This document shows positions 1-64,000 of a DNA stretch of 64,000 nucleotides, piece by piece. Under the pieces are notes generated by a model, which saw nothing but the letters and a program-made list of their open reading frames with translations, ran no database searches and was not told where the DNA came from. The first letter of the stretch is position 1, and each line of letters opens with the position of its first letter. The stretch is from sequence record LC597490.1. One strand, 5' to 3'. A program made the position numbers and the translations under genes.

Positions 1-666
1 ATTTCTGGTGGTCAAGGTGAATCACAAAACAACCTTTTAGGTCTATTTGATGGTACTTCACAGGTGAAACGCTTATATGCAATTACAGTTAACAACTTAC
101 GTCATGTTAGTGAGTTTATGGTAAGTCGTACAGGTCGTTTCCATTATCATATTCGTTTTGATTATCCAACTGCTTCTGAAATCGAAATCTATTTAAAAGA
201 TAAGATTGAAGAACAGTATTATGGTGAAATCAAGCATGTAGTTGCATTTGCTAATAAAGTGAAACTGAATTACGATTCTCTTCGTGCAATCGCATTTGAA
301 TTAAATGGCGGTATTAGCTTCCGTGCTGCTATTAGTGACTTAAATATCTTAGCTACTGATACACAACGTTATGATATTAAAGTTCTATTTAGTGATGGAA
401 AAACAGCAACAATGACTGGTCAGCATATGAATCTGTTCCAAGAGAAGATTCGTATTGATGGTTATAAAGATGGCGGAGATTACTTCTCTATCACATTTGA
501 AGGAAACAAAATTAAATCTGAAATGAACCGCATGTTTGTTGTTGGTGATGACATCTCTTCAGAATGTATGGATGAAGATGGTGACAAAGTTACACAGTAT
601 GAAGTTCAAGGTGTTGAAATTACTCGTCAACAAGAAAGAGCTGTTAACTATCGTTTAGATTATTAA
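1..666 (+). CDS. AAA+ ATPase, C-terminal part (5' truncated by window edge)
   Basis: Frame is open from base 1. NLLGLFDG, sensor-I-like ITVN and Arg-finger-like RTGRF..HIRFDYP. Confidence 0.75.
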   Translation: MSGGQGESQNNLLGLFDGTSQVKRLYAITVNNLRHVSEFMVSRTGRFHYHIRFDYPTASEIEIYLKDKIEEQYYGEIKHVVAFANKVKLNYDSLRAIAFELNGGISFRAAISDLNILATDTQRYDIKVLFSDGKTATMTGQHMNLFQEKIRIDGYKDGGDYFSITFEGNKIKSEMNRMFVVGDDISSECMDEDGDKVTQYEVQGVEITRQQERAVNYRLDY

Positions 667-677
667 TATGTAAAATT

Positions 678-708
678 GGGAGTAGTCATTGTGGCTATTC
701 CCTTTTTT
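678..708 (+). terminator. Intrinsic terminator
   Basis: gggagtagtca/tggctattccc stem followed by T6. Confidence 0.8.
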
Positions 709-725
709 GGTGTAAAGAAGAAAGG

Positions 726-962
726 ATGATTAAAATGATTGATTGGCCAAGAGTTCTTTTTTATATTGCAGCAACTACTATCATTAGTGTTTCTGTAACA
801 AAAATAATTGTTACTTCTCGTTTTATTCAGTACTACATAACAACTGGTCAGTGGAACACCCCTGATTATAATAAGAAAAAAGTAGTGTTATTCCGTCATG
901 TTATGATAGCAGTATTCTTTATTGCTTGGTTTTTAGGTAATATCATTATGAATTATGCTTAG
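726..962 (+). CDS. Small membrane protein
   Basis: SD upstream; two hydrophobic segments. Confidence 0.65.
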   Translation: MIKMIDWPRVLFYIAATTIISVSVTKIIVTSRFIQYYITTGQWNTPDYNKKKVVLFRHVMIAVFFIAWFLGNIIMNYA

Positions 963-977
963 AAAGGGGAGAGACAT

Positions 978-1592
978 ATGATTGATAAAATTAAATCTTT
1001 ACTAGGTTTAGACAAACCAAAGGGAAGAGTTGTGACTGCAAGCAGTAGGGCTTTTACAGCTGAAGAAGAAGCAAAGTACGCAGAAATGGAAAGAGTACGT
1101 GTTCAAGTTGCTGAGAAAGAAGCAGCTAAGTTGCTTGATGTATTAAAAAGAGATTTGGTTTCAGGTGAAACTTGTTATATATATGGAATGAATAAAGTTG
1201 TTCATTGGGGACAAAGAAGACAAACTCTTGCGAAAGCATGGTTAGAAGATGATGGCATTAAATTTGGTAGGTTTGTACCCAAATTATACACATCTGAAGA
1301 AGAAGATGTTTTATTAAAGAATCTGTATGATATGTTTTATGGTCACTTCATAGAATACCATTTTCAATTTCCAAATGAAGTTGAAGATTCATTAGCTGCA
1401 TTAGAAGCTCCTCGTAATTTACAACTTTCACTAGGTTCTACTTCTTTATGGGTAGAGAATGGTAGGTATTATAATCAGTTAAGTGATGCAGAGCCAGTAG
1501 AAATTCATTTGAAGGATTTCTTAGAGCATTTAAAATTACTTGAGTTAGCTAATCCTAAATGGAGTATAAGAGGTGAAAAACATGACAGCTGA
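978..1592 (+). CDS. Hypothetical protein
   Basis: 204 aa ORF, SD ggggag. Confidence 0.7.
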   Translation: MIDKIKSLLGLDKPKGRVVTASSRAFTAEEEAKYAEMERVRVQVAEKEAAKLLDVLKRDLVSGETCYIYGMNKVVHWGQRRQTLAKAWLEDDGIKFGRFVPKLYTSEEEDVLLKNLYDMFYGHFIEYHFQFPNEVEDSLAALEAPRNLQLSLGSTSLWVENGRYYNQLSDAEPVEIHLKDFLEHLKLLELANPKWSIRGEKHDS

Positions 1593-1767
1593 AGAAAGAG
1601 CTAACCTTAAAGAAGGTGATGTGCTTATTCACAATAAAACAAAAGAAGAATTTACAGTTGTTGATTGGCCTACTGGTCAGTTAATATTTGTTGATGATGA
1701 TGCACATGGCATTTATACTAAAGACTTAAAGTTAGAAAATTATACTGTTAAAAGAAAAGAGGGCTAA
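1573..1767 (+). CDS. Hypothetical small protein
   Basis: SD gaggtg, overlaps upstream gene. Confidence 0.6.
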   Translation: MKNMTAEERANLKEGDVLIHNKTKEEFTVVDWPTGQLIFVDDDAHGIYTKDLKLENYTVKRKEG

Positions 1768-1803
1768 TTGGCTCTCTTTTTTTGCCGCTAGGGAGGGTGT
1801 TCC

Positions 1804-1938
1804 ATGAAAAAGAAGAAGAAAAAGAAACCAGCTATTAAGTTGGGCCGAGCGACTTGGCATATACGTCCTACTACAAAAGTGAAAGAAAGTGGTAAGGTGT
1901 ATAAACGTAAGTCTCAAAACTGGCAAAATGAAGAATAA
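1804..1938 (+). CDS. 44 aa very basic protein (not in ORF track)
   Basis: SD ggaggg, ATG 1804, TAA 1936-38; MKKKKKKKPAIKLGRATWHIRPTTKVKESGKVYKRK. Confidence 0.6.
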   Translation: MKKKKKKKPAIKLGRATWHIRPTTKVKESGKVYKRKSQNWQNEE

Positions 1939-1951
1939 GGGAGGAAATGTT

Positions 1952-2350
1952 ATGACAGTAGAAACTACAGATTACACGTATCAGATTCCAGTAACAACAA
2001 AAATTAATGTATTTAGGGATTATCGTAACAGCCCAGCTATCAGCGTTATCTTTGAATGGATTTCACCGATCTCAGGTAAATCAAATAAAGGTAGTGTATA
2101 TTTAGCTACTGGTGTTAGTTATCAAGATTTAATGGAAAAATCCATTGAATTATTTAAGGACCCCGTTAAGGTTCACGAAACAATTAACACACAGATACAA
2201 AAAGAAATTGCAAGTGCTCTTCGCTGGGAAGTGCCAGTTGATATTTATGAGCAAGCAACTGAAGATGAATTTAAAGCTGCACTTTCAACTTTTGATTTTA
2301 ACTTCACAGCTCCAATTGATTTAAAACAAAGTATTCAACCACAAGCATAA
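1952..2350 (+). CDS. Hypothetical protein
   Basis: SD ggagg before ATG 1952. Confidence 0.7.
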   Translation: MTVETTDYTYQIPVTTKINVFRDYRNSPAISVIFEWISPISGKSNKGSVYLATGVSYQDLMEKSIELFKDPVKVHETINTQIQKEIASALRWEVPVDIYEQATEDEFKAALSTFDFNFTAPIDLKQSIQPQA

Positions 2351-2356
2351 GTAAAA

Positions 2357-2380
2357 GGCGGGCTTCGGTCCGCTTTTTTT
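2357..2380 (+). terminator. Intrinsic terminator
   Basis: gcgggc-ttcg-gtccgc followed by T7. Confidence 0.85.
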
Positions 2381-2402
2381 ATTCCGCTATTGAGGTGATA
2401 AT

Positions 2403-2705
2403 ATGAGTAAAAGAACAACAGATATTAAATTTCCTATTACTCATAAAGAGATAGGAAATGGCACAGTTGTATTTTATGCTTCTACTTATAGGAAAGATTG
2501 GGCAGGAAGCAATGAGCATCATCCAATTCCTAAATATCCAGAAAATGACCACTTATTAGAAGAAGGTATTATGGGCGCAAATAGGCAAAACAATTATCGA
2601 ACAGATAGTTGGAGGTTGAAAAAAATACAATGTAAATTAGTTGATTTAAACAATGAAATGAGTATTATGAAGTTTAAACAAGAAGGTGTTATCTATGAGG
2701 TTTAA
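2403..2705 (+). CDS. Hypothetical protein with C-terminal tag
   Basis: Ends N-EMSIMK-FKQE-GVIYEV. Confidence 0.7.
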   Translation: MSKRTTDIKFPITHKEIGNGTVVFYASTYRKDWAGSNEHHPIPKYPENDHLLEEGIMGANRQNNYRTDSWRLKKIQCKLVDLNNEMSIMKFKQEGVIYEV

Positions 2706-2973
2706 AGTAGGTGATGTCGTTGAAATTGTTGAAGGTAGTTTCTTTTACCAACAACAATTTTCATCTGGCGGTAAAAAGTTGAAAGGTATCATCGTAGATG
2801 TAAGCGGTCAAGGTGATTGGTACAATTCACATTATGATTATAGAGTACAATGGTGGATGGGGAATAGAAATCAAGGTAAATTCTTCTATAATGATATTCA
2901 TCTACAATTGGTTAATCAACATAATGAAAGTACACTTCTTTCTATGAAGAAGGAGGAAACATATGAGTTTTAA
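2695..2973 (+). CDS. Array A paralog 1 (SH3/KOW-like), C-tagged
   Basis: FKVGDVVEIVEGS..YDYRVQW..YNDIHL; ends N-ESTLLS-MKKE. Confidence 0.7.
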   Translation: MRFKVGDVVEIVEGSFFYQQQFSSGGKKLKGIIVDVSGQGDWYNSHYDYRVQWWMGNRNQGKFFYNDIHLQLVNQHNESTLLSMKKEETYEF

Positions 2974-3247
2974 TATAGGTGACAAAGTAGAAATTCGTAA
3001 AGGTAGTCAATATTTTGGTCAACAAATGCGTGGTATGAAGAAAATGGAAGGCATTGTTACAGATGTTTCAGGCCTAAATGAATGGGTAAGTACTAGCTTT
3101 AAATATAAAGTAAGTTGGATGTTAAACAATAAAGAAATGACTGCATATCTTTATAATGATAAAGATTTAAAACCACTCATTATTAGCAATCAAAAAGTAT
3201 TATCTAGTTTAAAACGAGACAATACCGATGATTGGAGTGTTATATGA
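2963..3247 (+). CDS. Array A paralog 2, C-tagged
   Basis: FNIGDKVEIRKGS..FKYKVSW..YNDKDL; ends N-QKVLSS-LKRD. Confidence 0.7.
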   Translation: MSFNIGDKVEIRKGSQYFGQQMRGMKKMEGIVTDVSGLNEWVSTSFKYKVSWMLNNKEMTAYLYNDKDLKPLIISNQKVLSSLKRDNTDDWSVI

Positions 3248-3531
3248 TGTTGCTTCCACTTGGTACAAAAGTAATTATCCGAGAAGGAACTCAGTTTAAA
3301 GGTCAAGATTCTTACTTTAAACATGGTTATAATGGCTCTAAAGAACAAGGTTATGGCATCATAAATCACTATATTAACATTGAAGATTTTTGTTATAGTG
3401 TTCTTTGGTATAAACAAAATGGTGAGAGATATGGCTCCAATAATTATCGTAGAAGAGATTTACAAGCTATCATTGGAAACAATGAAGAAGCGAAACTTCA
3501 ACTTAAAGTAGATGATGATATTCTAATTTAA
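3244..3531 (+). CDS. Array A paralog 3, C-tagged
   Basis: LPLGTKVIIREGT..YSVLW..YRRRDL; ends N-EEAKLQ-LKVD. Confidence 0.7.
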   Translation: MMLLPLGTKVIIREGTQFKGQDSYFKHGYNGSKEQGYGIINHYINIEDFCYSVLWYKQNGERYGSNNYRRRDLQAIIGNNEEAKLQLKVDDDILI

Positions 3532-3548
3532 GTGTAGGAGGAATTGAA

Positions 3549-3836
3549 ATGAGTAATGAATTGCTCCCAGTAGGTGCGAAAGTAACCTTATTACCTACAT
3601 CTGATTTTGCAGGTCAAGATTATTACAGAGAACATGGTGAAAGGGTTAAGGCACCATTCGGTATTATTGTTCAACAAGTTGGTCGTCGTAATGGCTTTGC
3701 TTACCACATTGATTGGTATACAAAAGATGGTAGGAAGTTTTATTCTGATGCTTATACTAGGCATTGTGTAAAAGCAGTTGTTGTTAACAATGATGATACA
3801 CTCTTATTATTTAAAAGTGATGAAATTAATATATAG
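3549..3836 (+). CDS. Array A paralog 4, C-tagged
   Basis: LPVGAKVTLLPTS..YHIDW; ends N-DDTLLL-FKSD. Confidence 0.7.
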   Translation: MSNELLPVGAKVTLLPTSDFAGQDYYREHGERVKAPFGIIVQQVGRRNGFAYHIDWYTKDGRKFYSDAYTRHCVKAVVVNNDDTLLLFKSDEINI

Positions 3837-3853
3837 AAAGGGGAGAAAAGAAG

Positions 3854-3967
3854 ATGTGTCAAAAACATAAATGGATTAAAACGTTTGAAGACAAGGTACG
3901 TGGTATCGTTGTTAAGAAATGTGCTTTCTGTTGTAATACGAGAAAGAAACGAACAAAAGCAAGTTAA
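3854..3967 (+). CDS. 37 aa Cys/His protein, possible zinc binder (not in ORF track)
   Basis: SD gggag; MCQKHKW...KCAFCC. Confidence 0.5.
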   Translation: MCQKHKWIKTFEDKVRGIVVKKCAFCCNTRKKRTKAS

Positions 3968-3982
3968 AGGAGGTTGTCCCTC

Positions 3983-4414
3983 ATGTTGCCAGGATTTACT
4001 GGTGTATTGCATTATGAACAACAAGAAATTCCTTTTTATTTAAATCCGACCTTCAATGAAGATGCTGACGCTATTGAAGCATTAGAGCCAGGTGAATCAC
4101 TACTTCTTTTTTATGATAGTCATGAACAAAAAGACAAGGATTACCTAATTAGAACCATATTGGAGGAATTCAGTTATTCATTAGAAGATAAACTTTGTAA
4201 CTCTGAAATAAAGGAATTGATTGATAGGTTGAAAATAGATGATATAGGACCTACTCAACATTTCATAGATAAAGACTTAGTAGAGGTTCAAGTTCATGAA
4301 GAAGAAATAAAAATGCAAGATTGGGCTACTGGTGGATTCTTTAAAATAACAAATCCTGAGTATAACAATGAAAGTTATATGTACAAAATGAAATCGGAAT
4401 TAGAAACTAGGTGA
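3983..4414 (+). CDS. Hypothetical protein, C-tagged
   Basis: SD aggagg before ATG 3983; ends N-ESYMYK-MKSE-LETR. Confidence 0.7.
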   Translation: MLPGFTGVLHYEQQEIPFYLNPTFNEDADAIEALEPGESLLLFYDSHEQKDKDYLIRTILEEFSYSLEDKLCNSEIKELIDRLKIDDIGPTQHFIDKDLVEVQVHEEEIKMQDWATGGFFKITNPEYNNESYMYKMKSELETR

Positions 4415-4465
4415 TAGTACGAATGAAGATACTTTATTCAAAATGTCACATGAGGAGGATGTATT

Positions 4466-4858
4466 ATGACATGGCAAGATTTAGCTGATAAATATCTTGA
4501 TAAAGCTGGCAAGTACATTGACCAGTTTGCAGCAAAATTAGGTACAACATCTGAATATATTTTTGAGATATTAGTTAAGCAACAAATAGCCGCTGGTATC
4601 AGTGGTATTATCTTTTTTGCTGTATTGTTAATCATATCTCTTGTTTCTATTAAATTAGGTGTGAAATGGTTCAAGATGGATTCCCGACGTGGTGACTGGG
4701 ACTATCAGTATATGGCTATGTGGGCTTCCATCATTGGTTTAGTAGTTCTATTACTCTCTCTAGCAGGGATAGGGTACAATATCAGATTGATTATTAATCC
4801 TGAGTATTATGCAATTCAGGATATCGTTAATTTCATCAAGGAGAAAGTAGGTAACTAA
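4466..4858 (+). CDS. Membrane protein (2 TM)
   Basis: SD gaggagg; two hydrophobic helices. Confidence 0.7.
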   Translation: MTWQDLADKYLDKAGKYIDQFAAKLGTTSEYIFEILVKQQIAAGISGIIFFAVLLIISLVSIKLGVKWFKMDSRRGDWDYQYMAMWASIIGLVVLLLSLAGIGYNIRLIINPEYYAIQDIVNFIKEKVGN

Positions 4859-4859
4859 A

Positions 4860-5003
4860 GTGAAGTTCCTAATGTATTTGATTGTAGGAATTATATTCTT
4901 TATTTTTGTAGCTCCTGTAATCGTAGCGGCAGCGGCTCCAGTACTATGTTTTGTGCTGGCTGCTGCTTTTATTGTCTTTATTGCTAAGATGACGAAAGGA
5001 TGA
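4860..5003 (+). CDS. 47 aa hydrophobic membrane peptide
   Basis: GTG start, continuous hydrophobic sequence; resembles next ORF. Confidence 0.5.
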   Translation: MKFLMYLIVGIIFFIFVAPVIVAAAAPVLCFVLAAAFIVFIAKMTKG

Positions 5004-5008
5004 GGCTT

Positions 5009-5155
5009 ATGCTTAAAGGTATCATCGGCATAATCGTTGGTTTGATATTCTTCTTATTTATCTTACCAGTGATTATGTCCTTTGCCTTTCCTATTATTAT
5101 CATGGCAATCGTTGTTGGTTTTGTGTTATGGGTAGTAGGAATGTCAAAGGAGTGA
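5009..5155 (+). CDS. 48 aa hydrophobic membrane peptide
   Basis: ATG 5009, TGA 5153-55; MLKGIIGIIVGLIFFFIILP. Confidence 0.5.
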   Translation: MLKGIIGIIVGLIFFLFILPVIMSFAFPIIIMAIVVGFVLWVVGMSKE

Positions 5156-5159
5156 TATT

Positions 5160-5615
5160 ATGTCAATGTTAAGACATATAACAACTAGAGTTTGTCCTGA
5201 TTGTAAATGCACAATTATTAATAAAGAAGAGGTTAATGTTAGAAGGTTGGAAGATGGAGTTACTATTCCAACTCATAAGGTTTCTGGCAAAAGAATTGAA
5301 CGTAGATTCTTTGCTTGTGGATATACAGTTGAATTTCATCCTCTTGATGACAAAGAAAAAGTAATTGATATTTGCTTATATCATCCTAGAATTAAAAAGA
5401 TCAATGATGCACGTCAACAAGCTATTACTGATGTCTTTTGGTTTATTCGAAAATTAAAAGTTGATGGCATATTTAAGAAACATCTTGGTAATTGTATTGA
5501 GGGTCAAGATAGGATAGCAAAGTTTCCTAAAGAAGCTATTATTGAAGGTTACTTAGAAAGTTATTTGGAAGGAGATGAGCCAGATGTCGATGTTGAAACA
5601 CGTTCAAACAAATAG
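5160..5615 (+). CDS. Zinc-ribbon-like protein (paralog of next gene)
   Basis: MSMLRHITTRVCPDC...RRFFACG...C. Confidence 0.65.
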   Translation: MSMLRHITTRVCPDCKCTIINKEEVNVRRLEDGVTIPTHKVSGKRIERRFFACGYTVEFHPLDDKEKVIDICLYHPRIKKINDARQQAITDVFWFIRKLKVDGIFKKHLGNCIEGQDRIAKFPKEAIIEGYLESYLEGDEPDVDVETRSNK

Positions 5616-5949
5616 ATGTCCAAAATGTGGTGAATCAACAGTAATTGAAGAGAAAGTCGGTTATAGTTATTTCAATGGTCAGATTCATATTCACGAACAT
5701 GTTAATGGTCATCGTGATGAAACAAGAAGATTTGCTTGTGGGCAAGCAGTAAGTTATAGTAAAAACTTCCGTGAAGAAAAACTAGAAACTGCTGGTTATA
5801 CTTGTTTACGAGACCCTGAGCGTATTGAAAGGGAAAAACAAAAGGTTCAACTCGAAGAAGATGTTCGAGAATTTATTAAAGGCTCTGAGCTTCCTGATGA
5901 TGTAAAACGTTCAGTTGCTGAAAAACTTTATATCAGATTGGAGGATTGA
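5584..5949 (+). CDS. Zinc-ribbon-like protein (paralog of previous gene)
   Basis: MSMLKHVQTNRCPKC...RRFACG...C. Confidence 0.65.
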   Translation: MSMLKHVQTNRCPKCGESTVIEEKVGYSYFNGQIHIHEHVNGHRDETRRFACGQAVSYSKNFREEKLETAGYTCLRDPERIEREKQKVQLEEDVREFIKGSELPDDVKRSVAEKLYIRLED

Positions 5950-6221
5950 TTATGCTACAAGTTAAAGACAATGTTTGTGTTCTTTCTACTTTAGATGATA
6001 GTAATAATGATGCCTGGTTTGTTGCTCCTCGTGGTATCACTGATAGGAATGTTCCTTCTGGGTATAAAGCATGGGGCTGGGGAACAATTACTGCTTTTAA
6101 AAAGCCTGTTATGATGGATAGCCCAGTAACAAATATTAAATGTATTGAAGTTCAACATTGTTTAGAAGTTGGTTATGATAAGGAATTATGGGATGAATGT
6201 TTGTCTATCCTAAACAAATAA
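5946..6221 (+). CDS. Hypothetical protein
   Basis: 91 aa, translationally coupled. Confidence 0.6.
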   Translation: MIMLQVKDNVCVLSTLDDSNNDAWFVAPRGITDRNVPSGYKAWGWGTITAFKKPVMMDSPVTNIKCIEVQHCLEVGYDKELWDECLSILNK

Positions 6222-6246
6222 AGAATGATAGAATAGGAGGTGCTTT

Positions 6247-6894
6247 ATGTACATACATGTTTACAAGGAAGATACATCATCGTTTAATCCTTTTCGAAAA
6301 AAGTTTACAAATTCATTGTTGAATATACCTATCGTATTTAAAGAACCTTCTCGTAATCAAAAAATTATTTATCCTAATCATAAAGACTTTGAAGATTGTG
6401 TTCATAACAATGTCATGCTTGATGCGTTAGGATTTACTGATGATGATTATTATGCGTCAAAAAGTTGGGGTAAGGAAATTAATCATATCCATGAAGATTG
6501 TTTTAGAATCGTTCAGAAGATGGAAATGGTTAAACCTATAATACTCGTTCGAGTGAAACCAAACCGTCATAAGATTTGGCGTAATTTCATTGGTTTTACT
6601 TTACAAGTATTAGTTCCAAGACATGAAATACATTTTGAAAATAATTATGAATTGAATCATTCTTTATTCTTTAGTGAGTTTGTTGAAAATCAATGTCCAC
6701 GTAGGGTAGTTGATACTGGTTTTGGTAGCACTCGTACTTTTATAGACCATGAACCATATAAGAGATTAAGAGCACTTCATAATTACACTGATTATTTGTA
6801 TTATGTTCCAAAGAAAATTGTTGATATCGTCTCACCAGCTGAGATGTTTCAAAATAAATTAATCGAACAAGGAAAAGGAGAGGTTTTAATATGA
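6247..6894 (+). CDS. Hypothetical protein
   Basis: SD ggagg; 215 aa. Confidence 0.7.
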   Translation: MYIHVYKEDTSSFNPFRKKFTNSLLNIPIVFKEPSRNQKIIYPNHKDFEDCVHNNVMLDALGFTDDDYYASKSWGKEINHIHEDCFRIVQKMEMVKPIILVRVKPNRHKIWRNFIGFTLQVLVPRHEIHFENNYELNHSLFFSEFVENQCPRRVVDTGFGSTRTFIDHEPYKRLRALHNYTDYLYYVPKKIVDIVSPAEMFQNKLIEQGKGEVLI

Positions 6895-7589
6895 CAATCA
6901 CAATCAAAATTCAAAAGGTAACAGTTCCAGCTTTAGAAAACTTAACACTTGAGGGCGTTGAGTTACAAATTGAAAATCCATTAGCTGCTTTAACTGATGG
7001 AGGTATTTTCGGCAACATCGAATCTTTAGTGGAAGCAATCATTGAAGATGCAGAAAAAGAAGAGAAAGCTCCTGGTTTTGCAAATGAGCCTGAAATTGAT
7101 GTTGATTTCCCTCATGATATTCCAGAAGGATTTCGTAAGTTTCTTGAATCACAAAAAGCTGCTCAAGAATCAGTAAAGAAAGAATCATCAAAAGCTACAA
7201 TTCCTTTCCCGTTCGCAGGTAATATTCAACATGGTTTTAATGCATTAGATGGTTTAAATGTTCCTACTCCAGAGCAAGTACAAAAAGCTCTAGAAGGAAT
7301 TGGCGGTCTTCCAATTGGCAAGTTAGCATCATTTGGCAATATTGGTAAGCCTGGTAATAAATCATTTGGTGAAATGTTAGCAGAAGCAGTTGAACAATCT
7401 ACAAAAGCAAGTAATGAAGGTGGGGGTATTGGTATCCCAGGTCTTGAAGGACTTCAACGATGTGTTATGGTTGGTCCTAATGGGAAACCTCAAGAAATTA
7501 AGCCTGAAGATGCATTCAAAATGATTTCAGAATTGAAAGCATTGGGTGCAGTTCCTCATATCACAGCTATTAAGAAAGGGAATAAGTAA
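6891..7589 (+). CDS. Hypothetical Gly/Pro-rich protein
   Basis: 232 aa, ATGA overlap, followed by terminator 7588-7613. Confidence 0.7.
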   Translation: MTITIKIQKVTVPALENLTLEGVELQIENPLAALTDGGIFGNIESLVEAIIEDAEKEEKAPGFANEPEIDVDFPHDIPEGFRKFLESQKAAQESVKKESSKATIPFPFAGNIQHGFNALDGLNVPTPEQVQKALEGIGGLPIGKLASFGNIGKPGNKSFGEMLAEAVEQSTKASNEGGGIGIPGLEGLQRCVMVGPNGKPQEIKPEDAFKMISELKALGAVPHITAIKKGNK

Positions 7590-7613
7590 GCGGCTCTTAT
7601 GAGCTGCTTTTTT
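7588..7613 (+). terminator. Intrinsic terminator
   Basis: aagcggctc-ttat-gagctgctt followed by a T run. Confidence 0.75.
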
Positions 7614-7634
7614 CTTATCTAGGGGGATATAACA

Positions 7635-8123
7635 ATGATTAGATTTTATATTTTCAACCATACAACTGTTAGAAGGAAGACAGAAGCGTTCTTTCAGGAA
7701 CATGGATTAAAATATGAGGTAAAATCGACAAGGGAAATATCATTCAACTTGTTTTGTGATATGTTAAGTAAAGCTGTTGATGGAGTAGGAGATATTATTA
7801 ATCTTAAATCTCCAATTTTTCAAAAGCACAATGTTAACCCAGAAGAACTAACGTTAAGTCAGTTATATGCTTTTGGAATGCAACACATTGATATCTTTAA
7901 GAAGCCAATCATCTTTAATGGTGAATTAACTTATGGTGGTATCACTGAGAATTCATTAAACAGTTTTTTACCAAGCAAATCACGTAGACAAACACTCAAT
8001 CGAATCCTGACTCACATTCGCAAGATTGAAGACAAGAGAGAGGAGGAGAGAATAAGAGAAGAGCTGAAACAACTAGAATTGAAACGACAACGAAGAAAGA
8101 AAGCGAGTGTGTCTGCAAAATGA
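7635..8123 (+). CDS. Spx/MgsR (ArsC-like) family regulator lacking CXXC
   Basis: DGVGDIINLKSPIFQKHNVNPEELTLSQLY, KPII and FLP..R align with Bacillus Spx; CTSC is replaced by HTTV. Confidence 0.75.
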   Translation: MIRFYIFNHTTVRRKTEAFFQEHGLKYEVKSTREISFNLFCDMLSKAVDGVGDIINLKSPIFQKHNVNPEELTLSQLYAFGMQHIDIFKKPIIFNGELTYGGITENSLNSFLPSKSRRQTLNRILTHIRKIEDKREEERIREELKQLELKRQRRKKASVSAK

Positions 8124-8222
8124 TGTATTATGGTGTTGTATTATGTTTTACTGGGGCATTTGTTTCCTCAACGATCTTTGGTCTTATCGCAAGTCTATTC
8201 TCAATTTAAAGGAGAGATTTAA

Positions 8223-8495
8223 ATGTTAACAAAAGTAGAAGCTCCAACTCACAAGCTTGAATTAGATTTACCGTTAATTGACAGAACTGTTCAATTAGCG
8301 AAACAAACTTGTCCTCATTGTGACAACGTTATCGGTGAAGGAATCTTCATTGATACAATTGATGAAAAAGATATGGTGGCAAAAGGTGATATTCATCAAT
8401 GTCCAAATTGCATTGAGTTTTATGCAGTCATTGATAAGCCAGTATTCCCACAAGGGATTGATACAGTCTGGACGAAGGTTAAAGTTAAAAAATAA
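8223..8495 (+). CDS. Zinc-ribbon protein
   Basis: CPHC...CPNC. Confidence 0.65.
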   Translation: MLTKVEAPTHKLELDLPLIDRTVQLAKQTCPHCDNVIGEGIFIDTIDEKDMVAKGDIHQCPNCIEFYAVIDKPVFPQGIDTVWTKVKVKK

Positions 8496-8532
8496 AGGGA
8501 GTTAAAGGCTCCCTAAGGAAGGAGGGAGCAGG

Positions 8533-8712
8533 ATGAACTTGTTCGCATATCATTTAGTAGAACAGCTAATATCAGATTATACAGAACAGAACCCAACGGC
8601 ATCATTTGATGATGTAAAAGGGCGAGTTCATCAGCATTTTAATATTCATACGTCTCAAGCAGATGATATGATTAATGTACTGATTCGTCGAGGGATGAAA
8701 AGGGCAGGATAG
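8533..8712 (+). CDS. 59 aa hypothetical protein (not in ORF track)
   Basis: SD ggaggg, ATG 8533, TAG 8710-12. Confidence 0.55.
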   Translation: MNLFAYHLVEQLISDYTEQNPTASFDDVKGRVHQHFNIHTSQADDMINVLIRRGMKRAG

Positions 8713-8807
8713 TTTCCTGTCTAAAGTAGGAAAGAGGGTTGCTTCCCCCGCACCCACACTCCCTTTTTCCTGCTTTAGAGAAGGAATTATTCTTCTAGGA
8801 GGTAATT

Positions 8808-9137
8808 ATGGATACATTATCAGCTAAAAATATTCGTCGTAAGTATTACTTCAAAGGTTTTTGTAGTTATTATAAGTCGTTATTATTACCATTATCTTTA
8901 TTTTGTGTTTTTATTGCTGGTGCTTGTTTTTCATCAGATACAAGTAATTTAGCATTCTATTTTATTGTAACTGGTGTTTTATTACTTGTTGGTAGTATCT
9001 TTGTTGGATTTCATTTTCATATGGAAGTGAAACCGATGATAGAATTCATCTTTCAGGAAGCAATTGAAGAATGGCATCAAGATAATATCAATATGGAATA
9101 TTCATCGTTACAAAGTAAGTTCAATCGTACATTTTAA
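8808..9137 (+). CDS. Membrane protein
   Basis: SD aggagg; two TM segments. Confidence 0.65.
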   Translation: MDTLSAKNIRRKYYFKGFCSYYKSLLLPLSLFCVFIAGACFSSDTSNLAFYFIVTGVLLLVGSIFVGFHFHMEVKPMIEFIFQEAIEEWHQDNINMEYSSLQSKFNRTF

Positions 9138-9238
9138 GGAGGTGATAAGCATGACTCGTGAAGAATGGAATGAATTCGCAGAACATCTTGCTCACAGCTC
9201 TATTCATGAAATTACGGAATTGAAAGGAGATAATTAAT

Positions 9239-10078
9239 ATGTTTACAAAAGGTGCTCAGGTTTATTTCTTAGAACTTGCGGAAGGTGCGAGTTCTTTTAA
9301 TTTTATGATGCCTTATGAAGATGCTCAGGATGTTGTTAACTTTATTCAAGCAACTCCACGTATTTCAATCAAGAATCATGGTGAAGGTATTGCTCAAGAA
9401 AAATTAGAATTACAAAATGTTTCTTTACGTGATATGGAAAATCTTGATTTACCTACAGATGAAGCATGGAAGGTTAATTTCCAAGGTGCTCATCCAATCA
9501 TGGTTGATGGTACTTGTCGTTATTCTTCTAAACTTATTCAATTAGCGAAAGGAGAGATAGAAGAAGAAGTGGTAGTCGCACAATCAGAAGCAATTGTTGA
9601 ACAAGTTGTACAAGCAGACCCGAAACAATCTGCTAAAGATGCATTTAAAGCAAAACTTGCTCAAACGCAAGAAAAACCAATTGTTACACAATCAGTGGTT
9701 CAAGTAGGACCAGGACCAGGACCAGTCGTTGGTCAAGCGCCAATGGTTACAGCAGGGCCAGCTCCTGATCGTGGTAAAAATCCTGGATTAGAATCTATTC
9801 GTCAACAAACGTTACAACAAGCTTCGACTCATGTATCACCACCAGTTGTTGGTAATCCAGTAACAGTTGGTTCAGCTGTTCAAGTTCCAATGACTAGACA
9901 GGTTTCTAGTCAAATTAAGAAAGATGTTTTTAATCCAGTTCCTACTCAACAAAAGAGTAAGATGGAAAGAATTTATGATTTATTATTATCTCAACAACAA
10001 GACAATCAAGAATTGTTAGCTGAAGTTAAGCAATTACGAGCTGAAGTTCAACAATTAACACAAGCTTTATATCAATAG
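9239..10078 (+). CDS. Hypothetical protein with P/Q/V-rich linker and C-terminal coiled coil
   Basis: 279 aa; terminator 10078-10103 follows. Confidence 0.7.
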   Translation: MFTKGAQVYFLELAEGASSFNFMMPYEDAQDVVNFIQATPRISIKNHGEGIAQEKLELQNVSLRDMENLDLPTDEAWKVNFQGAHPIMVDGTCRYSSKLIQLAKGEIEEEVVVAQSEAIVEQVVQADPKQSAKDAFKAKLAQTQEKPIVTQSVVQVGPGPGPVVGQAPMVTAGPAPDRGKNPGLESIRQQTLQQASTHVSPPVVGNPVTVGSAVQVPMTRQVSSQIKKDVFNPVPTQQKSKMERIYDLLLSQQQDNQELLAEVKQLRAEVQQLTQALYQ

Positions 10079-10132
10079 GCGGGAGCAATCCCGTCTTCTT
10101 TTTAAATTTTAGTAAATTTTTCTAAATATTTT

Positions 10133-10161
10133 TTTACTTTCTACAGCTTTTTTCTTATAAT
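10133..10161 (+). promoter_or_regulatory. SigA-type promoter upstream of the repeat-protein/Ubl region
   Basis: TTTACT-17 nt-TATAAT. Confidence 0.65.
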
Positions 10162-10221
10162 AGTAATGGGATATAGGAAAAAGGTTGTTAGAGTAAAAAA
10201 AATTAAACAAACGAAGGAGAG

Positions 10222-11697
10222 ATGGAAGTGGCAAAATTAGTAGGTATCGCTCGTGTTTTAAAAGGTGCTCGTTTTAAATGGTCTGGGGAGGATTTTGAAG
10301 TAGTAGTAGCAGGTTCAAACCCAGTCGTTAAAACAAATCTTCATGGTGAGGATGTAGAAGTTGGCAATCTTTCTACTTTTATTACAGAAGATGTTGCTGA
10401 TGTAAAAGTAATTGTTGGTGACGCATTCGTTAAGCCTGAAGCACCTTCACACGAATCAACTATCAAGGAAAAATTAAAAGCTAAAGCTCGTTCGAAGCAA
10501 TCATCAGTTTCAATTGATGCATCTGGTATTCATATCAATGCTAGTGCAATCTCAACGCCTGTTACTGCTAAACAGCAATTACGTACTGACACCAAAGTAG
10601 GTAAGCTTGCATCAGAAGTTGGCAAGATTAAATTAGGTTCTGGTTTAGTAAAAGGTCGCTTAGATTCAATTGAAAATGCAGCTTATGATGCAAAATCAAT
10701 TGCTGAAGAGTCTCAACGTACAGCTGGCTTCTCAGCTAAAGTATCTAAGGAAGCATCTCGCATCCAAGATGAAAAACTAGCTGAAGTATCTCGTCGTGTT
10801 GGAAAATTAGAAGTTAAAAATGAACTTACAAAAACTAAGGAGGAAAATTCAATGAACTTACAACAAAAATTCGCTCAAAAATCTCAAGAGGTAGCTAACC
10901 GTAATAACTTACAGGAGAAATTCGCTGCAAAATCGGCTTCAAAACAAAAAGGTTTCGGTTCAATCGTTAACAACTTCAAAGGTTTATTCGGTAAAGTGGA
11001 AGGTTTATTTGCATTCTCACCACTTACAGGTGGTTTAGCTGTTAAGAAGAAAGATGGCGGTTTAGTAGCTTATAAAGATGGTGGTTTAACTGATGTTTCT
11101 GGTTTATCTTTAGACTTCAATGTACCAGCATTCAAGTTACCAGTAGCAGCAAAAGATGTAAAAGCTGGAGACGTTGTTCTTCATAACGGTGAAGCAGCTT
11201 ACGTTATCGGAGTTAACGATGACTACTTAGAAACTATCGTACCAGAGAAAGCTTCTAAAGGTTCTGTATTACCTGTTAAGAATATCTTATTCGGTCAATC
11301 ATTCTATGTTGTTGTTAAAACATTAGATTCAGCTGGTAACGGTGGTTTCGACCCAATGTTACTTCTTGCATTAGGTGATGGTAACAAAGACGACTTACTT
11401 CCACTTCTTTTAATGGGTGGAGGTTTAGGCGGTAACGGTCAAGCAGGTGCAATCGACCCAATGACTTTAATGTTACTTCAAGATAAAACTGATGACTTAT
11501 TACCACTTATCTTAATGCAACAAGGTGGTTTAGCAGGTCAAGGTTTTAATCCATTATTCTTCTTACTAGGAGAAGATAAAGGTTCAAAATCTGATTTACT
11601 TCCATTACTTCTTATGCAACAAGGTGGCGGTCTTTTCGGACAAGCAGCACCAGCTCCAGCTGCACCAGCAGTAGAAGTTAAAAAAGATCAAAAGTAA
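10222..11697 (+). CDS. Hypothetical protein with C-terminal (F/I)(D/N)P..LL / DLLPLLLM-QQGG repeats
   Basis: 491 aa (start may be GTG 10228). C-terminal half is paralogous to 11836-12648. In-frame internal ATG 10852 has SD aaggagg. Confidence 0.75.
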   Translation: MEVAKLVGIARVLKGARFKWSGEDFEVVVAGSNPVVKTNLHGEDVEVGNLSTFITEDVADVKVIVGDAFVKPEAPSHESTIKEKLKAKARSKQSSVSIDASGIHINASAISTPVTAKQQLRTDTKVGKLASEVGKIKLGSGLVKGRLDSIENAAYDAKSIAEESQRTAGFSAKVSKEASRIQDEKLAEVSRRVGKLEVKNELTKTKEENSMNLQQKFAQKSQEVANRNNLQEKFAAKSASKQKGFGSIVNNFKGLFGKVEGLFAFSPLTGGLAVKKKDGGLVAYKDGGLTDVSGLSLDFNVPAFKLPVAAKDVKAGDVVLHNGEAAYVIGVNDDYLETIVPEKASKGSVLPVKNILFGQSFYVVVKTLDSAGNGGFDPMLLLALGDGNKDDLLPLLLMGGGLGGNGQAGAIDPMTLMLLQDKTDDLLPLILMQQGGLAGQGFNPLFFLLGEDKGSKSDLLPLLLMQQGGGLFGQAAPAPAAPAVEVKKDQK

Positions 11698-11723
11698 TTA
11701 ACAATAAAAAAATGATGAGATGT

Positions 11724-11754
11724 AAAAGAGGGGTGTAACCCATCCCTCTTTTTT
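11724..11754 (+). terminator. Intrinsic terminator
   Basis: aaaagagggg...atccctctttttt stem. Confidence 0.7.
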
Positions 11755-11835
11755 ATAATTTGTTTCATAAGTTCTTTTATAAAATATAGAAGGACTTACA
11801 AACAAATTATAGGAAAATAGAGGAGGAAGTTTATT

Positions 11836-12648
11836 ATGAAAAACTTATTCGCAGGTGTTAAAGGTCAATTTGGAAAGGTAGAGAACGTATTTGCATTTTC
11901 ACCAGTAACAGGTGGTCTAGCAGTTAAAGTAGGTAACGGTCAGTTTGTTGCATTCCAAGATGGTCAATTAGTAGATGTACAAGGCTTAACTCTTGATTTT
12001 AAAGTTCCAGCGTTCAAATTACCAGTTGTTGCTTCTGAAGTTCAAGCAGGTGATATCGTATTAAATGGCGCTGAATATTTATATGTAACAGGTGTTTCTG
12101 ATAACTACGTAGAAGCTGTATCTCCAGCTCGTCGTGAAAAAGTAAATGTGTTACCAACTACAAATCTATTCTTTGGTAAACCATTCTTCACTGTTGTTCG
12201 TACTATGGACGGAGCAGGTGCTGGTTTTGACCCAACAATGCTTTTATTAATGTCTGATGGTGGAAACAAAGAAGATTTACTTCCATTCTTACTTATGTCA
12301 GGTGGTTTAGGTGGCGCTCAAGCTGCTGGTCAAATCAATCCAATGATGCTTATGGCACTTCAGGATTCAACTGACGACTTATTACCTCTTCTACTTATGC
12401 AACAAGGTGGCGCAATGGGTGAAGGTTTCAATCCATTAATGTTACTTGCAATGGGTGAAGGTAAAGGCGGTAAGTTAAATGATTTACTTCCACTTATGAT
12501 GATGCAAGGTGGAGGCGCTGCTGGTGCAATGAACCCAATGATGATGATGATGCTTATGGGCGACGGTAAAGGTGGCGACATGAAAGACATCATGATGATG
12601 CAAGCATTATCTGGTGGCAATGGCTTCAACTTATTCGGAGCTAAGTAA
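11836..12648 (+). CDS. Paralog of upstream gene, Gly/Met/Leu-rich repeat protein
   Basis: FGKVENVFAFSPVTGGLAVK..FKVPAFKLPV is shared; DLLPLLLMQQGG and NPMMMMM repeats. Confidence 0.75.
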   Translation: MKNLFAGVKGQFGKVENVFAFSPVTGGLAVKVGNGQFVAFQDGQLVDVQGLTLDFKVPAFKLPVVASEVQAGDIVLNGAEYLYVTGVSDNYVEAVSPARREKVNVLPTTNLFFGKPFFTVVRTMDGAGAGFDPTMLLLMSDGGNKEDLLPFLLMSGGLGGAQAAGQINPMMLMALQDSTDDLLPLLLMQQGGAMGEGFNPLMLLAMGEGKGGKLNDLLPLMMMQGGGAAGAMNPMMMMMLMGDGKGGDMKDIMMMQALSGGNGFNLFGAK

Positions 12649-12854
12649 TGAATTTCGGTAATATGAGTCCTAAAGAGTTACGAGCTATGGCGAGACAGTT
12701 GAATGCCATGGCTCAAGCTCTTGAGTTGGCTCAGGACCCAGCGAAGTTCATGCAAAAGAAAGTTCGTTCAAAAGTAAATGGTACAAAGCGTAAAATGAAA
12801 AACCAAGTTATCAACAGTGTTTTGGGTAGTGCTCTTTCCAAGAAGTCTAAGTAG
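12648..12854 (+). CDS. Small basic hypothetical protein
   Basis: TAATG coupling; 68 aa. Confidence 0.6.
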   Translation: MNFGNMSPKELRAMARQLNAMAQALELAQDPAKFMQKKVRSKVNGTKRKMKNQVINSVLGSALSKKSK

Positions 12855-12958
12855 TATTATCATAGATTTTAAGGAAAGCCATGTAATGGATGTAAGTTCA
12901 TAGGAACTTTATCATATAAAAAATAAAAAAATTGACAATTGAAAGGGAGTTATTAATT

Positions 12959-13810
12959 ATGCGTAAAGTAGTATATGGTTCAACAACAGTAGACATCGAG
13001 GACAACAACTTAACAGTGGAGGACATTCGTGAAGTAATGTCTGAAACATACCCTGAGTTAGCAAATGCAACACACACTGAGCGTGATGGTGTTATTGAGT
13101 TTAAGGTACAGGCGGGCACGAAAGGTGCTCTTCGTGTTGTTAAGTATGGTTCAACTACAATCGACATCGAAGATGATGCGTTAACTGTTAATGATATCCG
13201 TGAAGTTATGTCGGAAACTTACCCTGAATTGGCGAATGCATCTCATACACAAGAGGGTAACGTTATCGAGTTCAAGGTGCAAGCTGGTACAAAAGGAGCG
13301 CTCCGTATTGTAAAATACGGTTCGACTTCTATTGATATCGAGGACGATGCTTTAACAGTCAACGATATCCGTGAGGTAATGTCTGAGACTTACCCAGAGC
13401 TTGCTAACGCTTCTCATACGCAAGAAGGGAACGTTATTGAGTTTAAAGTCCAAGCAGGTACGAAAGGTGCTCTCCGTGTTGTAAAATACGGAAGCACTTC
13501 TATCGACATTGAGGATGATGCATTGACTGTAAATGACATCAGAGAGGTTATGTCAGAAACATATCCTGAGTTAGCAAACGCTTCTCATACTCAGGAAGGA
13601 AATGTCATCGAATTTAAAGTACAAGCTGGTACAAAGGGTGCTTTACGAGTAGTAAAATATGGTTCTACTACAATTGATATCGAAGACGACGCACTAACTG
13701 TTAACGATATTCGTGAAGTAATGTCAGAAACGTATCCAGAACTAGCAAATGCATCTCATACTCAAGAGGGCAATGTGATCGAATTTAAAGTGCAAGCAGG
13801 AACTAAAGGT
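12959..13810 (+). repeat. Five 171 nt coding repeats
   Basis: Units start at 12959, 13130, 13301, 13472, 13643. Confidence 0.95.
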
Positions 13811-13858
13811 GGTCTTGAGTTCTTCAAAGCTATTGCACCAAAATTAAGAAAGAAGTAA
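12959..13858 (+). CDS. Polyubiquitin-like precursor: five tandem Prok_Ub (PRTRC protein C-like) units plus 15 aa tail
   Basis: SD aaagggag, ATG 12959. Each 56 aa unit has YPEL and ends KVQAGTKG, as recalled for PRTRC protein C (YPEI...AVGTKG). Confidence 0.85.
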   Translation: MRKVVYGSTTVDIEDNNLTVEDIREVMSETYPELANATHTERDGVIEFKVQAGTKGALRVVKYGSTTIDIEDDALTVNDIREVMSETYPELANASHTQEGNVIEFKVQAGTKGALRIVKYGSTSIDIEDDALTVNDIREVMSETYPELANASHTQEGNVIEFKVQAGTKGALRVVKYGSTSIDIEDDALTVNDIREVMSETYPELANASHTQEGNVIEFKVQAGTKGALRVVKYGSTTIDIEDDALTVNDIREVMSETYPELANASHTQEGNVIEFKVQAGTKGGLEFFKAIAPKLRKK

Positions 13859-13864
13859 TATGAT

Positions 13865-13898
13865 GGGATGGAGGCCTTGGGCTTTCATCCCTTTTTTT
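13865..13898 (+). terminator. Intrinsic terminator after poly-Ubl gene
   Basis: gggatggaggc-cttgg-gctttcatccc followed by T7. Confidence 0.8.
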
Positions 13899-13935
13899 GG
13901 TGTAATTAAGTTGTATTTTTAAAGGAGGAATAGAT

Positions 13936-14319
13936 ATGGCTGAAGACAGAAGTATGCAAGAAGTATTAGATGACATCCTTAGTGTTGCAGAAGGTGAAGA
14001 AACTCCAGTACCAGCTGAAGCAGCTATTGAGCAAAATTCATGGGAAAGAGAAGGTTTTGGTGCATTAGAGGCATTTGTTTGTGAGAGATTAGAAGATTTA
14101 CCTCACCAACCGATTCTTAGTGCAGATATCAAAACAAAGGTTAATAGAATCATGTCTGCTGAAAAGGTATCTGATTTAGATGATTTATCGGTGTCTGCAT
14201 TAGAAGCAACTGTTGAGGAAATGAGACGTCCATTAAACGGTCATTTGAATCGTTTGGATGATTTTGCGCCTCGTGTAGCTCGTGCAATGCCAATTGAAAG
14301 AGAAAGTGACTTTATCTAA
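13936..14319 (+). CDS. Acidic hypothetical protein in Ubl cassette
   Basis: SD aaggagg; 127 aa. Confidence 0.7.
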   Translation: MAEDRSMQEVLDDILSVAEGEETPVPAEAAIEQNSWEREGFGALEAFVCERLEDLPHQPILSADIKTKVNRIMSAEKVSDLDDLSVSALEATVEEMRRPLNGHLNRLDDFAPRVARAMPIERESDFI

Positions 14320-14333
14320 AGGAGGGAATTAAT

Positions 14334-15863
14334 TTGACTAATCTAACAGAATTAAGAAGTCGTGTATCACATGTAGTATCATCTAGAAGATTATTGTCTG
14401 ATGGTTTAATTAAGGACCATATGGCGATTCCAACAAACGTAGCTGAAGAAAAGAAAATTGTTCAAGACACAGTTTTTGAAGCAATTAAAAATACATTTAT
14501 TGGGTGCCGTATTAATCCCAATAAAAATGCATTCTCTGTTAAACTTGATGGTGCGATTAACGTTAAAGCACAAGAGTTATATGATTATATCCAAGAGCAT
14601 CCACATTGGAAATCATTTTTAGAATCTCAACATTCTAGTAAGTTACGTACAATATTAAACTTACAAAATGTGTATCAAGAAAGGAGAGAATTAAAATTTA
14701 AAAGAGAAGATGATGGACGTCGCTTTATTTATGTCCCGTTTGAACCACATGATATTCCGAGTTATCATGACCAAGGTTTATATCATATGCTTCAGTATTT
14801 GAAACAAAGTTTCGACAGAGAGAAAGCAGCATCTGTTATCTTTGATGAAGTAATGCAATTGATTGAAACTGAACGTCAACGTCGTATCGAAGAACGTAAT
14901 CGTTTAATGCAACGTATCGAAGCGAAGTACAAGGAAGATATCAAAGCAAGCTTGTTGAAACCAATTGGTACGATTCGAGGAGATGTTCGTGAGAAACTTA
15001 TCCAAGAACGTATGGTTAAATGGTGTAATGAGCAAGGTTTAGCGCCAGCGATTCCTCAAGAGCTTACATACCAGAACATTATTCCAGTTGGTACGGAAGT
15101 ATCAGTTGTTGTTAAGTCAGGTTCTCAAGAAGAAGGATGGTTTGCAGTTCCACGTTCTGGAGGATTTGAGATTCCTGAAGGCTTTGAACGTTTAATGGTT
15201 TATGATAATGTAACTCGTCACGATGCATTACATCAACGTTCACGTAGTGGTTCAGCTCCAATCGTAATCAATGAAGATACATTCACTGAGTTCGATATCA
15301 ATTACTGGAAGCACTTACTACCTGAAGAACATGCTCAGTATAAAGCAGGTTATGAGGCTGTAGTGGCTTCTGTAACAGCTGCTGAAGTTAAGATAGTACA
15401 AGACTTACTTGATGAGCAAAAACGTGAGGAAGAGGCACGTATTGAGCGTCAAAAGCAAGAGCTTGAACAGAAACGTGAAGAGTTAAGACGTCAACGTGAG
15501 CGTGAAGATGAAGAGTTGCGTCGTCTTGAAGCAACGTATGAAAGAGAAAATGAGCAGAAACGTCAAGAAAGAAAGCGTAGAAGCTTAGACGGTATTACTC
15601 GTCAATTACAAGAACAAGCTGAAACTCATACGGTAGAAGATGATGTATTAGATATCGTTGAATCTGATTACACAATCTTATACAATCCGTTTGGTGTAGA
15701 AAGTAAGTTCACGTTAGTACATGCAAGTGGTGAAGAAGAAAACTTTGCAAGTGAAGATGATTTAAAAGTACGTATCTTTGATGAATTAGATTTAGATGAG
15801 CACGAAGCTGTTGTGTATCATAAAATCAATCAAAGCCGTATCTACAAACAATTAACAAAATAA
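14334..15863 (+). CDS. Hypothetical protein with long charged coiled coil, in Ubl cassette
   Basis: TTG start with SD ggaggg; E/R/Q-rich helix near C-terminus. Confidence 0.75.
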   Translation: MTNLTELRSRVSHVVSSRRLLSDGLIKDHMAIPTNVAEEKKIVQDTVFEAIKNTFIGCRINPNKNAFSVKLDGAINVKAQELYDYIQEHPHWKSFLESQHSSKLRTILNLQNVYQERRELKFKREDDGRRFIYVPFEPHDIPSYHDQGLYHMLQYLKQSFDREKAASVIFDEVMQLIETERQRRIEERNRLMQRIEAKYKEDIKASLLKPIGTIRGDVREKLIQERMVKWCNEQGLAPAIPQELTYQNIIPVGTEVSVVVKSGSQEEGWFAVPRSGGFEIPEGFERLMVYDNVTRHDALHQRSRSGSAPIVINEDTFTEFDINYWKHLLPEEHAQYKAGYEAVVASVTAAEVKIVQDLLDEQKREEEARIERQKQELEQKREELRRQREREDEELRRLEATYERENEQKRQERKRRSLDGITRQLQEQAETHTVEDDVLDIVESDYTILYNPFGVESKFTLVHASGEEENFASEDDLKVRIFDELDLDEHEAVVYHKINQSRIYKQLTK

Positions 15864-15893
15864 ATTGTAATATAACTAAGGAGGAAATTTATT

Positions 15894-16619
15894 ATGGCAA
15901 ACCGTCCAGATTCTATTAACATTGAGATTTTACAAGAGGGAGTTACAATCAAGACAACGAAAAATGGTGTAACAACTTTAAAGGAAACAAATCTTGAGCA
16001 GGTTCAACGTCAATTAACAAGCAATGAGCGTATTGAGACGCCGTTGCTTCCAAGTATTTGGGGTGTACAAAAGTTTGTTAAACGTGGTAATAAAGAGTTA
16101 TACGTTATTACGACTCCTCCAGGAATTCGTAAAGTACAGTACACTGGTGATGACCGTGGTGAGTATGAGATTCCTGTACCAGCTGCGATTTGGTTTGTAA
16201 CAGCACAAGAACGTTCTGGTGGCGGACGTCAATTGATTCATACAACAGTTTATGCAATTAAAAATCCTATTTTAACAGGTATTGAACAATTGTATCGTAT
16301 GCCATTTAGTAACTGTGATAACTCGTACATTTGCTGGGGAGATGAGAGTCCACAAATTTCATCACCAAAAAGTGTTCAATCTATCCCAGACCGTTTCTTC
16401 TCTATGCCATTTAACAGTGACTTAGGAAGCAATGCGTATCAACCAATTAAAGAAGTAGTGGATGGAAGAGAAATTAGTCACTTCCGTATCAATCACTTAT
16501 TCCGTTACTTAGATCGTAAATTGAAAGAGGATAAAGATTTCCGTTTCCCGAACAATCATTTAAATAGTTACGAGTCATTTAAGCGTGTACTTGACCACGA
16601 ACTTCGTCGTTTATCTTAA
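15894..16619 (+). CDS. Prokaryotic E2 family D (PRTRC protein B-like)
   Basis: TPPGIRKV..IPVPAAIW..VYAIK..LYRMPFSN...ICWG..RFFSMPFN; candidate catalytic Cys in ICWG. Confidence 0.75.
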   Translation: MANRPDSINIEILQEGVTIKTTKNGVTTLKETNLEQVQRQLTSNERIETPLLPSIWGVQKFVKRGNKELYVITTPPGIRKVQYTGDDRGEYEIPVPAAIWFVTAQERSGGGRQLIHTTVYAIKNPILTGIEQLYRMPFSNCDNSYICWGDESPQISSPKSVQSIPDRFFSMPFNSDLGSNAYQPIKEVVDGREISHFRINHLFRYLDRKLKEDKDFRFPNNHLNSYESFKRVLDHELRRLS

Positions 16620-16678
16620 TCTGTATTTTGGTAGTTTTAAAATTAAAAAAAACAAACAATTAAAAGGAGAGATTTATT

Positions 16679-18061
16679 ATGACAAAGGCAGCAGCAAAAG
16701 CAAACGGAATGGCAGCGCTAAGAGCGAAAATGGCAGGACAAACTATGGGATTCCACACTGGTCCTCAAACAGCTGAGGTTTATGCACAAAAACCAACAAA
16801 CATCGTTACAGCAGGTAATGGTGTTTTCCGTGTAATCCAAAAGGATATCGGTGCTTTCATTACGAAACTAGCTGATGGTAAGATTCCAGGTTTACCTGAA
16901 ATGCAAGAAGGAGTGGAATTAGCGATTCCAAAGATTCCTTACAAGTATTGGTTACAAGTATTATCATTCTATAAAGATGTAAATGCAAAAGATGGTACAG
17001 AAGCATCTGTTATCTTCTTCTGGAATACGAATAATGTTCAGATTCCAACTCATTATGACCCAACTCCTGCACAAGCAGCGAAGGGTGAGTTAGGGCCAGA
17101 AGTAAAAGGTTTAACGCAAGATGGTCAATTAATCATTTATTGTCCAGTACAAAAGAACTCTGGTAGTTTATCAGACTTTACGAAAGATTCATTTGTAGAT
17201 TGGTTACGTCTTAATACAGCTCAGTTATTAGAAACACATTCTCATAATACAATGGGTGCGTTCTGGTCAGGAACAGATGACAGCAATGAGAACTATCCAC
17301 AGTTCTACGGTGTTATGGGTAAAGTTTCAAGCCCACAACCTGAGTATCGTTTCCGTTATGCTTTAGGTAAAGAAAAGTTCGATTGTGAGTTATGGGAACT
17401 ATTCGAAAAACCTCAAGTAAAAATGACTGAAACAGTTATTGTTAACATCCCAGGTGTAGGTGAGTACAAAGATGAGCAAGAAGTGAAGAACTTAGACTTC
17501 AATGGTCCATGGCCGATGGTTGAATATCCAGATGATTGGATGGGTCAACATAGTAAGAGTGTATACACACCAACTTACACAACTCCGTACCAACGTAAAA
17601 CATATGGTGCAGCAGGAACTCAAGTTCACGGAGGAGCAGGTGGTGGTAACTTTCCCAGTCTCCACGGTTCAGAAGCCTGGGGAGACGGCTGGGGGGATTC
17701 AGGCTACTGGCCTGGCGTTTCTGGTCAATCTGGCCTTGGCATGGGTGCGGAAGTAATCGAAGGTGACTTCGGATACGGAGAAGGTACCAGGCAAGGGCAA
17801 GAATCGTTCGAAGAATCGTACAAAAAACTCTTACAAGAACCAGTCGCAGGGCAGGGGACGTGGACGTTCGCAAAAGCATGGGAAAAGAAAGTAAGTGAAG
17901 GTCAGCTTGAAACAGATGGAACAACTGTTGATTATGTAATCATGGAACCAACTGAAGCTGAAGAACGTGATGAAATTCATGCATTAATTGGTGAATTAAT
18001 TAACTTTGGTACGTATGCGACCATCGTTGATATTGCAAGAGATGAACACCTCGTAGAGTAG
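16679..18061 (+). CDS. JAB/MPN+ isopeptidase (PRTRC protein A-like) with long low-complexity C-terminal extension
   Basis: GNGVF; EASV (catalytic E); ETHSHNTMGAFWSGTDD (HxH...S..D). Confidence 0.85.
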   Translation: MTKAAAKANGMAALRAKMAGQTMGFHTGPQTAEVYAQKPTNIVTAGNGVFRVIQKDIGAFITKLADGKIPGLPEMQEGVELAIPKIPYKYWLQVLSFYKDVNAKDGTEASVIFFWNTNNVQIPTHYDPTPAQAAKGELGPEVKGLTQDGQLIIYCPVQKNSGSLSDFTKDSFVDWLRLNTAQLLETHSHNTMGAFWSGTDDSNENYPQFYGVMGKVSSPQPEYRFRYALGKEKFDCELWELFEKPQVKMTETVIVNIPGVGEYKDEQEVKNLDFNGPWPMVEYPDDWMGQHSKSVYTPTYTTPYQRKTYGAAGTQVHGGAGGGNFPSLHGSEAWGDGWGDSGYWPGVSGQSGLGMGAEVIEGDFGYGEGTRQGQESFEESYKKLLQEPVAGQGTWTFAKAWEKKVSEGQLETDGTTVDYVIMEPTEAEERDEIHALIGELINFGTYATIVDIARDEHLVE

Positions 18062-18130
18062 GCATTAGCCTACTTTACATTTTTTTTATTGCACTACATA
18101 TCTTATTTATATTAAAAGGAGAGATTTATT

Positions 18131-18988
18131 ATGAAACTTGAAAAAACTTATTCTTTAGATACTATGTACAAAATTGCTAAACACTTTATCGTAATTGGTG
18201 CTGGTGGTAATGGTGGTTACTTTATTCCACAATTAGCTCGTATGGTTTCTGTTCAAAACAAAATTCGTGAAGTACAACGTTTACCGTTACATCGTATTAC
18301 AATCATTGAAGCTGATGGCGTAGAAGCAAAGAACTTAACTCGTCAAAACTTTATCTCATCTGATATTGATAAGAATAAAGGTGAAGTAATGGCAGCTCGT
18401 TATGCTCGTGCATTTGGTCTTGAAATTGGATTAGTAGCTCAGTATCTTGATAGTCCAGATATGTTAGCTAAGATTATGCGTGAAAGCAAATCAAAAGAAA
18501 CACCAGTTATTTGCGGAATGGTAGATAACAATAAAACTCGTAAGTTAATGCATGATGCATTTAAATCATATGATGGTGCATTTTATCTTGATGCAGGTAA
18601 TGAAGAGTTTGCAGGACAATGTGTTCTAGGTTATAACCATCGTAAAGATCGTTTTGTTTTACCAAGAGAAGGTGGAGATTCGATTCAAAGCTTTAGCTTA
18701 CCAAGTGTTTGTGAGATGTTCCCAGAGGTAATGGAAGCGAAAGATAAGTTGCCAACTGAAATGTCTTGTGCGGAACGTTCTGAATCAGCTCCTCAGAATA
18801 TTTATACAAACATGACAGCAGCAAATGAAGCATTAGGATTTATTAATCATTTATTAACTAGTAATGCAACTGGTACAACACCAACTGGATTACGTGTTCA
18901 TGCAACAATCTTTGATTCTCGTACAATGAATAAAACAACTCGTTTTAATCGTACAAGTGAACTTGAAAAATATGCAGCGGGGAAATAA
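18131..18988 (+). CDS. E1/ThiF-family Ubl-activating enzyme (PRTRC ThiF-like)
   Basis: IGAGGNGG, DGVEAKNLTRQNF, NKGEV, MVDNNKTR, YLDAGNEEFAGQ, SCAE (catalytic Cys), QNIYTN. Confidence 0.9.
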   Translation: MKLEKTYSLDTMYKIAKHFIVIGAGGNGGYFIPQLARMVSVQNKIREVQRLPLHRITIIEADGVEAKNLTRQNFISSDIDKNKGEVMAARYARAFGLEIGLVAQYLDSPDMLAKIMRESKSKETPVICGMVDNNKTRKLMHDAFKSYDGAFYLDAGNEEFAGQCVLGYNHRKDRFVLPREGGDSIQSFSLPSVCEMFPEVMEAKDKLPTEMSCAERSESAPQNIYTNMTAANEALGFINHLLTSNATGTTPTGLRVHATIFDSRTMNKTTRFNRTSELEKYAAGK

Positions 18989-19016
18989 TCCCTGCTGTTT
19001 TTAGGAGGAAATTATT

Positions 19017-19490
19017 ATGAATTATACATTCTTCTGGGGTGGTATATTCTCTCAATGGCATAAATCTAAATTTGAAGTTGATGGTATTACATTTAATTGT
19101 GCTGAACAATACATGATGTACCAAAAAGCATTATTATTTGGAGATGAAGAAGTTGCTAAGAAAATATTAACGAAGTCTAATCCAAGAGATCAAAAGGATT
19201 TAGGTAGAAAAGTAAAAGGATTTGTAGAAGAAACCTGGAATAAACATGCGAAAGAAATTGTTTATAAAGGTAACTATGCAAAGTTCACTCAAAATCCTGA
19301 ACTATTAAAAGGATTAAAGGCTACAGGTCAAACATTATTAGTAGAAGCAAGTCCTCATGATGACATCTGGGGTATTGGGTTAGATGAAAAAACAGCTCGT
19401 AAAACACCAGAAAAAGATTGGAAAGGAACAAATTGGTTAGGCGAAGTACTAACTAATTTACGATTTAATTTAATCGAGGAAGGCAAATAG
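19017..19490 (+). CDS. NADAR (YbiA-like) family protein
   Basis: FSQW, AEQYMMYQKA, AKFTQN, LVEASPHDDIWGIG, GTNWLG. Confidence 0.9.
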   Translation: MNYTFFWGGIFSQWHKSKFEVDGITFNCAEQYMMYQKALLFGDEEVAKKILTKSNPRDQKDLGRKVKGFVEETWNKHAKEIVYKGNYAKFTQNPELLKGLKATGQTLLVEASPHDDIWGIGLDEKTARKTPEKDWKGTNWLGEVLTNLRFNLIEEGK

Positions 19491-19516
19491 TCTTCCTCTC
19501 CTTTTTGGAGGTAGTT

Positions 19517-19951
19517 ATGTATACAACTTTTAGGCAATTAATTAAAGATATGGGTTTTGATAAGACAGCTTCCGAATTTACCATGATTCTAAGGGATATC
19601 GAAAAACTGTTGGATTTTAAGATACCTATCTATATATTAGGTGAAAATCACAATAAACATTGGTATTATTTAATAGAGCATCCTGATGGATATGAAGGTG
19701 CTAATCATGTTGTTATATGTGCTTTAAGAAACATAAAGGTTTATAGAGAAAAAGAAAAAAGCCCGTATTCAGATTGGGAAGATTTTAAACTTCTCATTGA
19801 TGAAGATGGTGACTTTACTGGTGATTATACTGATTTTGAATTAATGTTTAAAAATTATTGGTGGATTTCATCAGATAAACCATTAACTTTGTTTCATTAT
19901 GAAAATGAAGCACATGTGAAAAAGTTAAATAAAGAAACCCCATTTGATTGA
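19517..19951 (+). CDS. Hypothetical protein, C-tagged
   Basis: ATG 19517; ends N-EAHVKK-LNKE-TPFD. Confidence 0.65.
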   Translation: MYTTFRQLIKDMGFDKTASEFTMILRDIEKLLDFKIPIYILGENHNKHWYYLIEHPDGYEGANHVVICALRNIKVYREKEKSPYSDWEDFKLLIDEDGDFTGDYTDFELMFKNYWWISSDKPLTLFHYENEAHVKKLNKETPFD

Positions 19952-20037
19952 GCAATTTGTAATGGAATGTTGTATTCTAATAATTGGGATACAACCTGCC
20001 ATTATAAATGGCACTAAAATTGGGGAGGGAATTATAA

Positions 20038-21111
20038 ATGCTAGACTTTTTATTAGGTGCGATATCATTAATAGGATTTATCGCATTAGGCGCATTTGCG
20101 TATTCAATTTGGAAAGCTGCTCGAAATCATGAAACAACGGTGTACGACACGAAGGACGAACAATCTTATGGAACCTTTGCGTTCGATAATAAGTTTTGGG
20201 TGTTGCCTGTAGTATTTGTTTTAATGGCAACGATCTTCTTCTTTAACTTATGTACGACTCGTGTTCAACCAGGTTATAACGGTATTACATATTCATTAGT
20301 ATCAGGTTTAAAGAATGACGTTAAAACTCCAGGTTTAAAAGTACACTATCCATGGGAAACAATTTATGATTATCCAACATCAACAGAAACGGTTTACTTA
20401 AAGAAACCAAAGAAAGATGATGAAGAGGATGACAAGAGCTTTTCAGTTAATACAAACGATGGTAAAAGCGTAGACGTAGATGCGGTTTATTCGTATCATA
20501 TGGAATCTGAAAAACTTCCACATATCTTTGCACGTTTCCGTCGCCAGCCTTCTAATAAAATTGAGGAATCTTATATCAAACAAGAGATTTCTAACCATGT
20601 ACAAGCTGCAACAACAAAGTACTCTGTACTAGAAGTTTATTCACACAAACGTTCTGAAATCACAAAAGAGATTAAAGACAATCTATCAAAATCACTTGCA
20701 AAAGATGGTATTGTATTAGAGAAGTTTACAATCGCAGATGTTCGTCCTGATAAAGATACTAGAGGGAAGCTACAGGCTATTGCCGACATGCAAAACGAAC
20801 AAGAACGTTTAGCTCGTGAAGAACAAGTTAAGCGTCAACAAGCAGCAAATGCTAAGATCGAAGCTGAAGGTAAGAAGGTAACAGAACTTATCAATGCTGA
20901 CCGTGATGCAGAAAAGATTCGTATCAACGCTGATGCACAATCAGCAGCCAACGATAAGTTAAAAGCTTCATTAAGTCCAGAAGTTATTCAATCAGAATGG
21001 ATTAAGAAATGGAATGGACAAAAATCTGTTGTTGAGGGTGGCTCTGGTTCTATTATTAATATGCCAGCTGACATCATCAAGCAACAATTGGAACAAGGGG
21101 CTAAGAAGTAA
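20038..21111 (+). CDS. SPFH/prohibitin (band 7) membrane protein
   Basis: Two TM segments; RVQPGYNG, TNDGKSVDVD, SPFH core, coiled coil, EWIKKWNG. Confidence 0.9.
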   Translation: MLDFLLGAISLIGFIALGAFAYSIWKAARNHETTVYDTKDEQSYGTFAFDNKFWVLPVVFVLMATIFFFNLCTTRVQPGYNGITYSLVSGLKNDVKTPGLKVHYPWETIYDYPTSTETVYLKKPKKDDEEDDKSFSVNTNDGKSVDVDAVYSYHMESEKLPHIFARFRRQPSNKIEESYIKQEISNHVQAATTKYSVLEVYSHKRSEITKEIKDNLSKSLAKDGIVLEKFTIADVRPDKDTRGKLQAIADMQNEQERLAREEQVKRQQAANAKIEAEGKKVTELINADRDAEKIRINADAQSAANDKLKASLSPEVIQSEWIKKWNGQKSVVEGGSGSIINMPADIIKQQLEQGAKK

Positions 21112-21226
21112 TTATTAACACTGTCGGAGGTGTTAAATCCGCTTCTTAATAATTATCTGCATTTTTAGTATTAATGGGGTAACACAGGGGTATTAAACAT
21201 AAATCAGTGGGAGCTTAACGGCTCCC

Positions 21227-21342
21227 CTCTTTCAGGGAGGAGTAATCCTCCCCTTTCTGTTTTAGGTAATGATTCTTGAATGAGTCCCAAGAGTCAATTA
21301 GGGTAAGGAAGAGAGTTCCCCTAGATTCTCTTCCCTGAAGGA
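21227..21342 (+). other. Multibranch structured intergenic element
   Basis: Closing stem ctctttcag/ctgaaggag encloses three hairpins; its 3' strand is the next gene's SD. Confidence 0.55.
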
Positions 21343-21351
21343 GATGATAAT

Positions 21352-21693
21352 ATGGAAAGAATAGTAGTTTATGAACCTTATGCTTGGGCAGGTGGATTAA
21401 TTGCAATAGGATTAGTAGCAGGAGTGGGATTTATCGTATCGTATTATGCGACTGATAAGAAAAAACCATGGCTGTTGATACCTGGCTTTCTTGCAATTCC
21501 TGTATTTATATTTGGTATATTATCATGTAATTTAGAATCATTACAAAAACCAGTCAATCAATATCTGGTTGATAAAAAAGTAATTCCACAAATTGATTTT
21601 GGAAGATATCAAGTTATTGGTCAACAAGGTGATACTTTCTTATTAGAAAGAATTGAACACACCCGAACATTTAGAGTAGACAATAGGAGGTAG
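21352..21693 (+). CDS. Membrane protein (paralog of next gene)
   Basis: 2 TM plus IPQIDF..YQVIGQQGDTFLLER. Confidence 0.7.
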   Translation: MERIVVYEPYAWAGGLIAIGLVAGVGFIVSYYATDKKKPWLLIPGFLAIPVFIFGILSCNLESLQKPVNQYLVDKKVIPQIDFGRYQVIGQQGDTFLLERIEHTRTFRVDNRR

Positions 21694-21698
21694 ATACG

Positions 21699-22031
21699 AT
21701 GCAAGAATTAATTAGTTATAGTCCACCATGGTATAGCATATTCATGATTGCATTTGGTATTGGATATGGAGTTGTTTGTGCTTTTATTGCTATAATGCAT
21801 CATAACAAAGGAAGAAGTAATCGCATATCTACCATATTAGCTTGCCTATGTGGAATTATGCTTTGTGCAGGGATAATTTTATTTAACATAACTGATCTTA
21901 AAACAAAGAATGTAAAGTATCAGATTCATAAAAATGACATTCCTTCTATTGATTTCGCTGACTATAAGATAGAAGAACAAACAGGTAATTACTTTATTAT
22001 AGAAAAGCGTGAAAAAGAAATTTTATATTGA
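21699..22031 (+). CDS. Membrane protein (paralog of previous gene)
   Basis: 2 TM plus IPSIDF..YKIEEQTGNYFIIEK. Confidence 0.7.
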   Translation: MQELISYSPPWYSIFMIAFGIGYGVVCAFIAIMHHNKGRSNRISTILACLCGIMLCAGIILFNITDLKTKNVKYQIHKNDIPSIDFADYKIEEQTGNYFIIEKREKEILY

Positions 22032-22229
22032 TATTCATTTTGAACAAGGGAGATAATTCCTGTCTCTCTTTTTGAAAATGAATAAGCCAAACAGTACCCG
22101 TAGAGAAAGGAACCCAAAAGTGTAAGCGTCAGCTCTACATAAGGGGAATCGTGGACTTTTGTTTTCTACCCTCTGGAATAGAGATACCTCAAAACAGAGG
22201 GTATTTTCATTAATAAAGGAGGGTAAGAC

Positions 22230-22658
22230 ATGATTGATAAATTAAAGAACTATGTAACATTTAGTGAACAATTAAAAAAAGAAGTAGAGCATGGCAAGGA
22301 GTTTACTGTTGGTGGTAAAATTACCAGCATTGTAAATACAGCTTTGCTCGTTGAGAAAGTGGAAGAACCTAAAGATCATTTCGTATACCTTATGTTAGAC
22401 GATGCAGTTGGTGAGCAATCCGTAGCCTTACCTTTAGGTGCTTACGAACATGCAGTTGCTCGTTATGGCATTGGTGTAGGTTCAATTGTCTTAGTACAAG
22501 GTATGTTGCAAATTTTAGATTTTTCATTTACGTATAAAGATACACGAGGTATGATTCATGAATCAGATGGGTTAAATCATCCTGAGCAATCAAATCGTAT
22601 TGTTGGATGGAAAGTAACACCATTACCTGAAGAAAAACCTGTATTAACGAAGGATTAA
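22230..22658 (+). CDS. Stand-alone OB-fold protein resembling the DnaE C-terminal OB domain
   Basis: VGGKITSI...FVYLMLDDAVGEQSV..Y...GSIVLVQG. Confidence 0.6.
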   Translation: MIDKLKNYVTFSEQLKKEVEHGKEFTVGGKITSIVNTALLVEKVEEPKDHFVYLMLDDAVGEQSVALPLGAYEHAVARYGIGVGSIVLVQGMLQILDFSFTYKDTRGMIHESDGLNHPEQSNRIVGWKVTPLPEEKPVLTKD

Positions 22659-22672
22659 TTTCCTTCTTTTTT

Positions 22673-23380
22673 CATGTGTGTAACAGGGATTTATGTCCGT
22701 TCGATTCGGACTACACACACCAAATAAGAGTAATGATAAGTATACATAACAGTGGCCCCTTGAAATAGCTGCCAATGGGGAAGGAATGGGTTTCGGCTTA
22801 TTAAAACGTCCAGCTTCGTATAAATCATTACTCTCCCTTATGGGAAAGCTCATACGTATCGTGTGGGTTTCCTCATAGGGGAGAAAGCCATGTTATTGAG
22901 CTTGAGTATGCTGATCGTAGTTTCCTTGAAAATGAGATGCCATATATACGTATGCTACGGTAGGTTAAGAACTTATTCTTATCTATATCATAGGATATGC
23001 ATTGCGGCCTTACAGAGGTGTCTACTCTGACGAGAATGACCGTAGAAACTACTCTTGCTTGATATGAGGTGAATCTCTTATGATTGAAAGTAAATAGAAC
23101 TTGCTAAGAAGGGGTAAACTCTGAACCGTTTGGACAGGTGCATCCTTCAAAGCATTAACTTCCTAAGTTCAAAAGCTTTCAAGTGGATGGTAAGGGGCAT
23201 AGGGAACCGACCTTGCTCCTTATTTTTCTTAGATATACAAGGGGGCTTATAACCCCACGTCTCATAGTATTACTTCCAAAAATACGACAATTTTTCACAC
23301 ATTAGGTAGAAGAGGTGGCACTCTTTTATCGGGCGATGTGCGTCGCCTTGTATATCTAGTTTATTAAAGGGGGAAAAGCA
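22673..23380 (+). ncRNA. Putative large structured ncRNA (strand inferred from context)
   Basis: About 700 nt without a credible ORF; stems agagtaatgat/atcattactct (22727-37/22824-34), aagctca/tgagctt, tagatatacaagg/ccttgtatatcta (23230-42/23346-58). Confidence 0.5.
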
Positions 23381-23968
23381 ATGAATCTTGTAAAGCATTT
23401 CTACAAACGTTGGGTTGAGCGAGTAGTAGGGATTGAGGATGAAGTTGAAGCCAATCGTTACATAACAGAAAACCAAGAAATGATTAAAGAACATGCAGAA
23501 ACAATGTATCTTTATGCTACCTTTATGTACAAAGGACAGATTGGTGACCATGTAACTCGTAACTATTACATAAAAGATAATTACATATTAATTACGAATG
23601 CATCAGATGATGCAATGATTACTGTTTTTGAAGTAGACTATGGATTTACTGGAGATGTAAATGACTTTATCCGCAAACGTACAATGGAAGAAATTCAAGC
23701 TCTTTATGCTGAGTTAGAAGAAGCGGAATTAGAAGTTGCCGTGACTTTAGATGAAGCAAATGCGAAACTACTTGCATTAGATGTTGAGATAGAAGAATTA
23801 AAGAAGCGTTTGGAACAAGCTAAGAGTGAACATAAATTTGTCTTAGAAGGAACAAAACGCTTAAATGAGAAACCTATCTTAATTAATGGTCAGATTAGAG
23901 CATTATCTGCAAAGTTAATTCAATCTAAGTACTATCTAAAAGATATTGCTGAAGATAAGAAAGGGTGA
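23381..23968 (+). CDS. Hypothetical protein with C-terminal coiled coil
   Basis: 195 aa, SD aagggg. Confidence 0.7.
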   Translation: MNLVKHFYKRWVERVVGIEDEVEANRYITENQEMIKEHAETMYLYATFMYKGQIGDHVTRNYYIKDNYILITNASDDAMITVFEVDYGFTGDVNDFIRKRTMEEIQALYAELEEAELEVAVTLDEANAKLLALDVEIEELKKRLEQAKSEHKFVLEGTKRLNEKPILINGQIRALSAKLIQSKYYLKDIAEDKKG

Positions 23969-24378
23969 TGACAATGGATTCCAAGTTAAAAGAATTGGAA
24001 CTCCTTCCTATTTACTATCATGGTGGTACAGTATATTATGTTGCTGATATAAAACTACCTCATACAGTAGGTGTTCCACCAGAACTTGCACAGTTCTTAG
24101 AAGCAGCTGATGTTCCTTTAGTAAAACATCATATTGAAAGAAGTCATGCTATTGGTTGGCGCTGCACACATTATTTAATAACAGTACATATTGGTAGCTT
24201 GAGCGTAATCGAAACACGCCGTATCTTTAATCAAATAGCTAAAGTACTCGGCAAAGACAAGCATGATTATGAAACACCAAGTCCAGAAAGAGAAAGAATA
24301 AATTCTTTTATCATTGAAACAAGTAAGTATATTTCAAGTAATGGCTATAGCTTGAAAGAGGAAGTTAAGTATGACTAA
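23965..24378 (+). CDS. Array B paralog (GxPP...GW), partial C-tag
   Basis: GVPPELAQFLE..HH...GWRC; ends LKEE with Asn off-register. Confidence 0.65.
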   Translation: MMTMDSKLKELELLPIYYHGGTVYYVADIKLPHTVGVPPELAQFLEAADVPLVKHHIERSHAIGWRCTHYLITVHIGSLSVIETRRIFNQIAKVLGKDKHDYETPSPERERINSFIIETSKYISSNGYSLKEEVKYD

Positions 24379-24742
24379 TCTTATAGATAAGTATAAAGAC
24401 ACTCCTATTTATTTCTATGGAACTTACATTATGATTCTTACTCCTAATGATAGAAACATAGATTATGGAATCCCACCTTCTATGTCTAAAATGCTAGAAG
24501 ATGCTGGCATAGATTTGAAACCACATAAGGATAGAAAGAGTGCAGAAAAAGGTTGGAGAATTACAGATCAAGTTACTTATTTAACAAGGAACGAATTCTC
24601 AACCCGTTTTCCTAAAATCATGGAAGAAATTTATCCGTTAATGATTAATAAACAGGAAGGTAAATTAGTTGACCTTAGTGAGTTTACTAACAATAATTAC
24701 GGATTAAAACAATTTAAAAGTGAGAATGACTTACTTTTATAA
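24371..24742 (+). CDS. Array B paralog, C-tagged
   Basis: GIPPSM..PHK...GWRI; ends N-NYGLKQ-FKSE. Confidence 0.7.
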   Translation: MTNLIDKYKDTPIYFYGTYIMILTPNDRNIDYGIPPSMSKMLEDAGIDLKPHKDRKSAEKGWRITDQVTYLTRNEFSTRFPKIMEEIYPLMINKQEGKLVDLSEFTNNNYGLKQFKSENDLLL

Positions 24743-24755
24743 AGGAGAGAAGCAG

Positions 24756-25331
24756 ATGTTCACAAACGTATATATACATGATTTTCAAACAATATCAGAA
24801 GCAGAGTTCCAGGTAATTAAAAGGATGGTTTCTACAGGAAGTCCGACTTTGATCTTAGTAGACTCATCAGATTTATGCTTTAAAGATGAGGCTCCGCTTA
24901 CATTAAAAACTCGTATTGATGCAATACAAACTATAATTACAACACAAGGTTTTACAAATGTTCATATCGGACACATTCAACATTATGAGTTAACATGCCC
25001 AGAAGAGTTCGATGGATATGCTATGTATTATGAGCAAAAGATTAATATGTGGTTAAAGCATTTTGAATTGCCTACAGAAATACTTATGTACCAAGATGTA
25101 ATTGGTGAAGAGTTAGAAATACCGTATGCATTAGCAGAGTATTTAAAGTCTTTCATCTTCTTACTAACAAACACTTCCACTATCAGAAATCTAAAGAAAG
25201 AAAAACAATTAGAGTTCTGGTACGATGCAATGGAAAATAAAGAAGCAATGTGGGAAAAGTTTACGCCAGAATGCTTACACAGTATGAGAGAAACATTCTT
25301 ACATGACAAGGTAATGACACAGAGAGTATAA
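24756..25331 (+). CDS. Possible degenerate cytidylyltransferase-like (NMNAT/NadR-type) fold protein
   Basis: YIHDFQTISEAEFQVIK aligns loosely with GRFQPFHxGH, but HxGH is absent; PLTLKTRIDAI resembles PxTxxER..I. Confidence 0.4.
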   Translation: MFTNVYIHDFQTISEAEFQVIKRMVSTGSPTLILVDSSDLCFKDEAPLTLKTRIDAIQTIITTQGFTNVHIGHIQHYELTCPEEFDGYAMYYEQKINMWLKHFELPTEILMYQDVIGEELEIPYALAEYLKSFIFLLTNTSTIRNLKKEKQLEFWYDAMENKEAMWEKFTPECLHSMRETFLHDKVMTQRV

Positions 25332-25400
25332 TGCTCTCTGTTTTTTATTTGTATGTACATATTATAATGAGGGTAATTGTACCGCTAAAGGAGGATTAAT

Positions 25401-25769
25401 ATGAAAGATAGAATGAGCAGTTCTAATATTACGAAAGAAGCACTTTTTGCAGTTGAAATATCAGAAGGAAAAGAAGTTCCAACTTTGTATTTAGAATTAG
25501 AACATGCTTATTATCCATACATTACATATACACATCGACCTAAATGTACTATAAGTCTTCCACATCCTATTCACCCTAGAGCTGTGAAATGGTGTGATAA
25601 GTATAATATTCCATATGAACCGCATTGGGATAAAGACCTAGCTGCATTAGGTTATGGACAGAGTAATTACTGCACAATAAACATGATTACTAAAGCAATG
25701 TTTGAAAAAGTTGTTCCTCGTAAAAATGAGTATACGTTTCACAAGTTAAGAGAGGAGGAAGGCATTTAA
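25401..25769 (+). CDS. Array B paralog, C-tagged
   Basis: PIHPRAVKWC..PHW; ends N-EYTFHK-LREE. Confidence 0.7.
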   Translation: MKDRMSSSNITKEALFAVEISEGKEVPTLYLELEHAYYPYITYTHRPKCTISLPHPIHPRAVKWCDKYNIPYEPHWDKDLAALGYGQSNYCTINMITKAMFEKVVPRKNEYTFHKLREEEGI

Positions 25770-26083
25770 TGGATAATAAAGATATTCTGTATTATGTTCT
25801 TCCTAATAAAGGACCTTTTTCTTATCGTAAATATGAAGTAAAGTTACAACGACGTAGAGGATTAGAGGATGTAGGCATACCACCAGAAGTTGCTACATGG
25901 GCAGAATCACGAGGCGTAACAGATATACGTCCTCATTGGAATCCAGATAGAAACTTACAAGGTTGGCGTTGTACAACTCAATTAGATATGCATCGAATTG
26001 ATAAGTTTACGTATAACAAGTTTTGCAATAAAACGAATGAACAAGCCTTAGTTTTATTTAAGAAAGAAACCGATATTACGTAA
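25769..26083 (+). CDS. Array B paralog, C-tagged
   Basis: GIPPEVATWAE..PHW..QGWRC; ends N-EQALVL-FKKE. Confidence 0.7.
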   Translation: MDNKDILYYVLPNKGPFSYRKYEVKLQRRRGLEDVGIPPEVATWAESRGVTDIRPHWNPDRNLQGWRCTTQLDMHRIDKFTYNKFCNKTNEQALVLFKKETDIT

Positions 26084-26095
26084 GGAGTTGATAAT

Positions 26096-26401
26096 GTGAA
26101 TGTAGGAGCATCCATATATTCTTATTATGAGAATGCTTGGGGCGTACCAACTTATCGAAAATATACAGTAGTCTACACTGAATTTAAGTATGAACATGGT
26201 ATTCCACCTCACCTTGTTGATTGGCTAGAAGAAAACAAAGTTCCTTATGGTCCTCATTGGTCAATTCGTTCAGATGCTCAAGGGTGGAGAGCCTCTCCCT
26301 TTATTAGAATTGACCAAGTTACAAAAGAAGAATATGAACGGTACAAAAATAACACAAATAAGATATCCGTTTCATTCTTTAAACAAGAAGAATTATATTA
26401 G
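26096..26401 (+). CDS. Array B paralog, C-tagged
   Basis: GIPPHLVDWLE..PHW..QGWRA; ends N-KISVSF-FKQE. Confidence 0.7.
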   Translation: MNVGASIYSYYENAWGVPTYRKYTVVYTEFKYEHGIPPHLVDWLEENKVPYGPHWSIRSDAQGWRASPFIRIDQVTKEEYERYKNNTNKISVSFFKQEELY

Positions 26402-26415
26402 CAAGGAGTGATTGT

Positions 26416-26715
26416 ATGCAATTAGTAACAAAGCTACGTCCAGATGAACCAAATGATAGTGAGTATCGTGTATATACATACACAGCATCGGGTACTCATA
26501 AACTAGGTATTCCTGCTCATGTTGGTGCATGGTGCATATCAAATGGCATACGTATATCAAGTCATTGGCACGCATATGATGAATGGGAAGGTTGGGTGTG
26601 TACGCACAACTTGCTTGTCGATTTCATCACAAAAGAAGAGTATGATGAATTAACACGTAAAGGAAACAACGAAGGTGCAGTAACAGATTTAAAAACAGAA
26701 GTTTTATTTGATTAA
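26416..26715 (+). CDS. Array B paralog, C-tagged
   Basis: GIPAHVGAWC..SHW..EGWVC; ends N-EGAVTD-LKTE. Confidence 0.7.
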   Translation: MQLVTKLRPDEPNDSEYRVYTYTASGTHKLGIPAHVGAWCISNGIRISSHWHAYDEWEGWVCTHNLLVDFITKEEYDELTRKGNNEGAVTDLKTEVLFD

Positions 26716-26727
26716 AGGAGGGTCGTT

Positions 26728-27036
26728 ATGCCAACTCCAGAGTATAAAAGTGTATATGCTGAAATTTCTATTAATGGAACACAACAATACACTGAGTACA
26801 GAATATTTAAGGAGAGAAAAAGTACGGGTGGATTCCCACCTGAAATGGTTCCTATATTTGAAAAGATGGGAGTTGAAATTCTAGATCACTGGGATATAGA
26901 TTGGCATAATAAAGGGTGGCGTTCTAGTGATTACGTAACACCAGGTGAAATTAGTTATTCACATTATTTAAAAAAACGAGAAAAGCAAAACAACCATCAA
27001 GCATCTTTATTTATGAACGAAGAACCTGCTATTTAA
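26728..27036 (+). CDS. Array B paralog, C-tagged
   Basis: GFPPEM..DHW..KGWRS; ends N-HQASLF-MNEE. Confidence 0.7.
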   Translation: MPTPEYKSVYAEISINGTQQYTEYRIFKERKSTGGFPPEMVPIFEKMGVEILDHWDIDWHNKGWRSSDYVTPGEISYSHYLKKREKQNNHQASLFMNEEPAI

Positions 27037-27048
27037 AGGAGGTGTAAT

Positions 27049-27360
27049 ATGAATCACATTGGAGAAACGAATTATGCAAGAATTGTAGGCAAGGGAGGTA
27101 ACGTTCGTTATTGTAAGTATGTTATACTTGCAAAGCCAAGGGAAATTCGAAGTGGGTTTCCGCCAGAGATAGCTAGGTGGGCTGAATCCAAAGGCGTCGA
27201 GCTTACTCCTCACTGGACAGCATCACATAGAGAAGAAGGATGGATGGCTAGTCTCTATATTCATGTTGATCGTATTCGAAAGGATGAATATTTAAAAGCT
27301 GAAAGAATGCAAAATAACGAGGCAGTTTTCAAATTTAAAAGTGAAACTGAAGTATGGTAA
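27049..27360 (+). CDS. Array B paralog, C-tagged
   Basis: GFPPEIARWAE..PHW..EGWMA; ends N-NEAVFK-FKSE. Confidence 0.7.
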   Translation: MNHIGETNYARIVGKGGNVRYCKYVILAKPREIRSGFPPEIARWAESKGVELTPHWTASHREEGWMASLYIHVDRIRKDEYLKAERMQNNEAVFKFKSETEVW

Positions 27361-27371
27361 GGAGAGATTAT

Positions 27372-27809
27372 ATGACAAACGAAAAGAAACAAATCCAATG
27401 GGATAGAAATGAACAAGAAGAAGCTGCTGTAATTGAGCAAACAGGTATTTATAAAGAAAAAGCAAATGGTTTTTTCTATGAAAGAGAATGGTTAAGAATA
27501 AAAAAGAATGTCGATGCTGAAACATTTGCTTTATTAGAAGCATGGTGTGAAGAACACAAAGATTATAAAGGATTACCATTCCCGATTATTACACTTTGCT
27601 CAGTTGGTGGTAATAATACGAAGTTTGTTCGTAAGTACAATAGACACCTTTACAAATCTTATTATGATTGTAAGCAGCGTGCAACTGATAAAGATCGTAT
27701 AGGTTATGCTGAATTGTATCGCATCCTTGCTTTTGCATTCTATGGTTATGGTAACTGGTCTAATAGTGACCGTCGTAGAAAAGGACTTGCCCCGATTCGA
27801 AAAGGATAA
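27372..27809 (+). CDS. Hypothetical protein
   Basis: SD aaggag before ATG 27372. Confidence 0.7.
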   Translation: MTNEKKQIQWDRNEQEEAAVIEQTGIYKEKANGFFYEREWLRIKKNVDAETFALLEAWCEEHKDYKGLPFPIITLCSVGGNNTKFVRKYNRHLYKSYYDCKQRATDKDRIGYAELYRILAFAFYGYGNWSNSDRRRKGLAPIRKG

Positions 27810-27873
27810 TATAATGGTAGAGGAAGGTTCTATTGGAATCTTCTTCTATTTTTCTATTAAAGGGGATGTTGAC

Positions 27874-28257
27874 ATGATTGTTAGTAAAACCGAAAAAGAA
27901 CTTGTTATTTCTGCTACAACAACAGACAACAAATCTGTAACTATTAGCTTCTTAAAGCATTATGATTTGTTGTTTGGTTATATTCAAATTCCACATATGT
28001 TTTTACGAATGAAAGCACATTTTGAAAAAGGATATTTATCCGCATTTGCTGTAGATGAACCTAAGTTTAATGCTCGTGTTATTAATCAAGCACAGACTGC
28101 TGATTTAGGTGAACAAGCCGTTTATCGTTCAAACTTTTATTATGCTGGAAACCAACCTGTTGTTGAATTTATTTCAAGTTATGGAAGAGTAGATATCCCG
28201 ATTACAGATGAGGATGCAAATGCTATTACTGCTTTTCTTCATGAATACGCAAAATAA
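27874..28257 (+). CDS. Hypothetical protein
   Basis: SD aagggg before ATG 27874. Confidence 0.65.
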   Translation: MIVSKTEKELVISATTTDNKSVTISFLKHYDLLFGYIQIPHMFLRMKAHFEKGYLSAFAVDEPKFNARVINQAQTADLGEQAVYRSNFYYAGNQPVVEFISSYGRVDIPITDEDANAITAFLHEYAK

Positions 28258-28266
28258 ATTAATTAC

Positions 28267-28488
28267 CTCGTGCCTTCTGAGGGGTGCTTATTACATCCCA
28301 TAAAAAAATGAAATTCCTACTACCAAAAAGTTGGGGGAGGCATTAGCCTCTCTCAGAGGGCACGAGTACATAACAGTTCTACCTTCTGAGGGGTGTTGCT
28401 CACACCCTTTGTAAGACGTTGATTAGTCAAGCCGTATTTTCCTTCCTGGAAAAGGGGAAGCCTGGGAACTTCCCTTAGAGGGTAGAAC
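28267..28488 (+). repeat. Two tandem multibranch RNA-like elements upstream of dnaE
   Basis: ctcgtgccttctgag...ctcagagggcacgag (28267-28366) and gttctaccttctgag...cttagagggtagaac (28376-28488), both followed internally by a gggtg-7 nt-ca(t/c)cc hairpin. Confidence 0.65.
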
Positions 28489-28523
28489 TACCTTCTGAGT
28501 AATGAGGGAGAGGGAGTGATAGG

Positions 28524-29813
28524 GTGAAGCAGGATTTATCCTTAGCGCTAGAGACGATTAATGTCTTAGCGGAAGACCCTATAACAGCGCAATTAGAATC
28601 ACAATTTTGTCATCTACACTTACACACACCATGGAGTATGCTCGATGGTTTTTGCGTAATTGATGACTTAATTAAGTTAGCGAAAGAAAGAGGTATGACT
28701 CACATTGGTATTAGTGACCACGGTAACTGTCATGGTCACATAGAATTCTATACCAAATGTAAGGCGGCAGGTATTACACCTGTATTAGGTTGTGAATTAT
28801 ATGAAGCTCCTCAAATGAAATGGAAAAAAGAAGAGTTCGATAAGATGTCTCCAAATTGGAACGGATGGCGTCCAACTATCAACCACCTACTTGTTATCGC
28901 TAAAAACAACGAAGGTTATGCGAATCTATTAGAACTATCTAGTAGGGGTTATCTAGAAGGTTTCTATCGTAAGCCTCGTGTTGACTACAATTTATTAAAA
29001 CGTTTAAGCAAAGGTTTGATCGCAACTAGTGCATGTCTTGGTGGTTCGATTCCTCAATGTATTTTACGAGGGAAAGAACGAGTAGGTAGAAACATTGCAA
29101 AATTTTATAAGAAGATTTTCGATGAGTTCTACTTCGAAATACAACCAAGTGAATTGCCAGATCAAAAGATTGTAAATGAAAAACTGATTCAATGGTCAAA
29201 AGAAATGGATATACCCCTTGTCGTTACGTCGGATGCACACATGCTTCGTAAAGAAGATAAGCCAGTCCATGCTAGTTTAACTACAATTGGACGTAATGAA
29301 GATACATCTGATATCAGTGTATATGACCATGCTTATTTCATGAGTGTAAGAGAAATGCAAGACTATGGTATTCCACAAGAAGCAATCGACAATGCACAAA
29401 AGATTGCTGAAAAATGTAATGTTATAATTGAAATGGGTAATTTACAATTCCCTGAATATGAAGTACCTGAAGGATTCGATTTCGATTCATACTTGGTTCA
29501 TTTATGTGAACAAGCATTCTTCAATATGGCATTAGAAAAAGATATTGATGTTGATTTATACTTACAACGTATGAATTATGAATTAGATGTAATCAAACAA
29601 AAGAAACTTTCAGCTTATATGATTATTGTTTGGGACTTTATTGATTACGCAAAGAGAAATAATATATTAGTAGGTCCAGGTCGTGGTTCGGCAGCTGGTT
29701 CATTGGTTGCTTACTTACTACGTATTACCAACTTAGACCCTATTAAATATGATTTACTGTTTGAACGATTCTTAAATCCTGAACGTAATGCAATGCCTGA
29801 CGTAGATACTGAT
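28524..29813 (+). CDS. dnaE: DNA polymerase III alpha, exon 1 (PHP domain to PDVDTD)
   Basis: HLHLHTPWSMLDG, SDHG, VGPGRGSAAGSLVAY, FERFLNPER.MPDVDTD. Confidence 0.95.
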
Positions 29814-30501
29814 ATGGAAATGTCCCGCCTACTAGTAATAGTAGTGTCGGAACTCTGTGGATTGCTGGAAGCAGCGTAAGCTATTATAACTAAAACGTGA
29901 CTTGAATAAGGTGAGCGTGAATGTTTAAAAATATAATAGTAGTGTTGTAATCAGCAGCCTAGCTTCGTCCGTTATGATAAGGAAGCGCTCTAAGTAGACA
30001 ATATCATACGTTGTATCCCGTGCGATATGTAATCCCGTAATTCTACATTATGTAGTTGGTCTTCCCTCCACTGCGAGCCGTCCCTGTGCGTGAACAGACC
30101 CAGTACTTTGATTAATAGAAGAAGGTTCAACGACTATCGAAAGCGTAGCTTCTATGTGAATAGGAGTGAGTAAGCGAGTAGAGTAGGGTATGTCAGAATA
30201 AAGTAGAATGGAGTCGGTCCCTATCAAGCAATTTATTGTTTCGGGAGGACGAAAAATAGCGCCCGTAAAAGCTATTTGGTCTCTTGGTCTTAAATGATAT
30301 ATTCGAAGTGCAGAGCGCCCGAATGATCTCTTTTATGCAGAATAAAGCTTGTTGAGGCTCAAATGTGTAAGAAAGAAGCAAGGGTAATGATATAGTCTAG
30401 TCCCGATTGTCTGAGTCAAACTACAAATTGATGAATAGCAGTAAGAGTGAGACCTAACAGCTACAGACATGAGAAATTTGGTGAAAGCCAGGGTGTAAAC
30501 G
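29814..30501 (+). mobile_element. Group I intron 1 in dnaE (688 nt, no ORF)
   Basis: Exon ends in U, intron ends in G. IGS gtcgg 29846-50 pairs with ctgat. P attgctggaa, Q aatcagcagc, R gttcaacgacta, S aatgatatagtc. Splicing restores PDVDTD-FDYERR. Confidence 0.9.
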
Positions 30502-31513
30502 TTTGACTACGAAAGAAGGCATGAAGTAATTGATTATGTAACACGTAAATATGGAGCAGATAAAGTATCTCAGATTGGTACATTCGGTACGTTATCAACT
30601 CGTATGGCGTTAAAAGATATTGGTCGTGGATTAGGTATTGACCATAACATCATCAATGAAATGAATAAAATGATTCCTGTACATCAAGGTAAAGTTGCTT
30701 CTATTAAAGATGCATTAGAGCAAGTACCTGAATTACAAGAATATCAAACTATGTATCCTGAGCTATTTGAATTAGCTATGAAGGTAGAAAGCTTACCTCG
30801 TACTAACTCAATTCATGCTTGTGGAATGGTTATTGCGCCGAAGTCATTATATGGTTCCATCCCATTAATTAAAGGAAAAAATGATGAAGTCGTAACGCAA
30901 TATGAAGGCCCGACATTAGAAAAACTAGGTATTATCAAGTTTGACTTCCTTGGCTTAAAGAACTTATCTGTAATTGATATTGCACGTAGGTTAGCAAAGG
31001 AACGTCATGGCGTTGATATTGACCCAGATAAATTAGAACCAGAAGACCCAAAAGTATTTAATACAATCCAGCAAGGATTCACTGACGGATTATTCCAGAT
31101 TGAGTCTGAAGGTATGAAGAAGTTGTTCCGTGGTATTAACAAGGTAGACTTCGAGACATTAATAGCTGGTGTAGCTTTATACCGTCCAGGTCCGATGGAA
31201 CATATTCCTGATTATCAGGCCAAATCAAATGGATTAAAAGAAGTGTCTTATCCTCACGCAGACCTAGAACGTATCACAAAGAACACGTTCGGTATTGCCA
31301 TCTACCAAGAACAAATCATGCAGATTACAGGACAGTTCGGTGGATATTCTCCAGGTCAACAAGATGGATTTAGAAAGGCTATTGGTAAAAAGAGCCAGGA
31401 GGTTATGGATAAGGTATTACCTGAATTACATTCAGACATTCTTGACCACAACTACTCACAAGAGATTGCAGAATACATTATCAACATCATTAAACCATTC
31501 GTTGGTTATGGGT
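30502..31513 (+). CDS. dnaE: DNA polymerase III alpha, exon 2
   Basis: FDYERRHEVIDYV..QIGTFGT, HACG, KFDFLGLKNL, LFQIES, LYRPGP, YQEQIM, FVGYG. Confidence 0.95.
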
Positions 31514-31847
31514 TAACATGTTAGGCCCCTCTAGTGAGTGATTACTAGAGCAAACTCCGAATATGCTGGGACGAACCTTAGAGCCTTTAGTACGAGCATA
31601 CGCCGTAACAATCTAAAGGATTGGTCAATCAGCAGGGATAGCCGAAAGGAAGCCCCCAGAGACTACCAAGGAGCATCTTTATCTTTCTATAATGGAGAGT
31701 TTGATCCTACTGGCTTAGGTGTTTTCACACCTCCTTGTCAATTGGTCAGATTAGCGGTTAGCTTTCGAGCTTTCCGTTATGGAAAGATGGAGATGATGGT
31801 ATAGTCCACTCCCCTAATAAATATCGGGAAATCCGAGGGTATAAAGG
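31514..31847 (+). mobile_element. Group I intron 2 in dnaE (334 nt, no ORF)
   Basis: gggU/ pairs with gccc in P1. P aatatgctggga, Q aatcagcagg, R cagagacta, S atggtatagtcc; terminal G. Splicing restores GYG-F-NRSH. Confidence 0.9.
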
Positions 31848-32722
31848 TCAACCGTTCACATGCTGCTTGCTATGCATATATTTGTTATCAAACTGCATAT
31901 TTTAAGACACACTACCCAATTGAATTTATGTGTGGATTATTAACTATTTTTGGTGAACAACAAGAGAAATGTGTTCAGTACATTGAAGAGTCTAAGCGTA
32001 TGGGCATTAACGTTCTACCTCCTGACATTAACTTCAGTGAGCGTGGATTCTCTATTGATGGCAAAGCTCTACGTTATGGTTTAGCAAGCATAAAAGGAAT
32101 GGGAGAGGCTGTAGTAGATGCAATTCTAGCGGCACGACCATTTGCTTCATTAGAAGATATGATTCAGAAAGTACCAAAACGTATCATGAACAAACGTGTT
32201 ATTAATGTTCTATGTCGTTCTGGAGCTTTAGATGGATTAGGAAATGAACATAAGAACCGATTGGCTATTCTTCAATATCTATACATGCTTCGTGGAGATA
32301 AGGATGATATTTCATATGAAGTATCTAAGTATGATAAGCAAGCTATGCTACAAGATGAAAAGCAATTGATTGGTGTATATGTAAGTTCACATCCATTAGA
32401 AGGTATATGTGAGAAATTAAACTGGGATTACATTGCCGATGGTGATGTTTTTGAAAGCGCTGGTATTATCAGAAGCTTTAAAGAAGTTCGAACGAAACGT
32501 GGTCAGTTAATGGCAATGGTTAATCTCGAAACATTAGATGGTGAGAAGAAGATAGTTGTCTTCCCAGATGTATATGAGAAACTTGATGTTCCATTGCAAG
32601 AAGGACTTATTGTTAAGTTTGCTGCTTACTTCAAGTTTAACTTCCAATACAATGAACGTTCTTGTTTAGCCAAGAAGTTTACGATTCCGAAACGGATTAA
32701 TTCACAGATACTCAAGAAATAA
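31848..32722 (+). CDS. dnaE: DNA polymerase III alpha, exon 3 (spliced product 1058 aa)
   Basis: NRSHAACY, YFKTHYPIEF, LPPDINFS, YGLASIKGMG, C-terminal OB fold; exon lengths 1290+1012+875 = 3177 nt, in frame. Confidence 0.95.
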
Positions 32723-32725
32723 ATC

Positions 32726-32750
32726 GGGGCGGGAAACCGCCCTATTTCTT
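32726..32750 (+). terminator. Intrinsic terminator
   Basis: gggcgg-gaaa-ccgccc followed by T-rich tail. Confidence 0.7.
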
Positions 32751-32766
32751 ATGAAGGAGGAGTACT

Positions 32767-33009
32767 ATGTATTTAGCTGGTCTAATTATATTTGCTGTAG
32801 TTTTAACTGCTTTTCTTATTTATCCATTGTACTTACGTGATACAATAAAGAATTTAAAAAGCAATATCGAATTTTATAAAGAAGAAAATGATATGTTAAG
32901 AACTTACATTAGTAAGCGTAACTGGACTGAAAACATTCAAAGTCAGGTTCGCAAAGGTGGAGGATTAGAAGTTATTAATGGAGGTCGATCAAGTGGAAGA
33001 TTTAAATGA
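32767..33009 (+). CDS. Small membrane-anchored coiled-coil protein
   Basis: N-terminal TM; SD aaggagg. Confidence 0.65.
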   Translation: MYLAGLIIFAVVLTAFLIYPLYLRDTIKNLKSNIEFYKEENDMLRTYISKRNWTENIQSQVRKGGGLEVINGGRSSGRFK

Positions 33010-33184
33010 ATTAGCACTTATAGGTTTTTTCATCATTATGATAATAGGAATAGCAGTTGCAGTTGTACTTAACATCATTTCTGTTTTAAAAATTTTAGCA
33101 TGTATACTTGCTGTTGTATTATTTGTACTTGTTTGTTATTGGATATGCGTAGCTGTCGCTTGGTTATTCTTAAAATTATTTTAG
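32978..33184 (+). CDS. Small membrane protein
   Basis: Hydrophobic 68 aa. Confidence 0.55.
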   Translation: MEVDQVEDLNELALIGFFIIMIIGIAVAVVLNIISVLKILACILAVVLFVLVCYWICVAVAWLFLKLF

Positions 33185-33201
33185 AAGGGAGAGAGAAGAG
33201 A

Positions 33202-33513
33202 ATGCAAGTTAGAACATTTGGTGGTATTTTGCCAGGAGATGTAATACCAGACTTGGAAGAAGGAAATGCGGTTCAATTTCAATGTGCTTACCATCATACA
33301 AACTTCAGAAATGATAGAAAAAAGTATGAAGAATATGTTAAGAGTTGGATTCGTAGAATTAATCATCAATTCAATAGTAATAAATGTACAAGCTACGAAT
33401 TAGAATATGATATATATTCACCTAATGATACTGAATTAGTAATCATATATCCGCCTGGTCATTTAAAACCAAACAACACTAGAGGAATGAAATCAGAAGA
33501 AGTATTATATTAG
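33202..33513 (+). CDS. Hypothetical protein, partial C-tag
   Basis: ATG 33202; ends PNNTRG-MKSE-EVLY (Asn off-register). Confidence 0.6.
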   Translation: MQVRTFGGILPGDVIPDLEEGNAVQFQCAYHHTNFRNDRKKYEEYVKSWIRRINHQFNSNKCTSYELEYDIYSPNDTELVIIYPPGHLKPNNTRGMKSEEVLY

Positions 33514-33530
33514 AAAGAAGTTGAGACACC

Positions 33531-33701
33531 TTGGTTATTATCGCATGTATTCTTTTCGTAGCAACTATTGTATTAATAGACTATGTTTTGAATTTAAGAA
33601 ACAAAATTAAAATGCTAGAACATGACAATTTTTATTTACGAACGAAAGTCGAAAGGCTTACGATAAAGTTAAAAGATGAAGCTTTATCAAAGGAGAGATA
33701 G
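33531..33701 (+). CDS. 56 aa TM plus coiled-coil protein (not in ORF track)
   Basis: TTG 33531, TAG 33699-701; MVIIACILFVATIVLIDYV... Confidence 0.5.
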   Translation: MVIIACILFVATIVLIDYVLNLRNKIKMLEHDNFYLRTKVERLTIKLKDEALSKER

Positions 33702-33702
33702 T

Positions 33703-33873
33703 ATGAAACTTTTAAAATGTATGGAAGTTGAAGTATTACAATTTGAATATACATCTTATGATGAATACACAGAACATCATGAACAAATGATGAAACGAGG
33801 ATTCACATATCAAGATGACCGAAAAGGTTTAGATGCTGATTCAATTACTGCAACGTACATTAAAAAGCTTTGA
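33703..33873 (+). CDS. Small hypothetical protein
   Basis: SD aaggag before ATG 33703. Confidence 0.6.
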   Translation: MKLLKCMEVEVLQFEYTSYDEYTEHHEQMMKRGFTYQDDRKGLDADSITATYIKKL

Positions 33874-33898
33874 CAATTATTTAATTGGTTAGTAGAAT
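33870..33898 (+). promoter_or_regulatory. Near-consensus SigA promoter
   Basis: TTGACA-17 nt-TAGAAT. Confidence 0.8.
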
Positions 33899-33901
33899 AA
33901 T

Positions 33902-34428
33902 AGTACTACATTACATACTAACTCAACCTTCATGTTTTCAATAATGTAGTACTTGTGGATTGAGTTGAAATCGACTGGAACAACTCTGCTTACGGCTATA
34001 TACAGGGCTATTACGATAAAGGTAATTTTCCTGTCATGCTGGTAAGTATGATTATGATTGGGTGGATGTCATAATCAAAGCAATTGCGATGTGTTGGTTA
34101 CTCAGGCGCCGAGTACCAATAATATTCAATTGGACATTTCCAAACGGAAATATTGTTATTCTTCACGTAAGACGGTTTAGGCGCTGTCTTACAAAAATAT
34201 GTTGAAATCAGCATATGTTTCTATCGTTTATACCATTTTTCTAGTGCATAATATATAAGCCTACTCAACTTATATGTTGTGTACGAAGTGTTCATTGTGA
34301 GTCCTTAGTTCTTGTCCGTTCTCAGGACTCACACAACTATTTGGGTGACTGAAAGCACTTGAATAGAATTACTTACACTATTATCTTTATGTTTGCCTTG
34401 GAGCTTCCCGTGCTTCAAGGCTTTTTTT
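33902..34428 (+). ncRNA. Putative ~520 nt multi-hairpin ncRNA with own promoter and terminator
   Basis: No ORF; about ten stems, e.g. agtactacatta/taatgtagtact, tgattatga/tcataatca, gtaagac/gtcttac, tgtgagtcct/aggactcaca. Confidence 0.65.
34395..34428 (+). terminator. Intrinsic terminator closing the putative ncRNA
   Basis: gccttggagc/gcttcaaggc followed by T7. Confidence 0.8.
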
Positions 34429-34485
34429 GTGCAGTTATTTCATATAGATAGCGGGGCAAGTGAACCGCTACAAGGAGGAGATTCT

Positions 34486-35265
34486 ATGGCAGAATTCGAA
34501 TTATTTAATTACAATGATAGTGAAGTAAGAACATGTGTGAAAGACACACAAATTTGGTTTGTTGCAAACGATGTATGCAAAGTGCTTGAAATTGTGAATC
34601 CACGTACTTCTATTCAACGTTTAGATGAAGATGAAAAGGATGTACACAGTGTGGACACCCATGGCGGAGCACAAAACATGGCTGTTATTAATGAGTCTGG
34701 ATTATATTCACTCGTATTAACATCACGTAAACCACAGGCAAAAGCATTTAAGAAATGGATTACATCCGAAGTCATTCCCGCACTACGTAAGGATGGTTCT
34801 TATTCATTAAAACAAAAGACTCCAGCCGAAATGATGTTAATGTATGCAGAACAAATGGTGAAGCAAGAGAAAGAATTAGCGGCACTGAAAGAAGCACAAC
34901 AGGTTCAACAGGCTCGTATTGAAGGCACAGAGCAACGAGTGGAAACATTAATCCATCATATGAGTGATGTACCTGACCGTGCGAAACTAACACGTAAAAT
35001 TAATGAATTGTCTCGTACAAGAGGATGGTCACAACAAATCTCTTGGCATGAAGTATATTATATTATAAATTCTAAGTATGGTATTGATGTACGACGCCGT
35101 GTACAGAATCGACGCCAACGTATTCAACAGGCTCGTCAACAAGAAGGTAAGCCTTTATACCATGAGAAAACAATCTCTAAGAAGGTTAATGGCTTAGACA
35201 TCCTAGAAGAACAAGGTTTATTAAGTGAAGCATATGAGGCAATTGTGGGGCTTATTACGGCGTAA
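34486..35265 (+). CDS. BRO-N domain antirepressor-like protein
   Basis: FNYNDSEVR, WFVANDVCKVL, INESGLYSLVLTSRKPQAKAFKKWITSEVIPALRK; SD aggagg before ATG 34486. Confidence 0.9.
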   Translation: MAEFELFNYNDSEVRTCVKDTQIWFVANDVCKVLEIVNPRTSIQRLDEDEKDVHSVDTHGGAQNMAVINESGLYSLVLTSRKPQAKAFKKWITSEVIPALRKDGSYSLKQKTPAEMMLMYAEQMVKQEKELAALKEAQQVQQARIEGTEQRVETLIHHMSDVPDRAKLTRKINELSRTRGWSQQISWHEVYYIINSKYGIDVRRRVQNRRQRIQQARQQEGKPLYHEKTISKKVNGLDILEEQGLLSEAYEAIVGLITA

Positions 35266-35296
35266 GCCCCCTTGCTTTTCCTAAGGAGGTAACAGA

Positions 35297-35710
35297 ATGG
35301 GTGGTTTATTATATCCGTATTTATTACTCACACTAATTGTGATTGTTGTTATCTATTTGGTGTGTGGTATTCGTGGCAAGGATTGGTTGTTTAAGGCAAG
35401 TTTGTCAGGACTTATTACATCTACATTATTTTATTTGCCTATCTTTACTATCATTACTTCTCAAGCAGAGACAACATGGACTGTAGTAGAAGAAAAACCA
35501 ATCAAAATTACAAAGAAACATGAAAACGGTATTACTTATGAATTAGATGATGAAGCAAAAGAAAAGAAGAACTTCGTTTATTATCATACGACTGATAGTA
35601 AAGAAGGTAAGGTTATTATATCTCGAAAAATATTCGTAGATGATTTTATTAACAAATGGTTCGACGCACCAAGCAATAAAAAATATGATGTCTACTTACC
35701 AAAGGAGTGA
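35297..35710 (+). CDS. Membrane protein
   Basis: Two N-terminal TM segments. Confidence 0.65.
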   Translation: MGGLLYPYLLLTLIVIVVIYLVCGIRGKDWLFKASLSGLITSTLFYLPIFTIITSQAETTWTVVEEKPIKITKKHENGITYELDDEAKEKKNFVYYHTTDSKEGKVIISRKIFVDDFINKWFDAPSNKKYDVYLPKE

Positions 35711-35714
35711 GGAG

Positions 35715-35972
35715 ATGAAAACCATTGAACCAGGTTCAAGAGTTATCATAGGAAGTAAGAAAGCAAAAAAACATTATTATGATACGATTCAAGGTATGAC
35801 AGCCACAGTAGTTGGGCCAGGAATGGCAGAAGATAGATGGATTGTTAATGTGGATAGAGGTCCAAAAGCAATGACGTACAATGGATGGTCTATACATGTA
35901 GTAGATTTAATTCCCTATATAAGTAACAATGAGGAATCTATTTCTCATATGAAAGAGGAGTTAGGAATATGA
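35715..35972 (+). CDS. Array C paralog 1 (SH3/KOW-like), C-tagged
   Basis: GSRVIIGSKKA..W.V..WSIHVVDL; ends N-EESISH-MKEE. Confidence 0.7.
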   Translation: MKTIEPGSRVIIGSKKAKKHYYDTIQGMTATVVGPGMAEDRWIVNVDRGPKAMTYNGWSIHVVDLIPYISNNEESISHMKEELGI

Positions 35973-36226
35973 GAGACTACAAAGGTAAAGAAGTTATTAT
36001 TGGAGATAAACGAGCCAGCTTAAATTTCTATAAAAGTATTATTGGGAAAAAAGGTACAGTTACTGACCGTGCCACTCTAACAGGTTGGTTCGTGAATATT
36101 TCTCGTAGTGAAACTGTAGCTGTTTATGATGAATGGATTGTGCATGAAGATGACTTACTTGTTATTCCTAAAGAAAATGAAGAAACAATTTCTTCTATGA
36201 AACAAGAGGAAAATCCTTATGAGTAA
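35969..36226 (+). CDS. Array C paralog 2, C-tagged
   Basis: GKEVIIGDKRA..WIVHEDDL; ends N-EETISS-MKQE. Confidence 0.7.
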   Translation: MRDYKGKEVIIGDKRASLNFYKSIIGKKGTVTDRATLTGWFVNISRSETVAVYDEWIVHEDDLLVIPKENEETISSMKQEENPYE

Positions 36227-36449
36227 AAAACAAAAACCTAAATACTGTATTATTGGCGGAGCGAAAGCAGAGACTTATGGATACGAATATGTTGTAGGCA
36301 AGAAAGCTAGAATGTATTCAGTAGGGGATGAACATGTGCATGTGAAAGTTGAGAACCTTGGTTTCTGGTATATAGCAACAGAAGATGCTCTTTTTAATTT
36401 TAACAATAAAGAGTCTATCATTAATATGAAAAGAGAGGATGCATTGTGA
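36219..36449 (+). CDS. Array C paralog 3, C-tagged
   Basis: IIGGAKA..WYIATED; ends N-KESIIN-MKRE. Confidence 0.7.
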   Translation: MSKKQKPKYCIIGGAKAETYGYEYVVGKKARMYSVGDEHVHVKVENLGFWYIATEDALFNFNNKESIINMKREDAL

Positions 36450-36688
36450 AAAAAGGTGATATATTGGTTGTTGGTGATAAACGTGCAGCTAAATATGGAT
36501 ACTACAAAGCAGTGGGGTGTAGGGTTGTACTACACAAACGTCATACTGTATTCCATGAATTATGGGGTGTGAAATTAGAAAACAGTCGAGCACATATGTT
36601 TCCTAGTTATTTCATACATGAAGAGGACCTTCTTCCTATTCAAAATACAAGTTCTCTTATACGTTTAAAAGAGGAGGAAAATATATGA
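36446..36688 (+). CDS. Array C paralog 4, C-tagged
   Basis: GDILVVGDKRA..YFIHEEDL; ends N-TSSLIR-LKEE. Confidence 0.7.
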   Translation: MKKGDILVVGDKRAAKYGYYKAVGCRVVLHKRHTVFHELWGVKLENSRAHMFPSYFIHEEDLLPIQNTSSLIRLKEEENI

Positions 36689-36930
36689 AACGAGGAGATA
36701 GGAAGGTTGTTGGAAAGATATTCTCTAGAGATTTCAATTACACACCTTTAGAGGGTAAGGTTGTTCAAGTTTATAAACGTAATGAAACTGTTAGAGATAC
36801 TTGGTATGTACATCCAATTATGAAAAATGGATTGGTTTCTAAAAATGCATGGTATGTCCACATTAAAGACTTAATGGATATCACGAATGAAGGTACCATA
36901 AAAGTATTGAAAGGGGAGATAATGATATGA
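36685..36930 (+). CDS. Array C paralog 5, C-tagged
   Basis: GDRKVVG..WYVHIKDL; ends N-EGTIKV-LKGE. Confidence 0.7.
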   Translation: MKRGDRKVVGKIFSRDFNYTPLEGKVVQVYKRNETVRDTWYVHPIMKNGLVSKNAWYVHIKDLMDITNEGTIKVLKGEIMI

Positions 36931-36931
36931 A

Positions 36932-37306
36932 ATGGCACGAAGCTATCCATGAAATGATATTGATGGTAGTAGCTTCCAACCAGCGATTCGTGCGCTTGCA
37001 AAGTTAGGAGTATTTACTCCTGATGAAAACGGACGATTCAATCCAACACGTATTGCAACTCGTGCAGAGGTAGCAACAGTTATTGCAAAAGCATTTGGCT
37101 TCCGAGTAAAAGCAAATTATGAGTTTATTGATATGGCTGGGCATTGGGCAAATGAACACGTTAAAGCATTATATAGTAACGGTATCGTTAGTGGTGCTGG
37201 TGACCGCATGTTCCATCCTTATGATGTGGCAGGGCGTGAGCAAGTTGCTGTAATGGTTTACAAAGCGATTCACGTTGACCCGAATTTTTATCCGCAACCG
37301 ATTTAA
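36932..37306 (+). pseudogene. Interrupted S-layer homology (SLH) domain gene
   Basis: Two SLH-like units (AIRALAKLGVF..FNP..TRAEVA; HWANEHVKALYSNGIVSG..FHP..REQVA) in a frame closed by TGA at 36950-52. Confidence 0.65.
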
Positions 37307-37413
37307 TTAAAAACTTGTCCTGAGCATGACGCTATAAACTGCTCGTTTGGCATCCCAGAATATACATTAATGGACTTATAACATTGATATTTATAAAGGG
37401 AGGAAGAAAGTTT

Positions 37414-37887
37414 ATGAAAAAATTAACGACAGTAGCATTAGCAGGTGCATTAGCTTTAGGTGGTTTAGCAGGAGTTGCAGCATTCGATGCAAAGCCAGCG
37501 GCAGCGGCTGAGACCGTACAGAAAGCAGCAGTATATGATAATTGGGGTATTAACGATACAACAATCTTATACGAGCACATCAAACCAATGCCTTCTGACT
37601 ACAAAGCACTTATTCTACCTTCTTACAAAACAGGTGATGTTTTCACAGTCGTAACACCTGACTCAAATCTTGTTGAAGGTAAAGATCAAGTGAAAATCTT
37701 CCGTGTAGAAGACAATGGCGATTTAAACCGTTACAAAACGATTGATTTCCGTCGCATCTGGGTTCTTCCAGGAGAAGTAGTATTTGATACTACAATCACT
37801 GACAATTACCTACCAGGTACTTATGTTGCTGTATCTTACGTGAACGGCAAACACTTAAAATCTGATTTCTTTACTATCAACAAATAA
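37414..37887 (+). CDS. Secreted protein, recalled as resembling Bacillus DUF5065 family
   Basis: Signal peptide MKKLTTVALAGALALGG..AAA; ends KSDFFTINK; terminator 37894-37927. Confidence 0.55.
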   Translation: MKKLTTVALAGALALGGLAGVAAFDAKPAAAAETVQKAAVYDNWGINDTTILYEHIKPMPSDYKALILPSYKTGDVFTVVTPDSNLVEGKDQVKIFRVEDNGDLNRYKTIDFRRIWVLPGEVVFDTTITDNYLPGTYVAVSYVNGKHLKSDFFTINK

Positions 37888-37959
37888 AGAATCAAAAAAG
37901 GACAGGAGCTTCGGTTCCTGTTTTTTATTTGGATTTTTATTATAGAAAGGAGTGATACA

Positions 37960-38286
37960 ATGAGAAGAGCAATGATTGAATACAAAGGGGAAATAATAGA
38001 ACCCATTGCAATTGTATTTAGAAGAGGCATTACAAGAGAAGATAGGCATATCGCATTGGTTCATACACCAGGAGAATACTTTTGTCCTGTTACAATAGAA
38101 GCTATGTTTAGGTATGATAAAAAACAACCACATGTTTTATATGAATCTCCAAGATATATGAAAATATTATCACAGGATTTAGATGAAAATTATAGTTGGG
38201 TTCGTATCAACAAAGAAGATATCATAACAAGTAATGAATCTAATCAGAATGCTTCTTTATACATGAGAAAAGAGGAGGCACTATAA
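37960..38286 (+). CDS. Array D paralog 1, C-tagged
   Basis: EPIAIVFRR..IALVH; ends N-QNASLY-MRKE. Confidence 0.7.
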   Translation: MRRAMIEYKGEIIEPIAIVFRRGITREDRHIALVHTPGEYFCPVTIEAMFRYDKKQPHVLYESPRYMKILSQDLDENYSWVRINKEDIITSNESNQNASLYMRKEEAL

Positions 38287-38663
38287 TGAAGAAAGCATTT
38301 GCTCTAATTCCAGGTTTACTTCCAGAAGAAGAATTATTTGACGATGTAAATTGTGCATATGAAGACTACAACAATCCAATCACTGTAGAAGTATTTGCTA
38401 TTGTCTCTCGTGATGATGAAAGATTGATTGCATTACATAGACATGAAGAAGCAGATTACTGGCCCATGAGCCTTGAACAACTTGCAGCCACAGATAGTGA
38501 AGGTATGGTTGAAATCTTTATATCTAGTCATTTTCATCAAATTAGTGAACCAGACTTTAAAGAAAACTATGTATGGTCTACGATTGTACATGATAATTAC
38601 AAAATAAGAGATGCATCGAATCAAGACAATTTAGCTAGTATGAAAGGGGAGATTATGATATGA
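38286..38663 (+). CDS. Array D paralog 2, C-tagged
   Basis: VEVFAIVSR..IALH; ends N-QDNLAS-MKGE. Confidence 0.7.
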   Translation: MKKAFALIPGLLPEEELFDDVNCAYEDYNNPITVEVFAIVSRDDERLIALHRHEEADYWPMSLEQLAATDSEGMVEIFISSHFHQISEPDFKENYVWSTIVHDNYKIRDASNQDNLASMKGEIMI

Positions 38664-38989
38664 GAAAAGCCTATGCAACAATAGAAAAACGGGGAAGAGA
38701 CCCTAAGGAAGTGGAAATAGTTGCGCTTATGATACGTAGAGATGGAAGAACAATCGCATTGTATCATGAAGCAAACACAGCTTTTCATCCCAAAAGCGTA
38801 GAAGCTATACAAGAAAAGGATACGCCTAACTATAAAATGCTTTTTCTTTCAGAAAAGTATTACCAAATTACTAAAGAGGATTTACGTGTTCATTATAGGT
38901 GGGATGATGTCTTGAATGAGAATTATAGAATTGAAGCGAACACGAATCGGGATGCTTCTAAGTCACTGAAAGGAGAAGAAGTCATATGA
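38660..38989 (+). CDS. Array D paralog 3, C-tagged
   Basis: VEIVALMIR..IALYH; ends N-RDASKS-LKGE. Confidence 0.7.
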   Translation: MRKAYATIEKRGRDPKEVEIVALMIRRDGRTIALYHEANTAFHPKSVEAIQEKDTPNYKMLFLSEKYYQITKEDLRVHYRWDDVLNENYRIEANTNRDASKSLKGEEVI

Positions 38990-39312
38990 GAAAGGCATTT
39001 GCAAAAGTAAAACTTAACGGTAAAGTTGTACATTCAGAAGCAATTGTTATTCTTACCCGTAAAAGTGGTAGAGTCATTGCATTATGTTATGATAAAGGCT
39101 CTGAATTCTATCCACTTTCTGTTCAAGGTATGTTGGCTGATGACAATGGAGAAGTAAAAATCCATTTTAAATCTCCAAAGTATGATAAGTTAGACCACAA
39201 TAGTTTTCGAAGAGACTATATATGGCGTGAAATTATTGATTGCGAATATGCAATCGAAGAAGAGAACAATGGTTTAGCTGTTCGTGCAATGAAAGGTGAA
39301 GAAGTAATATGA
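38986..39312 (+). CDS. Array D paralog 4, C-tagged
   Basis: SEAIVILTR..IALCY; ends N-GLAVRA-MKGE. Confidence 0.7.
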   Translation: MRKAFAKVKLNGKVVHSEAIVILTRKSGRVIALCYDKGSEFYPLSVQGMLADDNGEVKIHFKSPKYDKLDHNSFRRDYIWREIIDCEYAIEEENNGLAVRAMKGEEVI

Positions 39313-39632
39313 AAGCATTTGCCCAACCATTAACACGTAACTCTGAAGTAGAAGTTCTAGCTGTTATAAAAAGAAAAGAGGATGATATAGAGTATGTGTT
39401 ACATAGACATAATAGCTTTCATCCTCATCACCCAAGAAGTGTAGAAGAAATAGCAGACAACAAAAGAAATACCGTAGAAGTCGTATTCGTATCAGAAGAA
39501 TACAAAAAGATTTCTCGTGATGAAATTAGAAGGAAATATACATGGACTCAAATACAACCAGGTTCATGTCGTTATGTTCAGCAAACGAATGCCTGGTCTG
39601 TTTTGGACATGAAACCAGAGGTGACAATATGA
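39309..39632 (+). CDS. Array D paralog 5, C-tagged
   Basis: VEVLAVIKR; ends N-AWSVLD-MKPE. Confidence 0.7.
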   Translation: MKAFAQPLTRNSEVEVLAVIKRKEDDIEYVLHRHNSFHPHHPRSVEEIADNKRNTVEVVFVSEEYKKISRDEIRRKYTWTQIQPGSCRYVQQTNAWSVLDMKPEVTI

Positions 39633-39961
39633 AACAAATACGTATTAATAATCATAAATATGATGTATATGCTATTGTGTCACAAGGGAAAAAGATGATT
39701 GAAGAAAATATGATGATGGCTATTTTAATACACAAAGATGGCGCAGACCTTTCTCCTATGACACCATTTGAAATAGCTGCTTATTACAAAGGAGAAATAC
39801 TTTATATTGACTCTGAACTAAAGAGAAGAAGATTGGATAAGCACGGCACTCGATTTAACCGTGAAGACTTCATGTGGATTACTCGCACATTGAAACTATC
39901 TGATATCGAACCAACTAACAACAACTTTATGTCTTCTTTAAAGAGTGAACCTGTATTATGA
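39629..39961 (+). CDS. Array D paralog 6, C-tagged
   Basis: ATG 39629; YDVYAIV; ends N-NNFMSS-LKSE. Confidence 0.7.
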   Translation: MKQIRINNHKYDVYAIVSQGKKMIEENMMMAILIHKDGADLSPMTPFEIAAYYKGEILYIDSELKRRRLDKHGTRFNREDFMWITRTLKLSDIEPTNNNFMSSLKSEPVL

Positions 39962-40254
39962 GAACAGTTTATCTCTCATCACATCGTAAAGAGTTTAAAG
40001 TATATGCGATTATAGAAGAAGAACACACTACAGATTTCTTAATTAAAGAAGAGTATCAAAGCGACAACAATCCATATCATCTAGCAGAATTTTTTGATGC
40101 GGAAGTCACTTATGTAGATAAGGAATTTCATAAATATGAAGGAACAAAAGACGCATGTTATGGTTTCGTATGGATAGAAGAAGACCACCATTGGCATTAC
40201 ACAGGTAGAAATTCCGATACAGTATATGCTTTTAAAAAGGAGGATGTAATATGA
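39958..40254 (+). CDS. Array D paralog 7, C-tagged
   Basis: FKVYAIIEE..NPYH..F..YVDK; ends N-SDTVYA-FKKE. Confidence 0.7.
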   Translation: MRTVYLSSHRKEFKVYAIIEEEHTTDFLIKEEYQSDNNPYHLAEFFDAEVTYVDKEFHKYEGTKDACYGFVWIEEDHHWHYTGRNSDTVYAFKKEDVI

Positions 40255-40556
40255 GGAAGGTACGTATTCACTATACAAATGAAGTAATTGAGGCTTATGC
40301 CATCGTAGAAGAATCCAATCAGTTGAACTTTCTTATTCGAGCATTCCCATCAGAATATAGTACACCTATGAATCCTTATCATATGGAACAGTTCTTTGGT
40401 GGACATATTCATTATGTAGATAAATCACTTGAAAAATATAAAGATACTGAACATGCTTGTGATGGTTATAAATGGATAATCATGGAGACGGAATGGGATT
40501 ACTTCGATAATAATGAAAATACAGTAGCAACATTAAAAGAAGAAATAGCATATTAA
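40251..40556 (+). CDS. Array D paralog 8, C-tagged
   Basis: IEAYAIVEE..NPYH..FF..YVDK; ends N-ENTVAT-LKEE. Confidence 0.7.
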   Translation: MRKVRIHYTNEVIEAYAIVEESNQLNFLIRAFPSEYSTPMNPYHMEQFFGGHIHYVDKSLEKYKDTEHACDGYKWIIMETEWDYFDNNENTVATLKEEIAY

Positions 40557-40559
40557 AAA

Positions 40560-40577
40560 GGGAGGTATACGCCTCCC
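40560..40577. terminator. Hairpin between convergent genes (probably bidirectional terminator)
   Basis: gggagg-tatacg-cctccc. Confidence 0.6.
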
Positions 40578-40910
40578 CTATTGTTCTAATCTATATGTTA
40601 TTATTTCGCCAGGAGCTTCTTCACGATTCCAACCTTGCCAACGTTTACTACTTCTTGATTTACGACCATTCATCTTAGGTCTTGCTCCTGTTATATTACC
40701 AGATAATACTTCTTTAAATACTGGAGTTGATAAGTTCTTCTCAGCTTCTTCTTTTACTTTACGTTCTGCTCTTAGTTTAGCTAACTTTTCCTGCTTATAC
40801 ATCTTCTTAATTTCTTTCTTTGTTTTACCATGTTCTTTACGGTTCTTTTCTTTCCTTCTTTTCCTTTCTTCTTCTTCCATCTTCTTGATTAATAGTCCTC
40901 TGTTATTCAT
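40578..40910 (-). CDS. Highly basic K/E/R-rich protein (only credible minus-strand gene)
   Basis: SD aaggggg upstream on minus strand; 110 aa. Confidence 0.7.
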   Translation of the reverse strand: MNNRGLLIKKMEEEERKRRKEKNRKEHGKTKKEIKKMYKQEKLAKLRAERKVKEEAEKNLSTPVFKEVLSGNITGARPKMNGRKSRSSKRWQGWNREEAPGEIITYRLEQ

Positions 40911-40924
40911 CTCATTAACCCCCT

Positions 40925-41515
40925 TATTGCTATTAGCTATTGTATCCTAAAGACATACCCGATGGGTAGAGAATGTTACTATAAGTAAGCAGACGTATCC
41001 CATCGAGTAAGTCTACTTTTAGCAATATATTCAGTGATGTTTACATGTAGGGACATATGAATATACCACACCGTTCATAACCATACCTCTATATCCACCA
41101 CAAATATACAGATACAAATACGAACGCACAAAGCACCTTCATTATGACACCGATAAATCGGAACAATCTTTCTACAAGCATATCGCTAGTCTACCACGCT
41201 TGCGTAATCTGATTGTCTACCCTGAGCAAACGTTACTAAGCTCATAGCGACCCACCCCCTGATACGTCTTTTATTGGTTAATTCCAAAAGGCATTGCAAC
41301 AGGATTGCTTCCTTTATAGGCACATACACATATGAAGGTAAAGTGTTTATTATGCACCTGCCAGAATTGTCTCGTAGAGTTACTCTACCGCAGCGGCTCT
41401 GGGGGACCTTTCAAGTTTAACGTGTTAGTTGGCAATTCCACGCCAGTACAGTGGCATTTATCGTACTGGATTGTATTCAGTTGTTATATGTAAAAACAAA
41501 GTTGTTTGTTTAGCA
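40925..41515 (-). ncRNA. Putative ~590 nt structured RNA/leader on minus strand
   Basis: No ORF between promoter and basic-protein SD; stems ccagtac/gtactgg, gtagag/ctctac, acccgatggg/cccatcgagt. Confidence 0.55.
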
Positions 41516-41521
41516 CTACTT

Positions 41522-41550
41522 ATTGTATATCGTTTTTTCTTGTATTACAA
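41522..41550 (-). promoter_or_regulatory. SigA-type promoter on minus strand
   Basis: TTGTAA-17 nt-TACAAT read on reverse complement. Confidence 0.6.
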
Positions 41551-41579
41551 TACCTTTTGAGAAGGGAGTGAAAATAAAT

Positions 41580-41966
41580 ATGGTAAAACTTTTATCACCT
41601 GTAGGTACAGAAGTTGAAGTAGTATGTGTCATATCAGAAGTACATAAGGTACGAGAAAATGTACCTATACGGGACAGAGGAGTGATGGTACGAAGAGAAA
41701 TAGAAAGGGAGTATAAGATATTTAAAGCTCTTGTAAAAGGGTATGGAGGCGGTTGTCACCCAGCTCTATTGAAAGGTGATTTTAAAATCGAATACACATC
41801 CGATAATTTTGATTCACTATCCTTAATACACATCAAGAATAACTATGAGTGGATGAATTTTCGTACAACAAATCCATTAAAGTTTATAAGAAAGAATAAT
41901 AATAGCATTAAGGATTGGAAGCAAGAAGACGAAAGAATGTGGAAGGAGGACTGGATGTATGATTAA
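41580..41966 (+). CDS. Array E (D-like) paralog, C-tagged
   Basis: ATG 41580; VEVVCVI; N-NNSIKD-WKQE. Confidence 0.65.
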   Translation: MVKLLSPVGTEVEVVCVISEVHKVRENVPIRDRGVMVRREIEREYKIFKALVKGYGGGCHPALLKGDFKIEYTSDNFDSLSLIHIKNNYEWMNFRTTNPLKFIRKNNNSIKDWKQEDERMWKEDWMYD

Positions 41967-42288
41967 AGTACGAGACAGGGATAGACATGGTAGACCAATT
42001 ACCAGAGAGGTGTATGGCGTTGCTCGTATAAAAGGATGGGATACCCAAGGATGGGTGTATCATATTCTAATGCCATACGATAAAGATTATTTAACAGGTG
42101 GTGTTCCTGTAGTTAAATCACTTGGTTTTGAACTTATTTATTTAGATGACAGTATCTCAAGAACATCCAAAGAATTGGAAGGTCTTATTTGGAATCACTA
42201 TGGATCGGATAATCCAATTGATAAACAAATTATAATAACAAATAAATCATCTTTAATGAAGTTTAAATCAGAGGATAATTTAGAATGA
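41959..42288 (+). CDS. Array E paralog, C-tagged
   Basis: REVYGVA..NPID; ends N-KSSLMK-FKSE. Confidence 0.7.
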   Translation: MIKVRDRDRHGRPITREVYGVARIKGWDTQGWVYHILMPYDKDYLTGGVPVVKSLGFELIYLDDSISRTSKELEGLIWNHYGSDNPIDKQIIITNKSSLMKFKSEDNLE

Positions 42289-42301
42289 AAGGAGAGATGA
42301 A

Positions 42302-42625
42302 ATGATAAGAATTGAAAATTCAAAAGGTAGTGTATTCGAAGTGTATGGTGTAATAAAAACAAATGGTGTCGTGCCAGCTTATGCAACTTTACAAAAGAAA
42401 CGAACCAAGAAAAACGTTGGAGCAGCTTCTTCTTTTGAAAGAGTATTAGGATTAGGTGATACGATTCTATATAAGGATGAATCTATGGTTCCAAATGAAG
42501 AAGGTTATTATGATGGCTTCATGTGGACTTATTTTTCTGCAACACATAATCCAATGGATAGGGTTGTACTAGATACTAATATTGCAACGACACGCTTTAT
42601 GAAACAAGACATAGCTTGCGATTAG
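42302..42625 (+). CDS. Array E paralog, C-tagged
   Basis: FEVYGVI..LYKD..NPMD; ends N-IATTRF-MKQD. Confidence 0.7.
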   Translation: MIRIENSKGSVFEVYGVIKTNGVVPAYATLQKKRTKKNVGAASSFERVLGLGDTILYKDESMVPNEEGYYDGFMWTYFSATHNPMDRVVLDTNIATTRFMKQDIACD

Positions 42626-42635
42626 AGGTGAGAAT

Positions 42636-42935
42636 ATGAAAAGAATAAGAAGCCCTAAAAACAAATTAGTATATGATACTTACGGCGTCATATTAACTCC
42701 ACACGATATCTATATGATTTTAATAGAAGATGATGATGGCGGCGCAGTTTCATTTCAAGAAGCAGAAAGATTAAATGCAACCGTTCTTTATAAAGATGAC
42801 TTCTTGGAGTCACGTCCAGACCATATAGAAAGAAACTATAGATGGAAAGGATTTGGCGAAAAGAACCCACTTGATTATGTAATTGAAAACAATGGATTAG
42901 GTGTTTCTTCTATGAAAAAAGAGTCTCCTTTGTAG
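42636..42935 (+). CDS. Array E paralog, C-tagged
   Basis: YDTYGVI..LYKD..NPLD; ends N-GLGVSS-MKKE. Confidence 0.7.
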   Translation: MKRIRSPKNKLVYDTYGVILTPHDIYMILIEDDDGGAVSFQEAERLNATVLYKDDFLESRPDHIERNYRWKGFGEKNPLDYVIENNGLGVSSMKKESPL

Positions 42936-43088
42936 GAGTACCACTTAAAAGAAGAAAGTTTTCATATGTACTTAGGCAAAACAAATTGACAAAAAAGTTG
43001 TCTTCTACATTCTTGACTGAAAAAAATTAATAGGTTGTGCTAGATGGTAGCCCCCGTATTTGGTATGCTTATGAAAGGGGGTGAGAAC

Positions 43089-43472
43089 ATGGAAATCCTG
43101 TACTATTCACAGACAGGTAATGTTCGCCGTTTTATCGACAAACTCCAAACAGAGATTGAGATGGATTGTACATCCATTTTAGATAAGTCTACAACAAAGG
43201 AAGAATACATATTGATAACACCAACTACAGGATTTGGACAAGTTCCAGACCCTGTTGCTGTATTTCTACAAGAAAATCATATGTATCTAAAGGGAGTTAT
43301 AGGTAGCGGTAATATGAACTGGGGCGAGAACTATTGCGGCGCAGCTCGAACGATCAGTACAACCTATGGTGTGCCGTTAATTCATACATTTGAGTTACAT
43401 GGTACTCCTAACGATTTAAAATTAGTCAAGGGAAGGGTGGAAGAAATTGAATCATCTAGAATTAAACAATGA
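43089..43472 (+). CDS. nrdI: Flavodoxin-like RNR class Ib stimulatory protein
   Basis: YYSQTGNVRRF, TPTTGFG, GVIGSGNMNWGENY. Confidence 0.95.
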   Translation: MEILYYSQTGNVRRFIDKLQTEIEMDCTSILDKSTTKEEYILITPTTGFGQVPDPVAVFLQENHMYLKGVIGSGNMNWGENYCGAARTISTTYGVPLIHTFELHGTPNDLKLVKGRVEEIESSRIKQ

Positions 43473-45543
43473 AGTAGTTACTACAGAAAAAGAAGGCTTC
43501 TACAACCTGGAAAAGGATATAGAAGCACGAGATGAGTTATTAAAAGAGATTGAACAGAAAACAAAAAAGTTTTCATCTGAGCAGAAGCGATACGAATATT
43601 TAATCCGTCACCGCTACTATAAGGATATACGAGATTTGTACACTTGGCAACAAATCGAAGACATCCACCAGTATTTGTATTCTTTTGGTTTTGAATTCCA
43701 GTCTTACATGGCAACTTCAAAATTCTTCAAGGATTATGTACTACGCACAAATGATAAGAAGCAATACCTTGAGAACTATGAACAACACGTAGCAATTGTA
43801 GCTCTTACATTAGCAAAAGGTAACTTTATTAAAGCTTTATCTTATGCAAAAGTAATGGTACAACAAGACTATCAGCCAGCTACTCCAACTTTCCTTAATA
43901 CAGGAAGAGAACGTGGCGGCGAACAAATCTCATGTTTCTTATTATCATGTGGCGATAGCTTAAATGATATCAATCATATGTTATCAACAGCATTCCAATT
44001 ATCTAAGATTGGTGGCGGTGTTGCCATCGACTTAACAAACCTTCGTGCAAGGGGAGAAGTTATTAAAGAAATCGAGAACGCAGCAAGTGGCGTTGTTCCT
44101 GTTATGAAACTATTAGAAGATGGTTTTGCTTATGTAAACCAATTAGGACAGCGTGCTGGTGCTTGTGCAGTTTACTTGAATATCTTCCATTGGGATGTAG
44201 AAGAATTCTTAGCAACAAAACGTATTGCTGGTGATGAAAAGTCTCGTCTACAAACTCTTTCTATTGGTTTAATTGCAGATGATATCTTCTTCAAATTAGC
44301 AAAAGAAGATAAAGACATGTATGTATTTGCTCCTTATACTGTAGAAAAAGAATATGGTGTTCCATTCTCAAGTATCAACATGGATGAAATGTATGATGAA
44401 TTAGTAGCGAATCCAAACATCAAGAAACGTAAGCTTGAATTATCAGCTCGTGATATGCTTGTTAAGATTGCAACAGTTCAATTAGAATCAGGTTACCCAT
44501 ACTTCATGTATAAAACGAATGCAAATGAAGGACATGCTTTAAAACATATTGGCCCAGTAAAAATGAGTAACTTATGTACAGAAATCTTCCAAGCTCAAAC
44601 TGAATCTAGTATCGGCAACTACGGTAAAAAAGATGATATTGGTTATGATGTTAACTGTACGTTAGGTTCTTTAAATATTGTTAACGTAATGGAAAATAAA
44701 TCTTTCCAGAATGCAGTACACAATGCAATTGAAATGCTTTCAACTATCTCAGAAGATGCGGACATCTCGAACGCACCATCAGTTCAAAAAGCAAAAGATG
44801 ACCTACATGCAGTTGGTCTAGGTGCAATGAACTTACATGGATTCTTAGCTAAGAATAAAATTCATTATGAATCAGAAGAAGCAATTGATTTTGTATCTAC
44901 ATTCTTTATGATGCTAAACTACTATTCTCTTGAAAAGAGCATGGAGTTAGCGAAAGAGAAAGGGGCTTTCCATGGCTTTGGTGGAAGCGATTATGGAACT
45001 GGTGTTTATTTCGATAGATATCTTTCTAAGTCTTACGAACCGAAAACAGAAAAAGTAAAAGCATTATTTGATGGTATTGAAGTACCTGGTATTGATGAGT
45101 GGATTCAATTAAAAGCTCAGGTAATGGAACATGGATTATACAATGCTTATCGTTTAGCCGTGGCTCCAACGCAAAGTATCTCATATGTACAGAATGCTAC
45201 ATCAAGTATCATGCCTGTAGTAAGTCAAATTGAACAACGTACGTATGCAAATGCAACAACAGTATATCCAATGCCATTCCTAAGCAAAGAGACTTATTGG
45301 TATTATAAGTCGGCTTACGACATGGATATGATGAAATTGATTGACTTGGTTGCGGCAGCACAAGAACACGTTGACCAAGGCATTAGTTGTACTTTATATG
45401 TAAACTCTGATATTCCAACAAATACACTTGGTCGTTATTATGCATATGCAAATAAGAAAGGCCTGAAGTCCCTCTATTACACTCGTATTAAGAAACAAAG
45501 TGTAGAAGATGGTTCACTAGAATGTATTTCTTGTAGCGTATGA
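43447..45543 (+). CDS. nrdE: Ribonucleotide reductase class Ib alpha subunit
   Basis: QPATPTFLN, SCF, KIGGGV, SNLCTE, CTLGS, VAPTQSISY, KSLYY. Confidence 0.95.
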   Translation: MNHLELNNEVVTTEKEGFYNLEKDIEARDELLKEIEQKTKKFSSEQKRYEYLIRHRYYKDIRDLYTWQQIEDIHQYLYSFGFEFQSYMATSKFFKDYVLRTNDKKQYLENYEQHVAIVALTLAKGNFIKALSYAKVMVQQDYQPATPTFLNTGRERGGEQISCFLLSCGDSLNDINHMLSTAFQLSKIGGGVAIDLTNLRARGEVIKEIENAASGVVPVMKLLEDGFAYVNQLGQRAGACAVYLNIFHWDVEEFLATKRIAGDEKSRLQTLSIGLIADDIFFKLAKEDKDMYVFAPYTVEKEYGVPFSSINMDEMYDELVANPNIKKRKLELSARDMLVKIATVQLESGYPYFMYKTNANEGHALKHIGPVKMSNLCTEIFQAQTESSIGNYGKKDDIGYDVNCTLGSLNIVNVMENKSFQNAVHNAIEMLSTISEDADISNAPSVQKAKDDLHAVGLGAMNLHGFLAKNKIHYESEEAIDFVSTFFMMLNYYSLEKSMELAKEKGAFHGFGGSDYGTGVYFDRYLSKSYEPKTEKVKALFDGIEVPGIDEWIQLKAQVMEHGLYNAYRLAVAPTQSISYVQNATSSIMPVVSQIEQRTYANATTVYPMPFLSKETYWYYKSAYDMDMMKLIDLVAAAQEHVDQGISCTLYVNSDIPTNTLGRYYAYANKKGLKSLYYTRIKKQSVEDGSLECISCSV

Positions 45544-45560
45544 TGAAGGGTGTCCATACT

Positions 45561-46568
45561 ATGGACGCCCCACAATATAATAACGATGAGGTGGAAACAA
45601 TGACAATCAAAGCAGTTAACTGGTTAAAGCAAGAGGATGGCTATTCAGCTACTTTCTATAAACAACAAAAAGAACAAATGTGGTTCGAGGATGAAATCCC
45701 TGTATCAGAAGATAAGAACAGATGGTTTGATATGACAGAAGATGAAAAACGTGCATTCAAGTTAGCTCTTGGCGGGCTTACACTTCTTGATACACAACAA
45801 GGTGAAATGGGTATGCCTTTAATTGCACTTCATACAAATGGTATGCAAAAGAAAAAGGTTATGAACTTATTCGCTATGATGGAAGATGTTCATAGTAAAT
45901 CTTATTCTCATATCTTCCAAACGCTTTGTAAGGAACAAGAGATCGAAGACATTTTTGATTGGGTTGAAACAAATCCAAACTTACAATATAAAGCTCGTCG
46001 TATTACAGATTACTACCGTGCATTATTAAAACCAGAAGTAACAAAGCAAGAATTATACATGGCTATGGTAGCAAGTGTATGTCTTGAAACTTACTTATTC
46101 TACAGCGGATTCTTCTTCCCGTTATATTTAAAGGGACAAGGACGCATGACTCGTTCTGGAGAAATCATTAAGTTGATTTGTAGGGACGAAGCAATCCATG
46201 GACTATTTGTTGGAACTGTAGCTCAAGAAGTATACAAAGAGTTAACAGCAGAAGAACAAGAAGCTTGTGATAAAGAAATGATGGAATTGATTCTTGACCT
46301 ATACAGCAACGAAGTTGAATACACAGGTTTAGTTTATGACCCAATCGGGCTAACTGAAGATGTATTAAAGTATGTTCGTTACAATGCAAACCGTGCTTTA
46401 CTTGTATTAGGAAAAGAAGCTTGGTTCCCTGAAGAAGATGTAAATCCAATTGTCTTAAATGGTATGAAAAATACAACTGACAACTATGATTTCTTCTCAC
46501 AAAAAGGTAATGGTTATGTAAAACCAACTAACATCGTGAGAATGACTGACGAAGATTTTGTATTTTAA
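45561..46568 (+). CDS. nrdF: Ribonucleotide reductase class Ib beta subunit
   Basis: LTLLDT, MEDVHSKSY, LFYSGF, RDEAIHG, YDFFS.KGNGY. Confidence 0.95.
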   Translation: MDAPQYNNDEVETMTIKAVNWLKQEDGYSATFYKQQKEQMWFEDEIPVSEDKNRWFDMTEDEKRAFKLALGGLTLLDTQQGEMGMPLIALHTNGMQKKKVMNLFAMMEDVHSKSYSHIFQTLCKEQEIEDIFDWVETNPNLQYKARRITDYYRALLKPEVTKQELYMAMVASVCLETYLFYSGFFFPLYLKGQGRMTRSGEIIKLICRDEAIHGLFVGTVAQEVYKELTAEEQEACDKEMMELILDLYSNEVEYTGLVYDPIGLTEDVLKYVRYNANRALLVLGKEAWFPEEDVNPIVLNGMKNTTDNYDFFSQKGNGYVKPTNIVRMTDEDFVF

Positions 46569-46622
46569 TAAGTAAAGTGAGGTGCTACTTCGGTGGCATC
46601 TCTTATTTTTGGGGAGAATATT

Positions 46623-46859
46623 ATGACTGCATTTAAGACGATTTTAAGGGGAAACAATTTACTGGTTCTATTGAAAAGAGTCCAGGAGTTAGAAGCAAAG
46701 GGATATGAATGTGCTCATCCAATCCAGAGGCAAGAGCGTCACAAAGTTTATGCTGATGGATACGAACAATCAAAGAAGGCTTATACAAAGCATGAGGATG
46801 TTTATTTCACTCGATACTTTGTACAAATGATTAAAAAGGAAAAGGAAGGTGTATCCTAA
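46623..46859 (+). CDS. Hypothetical protein
   Basis: SD ggggag before ATG 46623. Confidence 0.6.
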   Translation: MTAFKTILRGNNLLVLLKRVQELEAKGYECAHPIQRQERHKVYADGYEQSKKAYTKHEDVYFTRYFVQMIKKEKEGVS

Positions 46860-47200
46860 TGTATAACAAAGATGTTAAACCATTTCATCACATTTCAGCT
46901 TACCATGTCGTATATACATTCATGGAATTAGCATATGATGAAGCAGAGCCAAATGGTTATTTACGAGATATGTATCAAACTACTTTATTGGACTGGTATC
47001 ATGATTTAAAAGATGAAGTAGCTATGTCCTCAGCTCATTCTGCTTTTGAAGATTTCTATAACAACACTGAAATGGCAAGAGAAGACTTAGGAGAATTCGA
47101 ATCACAGTTACGAATCCTATGTGATAAAATTATGAAAAATTGGAAGCAACGAGATGAAGTCATTAAGTTTATTATTGATGGATATAAGGAGGAATATTGA
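46859..47200 (+). CDS. Hypothetical protein
   Basis: TAATG coupling. Confidence 0.65.
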   Translation: MYNKDVKPFHHISAYHVVYTFMELAYDEAEPNGYLRDMYQTTLLDWYHDLKDEVAMSSAHSAFEDFYNNTEMAREDLGEFESQLRILCDKIMKNWKQRDEVIKFIIDGYKEEY

Positions 47201-47479
47201 TTGGTTAAATTTTCTTTAGGTCAAACAGTTGTTACGCAAGGTGTTAACATTCTTATGGAAGAAGGTAGTCTTTCAAAAACAGATGTTAACAAAATGTTTT
47301 TAGATCATGCGACAGGTGAATGGGGAGAACTTACTAAAACAGACCAGAAGATGAATGAAAAAGCTATTGAAGATGGTGACCGCATTCTATCTAAGTATAC
47401 AAAGAATGGTTATGAGTTCTATGTAATTACAGAAGCAGACCGTTCCGCAACAACAGTATTACTTACAGATGAATATTAA
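47201..47479 (+). CDS. Conserved plasmid/phage hypothetical protein
   Basis: FSLGQTVVTQGV..H..GEWG..N..GDRILS.Y..YVITEADRSATTVLL..EY. Confidence 0.7.
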   Translation: MVKFSLGQTVVTQGVNILMEEGSLSKTDVNKMFLDHATGEWGELTKTDQKMNEKAIEDGDRILSKYTKNGYEFYVITEADRSATTVLLTDEY

Positions 47480-47536
47480 TTGTTGAGTTTTACTTTCATC
47501 TAAAGTAACATATGGATAAGAAAGGGAGAGGTAAAT

Positions 47537-47845
47537 ATGAACAAACGTATTATGAAAAAAACAAATAAATGGAAAGAACCATTTTGTCCAATCTGTCATG
47601 GTGAGATTGAGTACAAAGAAGGAAATCCTGAAGTAACATCTGCATGTGTAAAATGTGAACAGGTTACATATGGTCATAGAGAAGAAGACGTACTTGTCAT
47701 TACAGTCAATGGCAAACCATTTATTATCGACGATAACTTATCAGAGAAAGAATGGAGAGTACAAGTTAGTATTTACGAAAAAGTATTACGTCAATTACGT
47801 AAATTCTATCAACGTAGTGGAGGGATTCGTCGTGTACGTTCCTGA
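47537..47845 (+). CDS. Zinc-ribbon protein
   Basis: CPIC...CVKC. Confidence 0.6.
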   Translation: MNKRIMKKTNKWKEPFCPICHGEIEYKEGNPEVTSACVKCEQVTYGHREEDVLVITVNGKPFIIDDNLSEKEWRVQVSIYEKVLRQLRKFYQRSGGIRRVRS

Positions 47846-48353
47846 TGTTTGGTTTACTAGTGATACTCACCATGGACATAAAAACATTATAAAGTTTGAA
47901 CCAATCCGTAAGTGGGATAACACAGACGATATGGATGAAGCTTTAATTCAACGCTGGAACTCCAAGGTTAAACCGCATGACATCATCTTTCATATAGGTG
48001 ATGTCTTCTTATGTGGAGCAAAGCGTGCTGAATATATTGCAAGTCGCTTGAATGGTCGTAAGATATTAATCTTAGGTAACCATGATAGCTTTAGTAAGAA
48101 GAAGTATCGAGATATGGGCTTTGATGTTCATAACTATTATTTCTACGAAGACTTTCTATTAAGCCATTATCCACAGGATGGTAGATTACTATTACAAGCA
48201 CAGCAACATGGATTACGTGGCAACATTTGCGGCCATGTACATTCCAACATCGAAGGATTAAATCCTGATGTTCATTTTTGTGCTTGTGTAGAGAATCATG
48301 ACTTCTATCCTGTTCATATAGATACAATCAAACAAAGTTTTAAGGGGGAGTAA
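47832..48353 (+). CDS. Calcineurin-like metallophosphoesterase
   Basis: SDTHHGH, HIGDV, GNHD, SHYP, CGHVH; GTG 47832. Confidence 0.9.
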   Translation: MYVPDVWFTSDTHHGHKNIIKFEPIRKWDNTDDMDEALIQRWNSKVKPHDIIFHIGDVFLCGAKRAEYIASRLNGRKILILGNHDSFSKKKYRDMGFDVHNYYFYEDFLLSHYPQDGRLLLQAQQHGLRGNICGHVHSNIEGLNPDVHFCACVENHDFYPVHIDTIKQSFKGE

Positions 48354-48356
48354 GTT

Positions 48357-48689
48357 ATGTCTAAAGAGAAACTAGATTCCAACTTAGGCTGTATGTACAC
48401 TGTAATAGGAACTCTTTTGATTCCTGTTGCAATGATGACAAACGGTTTAGCTCTTATGTGGGCATGGAATTGGTTGGCTGTTCCAACTTTCGATATGCCA
48501 GCACTTACTTATTTACAAGCAGTTATTATTAACTTCTTATTATTGTTTGTTCGAAAAGGAACATCGTCGAACAACAAAATGGAAACGGATGACGATTTAA
48601 TGCGTTCATTCAAACAGATATTAGCGAAGGTATTCTTAGCACCAATCGTTAATATTGTTATTGCACTTGTTTTAAAATTATTTATTTAA
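48357..48689 (+). CDS. Membrane protein
   Basis: Three hydrophobic segments. Confidence 0.65.
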   Translation: MSKEKLDSNLGCMYTVIGTLLIPVAMMTNGLALMWAWNWLAVPTFDMPALTYLQAVIINFLLLFVRKGTSSNNKMETDDDLMRSFKQILAKVFLAPIVNIVIALVLKLFI

Positions 48690-48708
48690 TCAAAAGGGGA
48701 TATGTAAA

Positions 48709-48957
48709 ATGGCAATCGAAGTATTCAAGTATACAAAACCAAATTGTGGACCATGTGTATTAGTAGGTAACTACTTAAATGAACATGATGTAAAAAACAT
48801 CGAACGTGATGTATATGAGTTCACTGAAGAGTATCAGAAACTAGGTGTATTTGGTACACCAGTAGTAGCTGCATTTAAAGATGGAGAACAAGTATTTCTA
48901 TCTGTTGGATTTAAAGAAGCTGAATTAGAAAAGCTTGTAGAATTAGTAAACGAATAG
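48709..48957 (+). CDS. NrdH/thioredoxin-like redoxin
   Basis: CGPC, GTPVV. Confidence 0.85.
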   Translation: MAIEVFKYTKPNCGPCVLVGNYLNEHDVKNIERDVYEFTEEYQKLGVFGTPVVAAFKDGEQVFLSVGFKEAELEKLVELVNE

Positions 48958-48970
48958 GGGGTCATGTGAC

Positions 48971-49660
48971 ATGACAGTATGGGCGATACTATTTATTCTA
49001 TCATTCTTCCTTTCTATGTATTTAATGATTGGCGGTTTATCCAAAGATCAAAAAGTAGCTGATGCAAAGAAGAAACTTCGTCGAGCTGAAGAAGCTCATA
49101 AGAAAGAAATTGAAGAATTAAAAGCACAACATGCAAAACAAATCAAAGACCGTGATGACATTACTATTGAAGTAGTGGACAAAGCTGCTGATAAAATCCG
49201 TAGTTTGGGAGCTATTATCGACAAGCGAGATGGAAAAGGAACTGCTCGTGAAATTGTAACAGAACGTACTCATTACAATGAACAACGTACAGACATTTCA
49301 TATAGAGTATTGTATGACCATCTTGCAAAGCAATTAGATAAGAAGCCAGAACAACCAAAGCCAGTTCAAATGAAGAAACACGTAACACCATTTGGTGGTT
49401 GGAGTGGAGGAAGCGGTGGTTCTTCATCGTCTTCGTCATCATCAAGTTCTAGCCCTAGACGTTCTGGAAGTAGTTCATCTTCTCGTTCTTCTAGCTCAAG
49501 CGATTACTCAAGTAGTTATGATTATGGTTCTTCATATAGTTCGTATGATAGCGGTAGTAGCTCTTCTTATAGCTCAGGTGGTAGCTGTGGTTCTAGCTCA
49601 AGCTCTTATTCAGATTCAAGTTCTAGCTCAGATTCAGGTGGTTACGGTGGCTGTGATTGA
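48971..49660 (+). CDS. Membrane-anchored coiled-coil protein with Ser/Gly/Tyr-rich tail
   Basis: N-terminal TM; about 85 aa poly-Ser tail. Confidence 0.75.
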   Translation: MTVWAILFILSFFLSMYLMIGGLSKDQKVADAKKKLRRAEEAHKKEIEELKAQHAKQIKDRDDITIEVVDKAADKIRSLGAIIDKRDGKGTAREIVTERTHYNEQRTDISYRVLYDHLAKQLDKKPEQPKPVQMKKHVTPFGGWSGGSGGSSSSSSSSSSSPRRSGSSSSSRSSSSSDYSSSYDYGSSYSSYDSGSSSSYSSGGSCGSSSSSYSDSSSSSDSGGYGGCD

Positions 49661-49937
49661 TAGGGGGTATCTTACCCCCTCCCAGCTTTACGGGCATCCA
49701 AGAGACACTATCACAATGCGTGAATATGCAGATAACATCCAACCTGTAATAGTGGATTATCAATACGAACCATATGATAGGATTCTAACTGAAGAGATGA
49801 AAAAATATATGGAGCAACTTGAAAAACAACTGTATAAGAGTATTATGGATAGTTATGATGATTCTTTGAAGAACATCATTAAACCTTCTAACGAGAAGAC
49901 AGTTAAACGTATGAAACAGGAGGATGAGGTTTCATGA
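49653..49937 (+). CDS. Array F ORF 1, C-tagged (start uncertain: GTG 49653 or ATG 49716)
   Basis: Ends N-EKTVKR-MKQE. Confidence 0.5.
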   Translation: MIDRGYLTPSQLYGHPRDTITMREYADNIQPVIVDYQYEPYDRILTEEMKKYMEQLEKQLYKSIMDSYDDSLKNIIKPSNEKTVKRMKQEDEVS

Positions 49938-50455
49938 CGACATTTAGAGGTGCCGATGTAATTGCTACATTTAATGACCAAGTTATTGGAAGATTAAATC
50001 CTATTAGCTATTCCGTTAGTAGAGAAAGTGCTCCTAGATATTACATGGGAACTCCAGGACACAATAGTTTCTCTAGAGGATTTACTTCAGAAGTTACATT
50101 ATCAAATGTAATAGCTGATGAGTCACAAGAGCAAACTAGAAGAAACTTAATCGAACATTTAGATTTAAGTGATGATTTTACATTTTCTCAATTATCTAAT
50201 GCAGTACGTTTGTCATATGGTTATGCTAGAGGAATGGGTAGAGGATTTCCTGGGAACTTTAGACTTCAGGTAGATGAAGTTGATTACTCTATGTTGTATC
50301 CTGCTACTTTCAGTGTGATTAAGGTTAGAGCATTGGATTTTAAGAAGTTTATTCGTCCGATTGAAATGGATGAAAGTAAGTTTACCTATGTGAATCCAAA
50401 TAACTCTTTTAGAAGTTGGAAACTGAATCGAGAGGAGGAAGTTTACTATGACTAA
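49934..50455 (+). CDS. Array F ORF 2: tail-tube-like N-terminus, C-tagged
   Basis: TFRGADVIATFNDQVIGRLNPISYSVSRESAPRYYMG..SFSRG matches recalled FSGADIVATF..VIGEL..ITYSV.REKAP.Y.MG..SFSRG; ends N-SFRSWK-LNRE. Confidence 0.6.
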   Translation: MTTFRGADVIATFNDQVIGRLNPISYSVSRESAPRYYMGTPGHNSFSRGFTSEVTLSNVIADESQEQTRRNLIEHLDLSDDFTFSQLSNAVRLSYGYARGMGRGFPGNFRLQVDEVDYSMLYPATFSVIKVRALDFKKFIRPIEMDESKFTYVNPNNSFRSWKLNREEEVYYD

Positions 50456-50759
50456 TGAGTATGCGAAACTATCCGCCCAGAGAATTACTGAAGAAGCAGT
50501 TCGATTAATGAAAGAAGCTTGTTCTCCATACGTTGGGCAGCCAGTTAATCAAACTAAACAAAGTGTAGCAGATGCTATGGCTCGTCATTTGCAAAAGTTC
50601 TTTTCAGATGATTGGAAAATAGAAGTTGCTGAAGATGGTATGGGTACATTTACATACTTAAAACCAGTAACAGTAACAACAGCAACACTTGATATGCGTC
50701 ATGTTTTAAACAACAATTTCTTTCTAGATAAAATGAAAGAAGAAACTGCATATGATTAA
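50448..50759 (+). CDS. Array F ORF 3: tail-sheath C-terminal-like fragment, C-tagged
   Basis: LSAQRITEEAVRLMKEACSPYVGQPVN resembles recalled sheath LS..RI..EAV......PFIGEPN; ends N-NFFLDK-MKEE. Confidence 0.5.
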   Translation: MTNEYAKLSAQRITEEAVRLMKEACSPYVGQPVNQTKQSVADAMARHLQKFFSDDWKIEVAEDGMGTFTYLKPVTVTTATLDMRHVLNNNFFLDKMKEETAYD

Positions 50760-51057
50760 TTACTCAAATACAATTAAACAAGAGCTACAAACGATATCTG
50801 CTACATTTGAAAGTGAAGGAGATAGAGAATCAACTGTTCAAGAAATGAATGGGATTATTCAAAATAGATTATCTATGATGACATTGGGTACCACTATACA
50901 TGAAATAAAATGTGAACAAGGTAATGATGGCAAGTTTCATCTCAAGATAAAATTTGCACCTCCCCCTTTAGACAAAATTTATGTAAACATGAATCTAACA
51001 CCCAATAGGAATCAATTTAATATCCATTCGTGGAACAAAGAAGCCTCTTACGATTAA
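50752..51057 (+). CDS. Array F ORF 4: possible sheath extreme C-terminal fragment, C-tagged
   Basis: L.MM..G..I...HLKIKFAP..LDKIYVNMNL; ends N-QFNIHS-WNKE. Confidence 0.45.
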   Translation: MINYSNTIKQELQTISATFESEGDRESTVQEMNGIIQNRLSMMTLGTTIHEIKCEQGNDGKFHLKIKFAPPPLDKIYVNMNLTPNRNQFNIHSWNKEASYD

Positions 51058-51091
51058 GTAAGGGGCTTTTTTTATGAAAGGAGGTGAGTCA

Positions 51092-51217
51092 ATGACGTGC
51101 TCTCAATGTGATGGTAAAGGTGCAGTTCCTATAGACATGACTATACATACTAGTGTATATAAAGTATGTGGGAAATGTGATGGTACTGGAAAGGAGGAGA
51201 GGGATGGCAATTGCTAA
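51092..51217 (+). CDS. 41 aa DnaJ-type zinc finger (not in ORF track)
   Basis: CSQCDGKG...CGKCDGTG; SD aggaggtg. Confidence 0.7.
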   Translation: MTCSQCDGKGAVPIDMTIHTSVYKVCGKCDGTGKEERDGNC

Positions 51218-51710
51218 AGAGATAGAAACTGGAATGGTTTTGGGGAAATTTATCGACGAAAGAGGTTTGGTCTATTACAAGCGTGATCCAAAAACAAGGA
51301 AACTTGTAACAGATGAGAATGGTGAATATATACAAATTACAGAGTCGCATTACTATCTAGTGTATTTACATTCACGTCGTGAACGAACAACAGGTATTTA
51401 TATACCAGCAAAGCTTTCGCCATATTTGCGTAAGTTAAACATCAAGTTTACTAGTAAGTCGAATCATCATACGTATGGTCCTGTTGATTATGCGGTTGGC
51501 TGTAGGTTAAGAAGAGTTACAAAAGATGAGTATGACAGAACAAGTATTCATCGTTCTGCTAAAGCTTATTATGACAAAGTAAAAAATGGTGAGGTTCAAA
51601 TCAAGCTGACAACAGAAGAACAAAGTCCTTACTTTGAGCCTATCAGAAGTAAAACATTGGCGTTGTGCGGAGTAAAAGAAGATGAAAATTTATCCTCTTA
51701 TTACTCTTAA
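51204..51710 (+). CDS. Hypothetical protein
   Basis: SD aggagg before ATG 51204. Confidence 0.65.
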   Translation: MAIAKEIETGMVLGKFIDERGLVYYKRDPKTRKLVTDENGEYIQITESHYYLVYLHSRRERTTGIYIPAKLSPYLRKLNIKFTSKSNHHTYGPVDYAVGCRLRRVTKDEYDRTSIHRSAKAYYDKVKNGEVQIKLTTEEQSPYFEPIRSKTLALCGVKEDENLSSYYS

Positions 51711-51818
51711 ACGCCTAGTGTTTTCAATTGAGTTTTCTATTAAACTATGAGAAAATGGAAATACAAGATTGTTTTTCCATCTCAGATAAATCACACAGAT
51801 GAAAGGAAGTTTTATATT

Positions 51819-52355
51819 ATGGCAATTTCAACAACAACAATTGTGGGTCGTTTAACAAAGGACCCAGTAGTGGAGTACAAACAAATTAATGGAGACCAAG
51901 TTGCATTTGCAAAGTTTACTGTAGCAGTAGATGAGTACAATAACGATCCTGATTTTTACAATGTAGTTGCATGGAGAAAGTTAGCAGAGAATGCAGGTAA
52001 GTTCCTTGAGAAAGGTCGAGAAGTAGCTGTAACTGGTCGTATGAAAATGAAGAGCTATACGAAGAACGTAAAAGGAGAAGAGGTATTTATCCCAGCTCCA
52101 GAATTACGTGCAGCAGAAATCCAGTTTATTGGTGGACGTGGCGATAACTCTCAAGGTGGAAATGGTGGCGGACAACAACGTCAACAACGACCAGCTAATC
52201 AAGGCAACCGTGGTGGTCAACAAAACAATTATCGTGGAAACCAAGGACAAAACTCTGGTTATAGCAACCAAAATCAAACAGGGCCAGTACCAGGTCAAAA
52301 CAATACTGGTGGAGGAAGCCCTTGGGGTATGAGTGACGACGACCTACCATTCTAA
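51819..52355 (+). CDS. ssb: Single-stranded DNA-binding protein
   Basis: IVGRLTKDP, FTVAV, VVAWRKLAEN, G/Q/N linker, DDDLPF tail. Confidence 0.95.
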   Translation: MAISTTTIVGRLTKDPVVEYKQINGDQVAFAKFTVAVDEYNNDPDFYNVVAWRKLAENAGKFLEKGREVAVTGRMKMKSYTKNVKGEEVFIPAPELRAAEIQFIGGRGDNSQGGNGGGQQRQQRPANQGNRGGQQNNYRGNQGQNSGYSNQNQTGPVPGQNNTGGGSPWGMSDDDLPF

Positions 52356-52392
52356 GGTGGGTTGTCTCCCCTAAGGGGGAAGGGAGAATAGA

Positions 52393-52719
52393 ATGAGTGA
52401 CCAACGTAAAAACAGAAAAGAACTACGCACAGGTTTGTATCAGTTCTTGATGATGATGTATTCATCTTATTTAGAATCACAATCACAAGAAGATGCGAAA
52501 TCATTTGTACAACAGGAATTGCAGCATCAATATCGCTTATTCTTTAGTGAAGACATTGATGATGAAATTCTTTTTCTTTTGCTTGAAGAAAGAATTGCGG
52601 CTTTCAAAGATAAATTGATAGAGGCAAAACAAGCAAAGGAAGGGGATTTAGTCCTTCATTACACAGAACAAATAGAAGATATGAAGAAAGTAATGTCATC
52701 AATTAAAAAGGGGAAATGA
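52393..52719 (+). CDS. Hypothetical protein
   Basis: 108 aa, SD gggag. Confidence 0.65.
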   Translation: MSDQRKNRKELRTGLYQFLMMMYSSYLESQSQEDAKSFVQQELQHQYRLFFSEDIDDEILFLLLEERIAAFKDKLIEAKQAKEGDLVLHYTEQIEDMKKVMSSIKKGK

Positions 52720-53798
52720 GAATGTCAGAATTAGATAAAGCCATGGCAGCCATTAACAAAAAATTAGGTAGAACAGTAGTAACACGTTTAACAGAGGACT
52801 TTGTACCTCATGTGAATGTATTTAATACTGGTTCACTTACACTGGATTTAGCAATAGGTCGTGGAGGATATCCTCGTGGTCGTATTGTTGAAATCTTTGG
52901 TGAAGAGTCATCAGGAAAAACGACTCTTTGTTTATTGGCGATTGCTGAAATGCAAAAGTTAAATGAGGGTGCTTGTGTATTCGTAGATTATGAGCACACA
53001 TTCGACGCTCAATTAGCAGCTGCATATGGTGTTGATGTAGAAAAGTTAATCTATATTGACCCTAAAACAGCAGAAGAAGGTATTGACGTTACTGAAGCGT
53101 TAGTACGTACTGGTGAAGTACGATTAGTTGTTAAGGATAGTGTATCTGCAATGGTACCAGCTAAGATTGCTGACTCATCTATTGAACAGCAAACAATGGG
53201 CTTGCTTGCTAGATTCATGAGTACAGTATGTCAGAAGTTAACTGGCCCAGCTTATGCAAATGATTGTACAATTGTCTTCATCAACCAAGTACGTGAAAAG
53301 ATTGGTGCTTATTCTCCAGTTCCTGGTCAAGCAGCAATCACTACTTCAGGTGGACGAGCATTACCATTCTATTCTACAATTCGTCTTCACATCAAACGTA
53401 AGGACCGTTTAAAAGCTCCAGATGGAACTCCAATTGGTCAAAAGATTCTTGCTCGTGTTATTAAAAATAAGATTGGCGTTCCAAATAAAGAGGCATTATT
53501 TGATTTATATTACAATGTAGGTGTTGATAAGGTAGATGAGATTGCTCAGATTGCAGTCTTAGCTGGTATTATCAAGAAAGGTGGAGCATGGCTTCGCTTT
53601 GAAGAACCAAATGGAGAAGTACGAGTTGTTGGTGATGTTGAATATAAATGGCAAGGGAATGCAAAATACCTTGAGTTCTTACAAAACAATCCAATGTTTG
53701 TAATGGAACTTGAAGATCGTATTCGTGGTCGTGAAGTAGAAGCTCCTGAAGCTCGTATCGAAGAGGGCGAAGGTGCAGTAGACGAAAATGCATATTAA
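52716..53798 (+). CDS. recA: Recombinase A
   Basis: TGSLTLDLAIG.GGYPRGRIVEIFGEESSGKTT, DSVSA, FINQVREKIG, GGRALPFY, KNKI. Confidence 0.95.
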   Translation: MRMSELDKAMAAINKKLGRTVVTRLTEDFVPHVNVFNTGSLTLDLAIGRGGYPRGRIVEIFGEESSGKTTLCLLAIAEMQKLNEGACVFVDYEHTFDAQLAAAYGVDVEKLIYIDPKTAEEGIDVTEALVRTGEVRLVVKDSVSAMVPAKIADSSIEQQTMGLLARFMSTVCQKLTGPAYANDCTIVFINQVREKIGAYSPVPGQAAITTSGGRALPFYSTIRLHIKRKDRLKAPDGTPIGQKILARVIKNKIGVPNKEALFDLYYNVGVDKVDEIAQIAVLAGIIKKGGAWLRFEEPNGEVRVVGDVEYKWQGNAKYLEFLQNNPMFVMELEDRIRGREVEAPEARIEEGEGAVDENAY

Positions 53799-53803
53799 GA
53801 GAT

Positions 53804-53829
53804 AGGCGGGAAACCGCCTTTTCTTTTTA
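53804..53829 (+). terminator. Intrinsic terminator
   Basis: aggcgg-gaaa-ccgcct followed by T tract. Confidence 0.75.
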
Positions 53830-53845
53830 TTAAAGGAGAGATATC

Positions 53846-54556
53846 ATGGAAGAAGTTAAGAAACTTATTCAAGATGCAAAAAAGATCACATTCTTAACTG
53901 GTGCTGGTATGAGTACAGCAAGTGGTATTCCAGACTTTCGTTCCAGTAAAGGATTAAAAGGAAAGCATATTCCATTTGAAAAACTATTAAGCTTACCTTA
54001 CTTTAAAAGTAACAGAGCAGAATTTTGGGATAACCTATATGAAATCCTACACCTAGATACATTACATATGAAAGAACCAAACATAGGTCATAAATGGATT
54101 GCTGACTTACAAAAAGATAAAAAGATTTGGGTTGTCACTCAGAACATTGATGCGCTTCATCAAAAAGCTGGAAGCGAAAATGTAATTGAGGTACATGGTA
54201 ACCTAGTAGGTGGTCATTGTACAAAGTGTAAAGAAATTCATTCAATTGATTATTCATTAGGAGCACTACCAAATTGTCCGAAAGATGATTTACTATTAAA
54301 ACCAAACATTGTTCTCTATGGTGAAGACGTATATGGTATGCATGATGGTATTACTCATGCTGTAACATCAGATGTTGTGATTGTTATGGGAACAAGCCTT
54401 CAAGTATTTCCGTTTAACTCCTTAGTAGATAATGCAGCAATGAGTCCGACAACAAAAACTATCTTAGTTAATGAATCAGAAACTGAGAAAGATAGACTAT
54501 TTGACTATAAGTTAAATATGAATATCGTTGACTTTGTAAAGGAAGTGACAAGGTAA
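53846..54556 (+). CDS. Sir2-family NAD-dependent deacylase
   Basis: TGAGMSTASGIPDFRS, TQNIDALH, EVHG, CxxC, KPNIVLYGE, GTSLQV. Confidence 0.9.
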   Translation: MEEVKKLIQDAKKITFLTGAGMSTASGIPDFRSSKGLKGKHIPFEKLLSLPYFKSNRAEFWDNLYEILHLDTLHMKEPNIGHKWIADLQKDKKIWVVTQNIDALHQKAGSENVIEVHGNLVGGHCTKCKEIHSIDYSLGALPNCPKDDLLLKPNIVLYGEDVYGMHDGITHAVTSDVVIVMGTSLQVFPFNSLVDNAAMSPTTKTILVNESETEKDRLFDYKLNMNIVDFVKEVTR

Positions 54557-54780
54557 TGGTTCGTGAATACAAAAGGCTTTCACAAAATGGTTGGGAAGAC
54601 GTACACATCTCAGCATTAGAACCAGGAGATGTTATTTGCATTTATGATAACCATGAACGTCATGTGGATTTTAAAGGCAATAATGTTTGGACTGTTCAAC
54701 AAAAACCATATCAAGACAAAGACACTAACTTGTACTATGTGGAGGTCTTAGAAGACTATGGAGATTCTGTACTCGTATAA
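54556..54780 (+). CDS. Hypothetical protein
   Basis: TAATG coupling. Confidence 0.6.
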   Translation: MVREYKRLSQNGWEDVHISALEPGDVICIYDNHERHVDFKGNNVWTVQQKPYQDKDTNLYYVEVLEDYGDSVLV

Positions 54781-55060
54781 CTCAGGTGATAAATGGGGTG
54801 CGTTTGCTGTAGCTGTCTTTATTGCCTTTCTCATGTTATTACTTGCTTATGTAAAATTAACAGAAGAAGAAAAGTATAAAGCGGCGATTGCATTTACTCT
54901 AGTAGGCATATTAGCTATGAGCGCAGCAGTTTACTTTGCAATGGATAAACCTCAAAAGATACTTAAAGTAACAATTAAAGAAGGTCAAACTTTAGATTTA
55001 TTAAAGTATGAATTGATTGATGAAGAAGGAAAAATCTATACCATTAAAGAAAGGAAGTAA
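54758..55060 (+). CDS. Membrane protein
   Basis: 2 TM; same architecture as the 21352/21699 pair. Confidence 0.6.
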   Translation: MEILYSYNSGDKWGAFAVAVFIAFLMLLLAYVKLTEEEKYKAAIAFTLVGILAMSAAVYFAMDKPQKILKVTIKEGQTLDLLKYELIDEEGKIYTIKERK

Positions 55061-55064
55061 TCCT

Positions 55065-55433
55065 ATGGCACAGATTGTTCTTGTAGATTCAGAAGGTCAT
55101 GATAGGTTTGTAGTTGAAGTTAAACCAGGTAAAGCTTATGTAGATTTCGATGTAGAAGAAGTAGTTGCATGGGGCGGTAACGACGATTATTATACCTATT
55201 CTCAAACAGAACACTATTTAGAATGTACAATTAAATGGGATAGCTGTTGTCATTATCATTTCGGTAACGAAGGATATATTCATATGTGTGGTGCAGAAGC
55301 ATACTATATGCATTTTGCATTATTAACTGCACTGTATGATATCGCTCCGAATTATATGGAAATGGTAGATGAGCTTGATGAAGAATGGGAATTTGATTTT
55401 CCTAAGAAGTATCTGTTAACAGTCAAACAATAA
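55065..55433 (+). CDS. Hypothetical protein
   Basis: SD aaggaag before ATG 55065. Confidence 0.6.
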   Translation: MAQIVLVDSEGHDRFVVEVKPGKAYVDFDVEEVVAWGGNDDYYTYSQTEHYLECTIKWDSCCHYHFGNEGYIHMCGAEAYYMHFALLTALYDIAPNYMEMVDELDEEWEFDFPKKYLLTVKQ

Positions 55434-55445
55434 AAGTAAAAGAGG

Positions 55446-56282
55446 ATGTCTATGATATACGCTAAGGATTTTCATGGAGCAACAGATAGCGAAAGAATTC
55501 AATCAGCGATTCTTGCAGCTAACAACAGCAAAACCTCTAAGACTGTACAACTAGAAGAAAAAGATTATTACATTGAATCTAAAATTCATGTAATGGAAGA
55601 TGTAGAATTATTATTTGGATACGGTTCAAGATTCGTCGCTGTAAATGATACTCCTCTTTTGGAAGTACAAAAGAACGCATCTGTTACCAGTCCATACATT
55701 GCCATTGATACAGAAGCATTTGATTCACCTGTCTTCTTATTAGATGGTAAACACAAGTATTATAACAGTTGGAATAGAACAGCCATTAAAGATGGTGTCA
55801 TCGTTAACTGGTCTGGCTCTAATAAAGGAACAGGATTTAAGTTTTATGCTGGCGGCAAAGGTCATGAGATTTCATTTGTAAATGTATCAAACATAAAGAT
55901 TGCTGGTTTAAGACGAGGCATTGATTTAGAAGTTGAGAAACCAGAAGAAGGTATGGCATGGGTAAATGCGAATCGTTTTAGCGGAGTCACAATTGAAGAT
56001 TGCGTTGAAATGATTATCATGAATGGAACTGAAACTATTCCAGCTGAATGTAGTGGTAATATCTTTACTGGTTTACAACTTCAACCTTCTGGTATGACAG
56101 AAAAAGTTTTAAAAGTATGTGGGCAACACAATCGTTTTGATGGTATGATTTGGGATGTACATATGATTCCTACAGATAATTATGTAGATGTAACAGAACA
56201 AAGCGCACATACCAAAATAGATATTAGTGCTTTGCCAGAACGTGCTGTAAGAGATTTAGGTAAGTATACTGCCATGGTATAG
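55446..56282 (+). CDS. Pectin-lyase-like beta-helix protein
   Basis: YAKDF.G.TDSERIQSAI..A N-terminus; repeated beta-strand/Asn pattern. Confidence 0.55.
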   Translation: MSMIYAKDFHGATDSERIQSAILAANNSKTSKTVQLEEKDYYIESKIHVMEDVELLFGYGSRFVAVNDTPLLEVQKNASVTSPYIAIDTEAFDSPVFLLDGKHKYYNSWNRTAIKDGVIVNWSGSNKGTGFKFYAGGKGHEISFVNVSNIKIAGLRRGIDLEVEKPEEGMAWVNANRFSGVTIEDCVEMIIMNGTETIPAECSGNIFTGLQLQPSGMTEKVLKVCGQHNRFDGMIWDVHMIPTDNYVDVTEQSAHTKIDISALPERAVRDLGKYTAMV

Positions 56283-56292
56283 GAGGCTTCAT

Positions 56293-56490
56293 ATGGACGT
56301 TGTTGTACATTTGCAAACAGATGAAAATACAATTCGTATTTTTAATGCAAAAAAGTTAAAAGCTTATGTTACATTAGAATTAGGATATAAAAGTATCGAA
56401 GATTTTTTAAGTGATTATGTTTGGTGGCAAGCGAAGCTATTAACCAATAATCCAGAATTACTTCATTATGAACAAGAAGAAGGAAAGTAA
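56293..56490 (+). CDS. Hypothetical protein
   Basis: SD ggagg. Confidence 0.6.
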   Translation: MDVVVHLQTDENTIRIFNAKKLKAYVTLELGYKSIEDFLSDYVWWQAKLLTNNPELLHYEQEEGK

Positions 56491-56531
56491 TCCTTCTTCT
56501 TTCTACTATTAATCAAAGGGAGAGAATTAAC

Positions 56532-56828
56532 ATGAAATACTTCGTATTAACTTGTAAAAGAAATGTATGGTTATCAAATGGTTTATGTTTTATCAAAGAT
56601 AAGTCTTATGATGCAGTAGCAACTAAAAATACAATTGTTACCTTAAATGAATTAAAGCGTCCTCATGTGATTGCTACATTAGATATCTATGATGATTTCA
56701 AAGAGCATTTCGATATTGATATCGTTACAACATGGGATGAACTTTGTCATAATCCAATGCGACAAAAACGTGTTGAACAAGCAAGGCGCTACCTGAATAA
56801 AGTAGAAACGCCACTTGCCACACACTAA
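56532..56828 (+). CDS. Hypothetical protein
   Basis: SD gggag. Confidence 0.6.
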   Translation: MKYFVLTCKRNVWLSNGLCFIKDKSYDAVATKNTIVTLNELKRPHVIATLDIYDDFKEHFDIDIVTTWDELCHNPMRQKRVEQARRYLNKVETPLATH

Positions 56829-56846
56829 TTTTTAGGGGGAAATAGG

Positions 56847-57800
56847 ATGCATCCAGAATATGAATACTTGAATTTATGTAAGGACGTAATGACAAACGGA
56901 ACAAAGAAGGAAGATCGAACAGGTACAGGAACTGTTTCTGTATTTGGTCGTCAAATGCGTTTTGATTTACAAAAGGGATTCCCACTTTTAACAACTAAGC
57001 GAGTCCCATTCCGATTGATTGCAAGTGAGTTGCTATGGTTTATGAAAGGTGACACAAACATTCGTTACCTTTTAAAGTATAACAATAACATTTGGAATGA
57101 ATGGGCATTTAAACGTTGGGTTGAAAGTGATGAATATACAGGCCCAGACATGACAAACTTCGGTATTCGTTCTCAACAAGATGAAGAATTCAACAAGTTA
57201 TATCAAGAACAAATGGAACTCTTCAAGACAGCTATCCTTGAAAATGAAGAGTTTGCTGAACGTTATGGTGACTTAGGAGATGTATACGGAAAGCAATGGC
57301 GCAATTGGGAAACACGAGATGGAGGATTCATTGACCAATTAAAAGATTTAATTGAGACAGTCAAAAAGAATCCAGATTCTCGTCGTATGATTGTGTCAGC
57401 TTGGAATCCAGAAGATGTTCCTTACATGGCGTTACCGCCTTGTCATTCTTTATTCCAGTTTTATGTAGCTGATGGTAAGTTATCATGTCAGTTATATCAA
57501 CGTAGCGGAGATATCTTCTTAGGTATTCCATTTAACATTGCAAGCTACGCATTACTAACACACTTAATCGCACATGAATGTGGGCTTGAGGTAGGAGAGT
57601 TTGTTCATACGATTGGTGATGCTCACATCTATACGAATCATTTCGACCAAATTGAAGAGCAATTATCTCGTGAGCCAAAAGAATTTCCGAAGCTTGTATT
57701 AAATCCAAATGTAAAGAATGCATTAGACTTTAACATGGAAGATTTAGCAATCGAAGGATATCTTCCACATCCAGCAATCAAAGCACCAGTTGCAGTATAA
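56847..57800 (+). CDS. thyA: Thymidylate synthase
   Basis: DRTGTGT, FPLLTTK, ELLWF, YGKQWR, SRR, LPPCH, YQRSGD..LG.PFN. Confidence 0.97.
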
Positions 57801-57818
57801 GAAAGGGAGTAGAGGGGA

Positions 57819-58319
57819 ATGCCACTTTCATTAATTGTAGCGATGGACGAATGTGATGGTATCGGGAAAGACAACAAACTTCCTTGGTATCTTCCGAATG
57901 ACCTAAACTACTTTAAAGAAAAAACAGAATTTAAAGCCATGATTATGGGTCGTAAAACTTTTGAATCTTTACCAAAGGTTCTGGAGAATCGAATCCATTA
58001 TGTTCTTTCTTCTAAAGAACTACAAACAGATAATCCATTAGTATTTCGTGGAGCATCTATGTCCGAAGTATTACATTACCGTCATTCATTAGAAGAGGTA
58101 TTTGTCATCGGAGGAGCAAACATCTATAAGCAGTTCCTACCTTTTGTAGATAGATTGTATATTACTCGTGTACATGATATCTTTGAGGTAGATACAGTCT
58201 TCCCAAAGATTGATATGTCTGAATGGGTACAGGTAGATGAACGAGCTGGTATTGTAGATGAAAAGAATAAACACGAGCATACATTTTATGTGTATCATCG
58301 TAAGAGTCCGTCCCAATAA
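57819..58319 (+). CDS. dfrA: Dihydrofolate reductase
   Basis: IGKDNKLPWYLPNDL..F, IMGRKTFESL, VIGGANIY. Confidence 0.95.
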   Translation: MPLSLIVAMDECDGIGKDNKLPWYLPNDLNYFKEKTEFKAMIMGRKTFESLPKVLENRIHYVLSSKELQTDNPLVFRGASMSEVLHYRHSLEEVFVIGGANIYKQFLPFVDRLYITRVHDIFEVDTVFPKIDMSEWVQVDERAGIVDEKNKHEHTFYVYHRKSPSQ

Positions 58320-58323
58320 TCGC

Positions 58324-58352
58324 TTGACAGCAGAGAGGAAAAAGATTACAAT
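58324..58352 (+). promoter_or_regulatory. Near-consensus SigA promoter
   Basis: TTGACA-17 nt-TACAAT. Confidence 0.8.
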
Positions 58353-58391
58353 GTAGGAAACTTCCTTTCTTTGTTTGTTGCGAATATATTG

Positions 58392-58429
58392 AAAAAGGGG
58401 CGAGGGCTAAAAACCTTCGTCCTTTTTTT
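58392..58429 (+). terminator. Terminator-like hairpin in pcrA leader
   Basis: aaaggggcgaggg/ccttcgtcctttt followed by T run. Confidence 0.6.
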
Positions 58430-58456
58430 GTGCATAAAAATTAAAGGGGAGATAAC

Positions 58457-60376
58457 ATGGTAGATTTATTAGAACAACTTAACCCACAGCAACAAGATAT
58501 TGTAAAAGATACGAGAGGACCATTATTAGTTTTAGCAGGAGCAGGTTCTGGTAAGACTCGTGTTCTTACATATCGTATTGCATACTTGTTAAGTCAAGGT
58601 GTAAAGCCATGGAACATCCTAGCCATTACATTTACGAATAAGGCAGCTAGAGAAATGCGTGAGCGTTTAGAACAGTTATCTGGTAAGCAAGCTTTAGATG
58701 TATGGATGGGAACATTCCATGGTATTTGTTTACGAATTTTGTTCCGATTTGGGAAAGAGATTGGATTAGAAAATATCACAATCATTGATGAAAAGGAACA
58801 GAAGAAGTTAATGAAAGAAACATTAGAGCTTTGTAGTTCAAGTATTGAAATTGAACAAGCTTTAAGTATCATTAGTACATTCAAGAATAAATTAGTTACA
58901 CCAACGATGGCATTAGAAGATGCGCCGAACAATCCATACGGAGAAGAAATTGCTCATGTATATATGGCGTATGAAGAAAAAAAAGAAGAGCAAGATTACT
59001 TAGACTTCGATGATATTATCATGAAAGCCATTCATTTATTAGAAGTGAATGAAGTAGCTCGTGATACGTATCAACAACAGTTCCACTTTGTATCATGCGA
59101 TGAATCTCAAGATACGAATGATGCTCAGTATAAGTTGATTAAATTGTTATCAGCTCAACATGGTAATGTAATGTATGTTGGTGATACTGACCAAGGTATT
59201 TATTCATGGCGTGGAGCAGAGATCAAGAATATCTTGAATTTGAAAAGTTATTACCCAGATTTAAAAGAGTATCAACTAGGTCAAAATTATCGTTCAACTC
59301 AAACGATTGTAGATGCTTCAAATGCATTAGTGAAACGTAACAAACAACGTTTAGAAAAAGAAGCATTCTCACAAAATGAGTATGGAGATAAGATTACGGT
59401 GTATCAAGCAGATGATGATTCACGAGAAGCGGATTATGTTGCAAATATTATTCGTCGTGGTCATAATGTTCGTGGTATTCCATATAAAGACTTTGCAGTT
59501 CTTTATCGTATGAATAGACAATCACGAGCAATTGAATCAGCTTTAACTCATGCTGGTATTCCGTATCAAATTATTAACGGAACAAACTTCGCAGACCGTA
59601 AAGAAGTCAAAGATTTAATTGGTTATTTACGTGTTATTAATAATCCGAATGATACATTAGCTTTAGAACGTATTATCAACACACCGAAACGTGGTATTGG
59701 TGATACAACATTAAAGCGTGTGAAGGATTATGGTGATGAATGTGCAATTACATTTGCAAAAGCATTAGAAGTTGTAGAAGATGTTCCGAAAGTAAATGCG
59801 AAAACAGCGATTAAAATCAAAGACTTCTTAACGTTAATGGATAACATGAGAGAAGCTTCAAAGGAAATGCCGATTGCAGAAGTCATCAAGGAGATTATTG
59901 TAAAGACAGAGTACTTGAAGCAGTTTGATATTGCGAAAGAAGAAGACTTAAACCGTGTTGGAAACATCAAAGAATTAATTAACTTAGCTGGTAAATGGGA
60001 TGAAGATGATGACAACGAAGGAAAAGGATTAATGGACTTCTTAGCTGAATCTTCATTGGCAAGTGATGTTGATTCTTTAGATGGTGAAGAAGATGCAGTT
60101 GTTCTTCAAAGTGTTCATAGTTCAAAAGGATTAGAATATGAGAATGTATTCTTAGTAGGTTTAGAGGAGAATATGTTCCCGATGGGTCGGGCCGCTTCTG
60201 GTGATGACTTAGAGGAAGAAAGAAGACTCATGTATGTAGCCATGACTCGTGCAAAGAAACGATTGTTTATTTCAAATTGTCGTCAAAGATATGAGTATGG
60301 TAATCCACGTCCAGTGTTTAACAAACCATCTCGATTCTTACGGGAGATACCAGAAGTATTTGTGAAGCGAATCTAG
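58457..60376 (+). CDS. pcrA: UvrD/PcrA superfamily 1 helicase
   Basis: LAGAGSGKT, ITFTNKAA, DESQD, VGDTDQ.IYSWRG, NYRST, VHSSKGLE, YVAMTRA. Confidence 0.95.
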   Translation: MVDLLEQLNPQQQDIVKDTRGPLLVLAGAGSGKTRVLTYRIAYLLSQGVKPWNILAITFTNKAAREMRERLEQLSGKQALDVWMGTFHGICLRILFRFGKEIGLENITIIDEKEQKKLMKETLELCSSSIEIEQALSIISTFKNKLVTPTMALEDAPNNPYGEEIAHVYMAYEEKKEEQDYLDFDDIIMKAIHLLEVNEVARDTYQQQFHFVSCDESQDTNDAQYKLIKLLSAQHGNVMYVGDTDQGIYSWRGAEIKNILNLKSYYPDLKEYQLGQNYRSTQTIVDASNALVKRNKQRLEKEAFSQNEYGDKITVYQADDDSREADYVANIIRRGHNVRGIPYKDFAVLYRMNRQSRAIESALTHAGIPYQIINGTNFADRKEVKDLIGYLRVINNPNDTLALERIINTPKRGIGDTTLKRVKDYGDECAITFAKALEVVEDVPKVNAKTAIKIKDFLTLMDNMREASKEMPIAEVIKEIIVKTEYLKQFDIAKEEDLNRVGNIKELINLAGKWDEDDDNEGKGLMDFLAESSLASDVDSLDGEEDAVVLQSVHSSKGLEYENVFLVGLEENMFPMGRAASGDDLEEERRLMYVAMTRAKKRLFISNCRQRYEYGNPRPVFNKPSRFLREIPEVFVKRI

Positions 60377-60469
60377 CAATAGGTTCGCTTTTCCATTATT
60401 TCCATTAGTAAGAGTCAACAAAGGTATGTTAATATAAATTCAAGCTCAAACAAAAAGGAGAGGTTTAAA

Positions 60470-61588
60470 ATGTCAGCAACAAAAACAAAAGGATATGCAC
60501 CAAGCATGAAACGAATTTATCAACTACACAAGGCTTTCACAAAGATTTCTAACACACAAGGTACAAAGTATGGGGAATATGGAATCATTGTTGTGCCACG
60601 CAATGAACTTTCAAAATATGAACCATCTTTAAACATCACAAAAACATATGTAAGTACAATTATTAGTTTCCTAGAAGAAAATGATTTAGTTCTTCGTGTT
60701 CCAGAAGATGACAAAGGTCCAGCTCGTTTAGATGTTCGTCAATTCTTAAAACTGGAAAGCTTAACAAAAATCGTTGATGTTGTAGCAGAGAAAAATGAAG
60801 TAGCTCGTCAAGAATACCATAACAAAAAGGAAGCAGGTCGATCTCATATGAAGAAAGCAGTAGTTGTAAATCAAGAAGCAAAAGCAGTAGAAGCACCAAA
60901 AGAAGAAGCAGTTACACAACAAACAGAATTAGTTGTTGCAGAAGTTAAGCCTGATGCAATTCAAGTTTCACAAGAGGGACCAACGTTCTCAGACGTACAA
61001 GAAACAATTCAAGATGGCGTAGGTCACTTAACAGAAACAACAAAAGAATTGGTTTCATATTTAACATCTTTATCTACACAACTTCCATATGCTGACCCAG
61101 GTTTAGTTGCTGGATTACGTCAGGATAAAGAGGTTGCAGAAAACAAAGCTCGTCGTTTAGAATTAGATAATAAAGAAACAAATGAATTGAACGAGAAGTT
61201 AACTGAAAAAGTACGTCAAAATGATAAAGTAATCACGGAGTTAAACAAACGTGTTACTGAACTTGAAGATAAAGATAAGAAACATATCGCCGCCGAGCGA
61301 GCGCAAGCGAGCAACCTTGAGAAAGCAACATCTGATTTGAAAGAGGCTCAAGGTGTTATCACAAAACTTCAAGCAGAACTGAAAGCAGCTGAAGAGAAAG
61401 CTGGAGCTTCAGTGAATGAAGAGCTTCTTGAAGAAATCCAAATGAATGCTGATGGCTTACGTCAAGACGTAAACAACTTATGCCAATTAGCTCCATGGCA
61501 GTTTAGTAAGAGCCGTCATCAATATCAAAATAGCATGAAGCGTCAATTAGACTCTATCTGCCGTACACTTGGAATTGATGTTAAGTAA
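60470..61588 (+). CDS. Hypothetical protein, N-terminal domain plus long coiled coil
   Basis: 372 aa, SD aggagagg. Confidence 0.7.
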   Translation: MSATKTKGYAPSMKRIYQLHKAFTKISNTQGTKYGEYGIIVVPRNELSKYEPSLNITKTYVSTIISFLEENDLVLRVPEDDKGPARLDVRQFLKLESLTKIVDVVAEKNEVARQEYHNKKEAGRSHMKKAVVVNQEAKAVEAPKEEAVTQQTELVVAEVKPDAIQVSQEGPTFSDVQETIQDGVGHLTETTKELVSYLTSLSTQLPYADPGLVAGLRQDKEVAENKARRLELDNKETNELNEKLTEKVRQNDKVITELNKRVTELEDKDKKHIAAERAQASNLEKATSDLKEAQGVITKLQAELKAAEEKAGASVNEELLEEIQMNADGLRQDVNNLCQLAPWQFSKSRHQYQNSMKRQLDSICRTLGIDVK

Positions 61589-61652
61589 TTAAGTAATGGG
61601 GATTCTTCGGAGTCCCTATTTACATATATTGTGTTTTATTAGGAGGAATATT

Positions 61653-62084
61653 ATGCGTAGATTTGAAATTGCAGATGGATTTAAAAATGAAGAAGTTGTC
61701 TTACCACAACGTGGAACAAAGAAAGCAGCTGGTTATGACTTCCGTTCTTTAGAAGGAGGCGTTGTACAACCTGGACAAACAGTAATGTTTAAAACAGGTG
61801 TGACAGTTCTTATGGAAGATGATGAAGTATTATACTTAGTACCACGTAGTGGATTGGCTAAGGATTACAACATCACATTAATGAACACACCAGGTATCAT
61901 TGATGCAGATTATTATCCAAACGCAATCAGCGCTTTAGTTCATAACGCTGGTGCATTACCATTCGTTGTGAATCCTGGAGATCGTATTTGCCAAGGTGTA
62001 TTCGGTAAATTCTTAATCACAGATGATGATATGCCAAAAGATGTAGAACGTGAATCTGGTTGGGGTCATACAGGTACAAAATAA
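61653..62084 (+). CDS. dut: Trimeric dUTPase
   Basis: AAGYD, PRSG, GIIDADY, GDRICQG, RESGWGHTG. Confidence 0.93.
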   Translation: MRRFEIADGFKNEEVVLPQRGTKKAAGYDFRSLEGGVVQPGQTVMFKTGVTVLMEDDEVLYLVPRSGLAKDYNITLMNTPGIIDADYYPNAISALVHNAGALPFVVNPGDRICQGVFGKFLITDDDMPKDVERESGWGHTGTK

Positions 62085-62087
62085 ATC

Positions 62088-62113
62088 GGCGGGGGCAACC
62101 CCGTCTTTTCTTT
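62088..62113 (+). terminator. Intrinsic terminator
   Basis: ggcgggg-gcaa-ccccgtc followed by T tract. Confidence 0.7.
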
Positions 62114-62130
62114 ATGAAAGGAGAGATACA

Positions 62131-62475
62131 ATGATAGATACAGAAGGATATGGCGTAAAACGAATGTTTCAAAAGAGATTCTTAGTTCATTCTTTTTTAT
62201 ATTACAAACTAGATGATTCCATAATATCTGATTCAGATTATGATATCTTATGTAAAAAAATGATTGATGCAATGAATCGAGTAGAAAAACCTACACCATA
62301 TGATGATTTATGTAGACCATGTGGAGATACAGGAAGTGGATTCTATATCAAAGAATATCCACCAGAGATTGTAACATCTGCATTGCGTGTTCTATATAAG
62401 CACAAACAACAAGACCCACATTTCACACAATCGTTTTCAGCATTCATTTCTAAGTGGGGATATGAAATTAAGTAA
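62131..62475 (+). CDS. Stand-alone NAD-dependent DNA ligase domain Ia-like protein
   Basis: HSFLYYKLDDSIISDSDYDIL resembles LigA H..LY......I.D.EYD.L. Confidence 0.6.
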   Translation: MIDTEGYGVKRMFQKRFLVHSFLYYKLDDSIISDSDYDILCKKMIDAMNRVEKPTPYDDLCRPCGDTGSGFYIKEYPPEIVTSALRVLYKHKQQDPHFTQSFSAFISKWGYEIK

Positions 62476-62488
62476 GGAGTAGATAGCA

Positions 62489-62749
62489 ATGAAAGAAGTA
62501 TGGGTATTTTCATACAATGCAATTTATGATTGCCATGGAACAAGTAGTTATACAAGTGTATTTGAAGATGAAAAGGATGGTATTGCGTATCTAAAGGAAG
62601 AAGTAGGTATCATTAAGGCTGACCACAGAATAGATAGGGATGGATTATTTATTGATACCGACCATGAGTTTCGTGCTTTATCTAGAAATACTGATGTCTT
62701 CGAATTATCTCTTAAAAAGAGAGAAGTTAAAAAGAAGGTGACAGTATGA
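62489..62749 (+). CDS. Hypothetical protein
   Basis: SD aaggag. Confidence 0.6.
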   Translation: MKEVWVFSYNAIYDCHGTSSYTSVFEDEKDGIAYLKEEVGIIKADHRIDRDGLFIDTDHEFRALSRNTDVFELSLKKREVKKKVTV

Positions 62750-63072
62750 AAGTAATTAAAACAATTTGTAGAATGATGCGTACAGCTAAGAATAGATACG
62801 AAGCAAATCCAACAAAACCAGGATATGCTTACATGAGGCGATTTGGTAATGATGTATATAGTTTGCATTATGATAAATCATATGTACACCTCTATCATTA
62901 TGGAACACTGACATTAAAATTTTCTTTAATGGAGAATCGCATTGCTTATTATTATGGTGAAAGTATCAGTGATAGAGATAGTATGAACACAGCTCTTTAT
63001 GCATTAGATTATGATGCAGAGTTCTTCCGTTATTCGAAGTATAAAGATGGTGTTTATTTAACAACAGAATAG
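62746..63072 (+). CDS. Hypothetical protein
   Basis: ATGA overlap. Confidence 0.6.
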   Translation: MKVIKTICRMMRTAKNRYEANPTKPGYAYMRRFGNDVYSLHYDKSYVHLYHYGTLTLKFSLMENRIAYYYGESISDRDSMNTALYALDYDAEFFRYSKYKDGVYLTTE

Positions 63073-63196
63073 TGTTACATATCTTTATCAAATGTAACAG
63101 AGCATTAACAGGTGGGTTAATCCTTGATGGATTTCCACCTTTTTCTTTTTCAACAGCTTACATTATAAAAATATTAAATGAGAGGGGAATACACAC

Positions 63197-63967
63197 ATGA
63201 AACACAAAGCATTGTTGGCTTCGATTGGCGTTAGTATCGCCCTAATCGGGACTGGTAGTTATTATGGTTATGGGGAATATCAAAAACTGGAGGACAAGAA
63301 TAAAGAACTCCAACAACATATTATTAAAAAAGATAAGACGATTAAAGAAAAGAATAGCTCTATCCAAGAGAAGGATAAGACTATCGAAGAAAAGGACAAT
63401 AACATCCAAACTCTTCATAGTGAAAAAGGTGTTCTTGAAAATGAAGTAAATGAAAAGAATGGCACAATCGAGGACCTTAAAAAAAAACTAGCTGAACAAG
63501 AGCGCCAGAGGCAGGAAGCTCAACAGTTAGCAGCTAAGAAACAAGAAGAACTAAAGAACTTAGCAAATCAAAAAGCTACTCAAAAACAACAGGCTCCTGC
63601 TCCAAAGCAAATGGCAGCTCCAGCACCTTCAGCAGAGAAGAAAGAATCTCCATCAGGTAAAAGTGTTACAGTTCAAGCTACAGCTTACACAGCTGATCCT
63701 AGTGAAAATGGTGGCACATATGGAGGTCGAGTCCTTACTAAAATGGGACATGATTTAACAGCTAATCCAAACATGAAAATGATTGCCGTTGACCCGAATG
63801 TAATTCCACTTGGTTCAAAGGTATACGTTGAAGGTTATGGAGAAGCAATTGCTGGTGATACTGGCGGTGCTATTAAAGGGAACCGCATTGATGTTCTAGT
63901 TGGCTCTGATTCAGAAGCAAACAACTGGGGACGTAAAAACAATGTGGAAGTTAAAATTTTAGATTAG
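63197..63967 (+). CDS. Secreted coiled-coil plus 3D-domain (YocH-like) cell-wall protein
   Basis: Signal anchor; ATAYTA, IAVDPNVIPLGSKVYVEGYG.AIAGDTGGAIKGNRIDV. Confidence 0.9.
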   Translation: MKHKALLASIGVSIALIGTGSYYGYGEYQKLEDKNKELQQHIIKKDKTIKEKNSSIQEKDKTIEEKDNNIQTLHSEKGVLENEVNEKNGTIEDLKKKLAEQERQRQEAQQLAAKKQEELKNLANQKATQKQQAPAPKQMAAPAPSAEKKESPSGKSVTVQATAYTADPSENGGTYGGRVLTKMGHDLTANPNMKMIAVDPNVIPLGSKVYVEGYGEAIAGDTGGAIKGNRIDVLVGSDSEANNWGRKNNVEVKILD

Positions 63968-63976
63968 TATTAACAG

Positions 63977-64000
63977 AAGAGACAGTTACTGTCTCTTTTT
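63977..64000 (+). terminator. Intrinsic terminator
   Basis: aagagacag-tta-ctgtctctt followed by T. Confidence 0.75.

Follow-up and report, generated by a model that had tools for sequence, protein, structure and literature searches.

Tail-protein modules carried as separate small genes with a shared C-terminal motif in Bacillus phage vB_BceM_WH1, and their possible role as soluble mimics of tail subunits

Capsid, portal, tube or fibre proteins set off many bacterial immune systems. It is established that host defences can recognise tail tube, tail fibre and capsid proteins (PMC11364771, PMC11087589, PMC11263360), the trigger of DSR2 being a tail tube protein (PMC11087589, PMC11263360). In Bil systems, the central tail fibre becomes conjugated to a ubiquitin-like protein (10.1101/2023.09.04.556158; PMC11601603). 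The window analysed here, a stretch of 64,000 nucleotides, forms the right end of the genome of the giant Bacillus phage vB_BceM_WH1 (LC597490.1, record 165830-229829), on which our search of the published literature found no paper; a paper on phage 0305phi8-36 holds nothing relevant. Within this window we examined a cluster of four small overlapping genes, gp276 to gp279 (Table 1), three of which resemble pieces of tail proteins, and compared them with the phage's own structural proteins, with related genomes and with profile and structure collections.

Gene cluster and conservation

The reading frames of gp277, gp278 and gp279, all annotated as hypothetical proteins, were found where the initial annotation had placed them, and overlap by 8 bases. 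A longer reading frame from 49392 in the gp276 region was rejected as an artefact of the Ser-rich gp275 frame. The terminator that follows gp279 overlaps the final codons of this gene, folds at -22.6 kcal/mol (z -6.3) and is kept in five of five genomes; in L010 the stem bases differ yet still pair. The promoter scan was uninformative and missed this terminator, which folding shows, while the Rfam and tRNA scans of the window came back empty. The tail-like pieces had been described as non-structural genes lying among metabolic ones, and both descriptions hold: the cluster is surrounded by nucleotide-metabolism and recombination genes, and the genuine tube, sheath and capsid genes are on the opposite strand, 100 kb from gp277-gp279, so that neither gp278 (103 aa) nor gp279 (101 aa) is part of the full-length sheath gp102.

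Table 1. Features of the gp276-gp279 cluster, in positions of the window.
Feature	Position	Strand	Description	Role or basis
gp276	49647..49937	+	96-aa tagged small protein	opens the overlapping four-gene cluster; annotation, orthologue alignment
gp277	49934..50455	+	173-aa chimera: tube-type N-terminal module, orphan middle, conserved C-terminal region with degenerate tag	
gp277 residues 1-49	49934..50080	+	copy of the gp101 N-terminal module (gp101 residues 10-58)	
gp277 residues 118-173	50285..50452	+	best-conserved part of gp277, degenerate tag at its end	
gp278	50448..50759	+	103 aa; stand-alone sheath C-terminal domain, as judged by alignment, plus canonical tag	
gp278 residues 1-87	50448..50708		domain	
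gp278 residues 88-103	50709..50756		tag	
gp279	50752..51057	+	101 aa; probable second sheath C-terminal domain plus 16-residue extension	
gp279 residues 12-85	50785..51006		domain	
gp279 tag	51007..51054		tag	
Intrinsic terminator	51040..51074	+	12-bp stem, 6-nt loop, U run	closes the transcription unit

Five genomes (WH1, Edson, two Logan assemblies and the more distant L010) have the cluster intact and in synteny, with dN/dS values of 0.08-0.31 overall (gp276, 0.13-0.30; gp278, 0.17-0.19; gp279, 0.08-0.26). We therefore take gp277-gp279 to be functional, exapted modules rather than debris or the true structural genes. Between WH1 and Edson the tube is 98% and the sheath 97% identical, as against 83% for gp278, 62% for gp277 and 61% for gp279, a rate of divergence typical of host-interacting accessory genes, and word-index protein searches returned orthologues only. 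The corresponding locus of L010 holds tagged genes whose parents are the L010 tube protein (z 24.9), the L010 sheath and a head-morphogenesis protein (z 8.3; hhalign E 5e-6), and also a 100-aa gene that perhaps derives from the L010 capsid protein (z 5.4); the L010 locus is a collection of virion-protein pieces. Virion-derived genes thus occupy the same locus in the WH1 clade and in L010, but the individual genes differ.

Homology to tube and sheath proteins and the shared C-terminal tag

The initial annotation had noted a tube resemblance in the first ~50 aa of gp277, followed by divergence, and had proposed a comparison with the phage's own tube and sheath, which proved positive for both. 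Residues 2-49 of gp277 are 60% identical to residues 11-58 of gp101 (tblastn E 4e-14; Smith-Waterman z 23.8, with 200 shuffles as reference), and the likeness breaks off abruptly at residue 49. On account of its size (191 aa), of the sheath gene that immediately precedes it and of the KLEB27-3 annotation 'tail tube protein', we regard gp101 as a tube-type protein; sequence and profile searches of the PDB with the sheath and with gp101 found no relative. The module in gp277 retains 15 of the 18 family positions conserved at >= 80% and is therefore still under parental constraints. Against PHROG 9206 (E 4.6e-8) the conserved N-terminal module is present, but the core motif that follows it in the tube family and the C-terminal half of the fold were not found; gp277 keeps only one quarter of its parent. 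When the gp277 profile was run against 1.84 billion representative proteins, all of the 77 matches except the orthologue were confined to the N-terminal part, most ending near residue 50 and none extending past 83; residues 84-173 were matched by orthologues only. Residues 118-173 bear a weak likeness to the C-terminal half of a 107-aa gene of L010 (E 6e-4), beyond which, and beyond the orthologues, no further homologue of this region was found. No virion parent was detectable for the C-terminal two thirds of gp277 in the WH1 clade, and no parent protein for gp276 in WH1; a derivation of the gp277 C-terminal part from the sheath or from gp112 was rejected as not significant. The AlphaFold2 model of gp277, built from a single sequence, reached a pLDDT of 30. 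Outside this lineage, the tube N-terminal module is also joined to unrelated sequence in non-structural regions of other phage groups.

The sheath origin is clearest for gp278. Its residues 2-32 are 42% identical to residues 428-458 of the sheath gp102 (58% in an orthologue; pairwise E 1.6e-6, z 11), and in profile-profile alignment the whole protein matches the last 100 sheath residues (hhalign, Prob 97.5%, E 2.9e-11, 91 columns), the aligned part of gp102 being exactly the Pfam PF17482 region. It also scores against an HMM of the sheath C-terminal domain (E 6.7e-9) and against the PHROG tail sheath family (E 0.0022), and on these alignments gp278 reads as a complete stand-alone sheath C-terminal domain. 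For gp279, residues 12-85 align with sheath residues 447-525 (hhalign, Prob 81.6%, E 1.1e-5), while the score against the sheath C-terminal-domain HMM is not significant (E 0.21, rank 5 of 349 ORFs); gp279 is probably a second, more diverged copy of the domain. Sheath similarity that is recognisable in pairwise comparison lies in helix 1 for gp278 and in helix 2 plus the last strand for gp279. The two genes had initially been read as consecutive parts of a sheath C-terminal domain; the sheath origin stands (for gp279 as probable), whereas the division into parts gives way to tandem copies of the entire domain. Neither protein matched the PF17482 model at E up to 1, Pfam models in general gave no match for the tail pieces, and the parent sheath itself scores 20.2 bits against PF17482, below the cut-off of 26.9. 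PADLOC and NCBIfam models gave no matches for gp276-gp279, and an IMG/VR scan no relatives of gp278. The AlphaFold2 model of gp278 (pLDDT 62) has the order helix-helix-strand-strand-strand, with values <50 in residues 83-103, which comprise the last strand and the tag. In Foldseek searches this model had no significant match in the PDB, and in BFVD only weak ones to gp25/GpW/IraD-like proteins (E >= 0.02).

The C-terminal tag is about 16 residues long and modular, being common to ~45 small proteins of the WH1 lineage and present on at least five unrelated N-terminal families. It is defined by N at -7, a hydrophobic residue at 0, K/R at +1, E/D at +3 and 2-6 residues to the C-terminus; a regular expression without forced lysine gave 49 matches, where 5.5 were expected. 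The scanned parts of two related phages did not contain it. A tag had been assigned to each of the tail pieces, and this applies in canonical form to gp278, as it does to gp276, but not to the other two WH1 proteins. In gp279, the tag is the 16-residue extension past the sheath's end, canonical in the Edson and Logan orthologues and degenerate in WH1 (N at +1, K at +2), and gp277 ends in a degenerate, spaced variant (..SWKLNREEEVYYD) that is invariant in four genomes; the tag HMM scores neither. Two further WH1 proteins with the tag each correspond to one unit of the phage's poly-ubiquitin-like protein; together with the virion-derived tagged genes of L010, they extend the pattern of a bait plus a common tag beyond the WH1 cluster. 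That N is conserved at -7, and that varied codons encode the hydrophobic position, indicates a constraint on the protein.

Other descriptions of the tag were rejected. An amphipathic helix is contradicted by a helical hydrophobic moment below that of shuffled sequences (z -4.5), and read-through of the sheath-tube spacer by a lack of resemblance, judged by eye only. The tagged families are not all diverged sheath domains, since alignment with the sheath is limited to gp278 and gp279. With the shared motif as its marker, a family of ~45 members is now open to study as a single system.

Possible roles of the tail modules

The explanation that we favour, although we hold it tentatively, is that gp277-gp279 are exapted, separately expressed copies of tail modules that act as soluble mimics of tail subunits. 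Here, gp277 supplies the N-terminal module of a tube-type protein, and gp278 and probably gp279 each supply a sheath C-terminal domain, the overlapping frames being translated from one unit that ends at the conserved terminator. Judging by tube and sheath proteins in general, the retained modules would be polymerisation interfaces. The mimics would resemble unassembled tail subunits and could thereby take up the factors that recognise such subunits, the most plausible candidates being immune sensors of the host that respond to virion proteins, and the shared C-terminal motif would dock all tagged proteins on one common partner. Sequence comparison establishes the homology, the modularity of the tag, selection, synteny and restriction to the lineage, whereas the partner, the time of expression and what the tag does are inferred; that the proteins serve as decoys or mimics is plausible but unproven. 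The initial annotation had gone further, with decoy baits that capture host sensors and deliver them through the tag to a common effector: tail origin, selection and a modular common tag are borne out, whereas the sensor partner, the delivery to an effector and the link to DSR2 are not. A mimic with a recognised surface could also trigger, rather than block, an abortive-infection sensor, and we know of no sheath-sensing defence. It is conceivable, if rather doubtful, that ~45 proteins with a docking motif, and baits that a dedicated locus supplies from the tube, the sheath, a head-morphogenesis protein and perhaps the capsid protein, make up a new counter-defence array that soaks up or redirects host factors recognising virion proteins; if this reading holds, the 'bait plus common tag' system of the WH1 lineage would be previously undescribed. 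Mimics of this kind would represent a simple, general counter-measure and would provide ready probes for finding tail-protein sensors.

The main rival to mimicry is that the phage uses the pieces to control how its own tail is assembled, a serious alternative that we nevertheless consider somewhat unlikely, and one that the same facts fit. Using the interfaces of their parents, the sheath and tube pieces would bind subunits of sheath and tube that are not yet assembled, serving as caps or holdases against premature or aberrant polymerisation, and the tag would lead to a chaperone or to turnover. The pieces retained are the most conserved parts of their parents, and subunit contacts are mediated by the sheath C-terminal domain and the tube N-terminal hairpin. 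The weak matches of the predicted gp278 structure to gp25/GpW-type baseplate proteins, which have the sheath inner-domain fold, may point the same way, as do the tube-type and sheath-type paralogues, unusually numerous in this phage (gp099-101 and gp104), and the translational coupling of the three genes through their 8-base overlaps, which suggests a fixed stoichiometry. However, the genes lie far from the structural module, on the other strand and among genes of nucleotide metabolism, and they evolve much faster than their would-be binding partners, which are nearly invariant. In addition, 0305phi8-36 and KLEB27-3 make the same tail type without genes like gp277-gp279, and the L010 members derived from head proteins do not fit a tail-specific role. 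If the pieces were assembly regulators, they would show how a very long contractile tail avoids premature polymerisation.

The origin of the pieces could also be irrelevant to what they do. The tagged proteins would then be lineage-specific host-takeover factors whose N-terminal part is any small stable fold obtained by recombination, with the sheath, tube and ubiquitin-like pieces as three among many scaffolds; we rate this as unlikely. It would account for the fact that a larger parent is evident for only 5 of the ~45 tagged WH1 proteins, that most tagged families are orphans arranged in tandem arrays, and that gp277 keeps so little of its parent and is best conserved in its orphan C-terminal region. 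Yet virion-derived genes are found at one locus in both the WH1 clade and L010, which indicates that the origin of the pieces matters, and the tube module of gp277 keeps the parental conserved positions.

An improbable fourth reading takes the tag as a lysine-acceptor or pseudo-substrate motif for ubiquitin-like conjugation, the tail pieces being substrates of the phage's own PRTRC-type ubiquitin-like/E1/JAB cassette or decoys for host Bil-type systems. The tag core, hydrophobic-K-x-E/D, has the form of the eukaryotic SUMO acceptor consensus, K stands at +1 in 36 of 49 tags as compared with 8% in internal matches of the same pattern, and among the phage's gene products are a five-unit ubiquitin-like protein, a ThiF-type E1 and a JAB-like protein, besides the two tagged single units. 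Against this, several members, WH1 gp279 and the tube-derived gene of L010 among them, have R, N, Q or M in place of K, KLEB27-3 has a ubiquitin-like/ThiF cassette with no tags within the surrounding 40 kb, a search for an E2 detected none, and the likeness to the SUMO motif is only four residues long.

Finally, it is hardly credible that the genes have no function and are decaying debris of a duplicated sheath-tube junction, with the 'tag' arising incidentally because the ribosome-binding site of the following gene lies within the upstream one. Overlap with the Shine-Dalgarno sequence of an overlapping downstream gene is indeed seen in about half of the tags, and the terminal Y-D stems from the ATGAnTAA overlap. 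After the remaining half, however, comes either a terminator or a spacer that has a ribosome-binding site of its own; no ribosome-binding site reaches the conserved N at -7, and unrelated codons encode the hydrophobic position. In addition, the cluster runs from a tube piece to two sheath pieces, an order that differs from the parental junction, and the sheath-tube spacer is, by eye, unlike the tag. Pseudogene debris is contradicted for gp277-gp279 by dN/dS well <1 and frames intact in five genomes.

Comparison with known systems

In terms of domain content, gp278 and probably gp279 are homologous over the full PF17482 domain (Phage_sheath_1C) to the C-termini of gp102 and 87 related sheaths, but they differ from a sheath in consisting of ~100 aa alone, outside the structural module, extended by a tag and fast-evolving. 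The predicted gp278 topology of two helices and a three-stranded sheet, together with its weak structural matches, would liken it to gp25/GpW/IraD-like stand-alone domains. With the tube-type family PHROG 9206 of 0305phi8-36-like myophages (labelled 'major head protein'; 'tail tube protein' in KLEB27-3), gp277 shares the N-terminal module, whereas it is without the core motif and the C-terminal two thirds and does not stand beside a sheath gene. The whole tagged set resembles the multigene families of small accessory genes in tandem arrays of large viruses, as it likewise comprises ~45 small, lineage-specific, fast-evolving genes; a shared C-terminal motif on unrelated N-terminal domains, some of them virion-derived, is to our knowledge not known from such families. 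A further comparison is with Tai/Ati, small proteins of mobile elements that act on tail assembly intermediates, with cognate protective proteins; the target of Tai is the central tail fibre of siphophages and its carriers are prophages and satellites (PMC11364771). If gp277-gp279 are mimics, they would resemble DSAD1-type sensor blockers in being small phage proteins that occupy the site at which a sensor receives a tail protein (PMC11087589, PMC11263360).

Location, gene layout and conservation of the cluster

In the 229,829-bp genome of phage WH1, which infects Bacillus cereus, gp276-gp279 form a run of four genes with frame overlaps of 4, 8, and 8 bases, and their neighbours encode a ribonucleotide reductase, a thioredoxin-like protein, a metallophosphatase, SSB, RecA, and a SIR2-like protein. 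The structural module is located elsewhere (record 35-135 kb) and on the other strand, and gp277-gp279 are excluded as the genuine structural genes. It encodes the sheath, tube-type and capsid proteins listed in the table, and a second sheath-like protein (gp104) with weak matches to the N-terminal region of Gp18 domain III and to a sheath C-terminal-domain HMM (E 0.0035). Upstream of the run, gp275 reads as a hydrophobic N-terminal segment, then a charged stretch that may be coiled-coil, then a long tail rich in Ser; its Pfam matches (coiled-coil, membrane-protein) are sub-threshold only. A 181-aa ORF (49392-49937) lying out of frame over gp275 was rejected as an artefact, the genuine gp276 start being at 49647.

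Coordinates of the features discussed (window positions unless a record position or a DNA piece outside the window, L001-L011, is named)
Feature	Position	Strand	Description
gp276	49647-49937	+	first gene of the overlapping run
gp277	49934-50455	+	173 aa; annotated hypothetical protein
gp278	50448-50759	+	103 aa; annotated hypothetical protein
gp279	50752-51057	+	101 aa; annotated hypothetical protein
gp275	48971-49937 (with the overlapping ORF 49392-49937)
gp280	51092-51217		41 aa
gp285	53846-54556		SIR2-family deacylase
gp217	19017-19490		NADAR protein
gp211-gp216	12959-18988		poly-ubiquitin-like PRTRC cassette
gp183 (end)	64-666		AAA ATPase
DNA polymerase III alpha	28524-29879, 30604-31524, 31928-32722		annotated as three ORFs
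gp300	63197-63967		annotated 'enterotoxin'
Tagged tandem arrays	2403-4414, 23965-27360, 35640-36930, 37960-40556, 41523-42935
gp102	structural module		sheath, 526 aa
gp101, gp100, gp099	L003 9338-11343, directly after gp102		three paralogous tube-type proteins, 190-246 aa
gp104	L003 13640-15091		second sheath-like protein, 483 aa
gp110	structural module		HK97-type capsid protein (PF25209, E 1.3e-20)
gp146	L004 2834-3082; record 152834-153082		outside window
gp151	L004 4213-4470; record 154213-154470		outside window
gp034	L001 17770-18348		ClpP homologue
Tube-module family (L011; proteins P0099, P0119, P0147, P0155)	L011 149-1346		separate family in unrelated metagenomic phages

Bases 49300-51300 match record LC597490.1 (Bacillus phage vB_BceM_WH1) with 100% identity, and the window spans record positions 165830-229829. 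The sole close relative in a set of 50,697 phage records was phage Edson (82% nucleotide identity). WH1, Edson, and two Logan assemblies each have the whole cluster intact, with no change in gene size or order, and Nei-Gojobori dN/dS ratios were 0.16-0.31 for gp277, 0.17-0.19 for gp278, 0.08-0.26 for gp279, and 0.06-0.21 for the adjoining thioredoxin-like gene. The cluster genes are functional, and debris is excluded by the intact frames and the dN/dS of 0.08-0.31. Between WH1 and Edson, 188 of 191 residues are identical in the tube-type protein and 508 of 526 in the sheath, and identities are 62%, 83%, and 61% for gp277, gp278, and gp279. A strong hairpin with a U run (-22.6 kcal/mol, z -6.3) overlaps the final gp279 codons and is kept in all five genomes, the most distant one retaining the pairing with different stem bases; a transcription unit therefore ends with the cluster.

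Directly after this terminator, gp280 carries a pair of CxxCxGxG motifs like those of DnaJ/anti-TRAP zinc fingers (PF00684, E 1.5e-4), and WH1, Edson, and one Logan relative share the same gp280 protein sequence (dN = 0). Two NAD/ADP-ribose-related accessory genes were found, gp285 near the cluster (by annotation, and PF02146 on orthologues) and gp217 near the ubiquitin-like cassette (PF08719, E 1e-52). The ORFs of DNA polymerase III alpha are separated by gaps of ~0.7 and ~0.4 kb, and the window contains no Rfam intron match above threshold. The annotation of gp300 resembles that of 0305phi8-36 ORF062, described as cell-wall/peptidoglycan-binding, the likeness being one of annotation wording only.

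Tube-type and sheath modules in gp277, gp278 and, probably, gp279

The homology to tube and sheath proteins proposed in the initial annotation was borne out, for gp279 as probable. Residues 2-49 of gp277 are 60% identical to residues 11-58 of the tube-type protein gp101 (tblastn E 4e-14; local-alignment z 23.8, 200 shuffles), and gp100 aligns with the same N-terminal module at 34% identity (z 8.3), while no other WH1 structural protein scores against gp277. Across 33 family members, 18 of the first 58 positions are at least 80% conserved; 15 of these 18 are retained in gp277, and nothing of the family core motif is kept past residue 49. A profile built from gp277 and two orthologues retrieved 77 proteins at E up to 1e-3 from 1.84 billion representative proteins; apart from the orthologue, these match the N-terminal part only, most stopping near residue 50 and none extending past 83. 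Residues 84-173 are orphan, and residues 50-173 gave no significant alignment to the sheath domain, gp278, gp279, or head proteins.

The gp101 family corresponds to PHROG 9206, labelled 'major head protein', and its homologue in the related phage KLEB27-3 is annotated as tail tube protein. We accepted gp101 as a tube-type protein because the capsid protein is gp110, gp101 follows the sheath gene, and the KLEB27-3 annotation is tail tube; no relative of solved structure was found for it. The PHROG label seems to be an error inherited from the 0305phi8-36 RefSeq record.

For gp278, residues 2-32 match sheath residues 428-458 with 42% identity in WH1 and 58% in a Logan orthologue (E 1.6e-6; z 11), and the Pfam sheath C-terminal domain (PF17482) spans residues 428-522 of gp102, beginning where this match begins. 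When profiles were compared, the sheath profile being based on 87 gathered relatives, the last 100 sheath residues aligned with the gp278 family over 91 columns (Prob 97.5%, E 2.9e-11), and the sheath-domain HMM ranked gp278 second among 349 WH1 ORFs (E 6.7e-9). In the gp279 family, residues 12-85 aligned to positions 447-525 of the sheath (Prob 81.6%, E 1.1e-5), but under another column setting the probability dropped to 28.5% (E 6e-4) and the HMM gave E 0.21 (rank 5 of 349); gp279 is therefore only a probable copy of this domain. Its alignment stops exactly at the last sheath residues and the 16 further residues are the tag, which points to tandem copies of one domain in gp278 and, probably, gp279, and not to consecutive parts of it as initially annotated. 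That impression arose because the two proteins keep different recognisable portions, the first helix in gp278 and the second helix plus final strand in gp279. An AlphaFold2 model of gp278 (48 aligned sequences; moderate confidence, pLDDT 62, pTM 0.53) has two helices and three strands, with residues 83-103, including the last strand and the tag, below 50. Foldseek gave no significant match to this model in PDB and, in BFVD, the phage's own entry and otherwise weak matches (E ≥ 0.02) to gp25/GpW/IraD-like and DUF7355 proteins.

The C-terminal tag and the pieces held at the locus

The tag was aligned in 38 small WH1 ORFs over ~16 residues (anchor hydrophobic-K-x-E/D), all on the + strand at record 150-217 kb. 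Upstream positions are N/T/S at -8, N at -7 (34/38), frequently E at -6, T/S/A at -4, and V/L/I at -3, followed by a core of M/L/F at 0, K at +1, and E/D at +3, then 3-5 residues to the C-terminus. Without forcing the lysine, the pattern matched 49 ORFs vs. 5.5 expected, with K at +1 in 36 and R in five, vs. a K share of 8% in internal matches; with K/R required, 40 of 41 matches fall at record 150-230 kb. No tag was found in 100 kb of 0305phi8-36 (164 ORFs) or on small ORFs in the scanned 40 kb of KLEB27-3, and relative to these scans it is restricted to the lineage of WH1, Edson, and the more distant Logan relative L010.

Tagged proteins form at least five groups that align in the tag only (BLAST, hhalign). 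For roughly half of the tags, the coding sequence coincides in part with the ribosome-binding site of an overlapping gene downstream, and the others are followed by a spacer with its own ribosome-binding site or by a terminator. An origin as ribosome-binding-site artefact is excluded, as only about half overlap such a site, and the tag is a modular, protein-level motif rather than a by-product. No helical amphipathicity was detected in it. The tandem arrays consist of genes for 76-147 aa drawn from five or more unrelated families, and almost every one of these genes ends in the tag.

Candidate phage-encoded partners of the tag are a ClpP homologue, an AAA protein, and the ubiquitin-like/E1 cassette. 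The first (gp034; PF00574, E 4.6e-23) is encoded outside the head module, and the AAA ATPase lies inside the tag-rich region. In the cassette, which is unusual in a lytic phage and also occurs in Edson and KLEB27-3, gp211 (annotated 'virion structural protein') repeats a 57-aa unit five times in tandem, almost without change. Every unit is a prokaryotic ubiquitin-like domain (PF14454 E 3.4e-27; TIGR03738 PRTRC_C E 1e-20) with GTKG at its end. Close to gp211, gp215 is a PRTRC_A/JAB-like protein (E 3e-8) and gp216 a PRTRC-type ThiF E1 (E 2e-29).

L010 and L012 are loci on a 229-kb Logan contig with the same neighbourhood and a sheath domain 74% identical to that of WH1. At the cluster locus, L010 has four tagged genes of 100, 97, 107, and 99 aa. 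The 97-aa gene joins the tube N-terminal module of its own phage (z 24.9) to a tag-like end, and gp278 has its orthologue in the 99-aa gene (hhalign 97.4%). The 107-aa gene includes a segment of its own gp112-type protein (z 8.3; hhalign 86%, E 5.2e-6), a protein with a coiled-coil region encoded between the portal and capsid genes. In its C-terminal half, the 107-aa gene shows a weak similarity to the conserved C-terminal region of gp277 (E 6e-4). A 17-20-residue stretch of the 100-aa gene resembles the capsid protein (z 5.4, E 6.7e-4), a likeness only suggestive after correction for 85 comparisons. Together, the tagged genes of L010 and the WH1 clade show that the locus keeps virion-protein pieces in tagged form, the pieces varying by lineage.

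Other metagenomic phages also encode fusions of the tube N-terminal module with unrelated sequence, one of which lies in a region of nuclease, nucleotidase, and dCMP-deaminase genes. Unrelated metagenomic phages have a family of their own, in which an N-terminal extension starting MELV/MELI precedes the tube N-terminal module and the basic C-terminus has GGRxHW or GGRNKW at its end; at L011 the next two genes start with similar residues (LELV, MELV).

Possible roles of the exapted modules

With debris, artefact, and genuine structural genes excluded, what remains is the exaptation of conserved virion-protein modules in small, fast-evolving tagged proteins away from the structural module. We tentatively regard gp277-gp279 as putative soluble mimics, which would occupy whatever recognises the corresponding virion subunits, a reading that fits the cluster location, the evolutionary rate, and the fact that a single locus repeatedly holds virion-derived pieces. 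That hosts have sensors for tube, fibre, and capsid proteins is established (PMC11364771, PMC11087589, PMC11263360). The initially proposed decoys, which would capture sensors or a competitor's tail subunits and deliver them via the tag to a common effector, are one speculative reading consistent with these observations.

In the main rival reading, which we consider somewhat less likely, gp277-gp279 would have the sheath and tube of the phage itself as partners; the modules they keep are the most conserved parts of their parents and probable contact surfaces. Against this reading, the cluster is far from the structural module, gp277-gp279 evolve fast whereas the putative partners are nearly invariant, and related phages with the same tail lack such genes. 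A function unrelated to tails is a little less likely again, and a link to ubiquitin-like conjugation is improbable. The only other tagged WH1 proteins with a larger parent, gp146 and gp151, each have one ubiquitin-like unit related to those of gp211, without the GTKG end, followed by ~30 residues ending in the tag.

The sheath inner domain has relatives that stand alone (gp25/GpW, IraD), and paralogues of tube proteins are common. To our knowledge, there is no precedent for the combination of a tube N-terminal module joined to an orphan body, two sheath C-terminal domains encoded on their own, a common C-terminal motif, and a conserved locus of virion pieces, and it was not found in the literature searched. 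In their composition, gp277-gp279 can be likened to exapted virion-protein domains or protein mimics, and the tag family as a whole may be something new.
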